Source: a virus
Lineage: Duplodnaviria; Caudoviricetes
Reading direction: 5' to 3' (one strand)
DNA length: 41,640 bases
IMG/VR virus record: IMGVR_UViG_3300032254_000012
Span: 1 to 41,640 of that record
Made by a program: the position numbers and the translations under genes. How positions within the stretch are numbered: the stretch's first letter is position 1; the number at the start of each line of letters is the position of its first letter. The notes beneath the pieces are model-generated. The model was given only the letters and a program-made list of their open reading frames with translations. It made no database searches and had not been told where the DNA came from. Positions 1-41,640 of the stretch are shown here, piece after piece.

Positions 1-66
1 CCTTCAATTTGATTATAACTCGGTTGTAGTATACATGAAGTCAAATCTAGCCCCAAAAATCAACTG

Positions 67-167
67 TAAGTTACTGATTTTTAATGCTATTTCATATGCT
101 CTACGTCAATTTAACATAATATACATTGGTTTAAGCAAGAAAAACAACATTATAAATCAATCGGTTA
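67..167. promoter_or_regulatory. Two IHF-like boxes flanking the dif-like site
   Basis: AATCAA-TCGG-TTA at 155-167 matches WATCAANNNNTTR exactly; AATCAG-TAAC-TTA on the minus strand at 67-79 has one mismatch. Confidence 0.5.
109..136 (-). other. dif-like XerCD recombination site
   Basis: Minus strand GCTTAAACCAA-TGTATA-TTATGTTAAAT; XerD arm and spacer equal E. coli dif (GGTGCGCATAA-TGTATA-TTATGTTAAAT); XerC arm diverged. Confidence 0.8.
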
Positions 168-221
168 GGTGTTTTGCTGCACTATATCACTCCTTATATG
201 TAATTATAAGGGGGGTGCAGC

Positions 222-1100
222 ATGCGTAAACTTAAGCAGCGTATATCAATCCCAACCCGCGCTTTATTTGATCAGCGTCTCACCTCTATCGAGCGTGACG
301 TTCTTTTAGCTTTGTGTTTTTTTGAAGATCCAAAATCGCACATATCAGCTCCCCAACGTAAAGATATCGCAAAACTATTTTCAATACATGAGACACGAGT
401 TTCATTAGCCACAAAACGGCTAAATGATTTTGAGTGGATCATAAAAGAAGGTTCCGGCAAAAATATAAAATATTTTATAAATTGGGCTAATGAACCCTCA
501 TCCGTGAGCGAGGGTTCAGAGACTAAACCCTCGTTGGTGGGAGAGGGTTTAACACCTTCAACCCTCGTCTGTGGGAGAGGGTTAGAACACGTCGAACAGG
601 TTGAACACGTCGAACCCTCGTCCGTGGGCGAGGGTAGAGAACATGCAAACCGGTCGAACCCTCGTCCCAGCGATAGGGTTCAGCCTGTTGGAGAAAATCA
701 GGGTACTACTATAAGTAGTAATATTAATAATTATAATAATAATAAATACTTCAGATCTTCTGATATCAGATCAGATCTGATTGTTTATGGTTCAGCAATC
801 AAACTTCTTGTTGACAACGGCATGCCTGAGAATTTTTTGAAGGGTAGGCAGTGGGAGAAGTACAAGGCCATTATTCTCAACGAGTGGTGCAATCAACCAC
901 ACATCAATATCACCATGCTTGAGCAAGCATGTCTCAGAGCAAAAGAAGCTAAAAATAAAACTAACGAATGCATTGGCGTTGGTTATGTAAACAGCTGCTT
1001 AAAAACAATTATTAACGAGGTCAAAAAAAATGAAACAGAAAAATTCAGTACGCAAGAGTATTCAGATATCGATTGGCCTGCAAAGAACGACGCAGCGTAG
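222..1100 (+). CDS. Phage replication initiator (N-terminal HTH, lambda O-like organisation)
   Basis: N-terminal winged-HTH-like segment, internal iterons and AT-rich tract, directly upstream of a DnaC-like ATPase. Confidence 0.8.
   Translation: MRKLKQRISIPTRALFDQRLTSIERDVLLALCFFEDPKSHISAPQRKDIAKLFSIHETRVSLATKRLNDFEWIIKEGSGKNIKYFINWANEPSSVSEGSETKPSLVGEGLTPSTLVCGRGLEHVEQVEHVEPSSVGEGREHANRSNPRPSDRVQPVGENQGTTISSNINNYNNNKYFRSSDIRSDLIVYGSAIKLLVDNGMPENFLKGRQWEKYKAIILNEWCNQPHINITMLEQACLRAKEAKNKTNECIGVGYVNSCLKTIINEVKKNETEKFSTQEYSDIDWPAKNDAA
491..782. repeat. Replication origin: five palindromic iterons plus AT-rich region
   Basis: AACCCTC-N10-GAGGGTT type units at 491-518, 524-551, 560-583, 613-636, 656-681; AT-rich run ~710-750; TCAGAT/ATCTGA cluster ~751-782. 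Confidence 0.85.
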
Positions 1101-1851
1101 ATGCGTTGCTCATGGAGAATATCAAGCAACAGTTATGCATGCAGGCTCAAAAAAATCCGAGTCTGAATGTCCGCGATGTTTTGCTGCAAAAATAGAACAG
1201 GAGGCATTAGAACACTCACGTAAGATTTCAGACTTCAATAAAAAACATAAAGATAAATCTTTAGTTGAGATGCTAGGTTACTCCGGCATACCGAAAAAGT
1301 TTATGAAGCATGGGTTTCAAACATTTAATTGTAACGATACTGAGTCACTTAAGCTGTTCGATGTTTGCAAGGGTTATGCTGATAACTTTGGTGAGAACTT
1401 AAACAATGGTCGAGGGCTGTTGATGATTGGATCGCCAGGCAGAGGTAAGACACATCTTGCATCTGCAATTTGTAAGACAGTTATTCGTAATGGTTTCTCT
1501 GCTTTGTTTGTTTCAACACTGGGAGTTATTCAGATCGTAAAGGAAACATACCGACCAAATTCAGAGATGAGTGAGCGTGATGCAATCATCCGTTTTGCTA
1601 AACCTGATTTGCTGGTGCTTGATGAGGTGGGTGTTCAGCATAAAACAAAAACAGAGCAGGTGATCATTACCGAGATTATTAATCGTCGATATGAAAATGA
1701 GAAGGCAACAATCATGCTATCGAATTTACAAGTTGATGGAGCAGGTGATTCATTAATGAATGTGCTTGGTGAACGAGTGATTGATCGACTACGTGAAACG
1801 AATGATTTGCTTGTATTCCAAGGGAAATCATACAGAGGACGCGCGGCATGA
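1030..1851 (+). CDS. DnaC/IstB-like helicase loader ATPase
   Basis: Walker A GSPGRGKT, Walker B LLVLDEVG, IINRRYE and GERVIDRL motifs, N-terminal CxxH...CxxC; exact start uncertain. Confidence 0.92.
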   Translation: MKQKNSVRKSIQISIGLQRTTQRRCVAHGEYQATVMHAGSKKSESECPRCFAAKIEQEALEHSRKISDFNKKHKDKSLVEMLGYSGIPKKFMKHGFQTFNCNDTESLKLFDVCKGYADNFGENLNNGRGLLMIGSPGRGKTHLASAICKTVIRNGFSALFVSTLGVIQIVKETYRPNSEMSERDAIIRFAKPDLLVLDEVGVQHKTKTEQVIITEIINRRYENEKATIMLSNLQVDGAGDSLMNVLGERVIDRLRETNDLLVFQGKSYRGRAA

Positions 1852-2263
1852 TTGTTTATTTCTATAACGAGTTACCGCAAACGTTGTTATATATATTACT
1901 TAATAACTTAAGTAACTGTTGCTACTACTTAGCCCGTCACGTGTTGTGTTTAATTAATGTCTTCGTGGCGGATAAAACAAACCGGAACGGAACTGGTATG
2001 GCTGCTGCATCGTTAATGTTGGTGCGGTTGGTTCTGTATGTGTTGGGGTGGGTAGTGAACACAGCACCTACCCCCCTTCAAAGCTCAGTGCTCATTAGCC
2101 AATGCCTGTACCTGTTAGCCTCTAAAATTTGGACTAGGTTTTATATTTTTATTACCAGGGGGGCGCGGGGGGATTTTTGCGTTTTTTATAAATTTGTTTT
2201 TTCTGTCTGCGCGGAATTGTTACTTAGCGAATATTCCAAACATCAAACGAGAGGGATGCCCGC

Positions 2264-3331
2264 ATGGACGCACGCTTAGAAAAGGACAAATTGGTTACAC
2301 AGATACGGTCGGCAAATGATCGTGTCTCACAGACGCTCTCAGCGACCGAACAAAAAAACTTAAGTGTTGAATGGGTACAGGCGTTGTATGAGTGGACAAG
2401 TTATATCCGCATGGTTAGAAACTTGTCGGTTAATACTGCAGCAAATTATGTGCGATGGGTGGCTGACTGGATGGAACATATAAAAAATAACAATCTTGAA
2501 CTTGATCAGGCTACATCTAATCACGTTATTAGTTGGCAGCGCGATTTGGCTATGGTTAAAAAACTTGCGGCCAACACGCGTGGTATGGCACTCACATCGG
2601 TGCGATTGTTTTATGGGTGGCGTGAGCTGAATGGGTCGATGGGAAATCCTGCGCAAACGGTTAAGGGTCCTAAGCGCAGCAAGCGACAGCCTAGACGATT
2701 TTCGGATGAGCAATTATCAAAATTATTTCAGGCTCAAGATATTACAAAACCAATCGGGATACGTGACCGGGCAATGTTGCTGTTTTTTTATTCAACGGGC
2801 GCAAGACGGGAAGAGTTGGCAGGGTTAAATCTTCACCAACTGGTTTTAAAAACAAATACAGGCGCTGTTCGTTTTGTCGGCAAAGGTAACAAAGAGCGCA
2901 CTTTAAGCTTTGAAGGTCCGGTTGTTCAGGCGATGTATGACTGGCTTACTGTTCGTGACAGCGTAAGCGTTATTGATCATGACGCGGTGTTTGTAGGTTT
3001 GGCTTCCAGGGGAAAAGGACGCCGCTTATCTGTTACTGGTGTTGGCGTAATGATGAACCGAAATTGCAAATTGGCAAAAATAAAAAAACATCCTGATGAT
3101 CCTTTTGGGGTTCATCGGTTGCGTTCTTCCTTTGCAACTGACTTATACGACGCAGGGAAAGATGTGCGCGCAATTCAATTGTTGCTTGGTCATGATGATA
3201 TTAATACAACGATGAATTATATCGCTATATCGAACCGACAAATGCAAGAACGTATGCCAGCGTCAAGAGTAAACGAACTATTGGGAAATAAATCAGAGGT
3301 ACCGCAATATGTCCAAAACAAAATTGGTTGA
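2264..3331 (+). CDS. Tyrosine recombinase, XerC/D-like (no. 1)
   Basis: RDRAMLLFFYSTGARREEL, GKGNKER, HRLRSSFAT, LLGHDDINTTMNY: full R-K-H-R-H-Y set; SAM-like N-terminus. Confidence 0.95.
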   Translation: MDARLEKDKLVTQIRSANDRVSQTLSATEQKNLSVEWVQALYEWTSYIRMVRNLSVNTAANYVRWVADWMEHIKNNNLELDQATSNHVISWQRDLAMVKKLAANTRGMALTSVRLFYGWRELNGSMGNPAQTVKGPKRSKRQPRRFSDEQLSKLFQAQDITKPIGIRDRAMLLFFYSTGARREELAGLNLHQLVLKTNTGAVRFVGKGNKERTLSFEGPVVQAMYDWLTVRDSVSVIDHDAVFVGLASRGKGRRLSVTGVGVMMNRNCKLAKIKKHPDDPFGVHRLRSSFATDLYDAGKDVRAIQLLLGHDDINTTMNYIAISNRQMQERMPASRVNELLGNKSEVPQYVQNKIG

Positions 3332-3833
3332 TGATGATAAAGAAAACTTGTTGTGTGAGTTTGACCCCGAATTTAATCCGTTGGTTGAAATTGGAAAACG
3401 GATCGGTGCAAAAAATTTAGATGTGGTTATGGAAGTGCTTGGAGGTCAGAAGCCACACATACCGATGCAGCATAATTTTTATGAAAGCTTAGGGCGCGAA
3501 CTTCGCAACGAAGAAATGAGGGATAAATTTACAGGTAACAACTATGGGCAGCTTTCGGTTGAGTTTAATCTAAGTTTGCGGCGAACAAGAATCATCGTTG
3601 ACAAAAAGCGTCGAGAATATAAGCGCGCTCAAGAAAACATGAAGCCGATTAAAGCAAGTGAAAGTGTGTATGGCGAAATACGCGTTTTATCAGAGCGCCA
3701 TCAAATACCTATGCATAAAGTGTTAACTGCGATCTGTGATTTTGTTTTTGAGTTTCATCAAGCAGAATTTTATGAAATTTTATGTGATGAATTTGGTGAA
3801 CAATTACAAATAATGATGGATGAGGCGGCATGA
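3309..3833 (+). CDS. Mor/C-family transcription activator with C-terminal extension
   Basis: LGGQKPHIP...RNEEMRDKFTGNNYGQLSVEFNLSLRRTRIIV resembles the Mu Mor/C pattern. Confidence 0.75.
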   Translation: MSKTKLVDDDKENLLCEFDPEFNPLVEIGKRIGAKNLDVVMEVLGGQKPHIPMQHNFYESLGRELRNEEMRDKFTGNNYGQLSVEFNLSLRRTRIIVDKKRREYKRAQENMKPIKASESVYGEIRVLSERHQIPMHKVLTAICDFVFEFHQAEFYEILCDEFGEQLQIMMDEAA

Positions 3834-4720
3834 TAAATGTTAATAGCTATTTTTCCGGTGCCGGCTTAATGGATATAGGGTTAATGGAAGCAGGGTTGAA
3901 TATACAACAAGCTTACGAACTTGACTCTAACTCATGCAAAACATATCGACATAATTTAGGAAGCCACGTAAAACACTGCGATATAACTAATGAGCTTGTA
4001 TTAGAACAAGACTCATGTGATGTAATGGTGTTCACATATCCTTGCACAAAGTACAGCACGATAGCAAATATTCACGACAATAGAACGGGCGATGAATTAT
4101 TTTTACATTCGTTAAGACATTTGGCAGTAGGAAAACCAGAAGCTTATATTGTTGAGAATGTACCTGGCATGAAAGCCTTCCCCATCGTTATGGAGGCAAT
4201 GACCAAACTGCCTGATTATCACATACAAATATTTTGTCCCGTTAAAACAGAACTCTGGCTACCACAAAGAAGAGATAGATTAATAATCATTGGTACGCGT
4301 AAAAATTTTAACGTCCGCCCTCCAGAAAACACAAAACGAATATCGCTTAAAAACATCCTTGAAAAGAAACCAGATGTAACGTTGCCTAATTATATTAAAA
4401 CGAGAATGAAGGGAGGTTATAGAGATCTCCCGATTATATCTGATCCAAACAACGATGATATAGCACCAACCTGTGTGGCGCATTATGCAAAAGATAAAAG
4501 CACTCGTCTTGTTAAGGATAACGATTTTCCTATGGGTGTGCGTCCTTATTCGGTGCGCGAATATGCCAGATTACAAGGCGTACCAGATTGGTTTAACTTT
4601 CCGGTGTCTGATTCCGCTGCGTATAAGCAGATAGGTAACGGTGTTTCGATTCCTGTGGGGCGATGGGCTGGCACTGAATTAAAAAGATATTTTAGTAAAC
4701 AAAGTAAAGAGGCGGCGTAG
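3830..4720 (+). CDS. DNA (cytosine-5) methyltransferase
   Basis: Motifs FSGAG, YPC, ENVPG, PQRRDR, REYARLQG, KQIGNGV. Confidence 0.93.
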   Translation: MINVNSYFSGAGLMDIGLMEAGLNIQQAYELDSNSCKTYRHNLGSHVKHCDITNELVLEQDSCDVMVFTYPCTKYSTIANIHDNRTGDELFLHSLRHLAVGKPEAYIVENVPGMKAFPIVMEAMTKLPDYHIQIFCPVKTELWLPQRRDRLIIIGTRKNFNVRPPENTKRISLKNILEKKPDVTLPNYIKTRMKGGYRDLPIISDPNNDDIAPTCVAHYAKDKSTRLVKDNDFPMGVRPYSVREYARLQGVPDWFNFPVSDSAAYKQIGNGVSIPVGRWAGTELKRYFSKQSKEAA

Positions 4721-4722
4721 CT

Positions 4723-4914
4723 ATGTGGAAAGTATTAGAGCAAGAGCAGCCGGAACATGAAAATATTGTTTTGGTTGCTGTATCTGGCGCGGTTGGTTTT
4801 GTTCGAGATTTAGCCTGGTGCGATCTTGAAAGCATGGAGTGGGAAAACTTAAAAGGCGAAAAGGTTAATGTGATTTTATGGCACGACTCTGTTTTGCCTG
4901 AGTTACCGGAATAA
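4723..4914 (+). CDS. Small phage protein (DUF551-like)
   Basis: W...P...VLV...V.xW..LPE pattern; coupled to the upstream gene. Confidence 0.5.
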   Translation: MWKVLEQEQPEHENIVLVAVSGAVGFVRDLAWCDLESMEWENLKGEKVNVILWHDSVLPELPE

Positions 4915-4931
4915 AAAATTGGAGAATCAAA

Positions 4932-5174
4932 ATGAATAAAGCGTTTATGATTTTTTCTGGTTGTCCTTCTGATGGTTGTTTGCTCGTTTTTGCGGAAAAC
5001 AGAAACAAAGCAAAATCATTATCTGTTGGAAGCAATTGGGATTGGGAATATCAAGATATGAATTCGCGCAGAGAGCCAGAATACGATAAGTACGCAACCA
5101 AGCCTATGAGAATAGAGGATAATTCTGAACTACCAGAGGGTGCACCACCTTTTTTTAGTGATATTGAATTATAA
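4932..5174 (+). CDS. Hypothetical phage protein
   Basis: GGAG RBS, 80-aa ORF in operon. Confidence 0.7.
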   Translation: MNKAFMIFSGCPSDGCLLVFAENRNKAKSLSVGSNWDWEYQDMNSRREPEYDKYATKPMRIEDNSELPEGAPPFFSDIEL

Positions 5175-5201
5175 CCCTGTTAGGTGACTTAATTGTGGCG
5201 T

Positions 5202-5217
5202 GAACGGTAACGGACGA
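5202..5217 (+). promoter_or_regulatory. Late-promoter motif copy 1
   Basis: GAACGGTAACGGACGA upstream of the terminase block; recurs at 11941 and 27809. Confidence 0.7.
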
Positions 5218-5249
5218 TTAAACGATAGACAAGCAACAGTATTGGTGTA

Positions 5250-6032
5250 ATGAAGCGAAGTAAACCAAAGAAAATATTATCTCCATCTCAGCTTGAGCAG
5301 AGGCGCAATGCTGGGCGTAAGAAAAAGACGATGACCGATGCAGCTATTCAGCAGCGAAACAATGCGTCTGAATTAAGTACGGGGCCAACTACTGAAGAGG
5401 GTAAAGCGGTTTCTAGTCGTAATGCCTGGACTACCGGCGAACATTCTTATGTTGCTAAAAATAAAATGTGGAGTGAGTTGGGTTTAGGTTTTGTTCGTCC
5501 GTGTAAAACCACGTGCCCTAAGTACCCGTGTTCTTTGGTTGATGATGGCCACACTAAAGCGGGCGGCGATTGTGCTGATAAACAAGTTTATGTTGAGGCG
5601 TTTGATTCGATTATGAATACCTTGCATAGCGGTGAAGTTACTAACATGCACGGGGTGATGGCTTCGCAGATTGCAAGCGCGGTTAACTTGCTTCAACAGC
5701 TGTATGATGGCATTAATAGTGCGGGTGTGATGGTTGGTATACCGCTCATTAACAAGTCGGGTGAGGTTGTTAAGGATAGTGAGGGCAATCCTTACATGTC
5801 TTATAAACGTAACCCGCTGTTAAATGATATTCCGAAAATGATGCATGAGCTGGGTATTAATTTACCTGAGTTAATGGCAACACCTAAAGCGGTTGCGCAA
5901 AAAGACACTGATGATGATGCAAACAATGCTATTACTGAGTTGTTTGGTCGTATTGGTCGCGCTAGTAACGGGAGCGGGCCGGTTAAACGTAGAACGATTG
6001 ATGTAACACCAGATGATAAGAGGGTTGATTGA
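5250..6032 (+). CDS. Probable terminase small subunit
   Basis: Basic N-terminus, STGPTTEEGKAVSSRNA motif, KRNPLL; first gene of the packaging block. Confidence 0.6.
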   Translation: MKRSKPKKILSPSQLEQRRNAGRKKKTMTDAAIQQRNNASELSTGPTTEEGKAVSSRNAWTTGEHSYVAKNKMWSELGLGFVRPCKTTCPKYPCSLVDDGHTKAGGDCADKQVYVEAFDSIMNTLHSGEVTNMHGVMASQIASAVNLLQQLYDGINSAGVMVGIPLINKSGEVVKDSEGNPYMSYKRNPLLNDIPKMMHELGINLPELMATPKAVAQKDTDDDANNAITELFGRIGRASNGSGPVKRRTIDVTPDDKRVD

Positions 6033-6319
6033 TGAATAATAATGTATCAGTTGATGAGGTGGTTGATTTTTTGAATGAGCTTGTTGAAATTGATAAAGAT
6101 GCAATAGCTCGTTTGATTGCCACCAGAGTTTCATGTAATGAAAGTTTAGCCGACCACCCAACTGTTCAGGTTATGGTGAAAGACAATAGGTTTAAAGTTG
6201 GGTTGTTAGGTATCATAAATGGTTTGTTTGGTGTTGATGAAAAAGGGTTTGGAGCAATAGCTTTTGAGTATAGTGATGACGGTGATTTAATTAGGTCTCT
6301 TAAAACTAATCATGCCTAA
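6029..6319 (+). CDS. Hypothetical phage protein
   Basis: 96-aa ORF overlapping both neighbours. Confidence 0.7.
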   Translation: MMNNNVSVDEVVDFLNELVEIDKDAIARLIATRVSCNESLADHPTVQVMVKDNRFKVGLLGIINGLFGVDEKGFGAIAFEYSDDGDLIRSLKTNHA

Positions 6320-8189
6320 AATTCTAACCCCTGAACAAAAAATCATTAAAGATCGTTGCGTCGTTGACGTTGACGATTTTGAATGGTGGCTTGAGCAAAA
6401 GGGTTGGAGTTGGCAGGGGTTGGCTGATGGTGCTTATGGCATTAGTGTTGCTGAAGCTGAGTTGCTTTATGTTTGGGAAGATCCTGTTTTGTGGTGTAGT
6501 ACATATTTAGATGAACCCGACAGCCCTGGTTCGCCTTATTCATTTTTTGATTATCAAGTGCCGAGTATTCGAGCATGGCATCAAGAGTCTGTGCATTGCG
6601 ATGGTGCTGAGGTTGGCAAGACGCGAGAAATTATTGCGCTCACTTTATGGGGTATGATTTCCGGTTTTGGGTTTAGTAAACGCTTGCCAAGCATGTTAAT
6701 CGGTGCACCACAACAAACGCACTTAGATGAAATTATTATGGCGATTGAAGAAGTGGTTGGTGTTGCTGATGGCTTGCCGGGTCAAAAATCAATTTTAAAT
6801 CAGTTTTGGCTAAAGCCTAAAAAACATCCTCATTACATGATGCGTTTTTTAAACACAAACCCCTACACCGGCAAGCAGGGCGTTGGGCGCGTTTACTTTA
6901 GGCCAGCGGGACATGATGGCGTTGCTTTTCGTGGTGTTCACGTTAGCTCAATGCAGCTTATGGATGAAGCGGCAAAAATGCAAAGTGAACTATGCTGGAC
7001 TGAATTTTTCCGCGCGGCAAAACCCGGCTGCATTTTTAAAAGCTACTCTGTGCCAGATGGCCGAAGAGACAGCTTGTTTTATATGCAAACACAAAAAGCC
7101 ATTCCTAATCTTGATCCCGATAAAAAAGGGGCGCGGTTGTTTAACTGGTCTAAAGAACTTATGCCGCCGCCATTTTGGGATAAAGATCGTGAGCGTGATT
7201 TAGCAGAAAAATACGGCGGCAAAGATTCGTCTGGTTACACTCGCAACGTTTTAGGTTTGCATGGCGATCCACAAGATACGGTTTGGCCAACATCTACCTT
7301 AATGCCTAACGTGCGTAATGTGCTTGAGTATCGTGCGTTAAAACTTGTGTGTGATGAGAACACTGGCAACTTACATGTTGAAGGTTATCGCATTGAGCTA
7401 TCAACAACAAAAGACAATAAAAAAATTGGCGATAAAATTTATATTGCAGAACGCTCGCAAGACTTAGACGATTTTACCGATGTCCATGATCGTGATGCTG
7501 TGCGTATGTGTGTGCGTGATTTGTTGCGCGAGTTTTTTAATCCAGTTGAGGGGGTTGTTGAATTATGGGGCGGTTGTGATTTGGGGATAGGCGACCCAAC
7601 TGAGATATTTGTTTATGATCGTAAAGGTTTAGAAATGAAACACATTGCACGCCTGCACATTAAGGGAGCAGGCTACGAGCTGTTACAAGAATTTATATAT
7701 TGTCTAGATGAATTGTTTGAATGGAAAATTAAAAGCTGGGGAGTTGATCTTGGTAGCGCGGGTGTTTCTGTTGTTGGCAACATGCACTCGCAAGATATTT
7801 ATAACGAAGGTGAATATTATGATCGCATGCAGGGCTTTACTTTTGGCGAAGTCACCGACGCAATAGATGAAGACGGTAACTTAATCGAAAAAGAAAACCG
7901 CAAAAAAGAAATGGAAGCGGTACGCATGCCGTTCAAACAATTAGCAACAGAGTTATGGACAAAGCGATATCAAAAACATGAAGCGGCGATCCCTTATGAT
8001 GCCGAAGTGGTGCAGCACTATATGAACCACACCGCAACAAGTTCAAAAACAACCGATCGATTAATTTATGACAAGAAAAACGATCACACCATAGATGCAA
8101 AACGTTGCGCCATGTTAGCGAAGGTGTTTTATGAAGGTGGCGCGGCGGATGTGTTTAGTAGCGGTGTTCATTTGAGGAGTGCGGCGTGA
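6312..8189 (+). CDS. terL: Terminase large subunit
   Basis: Walker A-like GAEVGKT, Walker B LMDEA, nuclease-domain GCDLG and DHTIDA; upstream of portal. Confidence 0.85.
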   Translation: MPKILTPEQKIIKDRCVVDVDDFEWWLEQKGWSWQGLADGAYGISVAEAELLYVWEDPVLWCSTYLDEPDSPGSPYSFFDYQVPSIRAWHQESVHCDGAEVGKTREIIALTLWGMISGFGFSKRLPSMLIGAPQQTHLDEIIMAIEEVVGVADGLPGQKSILNQFWLKPKKHPHYMMRFLNTNPYTGKQGVGRVYFRPAGHDGVAFRGVHVSSMQLMDEAAKMQSELCWTEFFRAAKPGCIFKSYSVPDGRRDSLFYMQTQKAIPNLDPDKKGARLFNWSKELMPPPFWDKDRERDLAEKYGGKDSSGYTRNVLGLHGDPQDTVWPTSTLMPNVRNVLEYRALKLVCDENTGNLHVEGYRIELSTTKDNKKIGDKIYIAERSQDLDDFTDVHDRDAVRMCVRDLLREFFNPVEGVVELWGGCDLGIGDPTEIFVYDRKGLEMKHIARLHIKGAGYELLQEFIYCLDELFEWKIKSWGVDLGSAGVSVVGNMHSQDIYNEGEYYDRMQGFTFGEVTDAIDEDGNLIEKENRKKEMEAVRMPFKQLATELWTKRYQKHEAAIPYDAEVVQHYMNHTATSSKTTDRLIYDKKNDHTIDAKRCAMLAKVFYEGGAADVFSSGVHLRSAA

Positions 8190-8371
8190 AGGATTTAAAA
8201 GCGTTTTTGTTGAAGTTGCCACCTAAGCGATGGATGGTCTGGTCTGAAAATATTCTGCTTTTAGCTGCTGTTTGGTTTGTTGTTAAAGGCGAAAACATTG
8301 AGGCTTTATTAATTTTTATTATTGTTGAGGTTCGTTATTTAACATGGGTAATTAAGGCTAAAGAAAAATAA
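8186..8371 (+). CDS. Small membrane protein
   Basis: Two hydrophobic stretches; overlaps terL stop. Confidence 0.55.
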   Translation: MKDLKAFLLKLPPKRWMVWSENILLLAAVWFVVKGENIEALLIFIIVEVRYLTWVIKAKEK

Positions 8372-8646
8372 TGAGAATTAACAGCGACGATCATGATGGT
8401 TTTATGTATGTAGTTTGGGATTGTGATGTGTGTCGTTTTTTACAGAATGTAAGGTGGGCTGATGATGAATTAAACGAATATTCTGTTATTGCTGGTTTTG
8501 GTGATAATAAAATACATTATAAAACGATTAAAGCAAATATATTAATTATTCCAGAAGCAAAGCTGATTTACATAAACCCAAAAGAAAACAAAGAACAATT
8601 AATGATGGATTTAACAAATTTAGTTATCGAGAGGATAAACCAATGA
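8371..8646 (+). CDS. Hypothetical protein
   Basis: Translationally coupled on both sides. Confidence 0.6.
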   Translation: MRINSDDHDGFMYVVWDCDVCRFLQNVRWADDELNEYSVIAGFGDNKIHYKTIKANILIIPEAKLIYINPKENKEQLMMDLTNLVIERINQ

Positions 8647-10850
8647 ATCTACAATTTTTAAACCCAATGCGCTACTTTGGAGATAAAGCAACCAATAGTA
8701 GTGGCACAGTTGTTCGTAAAGGTAACGCGCTGGGGCCGTATAATAGCGCCTTTGACAACTATGTGTTTCGTGAATTTAATCCTCATTTATACGAAGCAAT
8801 ACGTGAGGCAATGGCGCCTATTGATGGCGCAATCAACAAAATGGTCATGCTTGACGGCGTTGTTGAAGTGGAAGCCGAAACAGACGCACTGCAAAATGAA
8901 CTTGACGACTGGATGGAGGGCGTAAAGGTCAATGATGTTGAGCAAGGCTTCCAGGCATTTTATCGGTCGCAAGGGAACGAAATGTATGAACAGGGTTGCA
9001 CGATAGGTGATTATTTTATTAACGCAAAAGAAAAAGATGTCACAAACTTGCGAGTTGGTGATTCAAAAGGTATTCATTTTCAGCGCAACAAACAAACTGG
9101 CGAGCTTGATTATTATTATGCTCCACCCGCGCAAAAGCGCGGCAAGTTCGACGGCACGGAAAACATTGAACGAGTATTGCGTAATTCGTATGAACATAAT
9201 GGCAACATAACCAGTTTTTTAGAAGGCAATAATTACCATAAATTAGATCCGTCCACATTAATTTATGCGGGCTTTAACAACGAAGCCGATAACCCTTATG
9301 GCGTGAGCTTAATGCGCTCAACGGAATATGACTCTCGTATTTTGCTAATTATGAAAAACGCATTAGGTCGAACGTGGGAGCGTTTTGGCGATCCTATTTT
9401 TAATGTTACGTTAAAAAAGAAAAAAGGCCGGGGTGTCTCGCAAAAAGAACTTGATGAACAAGAGAAAAAAATTGCAAAGAATTTAAGCGATGCAATGACC
9501 GTTAAGAAAAGCGGCAACAGTGCGGATATTGTTAATATTATTGGGCCTGATGATGAGTTTAATATTGAGGTGCTTGGCGGCGATGGCCAGGTGTTAGAAA
9601 TTGAAATGCCAGCACGCCATTTGCTTGAAAATATTGTTGCGAAGACAGGGCTACCGAGTTGGATGCTCGGTTTTCATTGGTCAACCGCTGAGCGTTTGGC
9701 ATTAAAGCAAAGCGAGATCGTCTTGCAGGACAGCTCAACACGGTTTAGTTTGCGCAAGCCTCAACTGATAAAACCTATTCACGCCATGTTACGTGCACGC
9801 GGTATTGCCTTTAATTTACGAGATATTCAGCTTGTGCAAAACTTGCCGAACTTACAAGACCTTGAGGCAAAATCACGATCTAACTTGATGGATGCGCAAG
9901 CAGAAGCTATTCGTAACGGGGCAGACATTAACCCTAACCAACAATCAAACGCTAACAATGAGGACGATGATGTAAAAAAGTTTTTAAGCGTGTATAGCAT
10001 TGCTAACAACAATGAAGATGCGCGCTTGTTAGAAATGGGTGGATGTTTACTAAAGGCGCACAATCATAAAGCAGAGTCGTATGTAGAGGACGAACCCGCA
10101 TTAATGCGACTAGAGAGAAAGGTTGAGCGAGCATTATTGAGCGCGTGGGACCAGCTCTATGATGATGTTATTGTGCTATTAAATCGCGGCTTTAACAAAA
10201 GTTCTGCAAAGTCGGGTTTAAAAGCAGGTGCTAAGGCAGATCACGCTCCTGTTTTCGTGTTTGATGTTGCAATAATGTTAACCGCATTAAAAACAATGCA
10301 AGAAGAATTTATTAATGCAATGGGGGGCGAAGGCAGCGTGTTACATACTTCAACGTTAGAAGCCTTTGAGCGCGGTATTCAAAATGCACTTAGTGAAGAC
10401 GTATTAAGCGGCTTAGATTATGTCACAGAGACTACGCGCGCGAGAATTTCACGACAACTACAGCAAAATGGTTTAAAGCTTGTGCGCGATGGTGTCATCC
10501 GCGAATTTGGCGATGATATTATTTCTGCGTTAGCGCAAGGCGCTTATGATGGGTTAAATCCAAAGGAAGTTGCCAGCGAATTAAAAAAACGATTTGATGC
10601 AAGTGATTATAACTGGAAGCGATTGGCGCGAAGCGAAATTGGAATGGCGCAAGGTGATGGAAAAATTGAGCAATATAAAGCCCAAAGTATAGCATGGTAT
10701 GATTGGGTTCCCGCAGCAGGAGCGTGCCCAATTTGTTTAGCGTTAGCTGCGGGCGGGCCTTATCGGGTTGGACATCCAGATAGTCCGCGCATAGTTAAAA
10801 ATAGCCATCCTCAAGATCGATGTACCTTAGCTGCTCATATAACTGTGTAG
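8643..10850 (+). CDS. Portal protein fused to Mu gpF/SPP1 gp7-like minor head domain
   Basis: Portal-like N-terminal ~430 aa (DNPYGVSLMRS); C-terminal RLARSEI...CPICLAL...HPQDRC of Phage_Mu_F type. Confidence 0.8.
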   Translation: MNLQFLNPMRYFGDKATNSSGTVVRKGNALGPYNSAFDNYVFREFNPHLYEAIREAMAPIDGAINKMVMLDGVVEVEAETDALQNELDDWMEGVKVNDVEQGFQAFYRSQGNEMYEQGCTIGDYFINAKEKDVTNLRVGDSKGIHFQRNKQTGELDYYYAPPAQKRGKFDGTENIERVLRNSYEHNGNITSFLEGNNYHKLDPSTLIYAGFNNEADNPYGVSLMRSTEYDSRILLIMKNALGRTWERFGDPIFNVTLKKKKGRGVSQKELDEQEKKIAKNLSDAMTVKKSGNSADIVNIIGPDDEFNIEVLGGDGQVLEIEMPARHLLENIVAKTGLPSWMLGFHWSTAERLALKQSEIVLQDSSTRFSLRKPQLIKPIHAMLRARGIAFNLRDIQLVQNLPNLQDLEAKSRSNLMDAQAEAIRNGADINPNQQSNANNEDDDVKKFLSVYSIANNNEDARLLEMGGCLLKAHNHKAESYVEDEPALMRLERKVERALLSAWDQLYDDVIVLLNRGFNKSSAKSGLKAGAKADHAPVFVFDVAIMLTALKTMQEEFINAMGGEGSVLHTSTLEAFERGIQNALSEDVLSGLDYVTETTRARISRQLQQNGLKLVRDGVIREFGDDIISALAQGAYDGLNPKEVASELKKRFDASDYNWKRLARSEIGMAQGDGKIEQYKAQSIAWYDWVPAAGACPICLALAAGGPYRVGHPDSPRIVKNSHPQDRCTLAAHITV

Positions 10851-10892
10851 TTGCATATCTTGTCTATATACAATTAGAGCGAAAATAAATTA

Positions 10893-11844
10893 ATGACGGC
10901 ATATTATAATGAACATGATCCGTATGCCGCGCAATGGTTAAGAAATTTAATTAAAGCAGGGCACATAGCGCCCGGTGATGTTGATGAAAGGAGCATAGAA
11001 GATGTTAGGCCAGCAGACCTTGTTCGATATACACAGTGCCACTTCTTCGCTGGAGTCGGAGTGTGGAGCTACGCGCTCCGACAAGCAGGATGGCCAGACG
11101 ACAAGCCAGTGTGGACGGGTTCCTGCCCATGCCAACCTTTCAGCGCGGCAGGCGAAGGAAAAGGGTTTGTTGACGAGCGGCACTTGTGGCCAGTCTGGTT
11201 TCATCTCATCACGCAGTCTAAAACTGAAACAATTTTTGGGGAACAGGTTGCAAGCGAGGACGGACTCACTTGGCTCGACCTTGTACAAACTGACTTGGAA
11301 GCTGCGGGCTACGCCAACGGGGCGTTTGATCTCTGCGCTGCGGGCGTTGGCGCACCGCACACCAGGCAACGTTTTTTCTTCGTGGCCGACTCCAGCAACG
11401 AGGGACCACAAGGGCGGATATCAGGGCGGAAGAATAAGAAACGGAAAAATCAGCACGGACACACTCGATGTGACAGCGCAGCTAGCAACATGGCCAACCC
11501 CTCAAGCAATAGATGGGCAGGGCAAGGCTTGCGCTCCAAGACTAAAGAAAGACAGCAATCGAGATCCAGCCCAGGCGGGCAGTTACAGATCGGATCTGAA
11601 AGATGCGCCGTACCTCATCCACAGCCAACCAATGGATTTTTGGGGGGGGGCAAAGTGGCTCTACTGTAGAGATGGAAAGCACCGCCCAATTGAACCCGGC
11701 ACATTCCCGCTGGCTAATGGGCTTGCCAATAGAGTGGGACGATTGCGCGCCTATGGCAACGCCATCAATGCGGAAGTTGCCATAGAATTTATATCTGCAT
11801 ATCTTCAATATATTAACCACGCCGCAGCCAATCAAGCAGCTTAA
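10893..11844 (+). pseudogene. C5 methyltransferase alpha chain, frameshifted at T5G9 (11637-11650)
   Basis: FFAGVG, SCPCQPFS, GEQV and APHTRQR in frame 10893; motif X (RLRAYGNAI) continues in the +1 frame after the tract. Confidence 0.8.
11002..11785 (+). pseudogene. Overlapping-frame methyltransferase beta chain (M.EcoHK31I-beta-like), same frameshift
   Basis: WPTP repeats in frame 11002; motif IX-like [17 protein letters not shown] in frame 11603, again +1 after the tract. Confidence 0.65.
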
Positions 11845-11877
11845 AAATAAAAACAGAATTATTCTATAACCTTATTA

Positions 11878-11912
11878 AAGCCCGATATGCAGAAATGCAC
11901 ATCGGGTTTTTT
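11878..11912 (+). terminator. Rho-independent terminator
   Basis: CCCGATATGCA-GAAA-TGCACATCGGG stem followed by T6. Confidence 0.8.
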
Positions 11913-11940
11913 ATTGCCTGAAAATAGCATTTTACACCGT

Positions 11941-11956
11941 GAACCGTTACGGACGA
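11941..11956 (+). promoter_or_regulatory. Late-promoter motif copy 2
   Basis: GAACCGTTACGGACGA after a terminator, before the head genes. Confidence 0.7.
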
Positions 11957-12038
11957 CGAAACATAAAACCAACATCCACACTCTAACCTACAAAGTTTAA
12001 ATAGCAATGAAGCGTAAAACTCACTCGGAGTATTTCTG

Positions 12039-12260
12039 ATGGCTAAAGATCAAAATAAAGATACATCACCAGATAATGAAAATAAGCCTGAAACGGCTAA
12101 ACCTTCTGCAAAAGAAGCGCGCGGTGCTGAGAAGCCTGATTTTATGGCCAAAGATTATTCTGGGCCTGTGACCACTTCAATGGTTGCGCGAAAGCAAGAA
12201 TTTGAGAAAAAAGAAACTCAACAAAAAGAAAAATCTGAACAAAAAAATTCAGAAGAATAA
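12039..12260 (+). CDS. Small charged head-region protein
   Basis: GGAG RBS; K/E-rich 73 aa. Confidence 0.65.
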   Translation: MAKDQNKDTSPDNENKPETAKPSAKEARGAEKPDFMAKDYSGPVTTSMVARKQEFEKKETQQKEKSEQKNSEE

Positions 12261-12271
12261 TAATTTTATAA

Positions 12272-13450
12272 ATGAAAAAATATCATGGGCATAAAGGGGC
12301 GGTTCTTGTTGCGGTTAAAGCAGCGGGCAACCCTTCGTCTCCACAATTGGCCGCTATTAATGCTATTGCATTAAAAGAGTTAACCGAAGATGAGGTTTAT
12401 GTTCGTACTGCCATTTTATCCCACAGCGGCATTGATCGTGACAGCGATGCGATTGAAAAAACGTTGCTTGATGATTTTGCGAAAACATTACCAGGCAAAG
12501 GTTTGTTTATTAAACATCCCGGTGGTTGGGATGGTGACTCGGGACCCGGTGTAGGCCGCTGGTTTGAAACATCCGTTAAAAAATATTCTCTTGATGAAGC
12601 TCGTCGCATTTTAAAGCAGCCAGACTTGAATTTTATCGAGGGTGATACGGAAGCCTACTTGCTTGAAGCGAGTTATTTTATCCCTCGCAGCGAAAAAAAT
12701 GCAGATCTTATTGCTGATATTGATGCGGGTGTTGCAAGTGATGTTTCTATTGGTTTTGCTGCTCGCGGTCGCACCGCAGTCGAAGGGATTGAAGGCAAGA
12801 CAACCGCGTGGCGTGTTCATGCTCCAGGTGAAGCGCTAGAAGGTTCACTTGTGTGGCTGGGCGCTCAACCCGGTGCGCACACGGTTAAGGCGGCTGGACA
12901 ACAAAATTTAACTAATGATAAATCTACTAACACTAACAGCGAGGATGACGCCGTGGATCTTGAAGAATATAAAACAGCATTAAAGCTTGCGAACGAAAAA
13001 ATCGAAAAGCAAACAACTGAAATTGAAACGCTAAAAACAACCAAAACCGAAAATCCTGATGCGATAGCAGATGCAAAAAACTTTAAAGGTTTAATGGTTG
13101 TTGCGGGTACTGAAGCTGAACCTGCAGACGTTAAAGCGGCCACAACATTTATTGAGGCAGGTAAAGCGTACATCTCTGGTATGGTTGATGTGATTGTTGC
13201 TGAAAAACGCCGGTTAAAAGTGTTGGGCGACGACCAAAAAGCTATTGATGATATGAAAACGTTTTTATCAGGCACACCTATTGCCATGCTTGAAGCGGAG
13301 CATGCGGCTGTATTAAAAAATGCACCTAAAGGTTCACAGCTTGAAGGCGGTGAACCAAATGCAAGCGGTGGCGAAGAAGAACAAAAGGGTCTGCGTGATT
13401 CGTCTGTGACGCAAAAAGCGTTGGGCGTTCCTGAAAGCAAAGCCGCGTAA
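12272..13450 (+). CDS. Prohead protease-scaffold
   Basis: IDRDSD, His, DVSIGF and EGSLVWLGAQPGA herpes/HK97-type protease motifs; coiled-coil C-terminus. Confidence 0.8.
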   Translation: MKKYHGHKGAVLVAVKAAGNPSSPQLAAINAIALKELTEDEVYVRTAILSHSGIDRDSDAIEKTLLDDFAKTLPGKGLFIKHPGGWDGDSGPGVGRWFETSVKKYSLDEARRILKQPDLNFIEGDTEAYLLEASYFIPRSEKNADLIADIDAGVASDVSIGFAARGRTAVEGIEGKTTAWRVHAPGEALEGSLVWLGAQPGAHTVKAAGQQNLTNDKSTNTNSEDDAVDLEEYKTALKLANEKIEKQTTEIETLKTTKTENPDAIADAKNFKGLMVVAGTEAEPADVKAATTFIEAGKAYISGMVDVIVAEKRRLKVLGDDQKAIDDMKTFLSGTPIAMLEAEHAAVLKNAPKGSQLEGGEPNASGGEEEQKGLRDSSVTQKALGVPESKAA

Positions 13451-13482
13451 TAATTTAATTTAATTAACAAGGGAGAGGAGCT

Positions 13483-13836
13483 ATGTCTAAAGCAACAGTA
13501 CTGTCACCCGCTGACAGCAATCGAGTTATTCATCATATCGAAGCGGCGGCTGTTGCTGTTGATGATGTGGTTTTGTCTACTGAGGGTCGAGTGCTCATTG
13601 CATATAGCGATGCCGATGCTGGCGTTGAAGGTATGTATTATTTCATCGCAGATGAAATTGAGCATGCAAAAGCCGCTGTGGCTATTAATGATGGCGAAAC
13701 AGCATATTGGGATGACGCGGCAAAAGACTTTACTAATGTTGTTGGCACTAATACGAAGTGCGGTGTATTCCGTAAAGATGCGTTGATTGGCGATGCTAAT
13801 GCAAACATTCGTTTAGACAACACTGTAAACCTGTAA
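13483..13836 (+). CDS. Capsid decoration/cement protein (DUF2190-like)
   Basis: AAVAINDGETAYWDDAAKDFT motif; lies between protease and capsid. Confidence 0.75.
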   Translation: MSKATVLSPADSNRVIHHIEAAAVAVDDVVLSTEGRVLIAYSDADAGVEGMYYFIADEIEHAKAAVAINDGETAYWDDAAKDFTNVVGTNTKCGVFRKDALIGDANANIRLDNTVNL

Positions 13837-13870
13837 TCAGGTCAATTTAAAAAAGAAACGGAGAAGGATA

Positions 13871-14887
13871 ATGAGTAAAGCAATTCAACTTTCAGCCGGT
13901 CTTGGCCTGAATGGTGCTGTTAATGGCATTGAGTCTGGCATTGATTGGAAGGCGGCAATATTAGATTTACAATCTAAAAACCCCGCAAACCTAAGTAACG
14001 CTATTACAGATTACTTTAAAGATTTGCGCGCTTCAAAAGGTTTGCCGCATGCAGTTCATGCCACTAAAGCAACGCGCCCCGGGCATATTTCAGGTTTACC
14101 AAGCTCGCCCGATTTAGATCTGCGTGCTTATGGCCCGTACATGGATCAAGGTGTTATGTATTTCTTTGACGAAAAGAATAAACGCCAAAGCATGAATCCA
14201 ACCTATCAATTTGCAAATTTATCTGCACAGGCGGTAATTTTTGAGCAGAAAAAAGAAGGGCAACCCGTTCGACTTCGTCATGTGTCTGGCGCAACACCCA
14301 CCTTATTGAGTTCCGTCACATGGCAGGGCGGGTTAGGCATTGATGATGACGCAAAGCGTTTTGATGAATACGGCGTTTACGAAGAAAACGTGCAACGTGC
14401 TCCGGGTATTTACGACAATACGATCGCAGGTTCATTTCATGCGTTAATCACGTCATTAGGTGCGGGCGCAAACGAAACGTGGAGCACAGATTTAATCACC
14501 ACGTTAAATAATGCGGGCGCGCAAATCATCGAAGACAGTGGCGAAATATATGGTTTGGGTGATCGGCCAACGTTTGGCCTATATTACAACCATCGTAATT
14601 GGGTTGATGTCCACAAAGCATTGGTGAGCAATCTCACATTACCAAACGACAACAACAGCGCAAAGGCGTTGCAGTGGGATATTGTGCCCATTCCAACACG
14701 TCGCTTACCTGTTAACACGTTTTATTTAGGTTTGCCAGGTTACGACAATGTTGATGTTATTTGGGATGATCTGTTTAGTGAGTTTGGTCGTGACTATGCT
14801 CGCGGAGAGGACGCTATGATTTATCGTGCTCGCCGCTCGGGTGGTATTGGTAACCAAAACCAGTGGCGCAAAATCGTTAAGCCTTAA
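13871..14887 (+). CDS. Major capsid protein
   Basis: 338 aa, strong RBS, follows decoration gene, followed by terminator. Confidence 0.75.
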   Translation: MSKAIQLSAGLGLNGAVNGIESGIDWKAAILDLQSKNPANLSNAITDYFKDLRASKGLPHAVHATKATRPGHISGLPSSPDLDLRAYGPYMDQGVMYFFDEKNKRQSMNPTYQFANLSAQAVIFEQKKEGQPVRLRHVSGATPTLLSSVTWQGGLGIDDDAKRFDEYGVYEENVQRAPGIYDNTIAGSFHALITSLGAGANETWSTDLITTLNNAGAQIIEDSGEIYGLGDRPTFGLYYNHRNWVDVHKALVSNLTLPNDNNSAKALQWDIVPIPTRRLPVNTFYLGLPGYDNVDVIWDDLFSEFGRDYARGEDAMIYRARRSGGIGNQNQWRKIVKP

Positions 14888-14908
14888 GTTTTAGTTAGGT
14901 GAAGTTTA

Positions 14909-14943
14909 GCCCGACCGCCTTTAAAGGTCGTCGGGTTTTTTTT
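14909..14943 (+). terminator. Rho-independent terminator
   Basis: GCCCGACCGCCT-TTAA-AGGTCGTCGGG hairpin followed by T8. Confidence 0.85.
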
Positions 14944-14964
14944 ACAAAAACGAAGGAATAAACA

Positions 14965-15411
14965 ATGGACTTTCCTCTTAATGAATTAATGCATCAAGAG
15001 TTTACAAGAAATAGAAAGTTGGCCAATGACGAAAATGTGTCTTGGGTAAATTCAGAGGCAGCGCTTTCCTCAAAGGAGATTGATTACCCTGTTCCAGATA
15101 TATTAGATGGAACTACTCCTATAGATAAAACTAACGCCGTATTAAACAGAGATGCTAAGTATCTTGTTGTTATCTATAACCCGTCAGCAGAAACAGCATT
15201 AACCGTTACAGCAAAAAACAAAATGGCGATACTTGCTTCTGCTGACAGGTTTACAGAAGTTCAAGTGTTAAACGTTCCGATCAACAGCACCAAACAATTT
15301 ATTGTTACAGGTTTATTTTTAGGTGATGGCTCTCGCCTTTCTTTAAGCAATGACACGGTTATTGGTGCTGCTGGCGCGTTTTCTGCAACCGTAAGAATTA
15401 TAGCTTTATAA
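14965..15411 (+). CDS. Putative virion protein (beta-rich)
   Basis: RBS, position after the capsid gene. Confidence 0.6.
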   Translation: MDFPLNELMHQEFTRNRKLANDENVSWVNSEAALSSKEIDYPVPDILDGTTPIDKTNAVLNRDAKYLVVIYNPSAETALTVTAKNKMAILASADRFTEVQVLNVPINSTKQFIVTGLFLGDGSRLSLSNDTVIGAAGAFSATVRIIAL

Positions 15412-15414
15412 ACT

Positions 15415-15876
15415 ATGCCGTTAGCGACCGAACAAAATGTTATTGACCTCGGCTTTAGCGCAAAGCAATTCGGTGACCCGGCTGATTTTTCAGCTGCTGA
15501 TACAGGTTATGTAGCGCTTGTTTTAAAAGATCAAGCGCTTGAAGTAGAGAGCGAAGTGGGGAGCGGTGTTTATGCATCGGCAAAAGCTAATGGAACACTA
15601 GAAGAAAAATTATTATTTAAACGAATTAAAAATGCAGAGGTGTATTTGTCCGCTGCTGAACTGTGGCGAAGAGTCGAACAATATGAGCGTGAAGCAACTG
15701 TTTCAGGACGAAGTGAAACAGGCGCAGAAACAATTGGTAGTCGGGCGCTGAAAGATGCAGAAAAAGCAGAAGACAAGGCGTGGCAGGAAATTTCTTTAAT
15801 TACCGGGCGTTCACGTATTGCAAGTTTTAGTGGTGGTGTAATTGAGTCTGGTCATTTTGATAGTGTTGTAACGTGA
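15415..15876 (+). CDS. Head-tail adaptor
   Basis: Helical 153 aa starting MPLAT; position. Confidence 0.6.
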   Translation: MPLATEQNVIDLGFSAKQFGDPADFSAADTGYVALVLKDQALEVESEVGSGVYASAKANGTLEEKLLFKRIKNAEVYLSAAELWRRVEQYEREATVSGRSETGAETIGSRALKDAEKAEDKAWQEISLITGRSRIASFSGGVIESGHFDSVVT

Positions 15877-16232
15877 AAATAAAAAGCAACGCGGGCGAAC
15901 TTGCTGAAAAGTATCGCAAGCGTATACAGGGTTTTTCGATTGGCGTTAATCGCGGCTTGTTTAAAGCAACGCATAAAGTTAATCGTGCTGCTTTAACTTT
16001 TTTAGGCGGTGACAAAAATGCGCCCGCGGGAAGCTTTCCTATCCCTAATCGCACGGGTAACTTATTTCGTGGACAGGGAGCGGCAGTAAATGGCAATGCG
16101 GGCTATGTTTTTAACACGGCAAGTTACGCAGAAAAAATACACCAAGATCGCCCCTGGTTAGATAGAGCGGTTGACACAACGGATGTGATTAACATTATGG
16201 CAACAGAAACAAGAAAAGAAGTTTTTAAATGA
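15873..16232 (+). CDS. Neck/tail completion protein (HK97 gp10/Mu gpG-like)
   Basis: PNRTGNLFRG...YAEKIH..RPWLDRAV. Confidence 0.7.
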   Translation: MKIKSNAGELAEKYRKRIQGFSIGVNRGLFKATHKVNRAALTFLGGDKNAPAGSFPIPNRTGNLFRGQGAAVNGNAGYVFNTASYAEKIHQDRPWLDRAVDTTDVINIMATETRKEVFK

Positions 16233-16696
16233 ATAGTTTAAAAGATGCGAAAAACGAATTAATTAACACGCTCGTTACAAACGCAGGGTTGGTTTCTTTT
16301 TTTGACGGCATAAAGGCCGGTAGTGTTATCACTGTAATTGAAGGGCAAAAGAAAGTTTCTAAAATTAACGGTTCTGAATACCCAGTGCTTATTATTGAAA
16401 TGGGCGATGGTGAATTTGATGATTACTTGTTAGGTGATACACAACAAGATCTAAATGGCGATTTATTTGAGTTTAGTTTTGGTTGGTACAACAAGGATAC
16501 TTCCGTTTTATTAAATCAAAGATTGGATCTTCTTCGCCTGGTTAAAGATGCAATTAGCGGAAACAGAAAACTAAACAACGGCATAAACGACACGGTTGAA
16601 AATTGCTGGTTAACAAGTTATCAAAATGACCAGTCGGTTTTTTACCCTGACCACTTCATGAATTTTGTTTTAAGTGTTGAAACAAAAATGGATTAA
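16229..16696 (+). CDS. Tail terminator-like protein
   Basis: Acidic, YPVLII motif, upstream of tail tube. Confidence 0.55.
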   Translation: MNSLKDAKNELINTLVTNAGLVSFFDGIKAGSVITVIEGQKKVSKINGSEYPVLIIEMGDGEFDDYLLGDTQQDLNGDLFEFSFGWYNKDTSVLLNQRLDLLRLVKDAISGNRKLNNGINDTVENCWLTSYQNDQSVFYPDHFMNFVLSVETKMD

Positions 16697-16708
16697 AAGG
16701 AGCCCATT

Positions 16709-16906
16709 ATGACAAAAGAATCAAAAAAAACAGAAAAAGAAAAAACACTTAAACCGATTAAAGCTATTAAGTTTGATCGTAAGGGTGTTATTGCTTGCGG
16801 CAAATATAAAGCAGGTAAAATATACATTGTTGGTGAAGATGGCTTAACTAACGAAGAGGCACACCGACTCATCACGAACAAAGGTTTTGTTGAAACAAAA
16901 GTATAA
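16709..16906 (+). CDS. Small hypothetical protein
   Basis: AAGGAG RBS; EEAHRLITNKGF. Confidence 0.65.
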   Translation: MTKESKKTEKEKTLKPIKAIKFDRKGVIACGKYKAGKIYIVGEDGLTNEEAHRLITNKGFVETKV

Positions 16907-16928
16907 ATTTTAATTAGAGGATCATCAG

Positions 16929-18167
16929 ATGGGACAAGCAAAAGGCTCTGACGCAATATTAATCGCTTACGAAGAAACCGCTTACGGTGAAGATCCCGCT
17001 GCACCTTCTGGCTTTGTTTTGCGCGCGCACTCAATTGGTCTTAAGGGAACGAGGGGCACCGAAGACGACCCAACATTAAATCCTAATGGAGAAGCAAGCA
17101 AACCCTTGCTGGGCAATCATGATGCGGGTGGTTCTTTACCGCTTAGCTTATCAGCCGAACAAGATGGGAAATTATTAAAACATACTTTGGGCGGTGTAAC
17201 GGTTTTTCGCCCGGTAAGCGTGCAACCTGTCAATGTTACCGGTGTTGTCATTAATAATGCGGCAGCGACTTGTGGTGTTGGGGTGGGCACATTGGCATTT
17301 ACCTTGATCGGAACACTACTTAAGTGGACAGCGAGCGGCGACACGGCGGGCGCTGGGGTTGATGTTAGTGCGGGCGGCAATTTCACGCTACCTTCTGGTA
17401 CTGCGGGCAATGATTTGTACATCACAGTTACGGCAGGCGGTTTACCAGGAGCCGATAAATCAGATGCTGATATTGATGTTGTGAACGCATATGAGCACAA
17501 GTTGACATTTGGTGACTTGCCAACAGGTTTAACGTTTGACAAAGACTTTGGTAATGCTATTGCCGGTGCGGGACGCGTTGAAAAAATTAACGGTAATCGC
17601 ATTAGCGAGTGCAGCATTGAGTTTAATCAAAAGGGTGTGATTGTATCGTCTTACACCTTCAAGGGCGCAAAATCGACTTTCTCTGCAGCAGTATTAGACG
17701 CAACGCCAGATGACTTTGGTCGCAATGCATTTAATGCAGCGGACTTGAAGATTAAAATTGATGGCGCCGTCTCAACCAGCCTTAAGAAAGCCAGCTTAAA
17801 AATCAGCAACGCGCTTGATGAAGATGGCTATGTTGTTGGTAGCACATCACGCGCGGCTTTGTTTGAGAGCGAACGCAAAACAGACGGAAGCATTAACGCG
17901 CTGTTTGATAGCAATTTCTTTTTAGATAAAGCTGATACGCAGGCAGATACCGCAATTGATTTTGAAGTTAAACGCGGTAACGGCTTTGGTTTGGTTGGGA
18001 ACGAATACATTAACTTTACTGTGCAGCAGTGTTCATTTGAAAAAAATGCACCAGAAATATCAGGGCCGGGCGGCGTTTTAATTGATGCTAATTTCAAAGG
18101 GTATCTTGGTGCTAATGATGAGCCAAGTATTGTTGTAACGGTTCGTAACCAACAAGCGAGTTTGTAA
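16929..18167 (+). CDS. Major tail tube protein with inserted beta-rich domain
   Basis: EETAYGEDP N-terminus, APEISGPGGVLIDANF C-terminus; followed by chaperones and tape measure. Confidence 0.85.
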   Translation: MGQAKGSDAILIAYEETAYGEDPAAPSGFVLRAHSIGLKGTRGTEDDPTLNPNGEASKPLLGNHDAGGSLPLSLSAEQDGKLLKHTLGGVTVFRPVSVQPVNVTGVVINNAAATCGVGVGTLAFTLIGTLLKWTASGDTAGAGVDVSAGGNFTLPSGTAGNDLYITVTAGGLPGADKSDADIDVVNAYEHKLTFGDLPTGLTFDKDFGNAIAGAGRVEKINGNRISECSIEFNQKGVIVSSYTFKGAKSTFSAAVLDATPDDFGRNAFNAADLKIKIDGAVSTSLKKASLKISNALDEDGYVVGSTSRAALFESERKTDGSINALFDSNFFLDKADTQADTAIDFEVKRGNGFGLVGNEYINFTVQQCSFEKNAPEISGPGGVLIDANFKGYLGANDEPSIVVTVRNQQASL

Positions 18168-18177
18168 GGAGAGAAAC

Positions 18178-18636
18178 ATGTCGTTTCAGTTTAAAAAAAA
18201 TCGTGAAGTTGTTTATCCCGTTGTAATCAAGCTGTTGCCAGAAGACGGAAAAGGCGATCTTTGTGAGTTCAAAATTAGTACGCGCTTTAAATTATTAACG
18301 CGCCCGGAATATACCGCATGGACAACAGGCGATTTCGATTTTTTTGAAACCAAAAAAGAAGATCAACAAAAAACCACCTCCGCGGATGAACAAATGCTTG
18401 CAGTGTTGGACAGACTAAATAATTCCGTTAAAGAAGAAGCACAAAAAATTCGTTTACGTGAATTGGTAAAACGAATTAAAGACTGGGATGAAAACGATGT
18501 TATTGATGGCGACGGCAACCCTGTCCCGTTTGATGTTAATTATTTAATTGACGTGATTGAGTTTAGCCCAACTTATGTTTCTGCGTTTGAGATGGGGTTA
18601 ATTGAAGCGAGCCGGGATGCGCCAGTAAAAAACTAA
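18178..18636 (+). CDS. Tail assembly chaperone (gpG-like)
   Basis: DWDE..VIDGDGNPVPF motif; ends KN* on a slippery site. Confidence 0.85.
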   Translation: MSFQFKKNREVVYPVVIKLLPEDGKGDLCEFKISTRFKLLTRPEYTAWTTGDFDFFETKKEDQQKTTSADEQMLAVLDRLNNSVKEEAQKIRLRELVKRIKDWDENDVIDGDGNPVPFDVNYLIDVIEFSPTYVSAFEMGLIEASRDAPVKN

Positions 18637-18989
18637 TAGCGTGGGTGCGTTGGCTGCTTGCGGGAGAAGGTGAAATTGGCCCCGATTATTGTCGTTCCTG
18701 TAGCGCTAAACCCAACGCATTCACGCATTGTAAGGGTTGCGAGTGTCCTGAAATATTACCAGAGAATGAAAAAGCCATAGAGTTATTTATTGGTTGTGAT
18801 ACGCAGTGGCAACAATATGAAAACGGTTATAAGTACGCATTAAATTATGTTTCAGTAAAAATTGTAGCAGAGGCATTAGGTGTTGAGTGGGACAGCGATA
18901 TTTTTTCTGCAATTAAAACGCTTGAAGTTGCATCAATACAAAAACGTAATGAGAATATAGAGGCGCAATCTAACAGTGGCAAAGCGTAA
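18627..18989 (+). CDS. Chaperone -1 frameshift extension (gpGT-like, DUF1799-like)
   Basis: A AAA AAC at 18627-18633; the -1 frame is open into ORF 18645-18989 (PENEKAIELF..TQW...ALNY). Confidence 0.8.
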   Translation, partial: KKLIAWVRWLLAGEGEIGPDYCRSCSAKPNAFTHCKGCECPEILPENEKAIELFIGCDTQWQQYENGYKYALNYVSVKIVAEALGVEWDSDIFSAIKTLEVASIQKRNENIEAQSNSGKA

Positions 18990-21219
18990 AGATGTATTAC
19001 AGATTGTATTGCAGACTGACGGTCAAGGCCGGGTTAAGGCATCTCTTGCGGGCGTAAGCAAAGAGCTTGACACTCTTGAAGGCAAAGAACGCAAAGCAAA
19101 TGCTGCGGCAAAAACACTAACCAATACGCTGGGCGTTTTTGCCAGCGTTGTTGGTGCAGGCATTGCGATAAACACGATTGCAGAATTTGAGCGCCTTGAC
19201 ATCACATTAAACAACTTAGGCGTGTCGTTTGATGAAGTTAAAAAAATTACCAGCAAAGTTCCCTTTCAGCTAAGCCAAATTGCAGATGCTTCCATTAAGC
19301 TAAAAGCTTTTGGTTTAGATCCTTTGGATGGAACCATGCAGGCACTTATTGATCAATCTTCAAACCTTGGTGGTTCTCAAGAAACATTAAACGGAATTAT
19401 TTTAGCCGTTGGCCAAGCCTGGGCAAAACAAAAATTACAAGGCGAAGAAATTTTACAGCTGGTAGAGCGCGGCGTGCCTGTATGGTCAATACTCGAAAAA
19501 ACACTCGGTAAGAACGCAAAGCAACTTCAAAAAATGTCTGAGAAAGGTGAGTTGGGGCGTGATGCAATTCGAGGTTTAATCGATGAAATGGGGCGCTCTA
19601 ATTTTGGTGCGGCTGCTGATCAAATGGATACGGTTGGCGGGGCAATTTCAAACTTAAAAGATAGTGCTGACCAGCTTATAGCCTCTTTAGGTGAAGCGGG
19701 TTTATCAACAGTTATTAAATCTTCAGCTGGTTTTTTGGGTGATTTAGCTGAAGGTGTTAGAGAAAACAAAGAGGAGTTTATTGCGGTTGCTGCTGTTATC
19801 GCTGCAATAAAGTTAGGGCCGCTAGCTGCAAGCGCAGGGCTAACTGCTCATCAATTTATTAGAGCAAGAATAGAGTCATACCAGCTTCAAGTTGCTTTAG
19901 CAAAAATGGAAGGGGCAAGCGCTAAAGCGGCGCGAGGCATGTTAGCAACAGGAGCCGCGGCTCGCGGTCTTAGTAGTGCAATGGCGTTTCTCGGTGGTCC
20001 TGCCGGCATTATCGCAGGCGGTGTTACTGCTCTGAGTTTGTGGGCGCTGTCTAGTGATGATGCGTCTGAGTCAACTCAAACATTAAACGAGCGTATTGAT
20101 ACCCTGCTTGGCAATTACGACAAGATAAAAGAAAAAGAATTAGATAGAACGCTGGATGACATAACGGCAAAAATGTATGAGCAAGCCGAAGCCATAAAGC
20201 AGATAAAGAAAAATGCCTCCGTTACAACAGCACCGCTTAGTGGCAGCGAAATAGCAAAAATTGATGCGCTAAATGCAAGCTTAATGGCTTTGGGTACACA
20301 GTACGGCTTGGTTAGAGACAAAAGAGACAAGCTTAATGCAAAAAATACCGGTGATGGCAACACGCTTAACGATGACACTAATAATAAAAGGTATGAATTA
20401 GAGCTTAAGCGACAAGAAGCGCTCAATGCGAACATGCTTGAGCTGTCTCGTAGTTTTTATTCTGAAAAAGAACAGGCAGACGTTCTTTATTGGGAAAGAA
20501 AAACGATGCTTGAAAACTTATACCTTGAAGGGAAAGTTGCAAGCGAAGAAGAAAGGCGCGCCTTAGAGCTACAAATAACGCAAGAGCATGAAGAGTCGCT
20601 AACTGCAATAACACAAAAAGAAACGGCGCAGCGTGCGGCGGCAGAACAAAGAGTTAGCGCACAAATTTTGGCGATGAAATACCAGGTTGCACAACAATCT
20701 ATAAATCTACTTTCGTTAGTTGTAGGCGAAAGCAAGGCTGGACAGATCGTTGTTCTTGGGTTGCAAAAAGGACTTGCTATCGCGCAGATTTCTGTTAGCA
20801 CGCAAGTGGCCATGATGCAGGCAATGGCGCAACTTGGGCCAATTGCGGGGCCGCCAGCTGCTGCTGGCATTGCGAAAATGGGAGCGTTGTCTGCTGGGCT
20901 TGTTGTAGCAACAGGGATTGTGCAAGCTGCAAACATTGCCTCTGGCGGCGGCGCGCCTTCTTTGGGGTCGCCAACAAACCCGATAAACACCCAGCCTGCA
21001 TCTGTCAGTGGTGCGCCTACGCCTGCAAGCTCAAATTCAGTGCAGAATCAAACGCCTGCGCGTTCTGGTAACCAGACGGTTTTTAACTTAGTTGGGCGCG
21101 GCACGTTCGACAGCGAGCAGGTTGCTGATATGTTTGCCAAATTTAAAGAGGCTATAGACCGTGGTGACGAAGTCTTGATTAGCCCAAACAGTCGGCAAGC
21201 GTTGGAGTTGTCTGCGTGA
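18976..21219 (+). CDS. Tape measure protein
   Basis: Ala/Gly-rich helical 747 aa; AKQKLQGEEILQLVERGVP tape-measure domain. Confidence 0.92.
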   Translation: MAKRKDVLQIVLQTDGQGRVKASLAGVSKELDTLEGKERKANAAAKTLTNTLGVFASVVGAGIAINTIAEFERLDITLNNLGVSFDEVKKITSKVPFQLSQIADASIKLKAFGLDPLDGTMQALIDQSSNLGGSQETLNGIILAVGQAWAKQKLQGEEILQLVERGVPVWSILEKTLGKNAKQLQKMSEKGELGRDAIRGLIDEMGRSNFGAAADQMDTVGGAISNLKDSADQLIASLGEAGLSTVIKSSAGFLGDLAEGVRENKEEFIAVAAVIAAIKLGPLAASAGLTAHQFIRARIESYQLQVALAKMEGASAKAARGMLATGAAARGLSSAMAFLGGPAGIIAGGVTALSLWALSSDDASESTQTLNERIDTLLGNYDKIKEKELDRTLDDITAKMYEQAEAIKQIKKNASVTTAPLSGSEIAKIDALNASLMALGTQYGLVRDKRDKLNAKNTGDGNTLNDDTNNKRYELELKRQEALNANMLELSRSFYSEKEQADVLYWERKTMLENLYLEGKVASEEERRALELQITQEHEESLTAITQKETAQRAAAEQRVSAQILAMKYQVAQQSINLLSLVVGESKAGQIVVLGLQKGLAIAQISVSTQVAMMQAMAQLGPIAGPPAAAGIAKMGALSAGLVVATGIVQAANIASGGGAPSLGSPTNPINTQPASVSGAPTPASSNSVQNQTPARSGNQTVFNLVGRGTFDSEQVADMFAKFKEAIDRGDEVLISPNSRQALELSA

Positions 21220-21845
21220 GTGCAATAACGTATACGGCAAAAAGAAAGATCGTTCCTTCTGGTTTTAATGTGACGGATGTTGATTTGTCTATTGCTAGCG
21301 TTGACAACTCGATTAACTCTGTTACGACAGATTTGTCCGGGTTGTTGGCGAGTGACTATGTAGTGTTAACCGGGTCTGCGGTGGATGATGGCTGGCATGA
21401 GGTTTATGTTGATTCAACTGCAAACAAAATTGAGCTGCTGTCTTCTTTAACCGATGAGGCGGCGGGTTCGCCGATTAACATTACAGGTTATAAACACGGT
21501 CTGTCTGTTTCTTATAATTTAGAAACGGGTGCGCAGGCTTTAAACCCAAGTTATCCGGCTGATACAAAAGCACCTTCTTCGTTAAGCGGTGTAACAGAAA
21601 CGCTTTTATTTGCTGAGCATGAAGACTGGGATGTAACTACGCAAATTATCGAAGAGAGCGAGTTGCCTTATTGGCATGAGTTTTTTAGTTCTGTTCGTGC
21701 GGGAGAGTCATTTAACTTTGACCCTTATGGAACAATCGCGGTGCCAGATAGTGTTAAATCTTGTCGGCTTGTGGGTGATTATGTTGTTGCGCGCGTAGGT
21801 TCAAGTAAGCGTTATCGCATCTCATTTAAGGTGCGCGTACTATGA
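21216..21845 (+). CDS. Distal tail protein
   Basis: Position after TMP; GESFNFDPYG motif. Confidence 0.6.
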   Translation: MSAITYTAKRKIVPSGFNVTDVDLSIASVDNSINSVTTDLSGLLASDYVVLTGSAVDDGWHEVYVDSTANKIELLSSLTDEAAGSPINITGYKHGLSVSYNLETGAQALNPSYPADTKAPSSLSGVTETLLFAEHEDWDVTTQIIEESELPYWHEFFSSVRAGESFNFDPYGTIAVPDSVKSCRLVGDYVVARVGSSKRYRISFKVRVL

Positions 21846-24800
21846 GAACCGACTCCGCCGCCTTTGACCTGGTTAATGTATCTGCCAGTAAAGAGCCTCG
21901 TTACGTTGTTGAGGTTTCTTTTAACAAAGACAACACCGATTTATATTATTTTACCTCCCACACTGATGCCGCTTTGCCGCCTGGTGCGCTTTCAATTAAG
22001 GGTGTTGTTAAAAATATTTCTGGCATTAGTCAGTCTGTTACGCCAGAAAAAGCGCTGGCAACAATCGGGTCGTTTGATTTTAGTTTGGTTGATAAAGACA
22101 ACGCAACAACCGCTTTGCAATATAACAAACTTGCGTTGGGCAAGGGGTTGCGCGGGCAACGCGCAAGGGTTTATATCGGAGAGAAGAGTTTAGCGTGGGA
22201 CGATTATACATTAGCGCAAACCCAAGTTATTGAAAGCGTCTCTCATTTTGATGGTGGTTATAATTTTAAGTGTGACGACATTCAGCGCGAAACCAGAAAG
22301 GATATTTTTGATACCGCAAAGACAACCTTAACCCAAACCGTTTTGCCGGGTGACGATGTTATTAACGTCACTTCCACAGCAGGGTTTGAGCCGCTTAAAC
22401 ATGGCAACTCATACAGCGATGCGCCCAATCAAACGGTCTATTACTTTAAAATAGAAGATGAAGTAATAAGGGCAACAGGAAAAACAGCCAGCACATTTAC
22501 CGGCTGCACTCACGGGGTTTTAAATACCAAAGCGGTTAAGCATGTTGTTGATTTGACTGCGTCGAACGACAGGCGAACCGCTGTTGATGAGTATGTTTAC
22601 ATAGAACTGCCTATTCCTAAGTTAATCTACGCAATTCGTACAGGCAAGTTAATTGGTCAGACAGACGTACTACCGCCAATGTTGAATTTAGGTATAAATG
22701 AATCGTTTGTGAGGTTGTCTGATCATACTAATTACGGCTCAGACATTTATGATACAACCAACGACAACAACGGTGTGGTCGTTAGGCTTGAGGGACTAAA
22801 AAAACAAGACGGCAAAAAATTTATAGAAAAAGAGTTATTGCTCTTAATGGGAGCTTTTAGCCCGGTTTATAATGATGGCTCACTCGGCCTAAAACCTATG
22901 GTGCGTGTTTCTGCTGATGCTGGTTTTGTTTATGAGTTTACCGAAGATAATATTATAAGTTATTCAGATATTTCTTATGATATGTCGAACATTCATAATC
23001 ATATTGAAATTGAATGGAATTGGCTGGCAAGCAAAGAAAAATTTACACGCCGTAATGTTTTAATTGACGCTGACAGTATTGCAATAAACGGGCTCTCTAA
23101 ACCACTGCGCTTTAAGTTTAGAGGTTTGCATGGAAGTAGACATAGCGCGGAAACACTGGGTGAGCGTTTTAACGCTTTTCGAGACCGGTATTCGAGCCCG
23201 CCTATACGCTTAACAATTACCTGCTTGCTCTCAACTAACATTGTTGAAGTGGGCGATATCGTTCGGGTTAAGCATGAAAACATTCAAGATTATTATACTG
23301 GCACATCATTAGATAGATCATTTGAAGTTCAGAATGTTGCGATTGACTGGATTAACGGCAAGGTTACGTTTCGCTTATTCGGCTCAGCTAAAGAAGCGGG
23401 TGAATTGGCTTCAACAACCGCGACCAGTGTTATTGATGATGCCTGGTATACAAGCGAAGGTAAGAACCTGGCAACGTATGTTGGTGGAGGCTACAACGCA
23501 GCAACCGATTTTGAAGTGATCGGGGGTGTTGGGCATATTAAATCGTCATCCCAGCTAACGGGGGGGAGCAACTTAAACGATGCGAGCTCTTCTATTTACT
23601 ATTATGACGGCGATCTGGTTGTTGATTCCGCTGTTAATTTATCGATAACAAATAACGTCCAACTAAGAGCGAGAGGCCATGTTGCCATTAACGGCAATAT
23701 TAATGGTGTTGGGGCAGGTAATGCGGGCGGCGCTGACTTAAAGTCTGTTAATCAGCTGAGTCCATATACTACGCAAGGCGCAAGCAAATCAGATCTGTAT
23801 TCGCGCTCTTATAATGCGGGGGTAGCCGGGTTTATTGGCCCAACTGTCTCAATGGGCGGTGAGCGTCACGACAACAGCACTGACCAGGGGTATCTTAAAG
23901 CTATTGCCGGTAATCGGGTGGACGGCCAATTCTCGGCCGTCCCTAACTTAACGCTAAATTATGCTAACGGAAAATTAAACGGTATTCCGAACGACATGCG
24001 CGGCACGTCGGGGTCAAGTGGCGGAAACGTTAGTATTAAATACGGCGGATGGGTATATCACGGCTGGTCACACTGGATGGGTGGCGCAGGCGGTGCGGGC
24101 GGTGCGGGTTTATTTATTGTGTCGCGGGGCGTGAGTTTTGGCGCGTCTGGCAGCATTAATCTTTCTGGCGCTGATGGCGAAGCAGGCTCTTTTCATGGGG
24201 AGGCAACATACAGCGAAAGTTACGGTAATTCCACTAGCAAAGTAATAAACAAACCTAGTCACGCAGGAGGTGGCGCAGGCGGTGCGCCGGGTGCTGTTTA
24301 TTTTGCTATTGACGGCGCTTCGCAAACATATCCAAGTTTAAATAATATTACTAGTCGGTACGGCAATACGCCGATAAGCGGTTCAACTCGAACACCTTCA
24401 CCTTCCGTCTTTCTTAAAACTTATCCTCAGACAGGTTTTGCTTTTAATTGGTACCCATATTATCTTGGTGTTGGCGCGGCGAATGCCGACTTATCAGGCT
24501 ATAAAGGCGGATCAAGAGTGTCGTTTGTGATTGGTGCAGAAGCACCAGAAGAAGACACAGATGCGTTTGTTGTTGCGCCACCAGCCTCATTAGTTTTAGC
24601 CAGTGGAAGCTCGGCGTTATTTGTTAATGACGATGGCACGATTTTACCGAGAATTAAAATAAGCTGGAGTGAAAGCGCTGATATAAGAGTTGCCGGCTAT
24701 GAAGTGCAGTATAAAAAAACGTCTGACTCGGTTTGGGTTACTCAAGCCGATGTTATCGGCGAAACAGAATCTTACGTGTGGCCAGTTGACTCCGGGGTTG

Positions 24801-26029
24801 CTTACGACGTGCGAGTGCGCGCAAGTGACAGTGTAAGAAATACATCGGAATGGGTCACTAAGTTAAACCACACCGTTACAGGCAAGGAAGAGCCGCCGCC
24901 AAATGTTACCGGATTTTTAGCTACACAAAACGGCGAACAGGTTGTTTTTAAATGGGATAACACTCAAATATTAGACTCGGGCGGTTTTGAAATTCGTTAT
25001 GCAACACAAGGCAATGCAAGTTATAACAGCGCTCAACATTTAACGAAAGCGGCGAAGGGAACTGAACTAACCAGCTCGGCTATCCCTCCCGGTGCATACA
25101 CGTTTTTTATTAAAGAACGCGACAACGGCGGGCGTTTTTCAGAAAAAGCCGCAAGTTATGATTTAACCGTAACAACCAACTACGATTTTATTTATAAAAA
25201 TGCAGAGCATCCAGCCTGGTTAGGGCAACGTAAAGGGTTTGCTCTTCAGGCAAACGCTTTAATTCCAACTGCATCTGATGAAGCTGTGTATACAACAACT
25301 GAATTTGACTTAGGGTTTAATGATGTTGTTCGTGTGTGGGCAAATATTTCCGCGTCACTTTCTAACGTAACAAAGAAAGTTGTTCGCGGATCAATCACTG
25401 AGCCAGTGACTAAAATCAATAAGGCGGGCTCAATTACCGACCCGGTAACGGCGATTAATGATCGGGGCACGTTAAGTTACGGAGTAAGCGGCGACGCAAT
25501 AAATATTTCGCTTGAAAAAGCATCGCGTAAAGAGGGCGAGTATCACAGAGGCGCGGACTCTATTATCAGTCGCGGTTCAATCACTGAGCCAGTGACTAAA
25601 ATAATTAGTCGCGGTTCAATCACTGAGCCGGTAACAACAGTAAATGATAATGGTGAATTAATTTTATTTGAGCCGTGGACATTTGGCGATATTGACATGC
25701 GCCATATTATGTTTCGCGTTAAGTGTCTGCCTAATGAGCAGGGCAACTTACCTGTTCTTTTAGAATTTACCCCAACAATTGATTTGCTAGAACGAAAAGA
25801 ACGTGCCAGCGGATTAACGGTGGCTATCGGCGGCTCGCGCTTTAATTATACAAAGCAATTTCATCTTCCCCCGTTTGTTAACCCACAAATCGTGAGCAGC
25901 TCTTCATTATATGCGATTAAAACAAACGAAGATCTTAACGGGTTTGATGTGAGGGTTGAGGACAAAGCGGGAACTGATGTTGGCTTATCAAGCCCGGACG
26001 AATTCAAATATGAGGCGGCAGGTACATAA
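21842..26029 (+). CDS. Tail tip/central fibre protein (hub, Gly-rich region, FN3 domains)
   Basis: 1395 aa; GGAGGAGG tracts; ISWSES..GYEVQYK...YDVRVRA FN3 pattern. Confidence 0.85.
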   Translation: MRTDSAAFDLVNVSASKEPRYVVEVSFNKDNTDLYYFTSHTDAALPPGALSIKGVVKNISGISQSVTPEKALATIGSFDFSLVDKDNATTALQYNKLALGKGLRGQRARVYIGEKSLAWDDYTLAQTQVIESVSHFDGGYNFKCDDIQRETRKDIFDTAKTTLTQTVLPGDDVINVTSTAGFEPLKHGNSYSDAPNQTVYYFKIEDEVIRATGKTASTFTGCTHGVLNTKAVKHVVDLTASNDRRTAVDEYVYIELPIPKLIYAIRTGKLIGQTDVLPPMLNLGINESFVRLSDHTNYGSDIYDTTNDNNGVVVRLEGLKKQDGKKFIEKELLLLMGAFSPVYNDGSLGLKPMVRVSADAGFVYEFTEDNIISYSDISYDMSNIHNHIEIEWNWLASKEKFTRRNVLIDADSIAINGLSKPLRFKFRGLHGSRHSAETLGERFNAFRDRYSSPPIRLTITCLLSTNIVEVGDIVRVKHENIQDYYTGTSLDRSFEVQNVAIDWINGKVTFRLFGSAKEAGELASTTATSVIDDAWYTSEGKNLATYVGGGYNAATDFEVIGGVGHIKSSSQLTGGSNLNDASSSIYYYDGDLVVDSAVNLSITNNVQLRARGHVAINGNINGVGAGNAGGADLKSVNQLSPYTTQGASKSDLYSRSYNAGVAGFIGPTVSMGGERHDNSTDQGYLKAIAGNRVDGQFSAVPNLTLNYANGKLNGIPNDMRGTSGSSGGNVSIKYGGWVYHGWSHWMGGAGGAGGAGLFIVSRGVSFGASGSINLSGADGEAGSFHGEATYSESYGNSTSKVINKPSHAGGGAGGAPGAVYFAIDGASQTYPSLNNITSRYGNTPISGSTRTPSPSVFLKTYPQTGFAFNWYPYYLGVGAANADLSGYKGGSRVSFVIGAEAPEEDTDAFVVAPPASLVLASGSSALFVNDDGTILPRIKISWSESADIRVAGYEVQYKKTSDSVWVTQADVIGETESYVWPVDSGVAYDVRVRASDSVRNTSEWVTKLNHTVTGKEEPPPNVTGFLATQNGEQVVFKWDNTQILDSGGFEIRYATQGNASYNSAQHLTKAAKGTELTSSAIPPGAYTFFIKERDNGGRFSEKAASYDLTVTTNYDFIYKNAEHPAWLGQRKGFALQANALIPTASDEAVYTTTEFDLGFNDVVRVWANISASLSNVTKKVVRGSITEPVTKINKAGSITDPVTAINDRGTLSYGVSGDAINISLEKASRKEGEYHRGADSIISRGSITEPVTKIISRGSITEPVTTVNDNGELILFEPWTFGDIDMRHIMFRVKCLPNEQGNLPVLLEFTPTIDLLERKERASGLTVAIGGSRFNYTKQFHLPPFVNPQIVSSSSLYAIKTNEDLNGFDVRVEDKAGTDVGLSSPDEFKYEAAGT
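25385..25650 (+). repeat. 13-aa (39-bp) GSIT[E/D]PVT repeats in the tail tip gene
   Basis: TCAATCACTGAGCC occurs three times plus a diverged fourth copy, arranged as two tandem pairs. Confidence 0.85.
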
Positions 26030-26373
26030 TGATGAAAGGATTCCCCAAACATATCGCAACAAAAAAGGACGTTGAGCAGCTAATGGCATACATCGGCACA
26101 CCCTCTGCGACACCTGAAAAAATGACAAAAGGACTTTTGTTTTTAAACAATTTATTAAACACAAAGCATTATGTGTTTGATCGTATTTTAACTTCATCAG
26201 AAACACCAGACGGCGTTGAGCCTGATTTTCGGGTGCTTGAAAATCAGGGCGCAAACAATGATGAACGGCACCAGTTTAGTTTTGTTGAAAACGCAAATGC
26301 ACAAATGATTAAGTTAGGACTAACAGAAATAGAAGTACAAAACCATATAACCATAGTTCAAGGGGCAATGTAA
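26029..26373 (+). CDS. Hypothetical tail-associated protein
   Basis: Coupled to both neighbours. Confidence 0.7.
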   Translation: MMKGFPKHIATKKDVEQLMAYIGTPSATPEKMTKGLLFLNNLLNTKHYVFDRILTSSETPDGVEPDFRVLENQGANNDERHQFSFVENANAQMIKLGLTEIEVQNHITIVQGAM

Positions 26374-27599
26374 TGGGAGCAACACAAGAAGAATTTAGAT
26401 TCGGCACAGCAGAAGAGCATGCGGTCATGGTCGGCGCTCTTAAGGAGGTCACTTATAATACAACCGATAATATATTGGTTGCTCATGACGGTGTAACACC
26501 AGGTGGGTTTCCTATTTTACCCTCGCAAGCGGCGGGGTTTGTTTCGTTGCAGGGTGAAATTTCAAAAGGGACGGGGGATACTTTAAACATACCGCAAGGC
26601 ATGGTGAATATAGGGGGTAACGGTAAGGGGTATATGCTCGCTGCTCAAGTTGATTTTGACCCTGTTTTAGAGGCTAATCGTGACTCATCATTTACTGCGT
26701 TGGCAGTGGGAGATGATATTTATATTTATGCTACGCAATATGCGAGCGGCACAGCTAAAATTGTTAGCTCAAAAAACAGTACGTTCCCAACCGGCTACAC
26801 CGCAACAAACTCTCGCAAAATTGGTGGTTTTCATTATGGCCGCGCTCGTGTGGTTGATGTTAACGGCACGCCGATTGATGGTGCCGGGGCGGTGTATGGT
26901 GCAGACGTAACAACACCATGGGAAGCCAACGTAACCAACGGCGCGATAGTGCCGAATAGCTGCTGGGATTTACAAAATCGCCCAACGTGTGACCCAACTG
27001 GCATGGCCAAGGTTGGTAATTTCTGGGTAGATATTTATCTCGCTTCTGCAAATGTTGCGCCGGTTGTCACCAACGGCAAGTTATCAGCAGGAACAAGCCA
27101 GTCAGCCTATGGCGGAACACCTTTAACTGGAACAGAGCTCCTTAATCAATATTTATTTAACGAGCTCGCATCTCGCACCGGCAAACGACTTTTATCGTTA
27201 AGCGAACATCATCAAATCTCAGAAGGCAGCCCGCAAGGGAATGGTGCGGATAATATTAACGCCTGGTCAGCAACAACAAACCCAGGGCGCGCAATAACCG
27301 GCACTGTAGTAAACGCAATAAGCGCCAACAACTTTATTGATTGCGTTGGCAATGTTTGGGAATGGCTTGATGAGTTTATGCAGAAGCCAACAGGCGCTAC
27401 TCCAGCATATTACGATCCGATGGCTGGCCAAGGTGTTGGTCAGCTATATATGTATGAAGCGACAGGTCTGGCGGCGGTGATCACTGGTGGCAATTGGAGC
27501 GACGGCGTGTTCGCCGGTTCGCGCTCGGTGTCCTTGAACAGCTCCCCGTGGAGCGTGAACACGAGCATTGGGTCCCGCTTCGCCTGTGACGCGCTGTAA
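26373..27599 (+). CDS. Mtd-like receptor-binding protein (Mtd_N plus FGE-type C-lectin fold), DGR-target type
   Basis: N-terminal FRFGTAEEH...VAHDGVTPGGFP; DCVGNVWEW; C-terminal GGNWSDG...GSR......PW....IGSRFACD. Confidence 0.85.
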   Translation: MGATQEEFRFGTAEEHAVMVGALKEVTYNTTDNILVAHDGVTPGGFPILPSQAAGFVSLQGEISKGTGDTLNIPQGMVNIGGNGKGYMLAAQVDFDPVLEANRDSSFTALAVGDDIYIYATQYASGTAKIVSSKNSTFPTGYTATNSRKIGGFHYGRARVVDVNGTPIDGAGAVYGADVTTPWEANVTNGAIVPNSCWDLQNRPTCDPTGMAKVGNFWVDIYLASANVAPVVTNGKLSAGTSQSAYGGTPLTGTELLNQYLFNELASRTGKRLLSLSEHHQISEGSPQGNGADNINAWSATTNPGRAITGTVVNAISANNFIDCVGNVWEWLDEFMQKPTGATPAYYDPMAGQGVGQLYMYEATGLAAVITGGNWSDGVFAGSRSVSLNSSPWSVNTSIGSRFACDAL

Positions 27600-27632
27600 T
27601 AAATAACACAAAGGCAACACACCGATTTTTTT

Positions 27633-27656
27633 AAAAACACCTTCGGGTGTTTTTTT
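27633..27656 (+). terminator. Rho-independent terminator
   Basis: AAAAACACC-TTCG-GGTGTTTTTTT. Confidence 0.8.
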
Positions 27657-27676
27657 ATGCTTTGAGGAAAAACAAA

Positions 27677-27805
27677 ATGTTTTATTTAAGCAACCGTTCA
27701 AAAGTTAGACGCGATGGTGTTGACTCGCGTTTGATTGAAGTAAACGACCTCGCGCTTGAAATTAGCGTGATTGATTTTGGTATACGCCCCATAGTGGCAC
27801 TCTAA
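27677..27805 (+). pseudogene. Truncated M15-type peptidase endolysin N-terminus
   Basis: GAGG RBS; MFYLSNRSKVRRDGVDSRLIEVNDLALEISVIDFGI resembles T5-like endolysin N-termini; stops after 42 aa. Confidence 0.65.
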
Positions 27806-27808
27806 AAA

Positions 27809-27824
27809 GAACGGTGTCGGACGA
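27809..27824 (+). promoter_or_regulatory. Late-promoter motif copy 3
   Basis: GAACGGTGTCGGACGA with TAAAAT at 27843, before the lysis genes. Confidence 0.7.
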
Positions 27825-27875
27825 CTAACATAAGTGACGTTATAAAATTAACTAAACAAGCAGACAGGCAATGAT

Positions 27876-28112
27876 ATGACACCAAAAGAAATTAAACAAC
27901 TTACTAAAGAGGGTGCGCTTGAGGCTTTGGCTGAGCTTGGACTTGCAGGTGATGGCGTGGTTGAGGATATTAAAGCTATTCGCGGTTGGCTTGATGGGTA
28001 TCGCCTAGTAAAAAGAACCGCTATCCAAACAACAATAAAGATGCTGACTTTAAGTTTTTGGATTTTAATGATTGGGGGCGTTTTGGCTTGGCTAAATACG
28101 CATTTGAAATAA
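27876..28112 (+). CDS. Lysis-region membrane protein (DUF6127-like)
   Basis: EGALEALAELGL...DIKAIRGWLDGYR plus C-terminal TM segment. Confidence 0.65.
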   Translation: MTPKEIKQLTKEGALEALAELGLAGDGVVEDIKAIRGWLDGYRLVKRTAIQTTIKMLTLSFWILMIGGVLAWLNTHLK

Positions 28113-28178
28113 GGATAGGGGTAACGCCTTTGCGTTATTACGCTTTAATTTTACAACAATAAAAAACCCCGGGGTTTA

Positions 28179-28754
28179 ATGATGATTTTTATTAGCGCAG
28201 GCCACAACGAGAAAGCGCAGGGTGCATCGTATAAAGATGTGACTGAATATATTTTAACAACAAAGTGGGTTGCCTTAATTACGACATTATTGGGTGATGC
28301 TTGTGTGCGTGTTCCAAACGGTCGTTTAAAACATAAGGTTTCGTTTATTAACAGGCGCGCAACAAGAAACGATATTGCTATTGAGATTCACTTTAATTCT
28401 GCAAAGAAATGGCGCGATCTTGATGGTGACGGCGTTGTGGATGCCGATGAATTAATTGCTGTTGGTCGCGGTTCTGAAACACTTTATATGCCGAACAGCA
28501 AAAAAGGGAAAGCGGCTGCAAGCATTATGCAATCCCAACTTGGCCATTTAATGCAACCTGATCGCGGCGCAAAGGAAGGTTACTATCAAATGAACCCTGC
28601 AAAAGGCCCCGACTATTTTCTTCGCGCAACAAAATGTACTGCGCTTATTGTTGAGCCTGAGTTTATTGATAATTTAACTGAGTTAAATCAAAACATGAAT
28701 GCTGCTTGCCATGTTATTGCAGCGGCGGCATTAGAGATTAACAATAACTTATAG
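28179..28754 (+). CDS. Endolysin, N-acetylmuramoyl-L-alanine amidase (Amidase_3)
   Basis: ISAGH, TE, EIHFNS, GSET, ALIVEPEFIDN. Confidence 0.92.
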   Translation: MMIFISAGHNEKAQGASYKDVTEYILTTKWVALITTLLGDACVRVPNGRLKHKVSFINRRATRNDIAIEIHFNSAKKWRDLDGDGVVDADELIAVGRGSETLYMPNSKKGKAAASIMQSQLGHLMQPDRGAKEGYYQMNPAKGPDYFLRATKCTALIVEPEFIDNLTELNQNMNAACHVIAAAALEINNNL

Positions 28755-28765
28755 AAGTAAATATT

Positions 28766-29092
28766 ATGCCAACCGATTTTATTGATAAATATTTATTTGA
28801 GTTAGTCGCATTTGTTGTTGCGCTTCTTGTTTCCTGGCTTGCTACAGAGCCACTTAAACGTTTGTGGCGTAATAAAACAGGTGTTCAGCACGCACTTATT
28901 CCGCGCGTGGCCGCTTTTGTTTTGGCGATGGGCATTATTTATGGGATGTGGCCTGCGAATAGCGCGTGGTCATGGTGGCCATGGGGCATGCTTGCCGGCC
29001 TTGGTAGCCCACTTTCTTACCGTATATTTATTGTTGTTCTTAAAAAGTATTATCCAGATATTGCCGATGCGATTACCGGAACAAAAAAATGA
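28766..29092 (+). CDS. Holin candidate
   Basis: Three hydrophobic segments, basic C-terminus, within the lysis cassette. Confidence 0.65.
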   Translation: MPTDFIDKYLFELVAFVVALLVSWLATEPLKRLWRNKTGVQHALIPRVAAFVLAMGIIYGMWPANSAWSWWPWGMLAGLGSPLSYRIFIVVLKKYYPDIADAITGTKK

Positions 29093-29442
29093 AAATTTAT
29101 GCTGGCATAGGGTTCGTTATTTTTTTAATCGGCGCAGTATGGCTCTACGGTGAAAGTAAATTTGATGCAGGCTACGATACAGCGACCAATGATCACAACA
29201 AACAAGTTGCAAACATTTCAAACCATATGCTAACACTTGCCAAGAAACAAATAACTAAGTCGCAAGAACGTATTAATGCTTTGGAAATTTCTGCAAACAA
29301 ACAAAAGGCTGTAGACAATGAAAAAATCAGATCGCTTCTCGCTCAAAAACCAGAGCTTAAAGAGTATTACACTACTCCCATTCATATTGATGCTGTTGAT
29401 CTTATCTATGGCCCTATCAGGCTGCAGCAAACCAACAATTAA
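29089..29442 (+). CDS. i-spanin (Rz-like)
   Basis: N-terminal TM segment plus coiled coil. Confidence 0.7.
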   Translation: MKIYAGIGFVIFLIGAVWLYGESKFDAGYDTATNDHNKQVANISNHMLTLAKKQITKSQERINALEISANKQKAVDNEKIRSLLAQKPELKEYYTTPIHIDAVDLIYGPIRLQQTNN

Positions 29443-29656
29443 TATTAAGCAGGTTTGCGATATTGATGATCGTCTGGTTGTTAAAATTAAAGAGTGCCAA
29501 CGGCCTACGCATAAAGTTATTAACGGCGATGCTGTTGAGTGCATAAGAAAACTGCGTATTGATATTATGCAAGACAACCCGCGCAAAGAAGAGCTACTTA
29601 AGCAAATTCACCTCTGCAAAAATGCGCCGCAAAATTTGGCAACCCCTACAAAGTAA
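29318..29656 (+). CDS. o-spanin (Rz1-like lipoprotein); true start probably downstream of 29318
   Basis: Lipobox LSGC; overlaps the 3' end of the Rz-like gene in another frame. Confidence 0.7.
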   Translation: MKKSDRFSLKNQSLKSITLLPFILMLLILSMALSGCSKPTINIKQVCDIDDRLVVKIKECQRPTHKVINGDAVECIRKLRIDIMQDNPRKEELLKQIHLCKNAPQNLATPTK

Positions 29657-29912
29657 CACCCAATACTTTTTTTGCAGCATTAATCACAGGCTTTATTCTT
29701 GTCTGTTCGGCTTGCGTCGTTACCGCGATGTCTCTTACTGATCTTACTTGTTCGTAAATCTGGTTTTGCTGTAGGTTACTCTGAATAAGCATAAAAACAC
29801 TTAAGCCTATTGATAAAGTTGTTAGGGCGACATGAAGCGATAGCTTTGGGTTGCTATAATTGCCGACATTTTTAAATGCATTCACTATAATACTTTTTGT
29901 TTTATCATCCAT
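29646..29912 (-). CDS. Small membrane protein (likely start MDDKTK)
   Basis: One TM segment; AAGGGA upstream of the internal ATG of ORF 29646-30017. Confidence 0.5.
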   Translation of the reverse strand: MDDKTKSIIVNAFKNVGNYSNPKLSLHVALTTLSIGLSVFMLIQSNLQQNQIYEQVRSVRDIAVTTQAEQTRIKPVINAAKKVLGVTL

Positions 29913-30046
29913 AATATATAATCCCTTTGTTTTTTTTGTGGCATGATATTGCACGCAGCAAAACAACAACACAACCCCTTTAGCATAAAAATAAAGAACG
30001 GCTTTACTAAATAGCAACCAGTGGTTTATTTCGTAAAACTACTGGT

Positions 30047-30700
30047 TTATTTGGTAAAGCCATCTGTTTTGCCAACCGCGATATAAAGATTACCTAAGCT
30101 CGATACAATTTTTCTAAATTGAATATTCACATTATATTGATTTTTGTCGCGACGAAGATGTTTGGTGTTGAACGAGATAGAATCATGCTCTGATACTACT
30201 CTGCACATTTCTATATAGGTCTCTTTATCTAAATCAGGCTTTATATCATACGGGGTCATGTTTAGGATTTCTTTTTCTGCGTAGCCTGTATTTTTTAAGG
30301 CGGAGGTACTTACGTGAACAAAAGTGTGCGATTTTTCTGAGATCAAGTAGACTTCATCATCCGTCATATCCATGAAGCCCTGAATAATTTTATCTCTTAA
30401 TAAAATTAACTCGCTTTCACCTATTTTAAATTCTTCGTTACTTTCTTCTCGCATCTCATTGCGCACTTCTTCCATTTTTTCCGAGCCAAAGCGCAAAAGT
30501 ATCCAGTGAACATTAAAAAATCTTGCAAGCCTAAACATATTGGCATCAGTTATACCGCCACCTTTAGTCCAGTTTCCAACGGCTGTTTCTGACACGCACA
30601 TATATTTTGCAACCACTTTGTTGGTTACGCCGGGCGTTTCTCGTATTAAAATTAACAGCCGCTCACCAAAGGATCGGCCAAATCCTTTAGCAAATTGCAT
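30047..30700 (-). CDS. XRE-family HTH plus PAS domain regulator
   Basis: NKVVAKYMCVSETAVGNWTKG...LARFFNVHWILLRFG HTH; VSTSALKNTGYAEKEILNMTPYDIKP...HLRRD PAS signature. Confidence 0.85.
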   Translation of the reverse strand: MQFAKGFGRSFGERLLILIRETPGVTNKVVAKYMCVSETAVGNWTKGGGITDANMFRLARFFNVHWILLRFGSEKMEEVRNEMREESNEEFKIGESELILLRDKIIQGFMDMTDDEVYLISEKSHTFVHVSTSALKNTGYAEKEILNMTPYDIKPDLDKETYIEMCRVVSEHDSISFNTKHLRRDKNQYNVNIQFRKIVSSLGNLYIAVGKTDGFTK

Positions 30701-30910
30701 ACTTCTTTAACCTTGTACTAATATCGTAGATATTGATCGCAGAAAAGCGGAGGGAGATAATCTACGCAATTAAAGAGGTGGATTGTATATTATTTAGGCA
30801 CACTAAAAAACCGACAATTATTTGACACTTTTGGGGGTTGGGATTACGTTAATCATGGAATTTCATACGAAATCCCATGATCAATGAATATTATAATAAT
30901 AGAGAAGGGT

Positions 30911-31546
30911 TTATTTGGTTGCTTTAATAAATTCTTGGAAACCATATACCCCCGAAGCTTCAACGGCTGCTTGGTGGTATTCTTCTTTTTCTTTTGATTT
31001 GACCGGAATTGAGCAATCACCTTCAATAAAACTACGCTCCAAATCCACTTTTACAAGAAGAGTATTTGCTTTTGTGAATCGCTCAATTAATGCCCTGTTT
31101 ACAATATAGCGCTTTGTTGCTGCGTAGGTGGCTGGCGCATATATAGTAGGCAAATAAACCCCGCGGGCATAAAAGCTACCTGCGCTTTGAAACTCGGTTA
31201 GTTTTTCTGTTTTCGTTATTTTGTCGATTGATGATAAACCAACGGTTGCACCATCAATTTTAAAATGTAACGAGTTATTGGTTGCAATGCTGGAGTGGAT
31301 CGGCGTTTTAACTGTTAAGATAATTTTATCTTGTTGTCGCTGTTTTTCGTCCTGGTATAAGTCCATGCGAATAATGGTACCGTCGTCTGCGCAGGCAATA
31401 TTTTTAACTCTGGTGTATTTTAAGTTATTAAACTTAGATTCGCCTTGAGTAACAACATTATAAAATTTACGATGAAGACTTGATGTGTCATAGCTTGCGC
31501 AGCCTGCCAGTAAAGCAAAGAGGGTTGTTAGTAGCCCGATTTTCAT
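30911..31546 (-). CDS. Lipoprotein (moron; possible superinfection exclusion)
   Basis: Signal peptide with LAGC lipobox; directly downstream of the repressor. Confidence 0.75.
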   Translation of the reverse strand: MKIGLLTTLFALLAGCASYDTSSLHRKFYNVVTQGESKFNNLKYTRVKNIACADDGTIIRMDLYQDEKQRQQDKIILTVKTPIHSSIATNNSLHFKIDGATVGLSSIDKITKTEKLTEFQSAGSFYARGVYLPTIYAPATYAATKRYIVNRALIERFTKANTLLVKVDLERSFIEGDCSIPVKSKEKEEYHQAAVEASGVYGFQEFIKATK

Positions 31547-31574
31547 TTTTACTTTTCCTTAAGTTTTATTTTAA

Positions 31575-32063
31575 TCACATCGCCAACTTTACGAGTGAGG
31601 CGATATCTTTTTTATTGATTTTGCCATTATTTTTTAGCACCTGGTCGTAGCTATAGGCTAAAAGGTAATCGAACTTCGATTGATCGTGTTCTGTTTTAAT
31701 TTCTACACCAGCTTCATTGATTAACTCATGAACGGCTTTGCTGACTTCATCAAACAGGGTGTAGTCAATACTGCTGTATGCAGGGGAGGTTTCGGCCACG
31801 CCGCACAACATATCAACCTTTTCGGGGCCTCTACCATTAATCACCCATTCGAGAGAGTAACCCTTTTCCCTGGCAAAGCTTACTAAGTAGTCAAAGGGAA
31901 GACTGTCCCGTGACTTAAACCCAGCTAAAGATCTTCTATCCATATCCAGCGCTGTTGCTGCATCGGTATCGAAACGCCAGCCCTCAGATACTTTTAGGCG
32001 CTCAAGCACAGAATTAAGTGAATATTTATTGTTATTTTCGCTATATTTTGTTGACATTATCAT
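31575..32063 (-). CDS. CI-like repressor (186/HP1 CI-type HTH, no peptidase domain)
   Basis: VLERLK...ALDMDRRSLAGFKSRDSLPFD...YSLEWVINGRG; divergent from the Cro-like genes. Confidence 0.8.
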   Translation of the reverse strand: MIMSTKYSENNNKYSLNSVLERLKVSEGWRFDTDAATALDMDRRSLAGFKSRDSLPFDYLVSFAREKGYSLEWVINGRGPEKVDMLCGVAETSPAYSSIDYTLFDEVSKAVHELINEAGVEIKTEHDQSKFDYLLAYSYDQVLKNNGKINKKDIASLVKLAM

Positions 32064-32098
32064 AATTACGTCTATTATTGTCTATATTAGATAGACAA
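32051..32098 (+). promoter_or_regulatory. Early promoter and operator palindrome
   Basis: TTGACA at 32051, TATTAT at 32073; TTGTCTAT-N5-ATAGACAA at 32078-32098. Confidence 0.6.
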
Positions 32099-32121
32099 AC
32101 AGGATATTAGGTAGTCAAATT

Positions 32122-32391
32122 ATGTCGCAAGTGACTGATATAAAAGAAATTAACACATCGAAGCCGCTTTTTCTCCTAAAAAAGCACGGTATTAGCTTAA
32201 GCGGCATAGGTCGGGGCGTCGGTTTTTGTACTGATACTGTAAGCGCCGTTCTTAATCCAAAAAAATGTGACGGGGTTAGTCACAAAATCACCATAAAAGT
32301 TCGCGGACGTGTTGATGCTTTATTGGTTGCAGCTGGCGAACCTGTTGACGGGTTGTGGCTTGAGCACGACCGCATGGATGAGGCAGCATAA
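32122..32391 (+). CDS. Cro/Ner-like HTH protein
   Basis: LKKHGISLSGIGRGVGFCTDTVSAVLN. Confidence 0.7.
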   Translation: MSQVTDIKEINTSKPLFLLKKHGISLSGIGRGVGFCTDTVSAVLNPKKCDGVSHKITIKVRGRVDALLVAAGEPVDGLWLEHDRMDEAA

Positions 32392-32759
32392 TGGTCGCCT
32401 TTGCTACCGAACAACAAAAAGTTCCACAGGTGGAAAAGTTGCCACGTGGAACACTCCATAAAAAAGACTCTAATTTGCCTATTGCTTTGCGTGATTGGTC
32501 TATCGCTAAAACAACTTTGCGCAAGTATGGCGTTAGCCAGGATGATGTGGCTGATTACATTGACACGCCAAAATCCACCATTAATCGTTGCCTTGATTTT
32601 CGTCGCTTTTATCGTGCCGAGCATATTAATTTGATGCGTGTGCGCTCTGCTGTTGAGTTGCTCCTTGATGAAGCAGGGTGGCCACAGGCAGACGATGTTG
32701 CTCAGGGTGTCAATGATCTCTGGCAAGACTATGAGTCTGAACTTTGCGAGATGATGTAA
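32391..32759 (+). CDS. HTH protein, paralogue of the preceding gene
   Basis: LRKYGVSQDDVADYIDTPKSTINRCL. Confidence 0.7.
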   Translation: MVAFATEQQKVPQVEKLPRGTLHKKDSNLPIALRDWSIAKTTLRKYGVSQDDVADYIDTPKSTINRCLDFRRFYRAEHINLMRVRSAVELLLDEAGWPQADDVAQGVNDLWQDYESELCEMM

Positions 32760-33485
32760 ATGAAACTTATTGGCTACATTCGCGTTTCGACTGATGAGCA
32801 GGCTAAAGATGGTCAAAGCCTTTCTATTCAGGATTTGCAGCTGCATAAGTATTGTGAGCTGCATGGACACGAGTTGATAGATGTGATCGTTGACGATGGA
32901 GTTAGCGCAAGCATTAATCTGGATAAGCGCCCAGCCGGCTTTATGTTGCTTGATAGATTGAAAGATAAAGAGGCCGATGGTTTTGTTGTGCAGCGTTTGG
33001 ATCGCGCTTTTCGCATTACTATTGATGGTTTGTTGACTGCTGAGTTGTTTAACAAGCGCGGACTGACGATTCACTCTGTTAACGAACATATCGACACGAC
33101 CACGGCTTTTGGTAAGTTTGTTTTGCGTTCCATGCTTTCGATGGCCGAACTTGAGCGAGATAAAATTAGTGAGCGTGCCACAGAAACGTTTGAGGGTTTG
33201 CGTGACCAAGCCAAACCTTGGGGGCCAACACCGTTTGGGTTGGTTCGTGTTGGTGACAAACTTTATCGTGACAAAGAAACGTGGGCGGTGCGTGAGGCGG
33301 TTATTTCTTTGCGTGACACTCTTTCTTTGCGCGCTGTTTGTACTGAGCTGCAACAGCGTGACATTGCCAGCCCAAGCGGGGGCAAGTTGTGGCATCCAAG
33401 TACTTTGATTGGGATCATTAATAATCATAATGAGTTAAAGCATATACCTTTTTTAAAGGCTTGCAATGAAGCGCGGGTTTCATAG
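32760..33485 (+). CDS. Serine recombinase (resolvase/invertase family)
   Basis: GYIRVSTDEQ, DDGVSA, RLDRAFR, AELERDKISERA; short C-terminal DNA-binding region. Confidence 0.95.
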   Translation: MKLIGYIRVSTDEQAKDGQSLSIQDLQLHKYCELHGHELIDVIVDDGVSASINLDKRPAGFMLLDRLKDKEADGFVVQRLDRAFRITIDGLLTAELFNKRGLTIHSVNEHIDTTTAFGKFVLRSMLSMAELERDKISERATETFEGLRDQAKPWGPTPFGLVRVGDKLYRDKETWAVREAVISLRDTLSLRAVCTELQQRDIASPSGGKLWHPSTLIGIINNHNELKHIPFLKACNEARVS

Positions 33486-33503
33486 GTGAAGAATTTAAAA
33501 AAC

Positions 33504-33659
33504 ATTAAGAGTTCTTAGCGAGGGGAATAAGTAGCACAAGACTAAGTGCAACGAAATCAAAATAGCTACAGTTGAACGTTTTCCCAGCGTGCTGCTCCAT
33601 AAGACAACTAGAGATAACAGGTGGTTTGGTCACCGCCTCTCTCGCTAAGAATTCTTAAT
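33504..33659 (+). ncRNA. Putative structured RNA closed by a 22-bp stem
   Basis: 33504-33525 pairs with 33638-33659; all three non-Watson-Crick positions are G-U on the + strand. Confidence 0.5.
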
Positions 33660-33706
33660 ATTGTTTAATGTATTGCAATATAGCTCAATGAATAAAGGGG
33701 TGGGAT

Positions 33707-33928
33707 ATGACAGAACAATCTAACGAAATAGGTTCGTGTGAAGTGTGTGGTTTGGTTGATCATCATTTGGTTGATGGAGCATGTAACGCATGCAATAGCA
33801 AGCATAACCTTGTTACCGGTGAGCATGCCTGTAATGATAATTATGTACTTGACGTTTCTCGCTCTATAGATGCCGCCTTAAAGCAAGCGGCATTTTCTGA
33901 GACGCTAAATGTTGAGGTTACAGCATGA
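33707..33928 (+). CDS. Small Zn-finger-like protein
   Basis: CEVC...CNAC. Confidence 0.7.
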   Translation: MTEQSNEIGSCEVCGLVDHHLVDGACNACNSKHNLVTGEHACNDNYVLDVSRSIDAALKQAAFSETLNVEVTA

Positions 33929-34104
33929 TTTTATATTATGTCTCGATAGGCGCAATATTGATTTTAATTATTATTGGTGCATTCTTTTTATTTAAACCTA
34001 ATAAAAATGATTCATGTTTTTGTCACCCCCCACAACCTCGCCCTAAAGCGCCGCCAAGAAAAAACGGCGTGGTGGGCGAACCTATTGAGTGGCCCAGCAA
34101 ATGA
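33925..34104 (+). CDS. Small membrane protein (59 aa, not in ORF track)
   Basis: ATGA-coupled at both ends; N-terminal TM segment then Pro-rich tail. Confidence 0.6.
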   Translation: MILYYVSIGAILILIIIGAFFLFKPNKNDSCFCHPPQPRPKAPPRKNGVVGEPIEWPSK

Positions 34105-34337
34105 AAATGGTTGCTAATCAACTTGGCCTGGCTGTTATTAATAACGAGTCTTTTTTAATTCATATTCTGCTTATTCAACCAGATAAAATTACGGCTCGAC
34201 TTTATAACAGCACAACAGGCCGATGGTTGTCTAAAAGAAAAATTGAAGCAAGCGACATTAAATATGTTTTTTATCACGTTGGCGGAAAACCTCAAAAATT
34301 ATTACCGCCGAAAGCAACAACAAAGGTAGCGGCATAA
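34101..34337 (+). CDS. Hypothetical protein
   Basis: Coupled ORF within track ORF 34089-34337. Confidence 0.6.
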   Translation: MKMVANQLGLAVINNESFLIHILLIQPDKITARLYNSTTGRWLSKRKIEASDIKYVFYHVGGKPQKLLPPKATTKVAA

Positions 34338-34909
34338 TGGAAACGCGGAACGAAACAATTGAAAGAATTGTGACTGATTATATTCGAGTAACATCGGTTA
34401 GTTGGGATACATATAGCCAGTCTGTTTTAGAGCATTATCACGAATGCGTTCTGTCTATGAAGCGCAGCGTTAAGTTTCATGTTGGCGGGGATGTTTTTAA
34501 GGATGGTCGCGCGAATGCACAGCTTGTTGGACGTTTATTGCGTGGTGATGTGCGCATGCCCGTAGAGATTGAAGAGAGCCTGATTGAGGCGCTGCCTGAT
34601 GAGTGGCGTAAGAACTTAAAGTCTGTTCTTGCTACCCGCATGGGCTTGCTTGCTTCGCCTATTCCTGGCGATAAAACATCGGTTGAGTTTCGACATATCG
34701 GACAGATGGCGAAAGAATTTGGTGATTTGCTTTCAGTTGTTAGTGAGGCTTATGAAGATGACACGTTTGATAACAATGACGCCCATTTAGCAGACAGAAT
34801 TTTAAAAGAAGGTTGTGACCTTATGGCGATGGTTACTACCGTTATGCATAAGGCCGAGCAAATTAACAAACAAAGCAAGGTTCATTTTTTAAACCGGAAT
34901 AAGGGGTGA
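34337..34909 (+). CDS. Phage regulatory protein (CII-like, tentative)
   Basis: Helical; MAKEFGDLL...D.....ILKEG.DL pattern. Confidence 0.5.
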   Translation: METRNETIERIVTDYIRVTSVSWDTYSQSVLEHYHECVLSMKRSVKFHVGGDVFKDGRANAQLVGRLLRGDVRMPVEIEESLIEALPDEWRKNLKSVLATRMGLLASPIPGDKTSVEFRHIGQMAKEFGDLLSVVSEAYEDDTFDNNDAHLADRILKEGCDLMAMVTTVMHKAEQINKQSKVHFLNRNKG

Positions 34910-35169
34910 AGGTCATGCAAGAACACAATATTGACTTAAGTTCATTATCTAAACGTAAAGAAATTACAGATGCTTTTTTAGGCAGTCTTACTCCGTGCGA
35001 GCTTAGAGTCTGGAACAAATGGTTTCCGTCGAAAACAGTAACAGACATTATGTTGCTTCGCGTTTTGCGCGGGCGTCGATTCCCTTTAATACAGGGTGGT
35101 AAAATTGGTAGCGGAATACGCCCGTTTTCGCATACACCAGCGCCATTAGGCGGCGGTCACGCGGCATGA
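34906..35169 (+). CDS. Hypothetical protein
   Basis: Coupled ORF. Confidence 0.6.
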   Translation: MKVMQEHNIDLSSLSKRKEITDAFLGSLTPCELRVWNKWFPSKTVTDIMLLRVLRGRRFPLIQGGKIGSGIRPFSHTPAPLGGGHAA

Positions 35170-35387
35170 ACAACCATGTTAGCCAAAAAAAGCTAGAAGA
35201 TGTGTTGATTGCCATCTGGGGCGGCAAGAGTTATTCGCACTGGCAAATGGTGTCTTCTATTTGCTTTGGTTTTTCTTTACTTTTTAAAAATGCAGATAAT
35301 GATAAATTTTTACAGTGTTTTTGTTTATACCAAGTCGCCACGGTTATGGCCAATGAGTGTTGTAATAATTTAAAGGCAGCAGCATGA
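35166..35387 (+). CDS. Hypothetical protein
   Basis: ATGA-coupled ORF. Confidence 0.6.
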   Translation: MNNHVSQKKLEDVLIAIWGGKSYSHWQMVSSICFGFSLLFKNADNDKFLQCFCLYQVATVMANECCNNLKAAA

Positions 35388-36367
35388 CAAAAACGATTGA
35401 TTTTAAGCCCGTTCATTTTAAGCCTCGCGAGGTTTCTGTGCCTGGCGTGATTGTTAAAACAATGTCTCAGTTTATTGTTTTTTTAAGGGGGCATAATTTA
35501 TCAGATAATACATTGATAGCTTATCAAACAGACCTGGAACAATTAGCCGGTTTTTTGTTGTCGCGTGATATTCATCATGTGCAACAAGTTGCCACCCATC
35601 ATCTTGATGATTTTATTACGGCATTGGTTGACGGCGAAGGCATTAAGCCGCGCAGCGCTGCACGCAAACTGGCAACGGTTCGCCGGTTTTTTAAATTTTG
35701 TATAAGCCGTAAAATTATTTTAAGCGATCCGGCAATTCATACAGAAAAGGTTCGTTTTTCTTTTACGCCAGCCATTGCGCCGACAGAAGATGTTTTGTTG
35801 TCTCTTATTGAAAACATTCCCGCTAACACAACTATTGGCTTACGTGATCGAGCAATGTTTAGACTGCTTTATGATGCGGGCTTGCGGCGAGCCACATTGC
35901 GTGAGCTTGATGTTTTTAATGAGAAAAATCCGCCTGACTGCACTGTGTGGCCTAACCTTGTGGTGACGTTCACAAATAAAGGTGGCAACAATGAAAACAA
36001 CCCAATTAACGAAACCACTAAAAGATATGTGGATGAGTGGCTTGAGGTTCGCCAGCATTTTACGCGCAACAAAAGCTGTAATGCTTTATTTTTATCTAAC
36101 CGTGGGACGCGCTTAACCTCTAACGCAATTCATGATCGTTTAAAAATTTACGCTAAAAAAGAAGGGGTGCCGCATATGCATATGCATTTGTTTCGGCATG
36201 GAAGGGCGCGACATATTATTGATAAATTAGGCTTGCAAGCCGCTCAAGGCTTTTTAAAGCACTCAGACATTCGCACAACAGCAAACATTTATGGGCTTCA
36301 AGATACGGCTAAAGTGCGTCAAAAGCTACGAGATGAGTGCGAGCTTGGCACTGAGGCCGCAGCGTGA
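35384..36367 (+). CDS. Tyrosine recombinase, XerC/D-like (no. 2)
   Basis: SDNTLIAYQTDL, RDRAMFRLLYDAGLRR, NKGG, HLFRHG, LKHSDIRTTANIY. Confidence 0.93.
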   Translation: MTKTIDFKPVHFKPREVSVPGVIVKTMSQFIVFLRGHNLSDNTLIAYQTDLEQLAGFLLSRDIHHVQQVATHHLDDFITALVDGEGIKPRSAARKLATVRRFFKFCISRKIILSDPAIHTEKVRFSFTPAIAPTEDVLLSLIENIPANTTIGLRDRAMFRLLYDAGLRRATLRELDVFNEKNPPDCTVWPNLVVTFTNKGGNNENNPINETTKRYVDEWLEVRQHFTRNKSCNALFLSNRGTRLTSNAIHDRLKIYAKKEGVPHMHMHLFRHGRARHIIDKLGLQAAQGFLKHSDIRTTANIYGLQDTAKVRQKLRDECELGTEAAA

Positions 36368-37422
36368 AAAAATTAAAAATTAATGCACAAGCTTTATTGG
36401 CTGCGTTAAGTCGTGCGCCTTATATCGCAAAAGATAAAATTCTTAGTATGGCGCTGTTGGAGCTATTTGATGGCAAGGTGACTTTAACCAGCATGGACCA
36501 CAGCGCAACAATGATTCAGCACGTTGATTATGACAGCGGGAATATTAATCCTGTTGCGTTAGATATTGTGTTGCTTAGTGGCGTGTTACAAAATATGACG
36601 GGGCGCATAACGCTAAACCAAAAAGACAACAAAATTTCGTTAACCAGTGGTAAGCGTCGATTTAATATTCCTTGTATTCCTGGTGAACACTTTCCCTCTT
36701 TGCCAGATTTAACGATTAAACCTTTCAAAGCAAATATGTCTGATCTTCTTAATGGCTTGCGCCACGTATTTTATGCCGCAGGCAAGCATGACGTTAGGCT
36801 TTTTTTAAATGGCATTTGTTTACAGCGGGACAATATGGTTGCTACAGATGGCCATCGAATTGCTGTCTATCCATTTGAGTGCGATATGCCTGACGATCAA
36901 GGCGTGATTATTCCGCGCGACTCTGTTCAGTTAATTCAAAAACATGTTCGCCCAGATTGTTCGGCTCATTTGATTTACACCAACAATAGCAGCAACGTAA
37001 ATATGCTGGCTTTTAAGTCTTCGTCGTTTCAGCTTTATTGCAAGTTAATTGACCTTAAATATCCGGAGTGGCGGAGCAAAACACCTAACTGTAACGAACA
37101 AGAACACCATATATCAATTGACAAGCCTGAAATGCAAGCCGCCTTACAACGCTTATCTTTATTTGAAGGGTTGTTTGACATTAGTAAAACATCAACGGGA
37201 ATTTCTTTATCCTCTAAAGATGCAGAAGATGATTTGCATGCAGAAGTTGAATCAAACGAGGACTTTACCGTTTCAATGAGCAACCGTTATTTTTCTGATG
37301 CGCTTAGCCTTTGTGGTGATGACGACAAGATCACACTTCATGGTTCTGGTCCGTATCAAATTTGGATGCTTACCATTAAAGGTAAGCCTGAGACACATTA
37401 CATGCTGCCATTTAAGAGGTAA
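36364..37422 (+). CDS. DNA polymerase III beta sliding clamp homologue (DnaN-like)
   Basis: 352 aa; EHFPSLP, DVRLFLNGI, VATDGHRIA, VIIPR, KLIDLKYP, MLP. Confidence 0.88.
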   Translation: MKKLKINAQALLAALSRAPYIAKDKILSMALLELFDGKVTLTSMDHSATMIQHVDYDSGNINPVALDIVLLSGVLQNMTGRITLNQKDNKISLTSGKRRFNIPCIPGEHFPSLPDLTIKPFKANMSDLLNGLRHVFYAAGKHDVRLFLNGICLQRDNMVATDGHRIAVYPFECDMPDDQGVIIPRDSVQLIQKHVRPDCSAHLIYTNNSSNVNMLAFKSSSFQLYCKLIDLKYPEWRSKTPNCNEQEHHISIDKPEMQAALQRLSLFEGLFDISKTSTGISLSSKDAEDDLHAEVESNEDFTVSMSNRYFSDALSLCGDDDKITLHGSGPYQIWMLTIKGKPETHYMLPFKR

Positions 37423-37428
37423 AACACT

Positions 37429-37905
37429 ATGAATATCCCAAACATACCCATGCACACATTAAACAATCTCACTAATAAAGAATTGCTTAGCCATATTCAA
37501 TGTTGTGTTCACCCAGTTATTGAGTCGTTATATTCACGCATGAGCGACTTAACCGAAGAAGAGGGAGAAGTAAACGCTTTAGAAAACGACATTTCAGAAA
37601 AAAAATTAGAAATTGACGAGTTAAAAAATATTATTAACGATCTTTTGGATGACATAGCTGAAGAGGATGAAGATATGAAGGAGTCACAAGCTGAAGCATT
37701 ATTGTTTGCACTTAAAACCAAGCCGATGACAAAGTTTGAAATTTTTACTGAGCTGGGAATTTGGAATAGCGGAGCGCGCATTAAAGAACTGCGCGATGTT
37801 GGTCATGCGATAGAAACTAAAATGATTGAGCATATAAGCGAAAAGTGGGGCAAGGGTGAAGTTGCACAATATATTCTTCACGAAGCCGTTGAGCAAGCAG
37901 CGTAA
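37429..37905 (+). CDS. Coiled-coil plus C-terminal winged HTH protein
   Basis: PMTKFEIFTELGIWNSGARIKELRDVGHAIET. Confidence 0.7.
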   Translation: MNIPNIPMHTLNNLTNKELLSHIQCCVHPVIESLYSRMSDLTEEEGEVNALENDISEKKLEIDELKNIINDLLDDIAEEDEDMKESQAEALLFALKTKPMTKFEIFTELGIWNSGARIKELRDVGHAIETKMIEHISEKWGKGEVAQYILHEAVEQAA

Positions 37906-38180
37906 TGCATCAAGACATTATTAATGCAGCTTTTGAATTGGTTGGTGCGTTTATCGTTTGGATGAATGTGTGGAAGCTATACCAGGACAGCGAGATTAAA
38001 GGTATCTATTGGCCTACGTTTGCATTTTTTGCGGCATGGGGCTTATGGAATTTATATTATTACCCAAGCCTTGGACAGTGGCTAAGTTTTGGGGCTGGGG
38101 TGTTGCTTGTCTCAGGTAATATTGCGTGGATAGCTGTAGCGTTTAAATTAAAAACGATAAGGATTAATAATGAAGGATAG
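37905..38180 (+). CDS. Three-TM membrane protein (PQ-loop/SemiSWEET-like)
   Basis: 91 aa, three TM segments, KLYQDSEIKGIYW loop. Confidence 0.6.
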   Translation: MHQDIINAAFELVGAFIVWMNVWKLYQDSEIKGIYWPTFAFFAAWGLWNLYYYPSLGQWLSFGAGVLLVSGNIAWIAVAFKLKTIRINNEG

Positions 38181-38463
38181 ACTTTGCCCTCGATGTGGTT
38201 CTCGTAATTTAGTATCACTTAAAACGTGCGGCGTGTGCATGACGCCTTTACGGCAAAAGCGCTTTCACATGGATAAAAATAAGATTAGCTATGTTCATGT
38301 TTTAGCACTAAAACAGAAAGGTTTAACAGAAGAAGAATACAAATTACGACTTAATGCTGTTGGTGTTGAAAGCTGCAAAGAATTAAAACGCGATAACTAT
38401 TATAAATTTGTTGATGGGTTGCGCAAGCTGCCAGACGCACCGAGCACAAAGAAGGCAGCATGA
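38170..38463 (+). CDS. GemA (Mu gp16)-like protein with N-terminal Zn ribbon
   Basis: YVHVLALKQKGLTEEEYKLRL..VGVESCKEL; CPRC..CGVC. Confidence 0.6.
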   Translation: MKDRLCPRCGSRNLVSLKTCGVCMTPLRQKRFHMDKNKISYVHVLALKQKGLTEEEYKLRLNAVGVESCKELKRDNYYKFVDGLRKLPDAPSTKKAA

Positions 38464-38828
38464 GCAAATATCATTTCGAGCGTATTTCTCAAGGCCAAAC
38501 TTTTAAAGTAAAGGGCTTGCCGGGCGATCATGACCGCATGTACATAACTATTAACGAAGAGTCTGGCGCGCCTTTCGAGGTGTTTGTTCGTTATGACTCG
38601 CACGAACATTTTGAATTAATTAATGTGATTGCAAGACTGTCATCTATGGCGTTGCGCGAAGGTGTACCGCTTGATGTTGTTGCTCGCGAGCTAAAAGATA
38701 TACATAGCCCAGAAACACACCATATTGTTCCTGGTACATCACGCACCTGCCCGAGCATTACGGCGCGAATTGGTGAAATGCTAGATAAGTATTTTGAACA
38801 ACAACAATTAAAAAAAGAGGCTGCATGA
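38460..38828 (+). CDS. Stand-alone TSCPD/NrdJb-like domain protein
   Basis: MYITIN...PFEVF...ARLSSMALREGVPLDVVARELKDI...SITARIG. Confidence 0.75.
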   Translation: MSKYHFERISQGQTFKVKGLPGDHDRMYITINEESGAPFEVFVRYDSHEHFELINVIARLSSMALREGVPLDVVARELKDIHSPETHHIVPGTSRTCPSITARIGEMLDKYFEQQQLKKEAA

Positions 38829-39445
38829 AATACCAAATAATACTTGCTGATCCACCATGGAAATATAGCTGTTGGGCGGGGCAAGATAGCAGGGTGGCCG
38901 ATGCTCATTATCCTGTTATGAGTACGCAACAGATTTGTGATATGCGGCCCATGATCGACAACATTGCTGATGATGACTGCGCTTTGTTTATGTGGGGCGT
39001 ACCACCGATGATGCCAGACGCTTTTAAAGTTATGGATGCATGGGGTTTTCGTTATATTAGTTTTGCTTTTTTATGGGTTAAAACGAACAGCAAGCCTATG
39101 TCGCATAAAGATCAGCATCTTGCTTTAAGCAAACATAAACCATTGATCACCTTAGATGATAATGTTTATACGGTTGCAACAGGCATGGGCACGTACACAC
39201 GAGCAAACAGCGAGCCATGCTTTTTAGCTGTTCGTGGAAAAATGCCAGTAACGCACCATGACGTAAACCAAATTATATTGTCTCCGCGTAGGTCGCACAG
39301 CGAAAAACCTAAAGAACAATATAAAAAAATTCAACGGCTATATCCAAATAAAAAGCGTATCGAGTTATTTGCTCGTAGCAAACAACCTGGATGGCATGCT
39401 TGGGGTAATGAAGTAAAATCAACAATAACAAATAAGGCAGCATAA
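38825..39445 (+). CDS. MT-A70 family adenine methyltransferase
   Basis: IILADPPW, ALFMW, AWGFRY, HSEKP, IELFAR, GWHAWGNE. Confidence 0.93.
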   Translation: MKYQIILADPPWKYSCWAGQDSRVADAHYPVMSTQQICDMRPMIDNIADDDCALFMWGVPPMMPDAFKVMDAWGFRYISFAFLWVKTNSKPMSHKDQHLALSKHKPLITLDDNVYTVATGMGTYTRANSEPCFLAVRGKMPVTHHDVNQIILSPRRSHSEKPKEQYKKIQRLYPNKKRIELFARSKQPGWHAWGNEVKSTITNKAA

Positions 39446-39446
39446 A

Positions 39447-39791
39447 ATGGAGCGAGACGTTAACGAAGTAAGGTTAAAAGGCCGCCTGGGAAGCAGCCTA
39501 AAAATAAACCCTGCGCGAACCGCCGCAATGGTATCAATTGCGACCAAAGAAGAATGGGGAGACCAAAACAAAAAAGAAAAAACCTCTTGGCATACTTTGC
39601 AGTTTTATGGAGCAAAGAAAGTGGCGGCTGCAGCAGATGCTTTAAGCAAGGGCAGCCGCGCTTATATAACAGGAAAACTACAGAACGAAAAATGGACAGG
39701 CGCTAACGGGCAAGATAACTTTATGACTAAAGTTGTTGTCGATACATTCGAGCCTTTAGATAAAAAGAAAACTACACCTACAAACAATTGA
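39447..39791 (+). CDS. ssb: Single-stranded DNA-binding protein (no acidic tail)
   Basis: VNEVRLKGRLG, TSWH, LSKGSRAYITGKLQNEKW. Confidence 0.9.
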   Translation: MERDVNEVRLKGRLGSSLKINPARTAAMVSIATKEEWGDQNKKEKTSWHTLQFYGAKKVAAAADALSKGSRAYITGKLQNEKWTGANGQDNFMTKVVVDTFEPLDKKKTTPTNN

Positions 39792-39801
39792 GGGGAACAC
39801 G

Positions 39802-39900
39802 ATGAGTAGACAATATGAAGAAATAAGCAACGCGGCAAGAACGCAAGGATTTTTGTCCGGCGTTATTGTTTCAAGTTTGTTTTGGTGGGTTTTTTCGTAA
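39802..39900 (+). CDS. 32-aa membrane peptide
   Basis: GAGGGG RBS; its TAA lies in the first TAAC box. Confidence 0.5.
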   Translation: MSRQYEEISNAARTQGFLSGVIVSSLFWWVFS

Positions 39901-39969
39901 CGATTGAGCTTAGGGGCGCGAGCGAAGCGAGTCCGAGTGAATAAAATGAGCGAACTGGAGTAATTTGTT

Positions 39970-40197
39970 ATGCAAGAAAATAAAACGATAACTATTAATT
40001 GGGATAAAGGCCGCATCTGGCATTCTGACTGCGACAACCATCTTGGTGGCGTAATGGTAGAAGTTAAGTCAAACGTGATGTTTGATGGGAAGCCTTACGG
40101 GCTAATGAAGTGCTTGCACTGTGACAGACAAGGTTACTACCCCAATGGTGGCAGTGGTAAATTTGAAGCTAAAGAAGTTAGTGAAAACGCTGCATAA
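39970..40197 (+). CDS. Cassette gene, small Cys/His protein
   Basis: Bounded by GTTATGCA / TGCATAAC. Confidence 0.75.
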   Translation: MQENKTITINWDKGRIWHSDCDNHLGGVMVEVKSNVMFDGKPYGLMKCLHCDRQGYYPNGGSGKFEAKEVSENAA

Positions 40198-40288
40198 CGA
40201 CTATATAACTGGCGCAGCTCCGCTGCGTCCAAACGAGCAAAGCAAGTGATGTTAATTGTTTTGTTATATTGTTTATTGGAGAAAGATT

Positions 40289-40489
40289 ATGAAGCAAGAA
40301 GAAATTAAAGAGTTAAAGAGAAAATTAGAAGCTGATATAGCTTGTGCAGTATCAAAGTTAACAAGAGAGTTTAACGAGCAGACAGGCTTTCAAATAAGCT
40401 CGGTTGGGATTGAGATAAGCGAGATAAAAACCGTAGGAAAAGAAGACGAATATGTTGTAACCGATGCTTTTGCTGGTATTGGAATATAA
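40289..40489 (+). CDS. Cassette gene, hypothetical
   Basis: GGAG RBS; bounded by GTTATATT / AATATAAC. Confidence 0.75.
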   Translation: MKQEEIKELKRKLEADIACAVSKLTREFNEQTGFQISSVGIEISEIKTVGKEDEYVVTDAFAGIGI

Positions 40490-40502
40490 CGCTTGAGGTT
40501 AG

Positions 40503-40658
40503 TTGAGAGCGAAAGCAAGTGAAACGCCGCTTTATGGATTTTTTTGTAATAAACGCTGCAATTTAAGCGATCGAGAGGAAGACAAACTTCTCTCTAATTT
40601 AAGCAAAGAATCATACAGACAAAAAAGTAAGGTGTGTTTTGAGGGGAAAGAAATATAA
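40503..40658 (+). CDS. Possible cassette gene remnant (51 aa, TTG start)
   Basis: GAGG at 40495 inside the degenerate site; stop in ATATAAC. Confidence 0.35.
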   Translation: MRAKASETPLYGFFCNKRCNLSDREEDKLLSNLSKESYRQKSKVCFEGKEI

Positions 40659-40741
40659 CGCAGAGTTGTTGGGTGGCCGGTTTTATCGGCCATCACGCAC
40701 GAACGCCTTGTTACATGGCTAACTATTTGAGGAAATAAGTG

Positions 40742-40918
40742 ATGGAAGAAATACAAAAGTCTTTTGAGGATTGGTTTATTAATATGCACGGTGATGTAGA
40801 CGAAAGCCTTGTCAAAAATAAAACAGATGATGGTAAGCGGTATATTGATAGCACTACCGATAGCGCGTGGTTTTGCTTTAAAGCTGGCTATTGTCATTGT
40901 GCAACTAAAGACATGTAA
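40742..40918 (+). CDS. Cassette gene, hypothetical (58 aa, not in ORF track)
   Basis: GAGG RBS; MEEIQKSFEDWF...AWFCFKAG; bounded by GTTACATG / CATGTAAC. Confidence 0.75.
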   Translation: MEEIQKSFEDWFINMHGDVDESLVKNKTDDGKRYIDSTTDSAWFCFKAGYCHCATKDM

Positions 40919-40941
40919 CGCTAACTATTGAGGGGCGCACG

Positions 40942-41517
40942 ATGAATACGGAAAATAAAGCTAAATGCCCAAAGCATGATACAGGTGGTGGACCATGTTA
41001 CTGCGACAATGTAAGTGCGTCCGGCTCGAATGACTTGTTATCTTCCGAAACTGGAGCAACTTTTTCTCAAGATAGGAATTACCGATATTCGCTTTGGCGG
41101 CGATGGGAGCATAACGCGCCTTATGTTTTATTTGTTGGCCTAAACCCTTCGACCGCTAATGAAAACGAAGATGATCCAACAATTAGACGATGCAAGCGTT
41201 TTGCGGCTGATTGGGGCTTCGGTGCTATATACATGGCGAATTTGTTCGCACTACGCGCAACAGACCCAAAGGACATGCTGGCTCATGACAAACCAGAAGG
41301 AGTTGATAACGATAAAACTCTTCAAAAGTTGGCGCGTGGTGCAGGAGTTATAGTTTGTGCTTGGGGTGCGCACGGTGGGCACAAAGGGCGGGACGAATAC
41401 GTAGCACGATTATTAGAAGCGTATGAATTGAAGTGTCTCGGTGTAACTAAAGCAGGAAAGCCTAGGCATCCTCTTTATATTAAAGCGGATAAACAACTCG
41501 AAGCACTAGGAAGATAA
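40942..41517 (+). CDS. DUF1643 family protein (cassette gene)
   Basis: YRYSLWRRW, GLNPSTA...DDPTIRRC, NLFALRATDP, AWG, PRHPLY. Confidence 0.9.
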   Translation: MNTENKAKCPKHDTGGGPCYCDNVSASGSNDLLSSETGATFSQDRNYRYSLWRRWEHNAPYVLFVGLNPSTANENEDDPTIRRCKRFAADWGFGAIYMANLFALRATDPKDMLAHDKPEGVDNDKTLQKLARGAGVIVCAWGAHGGHKGRDEYVARLLEAYELKCLGVTKAGKPRHPLYIKADKQLEALGR

Positions 41518-41535
41518 CGATAGAGGTAAGCGGAG

Positions 41536-41640
41536 ATGAACGAAGCGCAGCGTAGTGAAGAGTCCGGCGACGAAGGAGCGAACTTGACCGTTTTGTTATC
41601 TTCTGCTGGATACATGCACCCTAAAGAGCTTGAGCGTATG
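41536..41640 (+). CDS. Partial cassette gene starting inside the last attC-like site
   Basis: GGAG-ATG at 41536; 35 codons open to the window end. Confidence 0.55.
   Translation, partial: MNEAQRSEESGDEGANLTVLLSSAGYMHPKELERM

Follow-up and report, generated by a model that had tools for sequence, protein, structure and literature searches.

Integrons are usually viewed as bacterial devices which phages carry only by accident. The genome of a temperate phage, in which family matches within the window identify head, tail, lysis, repressor and replication genes, raises the question of whether a phage may possess an integron of its own. The window, that is, the whole stretch of 41,640 nt which was analysed, closes on a row of small genes separated by imperfect palindromes. 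The initial annotation took this row for an integron cassette array at the end of the early operon, devoid of an integrase and presumably served by a host IntI or by other recombinases of the phage.

Genome context and completion of the array

The window represents part of a circular phage genome of approximately 44.4 kb, 2,799 nt of which are absent from it. The metagenome contig L106 derives from the same phage, being 100% identical to the window over the 4,938 nt before the window cut and 99.99% identical over the 12,722 nt beyond; the two matching parts are separated by 2,799 extra nt. Joining the end of the window directly to its start as a circle was ruled out, since these 2,799 nt are missing between them. 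Within this stretch lie S7, S8 and the genes G and H, preceded by the rest of gene F and followed by a hairpin-free AAC core and by intI; its minus strand also bears a XerC-like ORF. In a second assembly (run X1) it is present in its entirety on one circular contig of 44,442 nt; as this run is possibly the source of the window itself, it supports the linkage and is not independent biology. The array therefore does not end at the window edge, as had been supposed, but continues through two more sites to an integrase gene, and its apparent lack of IntI is an artefact of the cut. Calls of integrase-less attC clusters (CALINs) on cut contigs may be artefacts too, as this window warns.

The ORFs are co-directional on the plus strand from position 32122 through the array to intI, which bears out the suggestion that the cassettes close a rightward early operon. 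Transcription of this operon, ending in the array and intI, is likely to be driven by a candidate promoter (Table 1) which is the best consensus match (11/12) in the region 29500-39900; it is its position that supports this assignment, promoter-like matches overall being no more numerous than in shuffled sequence. Promoter and terminator scans alike gave matches not above shuffles, and an Rfam scan of the window gave no match.

Table 1. Features of the phage array and its surroundings. Plain positions refer to the window; positions prefixed L106 refer to that contig and lie past the window end. CM, covariance model; polarity, arm score.
Feature	Position	Strand	Remarks
Candidate rightward early promoter	32051..32078	+	between cI-like and cro-like genes
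32-aa ORF after ssb	39802..39900	+	stop within TAAC of S1
attC S1	39895..39973	+ (= bottom strand)	CM 26.7 bits; polarity 31.4 on +, -4.6 on -
Cassette gene A	39970..40197	+	75 aa; no family match; boxes match over 8 nt
attC S2	40192..40269	+	CM 17.5 bits; polarity 22.4 on +, -8.3 on -
Cassette gene B	40289..40489	+	66 aa; PHROG 1707 (unknown function); boxes match over 8 nt
attC S3, decayed	40484..40552	+	GTA instead of GTT; CM 15.2 bits, E 0.067 (weak)
attC S4	40653..40716	+	CM 13.2 bits, E 0.18 (weak); polarity 23.2 on +, -5.1 on -
Cassette gene D	40742..40918	+	58-59 aa; weak PHROG 343 match; boxes match over 8 nt
attC S5	40913..41043	+	131 nt; CM 17.3 bits; polarity 29.2 on +, -11.6 on -
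Cassette gene E	40942..41517	+	191-aa DUF1643 protein; boxes match over 10 nt
attC S6	41512..41601	+	CM 31.4 bits, E 2e-5; polarity 33.6 on +, 4.6 on -
Cassette gene F	41536..41640, on past window end	+	104 aa; no family match; boxes match over 9 nt
attC S7	L106:5149-5209	+	CM 24.2 bits
Gene G	L106:5230-5475	+	PHROG 7810
attC S8	L106:5470-5554	+	CM 25.1 bits
Gene H	L106:5574-5780	+	stop in TAAC; boxes match over 9 nt
attI candidate	L106:5775-5828	+	AAC core, no hairpin after; 48 nt before intI start
intI	L106:5829-6791	+	320 aa, intact; starts 891 nt past window end

Sites and cassette genes

Six palindromes of 64-131 nt, framed as NNNTAAC...GTTANNN, had been described in the window. All six are present, at the positions listed in Table 1, but only five fit the formula, S3 being the exception. 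An open frame does stop within the TAAC at six of six sites, though the one before S4 (40503-40658, TTG start, without a family match) is a doubtful gene. The four pairs of end boxes named in the initial annotation are exact reverse complements over 8, 8, 8 and 10 nt; the wider rule, that the boxes before and after each gene match, breaks down at the cassette which follows S3, a 110-nt remnant (C) in which the match has been lost. When boxes were permuted among cassettes, the observed score for cognate pairing was reached by 2 of 120 permutations for the five window cassettes and by 6 of 40,320 for all eight. A bulged G occurs at the expected place in S4-S8, while the inner boxes of S1 pair poorly. 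The 32-aa ORF ahead of S1 has no matching GTT box and so probably belongs to the resident DNA which borders the array on its far side rather than to a cassette. A degenerate site (S0) in front of S1 was also considered, but the covariance model gives no match there.

Several gene starts lie within the sites. The right arm of S1 includes the Shine-Dalgarno-like GGAG of gene A, the ATG of which overlaps the GTTA box; S5 includes a Shine-Dalgarno-like sequence, the ATG and the first 33 codons of gene E; and S6 includes a Shine-Dalgarno-like sequence and the in-frame ATG (41536) of gene F. Some attC sites, then, presumably provide the ribosome binding site or start codon of their own gene. The in-frame starts of gene E are codons 1 and 32, both within S5, followed only by codon 98; its product matches PF07799 over residues 48-178 (E 5e-47). 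Gene B shows a weak match, below cut-off, to Pfam GnsAB. Gene F is complete in L106 (4834-5148), position 41640 of the window corresponding to 4938 of that contig.

Identity and polarity of the attC sites

A covariance model and an arm score were built from 15 attC sites, all of them classical, of a class 1 integron and of an integron in a Shewanella prophage, each oriented with intI on the plus strand. Searched on both strands of L106:1-9000, the model gave eight matches, exactly S1-S8 and all on the plus strand, four of them at E below 0.001. On the whole window it recovered five of the six sites there and none elsewhere. The recognition of all eight by a model of classical sites bears out their being attC sites, and the original view of the paired boxes as a footprint of integron cassettes is upheld. 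The arm score of seven of the eight sites was 22-34 on the plus strand and -13 to +5 on the minus strand, shuffled windows giving 0.4 matches per strand at a score of 22; applied to a Vibrio array held out as a control, it placed 16 sites on the strand expected, with a single stray on the opposite one. For most sites the attC hairpin was missed by plain minimum free energy folding, from which polarity was not obtainable either.

Since S1-S8 all lie on the plus strand, as the bottom strand does in the controls, plus is the attC bottom strand here. The platform is classical in that intI points away from attI and the polarity of the sites relative to intI is that of the classical controls. The cassette genes, in contrast, are also on the plus strand, as the family matches of B, D, E and G indicate; they occupy the bottom strand, pointing to attI and intI, whereas with intI on plus the genes of the classical control arrays are on minus. 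None of the identified genes lies on the attC top strand reading away from attI, which is the classical layout. This inversion went unnoticed in the initial annotation and is the most unusual point of the array. IntI prefers the bottom strand of attC, and this preference sets cassette orientation, according to the accessible parts of two reports (PMC5027507, PMC5371416). With the genes inverted, each should then belong with the site in front of it, and one would expect the mobile unit to be an attC plus the downstream gene.

The integrase and its attI

IntI scores 426 bits against TIGR02249, for which the cut-off is 265. Its IntI-specific insertion aligns with those of IntI1 and the Shewanella IntI. 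Residues R135, K160, H266, R269, H292 and Y301, which we take to be the tyrosine-recombinase catalytic residues, are invariant in 15 aligned sequences. The closest solved relative is PDB 2a3v (E 2e-91). Three Xer-like proteins of the phage reach 94.5, 31.8 and 74.4 bits against the same TIGR02249 model and lack the insertion of about 30 residues. A host IntI or the Xer-like enzymes, to which the initial annotation had appealed, need not be invoked, since the phage codes for its own IntI directly after the array.

The gene shares its strand with the cassette genes, points away from attI and starts 275 nt after S8. The attI candidate is conserved from its AAC onwards in L189, a locus with a different last cassette. 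Among 29 viral junctions adjoining intI, positions 5-7 after the AAC are A, T and T in 27, 27 and 29 cases, and it is by this comparison that we mark attI, which on that basis sits beside the 5' end of intI as in other integrons. A possible Pc, matching the consensus at 9/12 positions, occurs on the minus strand (L106:5813-5786), antisense to the genes, in a region with 10 such matches versus 13.0 in shuffled sequence.

Variation among related phages

Cassette content varies in related phages. Phage L189 has a different backbone and an 85% identical IntI, and between its final AAC and intI the sequence is that of L106; its array contains seven sites by eye (six by the covariance model) and genes which differ from those of L106. 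L228 equals L227 (99.985% identity over 6,532 nt) plus two units, both opened and closed at AAC, one of them at the attI core. L243 and L244 have identical IntI and 99% identical flanks; they have in common a 356-nt gene segment (100%), preceded by a site 96% identical and followed by 50 nt with only 56% identity, both edges falling at AAC. This is the sole informative pair among 11 homologous pairs, in which it is counted twice because of a duplicate locus (seven others are duplicates and two too distant). Differing as they do by whole units at AAC, these near-identical phages show, at the level of their sequences, that the mobile unit is a site together with its downstream gene. By sequence, then, the array possesses attC sites, complementary end boxes and the variable content of an integron.

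The array is identical in L106 and in runs X1 and X2. In run X2 a separate contig at depth 62 covers L106:4812-5158, a piece corresponding within 4 nt to S6 with gene F; its flanks have depths of 38 and 36, and another sequence stands ahead of S6 at depth 14. In that sample the S6-gene F cassette thus also has a second context, which may be another phage. The alternative sequence is not the end of gene F, which rules out an excised circle at this point, and it is absent from all 269 loci. Neither cassette-skipping joints nor excised circles were present in contigs, which drop rare forms.

Distribution of inverted cassettes

A viral scan gave 354 stretches coding for a relative of the phage IntI, and the best 80 of these (41-85% identity) were examined. 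Sites upstream of intI were found on the plus strand in 51 of these 80 and on the minus strand in none; the other 29 of the best 80 gave no upstream site at threshold, many having little upstream DNA. After removal of five near-duplicate loci and of cassettes with a box match under 6 or a span over 1 kb, the best 80 of the 354 loci yielded 94 viral cassettes, 54 inverted, 15 classical and 25 unclear by a classifier based upon ORF length, which is crude. The bacterial comparison drew on 20 loci, chosen for long flanks from the 116 IntI-positive genomes among 301 of the bacterial class searched (a tally which includes four unpublished genomes, G042, G120, G264 and G274, that bear on no further result), and gave 3 inverted, 67 classical and 15 unclear cassettes (n = 85). 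The Fisher p of 7e-21 for viral versus bacterial orientation is overstated, because cassettes are not independent.

In the viral arrays 33 of 88 plus-strand ORFs match PHROGs, a collection which favours phage genes, versus 2 of 84 on the minus strand; a Pfam match was obtained for only 1 of the 56 longer minus-strand ORFs tested. Among the 54 inverted viral cassettes, the start of the longest frame falls within the site in 23, and its stop lies precisely in the closing TAAC in 31. Cassettes scored as classical are commoner next to attI (9/34 versus 6/60). Some of the classical calls may be antisense shadows, as in L207 and at L233:5399-6097, which is a plus-strand methyltransferase. Recognizable cargo in the relatives (33 family matches) includes five DNA methyltransferases, four PAPS-reductase-like proteins, a Lar-like and a Mom-like protein.

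A quick tree of 108 rows, the bacterial sample of which is one class, places the phage IntI in an all-viral group of 23 rows (SH-aLRT 98). A second all-viral group has 28 rows (99), and the viral IntI of L240 pairs with an IntI from a bacterial genome.

Other routes to relatives gave little. Loci found through MT-A70 (20, at 30-40% identity) and DUF1643 (2), together L001-L022, contained no arrays at threshold, nor does an attC lie close to two viral homologues of DUF1643; no relatives were found of the Xer-like gene at 35384; and virus Rctr41k has an IntI-like gene with no upstream sites by the site scan. Searches of viral contigs with exact site patterns returned 0, 0 and 3 loci. Blastn of the array gave no match to cultured phages and one, to DUF1643, among plasmids; blastn of an L189 site against phages gave chance matches only.

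Nature of the array

We consider it probable, judging from these comparisons, that the phage carries a complete integron, composed of intI, an attI candidate and eight attC sites, with its genes on the bottom strand, and that its own IntI likely moves each attC with the gene downstream. A frozen relic would have the same layout: IntI would no longer move the array, and the differences between phages would stem from homologous recombination between similar attC sites. The identity of the array in three assemblies, the lack of a cassette-skipping joint in their contigs, the decay of S3 and the poor inner boxes of S1 all agree with this, as does the occurrence of the same site families in different phages (S8 is 90% identical to an L189 site). 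An intact intI with every catalytic position conserved speaks against it, and so do the junctions of L227/L228 and L243/L244, which fall at AAC with unlike sequence directly after; exchange by homology needs no such junctions, and we rate the relic as improbable.

Still less probable is an integrase-less array filled by a host IntI or a phage Xer-like recombinase. The window itself contains no IntI, the enzyme is present in more than a third of the genomes of the bacterial class searched, and several IntIs recognise attC according to the accessible part of one study (PMC2095811), so that a host enzyme could also act. As the sole mechanism this is refuted by the phage's own IntI and attI candidate, the Xer-like proteins being far below the TIGR02249 cut-off and without the insertion. 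A captured piece of a host chromosomal integron, of the sort which Qi et al. 2023 describe for Vibrio and Shewanella phages, seems the most remote of the explanations, despite sites of the same structural family as the Shewanella and class 1 attC and the pairing of the L240 integrase with a bacterial one. The genes are inverted, unlike 67 of the 70 scored bacterial cassettes and the Vibrio and Shewanella phage controls; the cargo matches phage families; IntI belongs to the all-viral group; and the attI core is only 48 nt from intI.

If the complete phage integron is functional, known integron chemistry suggests that IntI would bind the folded hairpin of the plus strand and cut between AA and C, and that the cassette would be released as a circle and then inserted at attI. 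Insertion there would bring the newest cassettes in directly ahead of intI, distal on the early transcript, and shift older ones towards the promoter. The rightward early transcript would presumably replace Pc and also read intI. Since it is the bottom strand by which IntI fixes the orientation of insertion, ordinary host cassettes would enter the phage array in antisense, and phage cassettes would be antisense to Pc in a host integron; the two pools are predicted to be capable of recombining together while being expressed apart. It is likely, from the arrays compared, that the phage shuffles a phage-specific pool of accessory genes. The methyltransferases and the PAPS-reductase-like, Lar-like and Mom-like proteins of its relatives suggest that this may be a programmable counter-defence locus.

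In dozens of phages a complete platform appears to be wired into the early operon, with cassettes which make sense only on the phage transcript. One might speculate, although we think it rather doubtful, that many temperate phages have domesticated integrons, with a virus-only IntI, a mirror-image early/anti-restriction pool silent under the host Pc, and cassettes born from resident genes. Birth would in that event consist of an attC being placed before a resident gene whose stop codon gives the AAC core, and phage arrays would allow cassette birth, a long-open question, to be watched and tested. The phage integron also suggests a site-specific route by which some of the mosaicism of phages could arise and, with a 320-aa IntI, a 48-nt attI region and eight sites, provides a compact test system.

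Comparison with known systems

The phage array resembles classical integrons, both class 1 and the sedentary type of V. cholerae (VchIntIA, PDB 2a3v), in its IntI insertion, attC sites with a bottom-strand bulged G, attI beside the 5' end of intI, an intI directed away from the array, cognate end boxes and presumed insertion at attI. It differs from them in having cassette genes on the bottom strand which read towards attI and intI, each after its own attC; furthermore gene starts can lie within attC, Pc-like matches are no more numerous than in shuffled sequence, and the cargo consists of phage early genes.

Phage integrons and CALINs have already been published. The accessible portion of Qi et al. 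2023 (PMC9892861) lists three complete integrons, one In0 and 17 CALINs in 10,705 phage genomes, describes methyltransferase cargo, and reports that IntI1 recombined five of six phage attC sites. Unlike the array described here, the complete Vibrio and Shewanella integrons and the TJE1 CALIN are of classical polarity. In PH101, which has no IntI, the tested bottom strand of PH101_attC2 is the strand which also codes for the annotated genes following the site, so that this CALIN seems to be inverted. As PH101_attC2 recombined, one site of an apparently inverted array would already work with IntI1. That portion of the paper makes no mention of genes inverted relative to attC polarity, nor do the accessible parts of PMC8876359 and 10.64898/2026.09.14.751636 describe such a layout. 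In the literature outside subscription papers and bioRxiv supplements we found no description of inverted-cassette phage integrons, which is not proof; as far as these sources extend, the inverted layout is the new part.

The inverted-integrase integrons of Treponema, as described in the accessible sections of PMC3607928 and PMC13323075, also have intI and the cassette genes on the same strand. There it is intI which is turned towards attI, ahead of normal cassettes, whereas in the phage intI is normally placed and last and the genes within the cassettes are turned round. In attG insertion, to go by the available text (10.1101/2022.09.11.507474), IntI can place cassettes at short non-att cores. 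By analogy such insertion might account for the outer margin of the array, at S1, as well as for phage arrays without an integrase, but the phage, unlike attG insertion, has an attI candidate of its own with an intI linked to it. Its integrase, attC sites and attI place this array in the integron family, but its layout is neither classical nor that of the Treponema type, and, given an integrase beside its attC cluster, it is not a CALIN.

Recombinases and dif-like site

The 44-kb phage encodes five recombinases, that is, three Xer-like tyrosine recombinases, one resembling the serine resolvases, and the integron integrase IntI. Between the XerC-like gene and the replication gene lies a short dif-like site. 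Its left 17 nt found matches, mostly single, in 24 of 60 published bacterial genomes (control matches, 0), and the phage likely uses the site as its attP when it integrates at dif in the host chromosome. Three related phage loci (L023, L108 and L207) also carry this 17-nt part. In L207, as in this phage, the array is followed by intI, then by a convergent XerC-like gene, the dif-like site and the replication gene. The replication initiator gene itself contains five palindromic repeats of 29 nt (492–684), which are likely the origin iterons.

Coordinates of features in the window or on L106, a metagenome contig of the same phage
Feature	Position	Remarks
dif-like site	108–135	between XerC-like gene and replication gene
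Three Xer-like genes and one serine resolvase-like gene, jointly	2264–3331, 32760–33485, 35384–36367; L106:6804–7793	
Three DNA methyltransferase-like genes	3830–4720, 11002–11844, 38825–39445	outside the array
Mtd-like tail fibre	26373–27599	PF21916, FGE-sulfatase fold
Arms of attC sites S5 and S8, occurring elsewhere	41006–41041; L106:5511–5553	sequencing runs X2 and X3

Tail fibre

No reverse transcriptase to accompany the Mtd-like tail fibre was identified among the scanned ORFs, nor any template-like repeat near its gene within 26300–28300.

attC sites

The S5 and S8 arms also occur on contigs of depth ~280–310 in run X2, in some instances followed on the same strand by an SD-like sequence and ATG; these contigs represent a different element, present in greater abundance, whose sites belong to the same families. 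A stretch 3' of ssb (39780–39870) resembles both S5 arms flanking a 32-aa ORF, and this stretch is possibly a dead ninth attC site; the covariance model search recovered no attC site there.

A few viral IntI loci (L221 [10003–10576], L235, L252 and L263) have attC matches downstream of intI, which in two cases lie on the opposite strand. Pseudoalteromonas phage H101 (L324) possesses one attC in two copies (2030–2086 and 3432–3488), each with a near-identical leader of ~60 nt and then different bottom-strand genes. Its published CALIN, an attC cluster without integrase (Qi et al. 2023), thus appears to have the inverted layout, with cassette genes coded on the attC bottom strand.

What the first reader, a model, noticed from the sequence alone, without database searches (positions are those of the whole stretch)
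39895..41601. attC sites are inverted relative to their genes and supply RBS, start codons and N-termini
Seen: the unpaired base lies in the right arm on the + strand (ATTGAG/CTCgAAT, GGTAAG/CTTgACC, GTTGT/ACgAAC, CTTAG/CTGgAG; an A in site 2). Established: in canonical attC the extrahelical G is on the bottom strand. From memory the aadA-type bottom strand reads TAAC-GCTTGA...GCTTGAAT-GAATT-GTTA, closely matched here by TAAC-GCTTGA (40487) and GCTCGAAT-GACTT-GTTA (41024-41040). So the coding strand is the recombinogenic strand, and each site would travel with the downstream gene. Consistent with this, the DUF1643 RBS, ATG and first ~32 codons lie inside site 5, the 41536 ORF starts inside site 6, and the GGAG for 39970 is in site 1. 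Inference: a distinct cassette class with a translated recombination site, consistently inverted across the array.
Basis: partly seen in the sequence, partly recalled or inferred. Interest (0 to 1): 0.85.

Follow-up and report, generated by a model that had tools for sequence, protein, structure and literature searches.

The report
Phage integron with back-to-front cassettes
This phage carries a complete gene-swapping platform (an integron with its own integrase gene) in which every cassette gene lies on the opposite strand to that used in bacterial integrons, and two of its recombination hairpins likely also encode the start of the protein behind them, which points to phages likely trading a mirror-image pool of gene cassettes.

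Summary
Confirmed, and larger than reported. A detector trained on bacterial attC sites finds five sites in the 41.6-kb window, all with the bottom strand on the coding strand (shuffles: 0.17 per window). A longer, identical assembly (L085) adds two more sites, an attI-like junction and an intact integron integrase (TIGR02249, 426 bits; cut-off 265) downstream and co-directional with the genes. The integron is canonical in its intI/attI/attC geometry; only the genes are reversed. Homologous cassettes end exactly at TAA^C, so each site travels with the gene behind it. Among viral IntI loci with two or more sites, 37 of 40 are inverted; among bacterial loci, 1 of 18. The title overreaches on translation: sites 5 and 6 carry RBS, start and N-terminus, site 1 the RBS, and four of seven complete sites have ordinary downstream starts; about 17% of viral sites have an in-site start. 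Site 3 is a half site. A published IntI1 assay used two sites from phage PH101 whose array proves inverted too. Recombination by this IntI and translation here are untested. The scan found this pattern before on other DNA (13 notes); ten literature searches did not.

The parts
39802..39900 (+). 32-codon ORF after the ssb gene; its TAA is the crossover triplet (TAA^C) of site 1, i.e. the distal end of the array. Its 5' end (39783-39820) resembles the start of site 5 and may be a decayed site.
   Evidence: (D5)
39895..39973 (+). attC site 1, bottom strand on +; L'' box holds GGAG, and the ATG of the next gene overlaps the R'' box (GTT|ATG)
   Evidence: score 14.6
39970..40197 (+). Cassette 1 gene, 75 aa, no family; stops at TAA^C of site 2
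40192..40269 (+). attC site 2, bottom strand on +, unpaired A
   Evidence: score 17.8
40289..40489 (+). Cassette 2 gene, 66 aa; own SD+ATG 23 nt after GTT; weak GnsA/B Pfam hit below cut-off; stops at TAA^C of site 3
40484..40658 (+). Site 3: left half of an attC only, joined to what looks like a gene tail ending at TAA^C of site 4; likely an internal-deletion remnant (169 bp)
   Evidence: loop motif shared with an intact site in L165
40653..40716 (+). attC site 4, bottom strand on +
   Evidence: score 8.1; folds as one hairpin
40739..40918 (+). Cassette 4 gene, 58-59 aa; own SD and start 26-29 nt after GTT; stops at TAA^C of site 5
40913..41043 (+). attC site 5 (131 nt), bottom strand on +; holds SD (GAGG), ATG 40942 and the first 32 codons of DUF1643
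   Evidence: score 23.9
40942..41517 (+). Cassette 5 gene, DUF1643 (PF07799 at residues 48-178; phrog_3230); no in-frame ATG/GTG/TTG between the GTT box and the domain; stops at TAA^C of site 6
41512..41601 (+). attC site 6, bottom strand on +; holds SD (GGAG) and ATG 41536
   Evidence: score 26.3
41536..41640 (+). Start of cassette 6 gene (104 aa in L085). Beyond the window end, L085 shows site 7 (AAC at L085 5914), an 81-aa gene, site 8 (6235), a 68-aa gene, the attI-like junction TAA^C (6539-6542), intI on + (6590-7552), then a XerC-like gene on - (7565-8554) that runs into window position 1.
   Evidence: window = L085 + 35941; overlap identical

Best explanation
The array is the cassette stack of a complete phage-encoded integron whose genes all lie on the attC bottom strand, so that a phage operon likely reads through the cassettes and on into the integrase gene, while the phage's own IntI is predicted to cut and join at the AA^C just behind each gene's stop codon. 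The moving unit is therefore [attC, then gene, then TAA]. New cassettes would enter next to intI, at the operon's 3' end. Because the site precedes its gene, long sites can carry the RBS, start codon and a variable leader (sites 5 and 6); most cassettes keep an ordinary start just behind the site. The polarity likely arises because a TAA stop followed by C is a GTTA target on the antisense strand, which makes it a harmless insertion point in a gene-dense operon, and only bottom-strand genes are expressed there.
For: SHOWN. Site anatomy and strand. Intact IntI 50 nt behind the last TAA^C: TIGR02249 426 bits vs cut-off 265, gap-free alignment to a Shewanella IntI across the IntI-specific insert; contiguity confirmed by a 44,442-nt circular contig with 0 differences. 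Homology with L165 begins at the attI-like TAA^C, and a TAACAG/TAACTAG-AT core recurs there in 9 loci of the same IntI clade. The DUF1643 cassette ends at the same TAA^C in three phages with different neighbours; in L005 it stands alone at the stop codon of a portal gene 49% identical to the window's. In run X2 an identical 347-nt contig spanning site 6 plus its gene has depth 62 against 38 and 36 for its flanks, with a second context at depth 21. Survey: 37 of 40 viral vs 1 of 18 bacterial multi-site IntI loci are inverted; SD+ATG on bottom vs top strand 92 vs 2 of 175 viral sites, 1 vs 12 of 85 bacterial. PHROG hits: 31 of 113 bottom-strand ORFs vs 1 of 115 top-strand ORFs. In-site ATGs with SD stay open past GTT in 28 of 35 cases, without SD in 24 of 91; 9 of 9 homologues of cassette 6 have unrelated leaders joined at the R''-encoded motif. 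PUBLISHED. attC bottom strands recombine about 1000-fold better and are cut at AA^C (PMC8946536, PMC7439510); PH101 sites recombine with IntI1, bottom over top (PMC9892861), and those bottom strands lie on the annotated coding strand. INFERRED. Activity of this IntI, read-through transcription, in-site translation, origin of the polarity.
Against: No recombination or translation data for these sites. Sites 1, 2, 5 and 8 fold poorly into the canonical hairpin (R-stem pair probability 0.02-0.13, against 0.42-0.89 for sites 4, 6, 7; site 8 folds slightly better on the minus strand). Site 3 is broken. At their 5' ends the three DUF1643 cassettes diverge inside the attC, not at the crossover, and near-identical attCs front different genes, so a process other than IntI crossover also reshuffles them. 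All 10 cassette-6 homologues keep a Met just behind the site, a possible alternative start. Phages also carry canonical arrays (L180, L184, TJE1), and DUF1643 sits beside canonical sites in 3 of 140 loci. The viral sample is the best 80 matches to this IntI, so it is biased toward relatives.
Confidence: 0.82

Rival explanations
1. The geometry is right but the array is a relic: sites and genes now move between phages by homologous or illegitimate recombination through shared attC sequence, not by IntI.
For: Site 3 is a deletion remnant; four sites fold poorly; DUF1643 5' breakpoints lie inside the attC; the same attC fronts different genes; the phage encodes three XerC-like and one serine recombinase besides IntI.
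Against: IntI is full length with the invariant residues R135, K160, H266, R269, H292, Y301; 3' breakpoints fall exactly at TAA^C; L005 is a lone cassette at a stop codon with no neighbouring attC to give homology; L'/L'' boxes co-vary across the three DUF1643 cassettes.
Confidence: 0.1
2. The cassettes are inverted, but the starts inside sites 5 and 6 are gene-calling artefacts and the proteins start behind or at the edge of the GTT box.
For: A Met is conserved just behind the site in 10 of 10 cassette-6 proteins; an in-frame TTG lies 5 nt before the end of the GTT box in sites 5 and 6; database N-termini are predictions; the leaders are unrelated to one another, so they are under no visible protein-level selection.
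Against: That Met and those TTGs have no SD in site 5 or 6; DUF1643 has no standard start between GTT and the domain; SD+ATG occurs in 33 of 167 viral sites on the bottom strand, 2 of 167 on the top strand and 3 of 114 bacterial or published sites; three different attCs each give DUF1643 an in-frame SD+start.
Confidence: 0.15
3. The phage IntI has reversed strand preference and recombines the minus strand, so each site travels with the gene in front of it, as in ordinary cassettes.
For: Top-strand recombination exists at low frequency and EHB changes can shift it (PMC2727003, passages); this IntI has not been assayed.
Against: intI, the attI-like site and the attC bottom strands stand in the same relation as in bacterial loci (54 sites bottom-on-intI-strand vs 1); the shared units are site plus downstream gene.
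Confidence: 0.04
4. This is a captured bacterial integron whose true genes lie on the minus strand, and the plus-strand ORFs are shadows.
For: Published phage-borne integrons are captured host fragments with canonical genes (PMC9892861).
Against: The longest minus-strand ORF in any L085 cassette is 61 codons with no family hit; plus-strand ORFs have SD sites, stops at TAA^C and hits to DUF1643, phrog_3230 and phrog_7810.
Confidence: 0.01

Closest known systems
Complete integron (IntI + attI + attC cassette array), e.g. Shewanella phage M16-3 and Vibrio phage Va_90-11-286_p16 (PMC9892861), class 1 integrons
   Same: IntI family (46-48% identical to those two IntIs); attC boxes, spacers and unpaired base; array upstream of intI with bottom strands on the intI strand; crossover at AA^C.
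   Different: Genes are on the bottom strand and point toward intI; the site precedes its gene; only 50 nt separate the crossover from the intI start, with no LexA box and no promoter match above chance; cargo is phage-type.
Phage CALINs of Qi et al. 2023 (TJE1, PH101, P12002L; PMC9892861)
   Same: attC clusters in phage genomes, shown to recombine with IntI1, bottom strand over top. PH101's four sites are inverted relative to the annotated genes, as here.
   Different: This phage has its own IntI and attI-like site. TJE1 is canonical. The text I read does not mention gene-versus-attC polarity or translated sites; its figures were not visible. P12002L was not checked.
SALINs and attG insertion (Loot et al., bioRxiv 10.1101/2022.09.11.507474)
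   Same: IntI inserts cassettes at short GWT sites outside attI; L005's lone cassette at a portal stop codon fits this.
   Different: Described for canonical cassettes in bacterial chromosomes; the passages I read do not treat inverted genes or phage operons.
Isolated antisense cassettes in superintegrons (e.g. parDE3 with its own opposite promoter, bioRxiv 10.1101/2023.11.21.568050) and reverse-orientation IntIs of Spirochaetota (bioRxiv 10.1101/2022.02.06.479319)
   Same: Gene or intI orientation can depart from the rule.
   Different: Those are single self-promoted cassettes, or an intI flipped against a canonical array. Here every gene is flipped against its attC while intI is not.
Synthetic attC sites embedded in coding sequence (Nivina et al. 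2020, PMC7439510)
   Same: An attC can be both recombined and translated.
   Different: Engineered linkers; sites 5 and 6 would be natural cases that also hold the initiation signals.

Membership tests
Integron | IntI tyrosine recombinase above the TIGR02249 cut-off, with the IntI-specific insert | tested here: met
   L085 6590-7552: 426 bits vs 265; gap-free against Shewanella IntI over the insert. The window's two other tyrosine recombinases score 32 and 95.
Integron | attI: R-box core beside the 5' end of intI at which foreign and platform DNA meet | tested here: met
   Homology between L085 and L165 starts at TAA^C 50 nt before intI; similar core in 9 clade members. The L box was not defined.
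Integron | attC anatomy: R''/R' and L''/L' inverted boxes, unpaired spacer, unpaired base in L'' | tested here: met
   7 complete sites, scores 8-26, shuffles 0.17 per window; site 3 is a half site.
Integron | Bottom strand folds into the recombinogenic hairpin | tested here: inconclusive
   Plus strand has lower energy in 5 of 5 free folds and 6 of 7 constrained folds, but only sites 4, 6 and 7 favour the R stem. No shuffle z-scores were run.
Integron | Cassettes found in more than one context, bounded by the crossover | tested here: met
   DUF1643 cassette in L005, L006, L085; cassette 6 in two contexts in run X2.
Integron | IntI-catalysed attC x attI and attC x attC recombination | not testable with these tools
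   Needs a conjugation or excision assay.
Canonical gene cassette | Gene on the top strand, upstream of its own attC, facing away from intI under Pc | tested here: not met
   All genes on the bottom strand, behind their attC, facing intI.
CALIN | No integron integrase near the attC cluster | tested here: not met
   IntI lies 890 nt beyond the window end; the window alone would be miscalled a CALIN.
Reverse-orientation ('inverted integrase') integrons | intI flipped relative to attI/attC, with genes canonical to attC | tested here: not met
   intI relation to attC is the standard one; the genes are what is flipped.

The most novel reading that the evidence does not exclude
Phages run a separate, mirror-image integron economy that arose several times: IntI uses TAA^C stop codons as insertion targets, so phage genes caught between two such sites become new cassettes, and translated attC sites act as portable RBS-start-leader modules swapped between gene bodies. 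That would give a testable DNA-level route for the unsolved origin of gene cassettes.
Probability: 0.35. Interest if true: 0.9.

Novelty: new variant of a known kind. Interest (0 to 1): 0.74.

Why it matters
attC strand choice is taught as the device that puts cassette genes in the right orientation for the Pc promoter (PMC8946536, PMC2727003). Here the same chemistry serves the opposite layout across many phage integrons, so that rule describes bacterial integrons only. Tools and papers that pair each attC with the gene upstream will mis-assign these cassettes. The inverted pool carries phage-type cargo (DNA methyltransferases, Mom-like, Lar-like, exonuclease, RtcB), so it may be a phage counterpart to the anti-phage libraries in host integrons; an inverted cassette would be silent under a bacterial Pc, and the reverse. 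Natural translated attC sites explain a recurring oddity in phage proteins, unrelated leaders ending in LLS/LVM-type motifs. This phage supplies a matched IntI, attI-like site and seven attCs for a direct test.

Tried and rejected
Single-protein scan with DUF1643 gave only two distant loci without sites; the alignment scans replaced it. Cassette 1 protein: no viral loci returned. A longest-ORF classifier misread GC-rich viral cassettes (44 inverted, 34 canonical, 61 ambiguous; bacterial 2, 44, 14), so it was replaced by stop and SD-start hallmarks and checked with PHROGs. The window's own tyrosine recombinases are not IntIs. Virus Rctr41k has an IntI-like gene with co-directional genes upstream but no site was detected. 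Promoter and terminator scans were at chance level; no LexA box. No RNA holder listed. The 321-nt joint that skips cassette 7 comes from a relative's contig with 13 differences and a 23-nt side; I do not count it as excision in this phage. Lagging-strand-template explanation for the polarity: undetermined. GC skew is positive on + but follows the coding strand, and a leftward fork from an origin in the nearby initiator-like gene would make + the leading template. One origin for inverted integrons: not supported, since starred branches of a quick tree force at least 3 changes; the careful tree did not finish and no AU test was run. No covariance model was built. Literature searches found no description of arrays inverted against their genes or of natural translated attCs; the library lacks most subscription journals.
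Full report
SETTING. The window is the whole held contig and is a tailed phage: portal, minor tail, tape measure, DnaC-like loader and SSB match PHROGs. The array starts just after ssb, at the end of a rightward block of small genes. A metagenome scan returned L085, identical over the whole overlap, which fills the 2.8-kb gap between the window's end and its start. A 44,442-nt circular contig of run X1 covers L085 2500-8000 with no difference; X1 may be the source of the window, so it confirms contiguity and is not an independent sample.

THE OBSERVATION. I built a detector in bottom-strand view (AAC, 5-7 nt, 7-nt L', loop, 8-nt L'' with one unpaired base, 5 nt, GTT). With strict seeds, 35 bacterial IntI loci gave 54 sites whose bottom strand is the intI strand and 1 on the other. 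A PWM from 70 such sites, including those of two published phage-borne integrons, sites in the window, all bottom-on-plus, none on minus, against 0.17 per shuffled window; L085 adds two. Gene direction was not used in training. The canonical control reads TAACAA...GCGTTA on its coding strand; the window reads TAACG...TTGTTA. Site 3 has no right arm; its loop motif recurs in an intact site of L165, so it is likely a deletion remnant. Folding favours plus in 5 of 5 free and 6 of 7 constrained folds, but only sites 4, 6 and 7 favour the R stem.

A COMPLETE INTEGRON. Behind cassettes 6-8, the last gene stops at a TAA^C with no attC after it, and 50 nt later an ORF of 320 aa begins that scores 426 bits on TIGR02249 (cut-off 265). 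It aligns to the Shewanella M16-3 IntI at 46% without gaps over the IntI insert and keeps R135, K160, H266, R269, H292 and Y301 (their role as the catalytic set is recalled). A related phage, L165 (IntI 85% identical), has a different six-site array, and homology between the two begins at that TAA^C. In 25 of 37 inverted viral loci a gene stops within 15 nt of a TAAC in the 200 nt before intI (median 85 nt), and nine members of this IntI's clade share a similar core there. So intI, the attI-like site and the attCs stand as in any integron; the genes are what is reversed. No LexA box or promoter above chance was found, so read-through from the phage operon is the simplest source of transcription (inferred).

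WHICH GENE TRAVELS WITH WHICH SITE. Crossover on the bottom strand is between A and C of RYYYAAC (PMC7439510, passages), which here is the left end of each site. Units between crossovers are 297, 292, 169, 260, 599, 339, 321 and 305 bp. The DUF1643 cassette ends at the same TAA^C in L085, L005 and L006, with three unrelated continuations. In L005 it is alone (55% GC in 64-66% flanks) at the stop codon of a portal gene 49% identical to the window's, where the window has methyltransferase genes and no site. In run X2 the assembly breaks out a 347-nt contig spanning site 6 and its gene with no difference, at depth 62 against 38 and 36 for its flanks; a second contig at depth 21 joins the end of that gene to a variant of site 8. 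I read this as one cassette in two arrays of one sample; the joined side is only 23 nt, so it supports and does not prove.

HOW GENERAL. I scored 82 viral IntI loci (left out: L085, L166 as a duplicate of L178, L168 at 29% identity) and 50 of 79 bacterial loci (29 partial or XerC-like rows dropped). Of 175 distinct viral sites, 92 have SD+ATG opening a gene on the bottom strand and 2 on the top; of 85 bacterial sites, 1 and 12. Stops beside the site: viral 102 bottom, 59 top; bacterial 17 and 54. Among loci with two or more sites, viral: 37 inverted, 2 canonical, 1 tie of 40; bacterial: 1, 15, 2 of 18. Clustering IntIs at 70% leaves 22 viral groups, 20 containing inverted loci and 2 canonical. 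PHROGs hit 31 of 113 bottom-strand ORFs and 1 of 115 top-strand ORFs, that one in a canonical array. A quick tree of 86 rows puts inverted IntIs in several groups; starred branches force at least 3 changes. Limits: the viral set is the best 80 of 588 matches to this IntI, the bacterial set comes from 1 of 64 parts of its collection, and related loci are not independent. Phages also hold canonical arrays (L180, L184, TJE1). Of 140 DUF1643 loci, 6 have an inverted site in front (this one included), 3 a canonical site beside them, and the rest none.

TRANSLATED SITES. For DUF1643, Pfam starts at residue 48, and no ATG, GTG or TTG lies in frame between the GTT box and the domain. Most of the closest homologues share an NDLLS-like motif, the reading of spacer and R'', with unrelated leaders in front. 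L005, L006 and L085 have three different attCs, with co-varying L boxes and each its own in-frame SD and start, at the same 97 nt from GTT to the conserved core. All 9 homologues of cassette 6 have unrelated leaders joined at the R''-encoded motif, though all keep a Met just behind the site. Across 167 viral sites (L180 and L184 left out), 33 hold SD+ATG on the bottom strand and 2 on the top; 3 of 114 bacterial or published sites do; 28 open at least 40 codons past GTT, 22 with no downstream alternative, while 101 have an ordinary downstream start. ATGs with SD stay open in 28 of 35 cases, those without in 24 of 91. In-site initiation is thus a selected minority trait, mostly of long sites. 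In this array it applies to sites 5 and 6, and to the RBS of site 1; sites 2, 4, 7 and 8 do not use it. These are predictions; no RNA or protein data exist here.

MECHANISM. Shown: layout, boundaries, recurrence. From published work: IntI recombines folded bottom strands at AA^C, and inserts at short GWT sites outside attI (PMC8946536; 10.1101/2022.09.11.507474; passages). Inferred: this IntI excises site-plus-downstream-gene units and reinserts them beside intI; the operon reads all of them and then intI. Speculative: TAA stops followed by C are antisense GTTA targets, which sets the polarity and could turn phage genes between two sites into new cassettes; L005 and the distal end of this array fit. 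Unexplained: near-identical attCs front different genes and one gene carries different attCs, with breakpoints at or near R''.

PRIOR WORK. Qi et al. 2023 (PMC9892861; I read parts 1-4 of 7, abstract to conclusion, and part 1 of 2 of the supplement; figures and the Dryad file were not visible) report 3 complete integrons, 1 lone integrase and 17 CALINs in 10,705 phage genomes and show that five phage attCs recombine with IntI1, bottom over top. They call the TJE1 and PH101 arrays typical. TJE1 is canonical. In PH101 all four sites have the bottom strand on the strand of the annotated genes; one of three cassettes is clearly inverted by ORF length (612 vs 201 nt) and the other two have SD+ATG genes on that strand. 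So a published assay already shows a phage coding strand recombining, unremarked in the text I read. Other papers were seen as passages only: PMC8946536, PMC8876359, PMC7439510, PMC2727003, 10.1101/2022.09.11.507474, 10.1101/2022.02.28.482270, 10.1101/2023.11.21.568050, 10.1101/2022.02.06.479319 and two 2026 preprints. Ten searches found no account of this layout. Thirteen earlier notes of this scan describe the pattern in other phages (8 shown, unchecked AI notes, consulted after my reading was formed).

VERDICT. Real; a new variant of the integron. Interest 0.74.

Noticed in passing
KR534323 (L330) 25923-27983: The PH101 attC cluster assayed by Qi et al. is itself inverted relative to its annotated genes; the paper's text calls it typical.
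   Followed up: yes
L085 6231-6315 and L165 6362-6446: Nearly the same attC fronts two unrelated genes; several more variants of it, with other neighbours on both sides, occur in runs X1-X3.
   Followed up: partly
window 40913-41043; run X2 contig 9: A variant of the translated site 5 (14 differences) is followed by a different sequence just after the GTT box, so the leader-encoding site may be swapped between gene bodies. Several in-site leaders are Cys/His-rich and look like 5' ends of small phage genes.
   Followed up: no
window 39783-39870: A stretch 76% like the start of site 5 (L' box, SD, ATG) heads the 32-codon ORF before site 1; possibly a decayed site 0.
   Followed up: partly
window 2264-3331, 32760-33485, 35384-36367; L085 6590-7552, 7565-8554: The 44-kb genome encodes five recombinases: three XerC-like, one serine recombinase and IntI.
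   Followed up: partly
window 10893-11844: Two overlapping ORFs in different frames, 51% GC, after the portal gene look like a split or frameshifted cytosine methyltransferase; a related phage (L005) has the DUF1643 cassette at the equivalent place.
   Followed up: no
window 26373-27599: ORF whose C-terminus resembles an Mtd/C-type-lectin-like tail-fibre end (recalled resemblance, not searched); no reverse transcriptase gene was noticed in the ORF list.
   Followed up: no
window 480-680: Repeated CCCTCGT-type motifs inside the 292-aa gene before the DnaC-like loader resemble iterons of a replication origin.
   Followed up: no
window 33495-33668: 28-nt inverted repeat (89%) with 118 nt between the arms, right after the serine recombinase gene.
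   Followed up: no
L001 and L002, upstream of DUF1643: A reverse-transcriptase-like ORF with an upstream repeat-like region, resembling a diversity-generating retroelement, in an unrelated phage.
   Followed up: no
L066, L091, L147: DUF1643 genes beside attC sites of canonical polarity, so one family occurs in both cassette types.
   Followed up: partly
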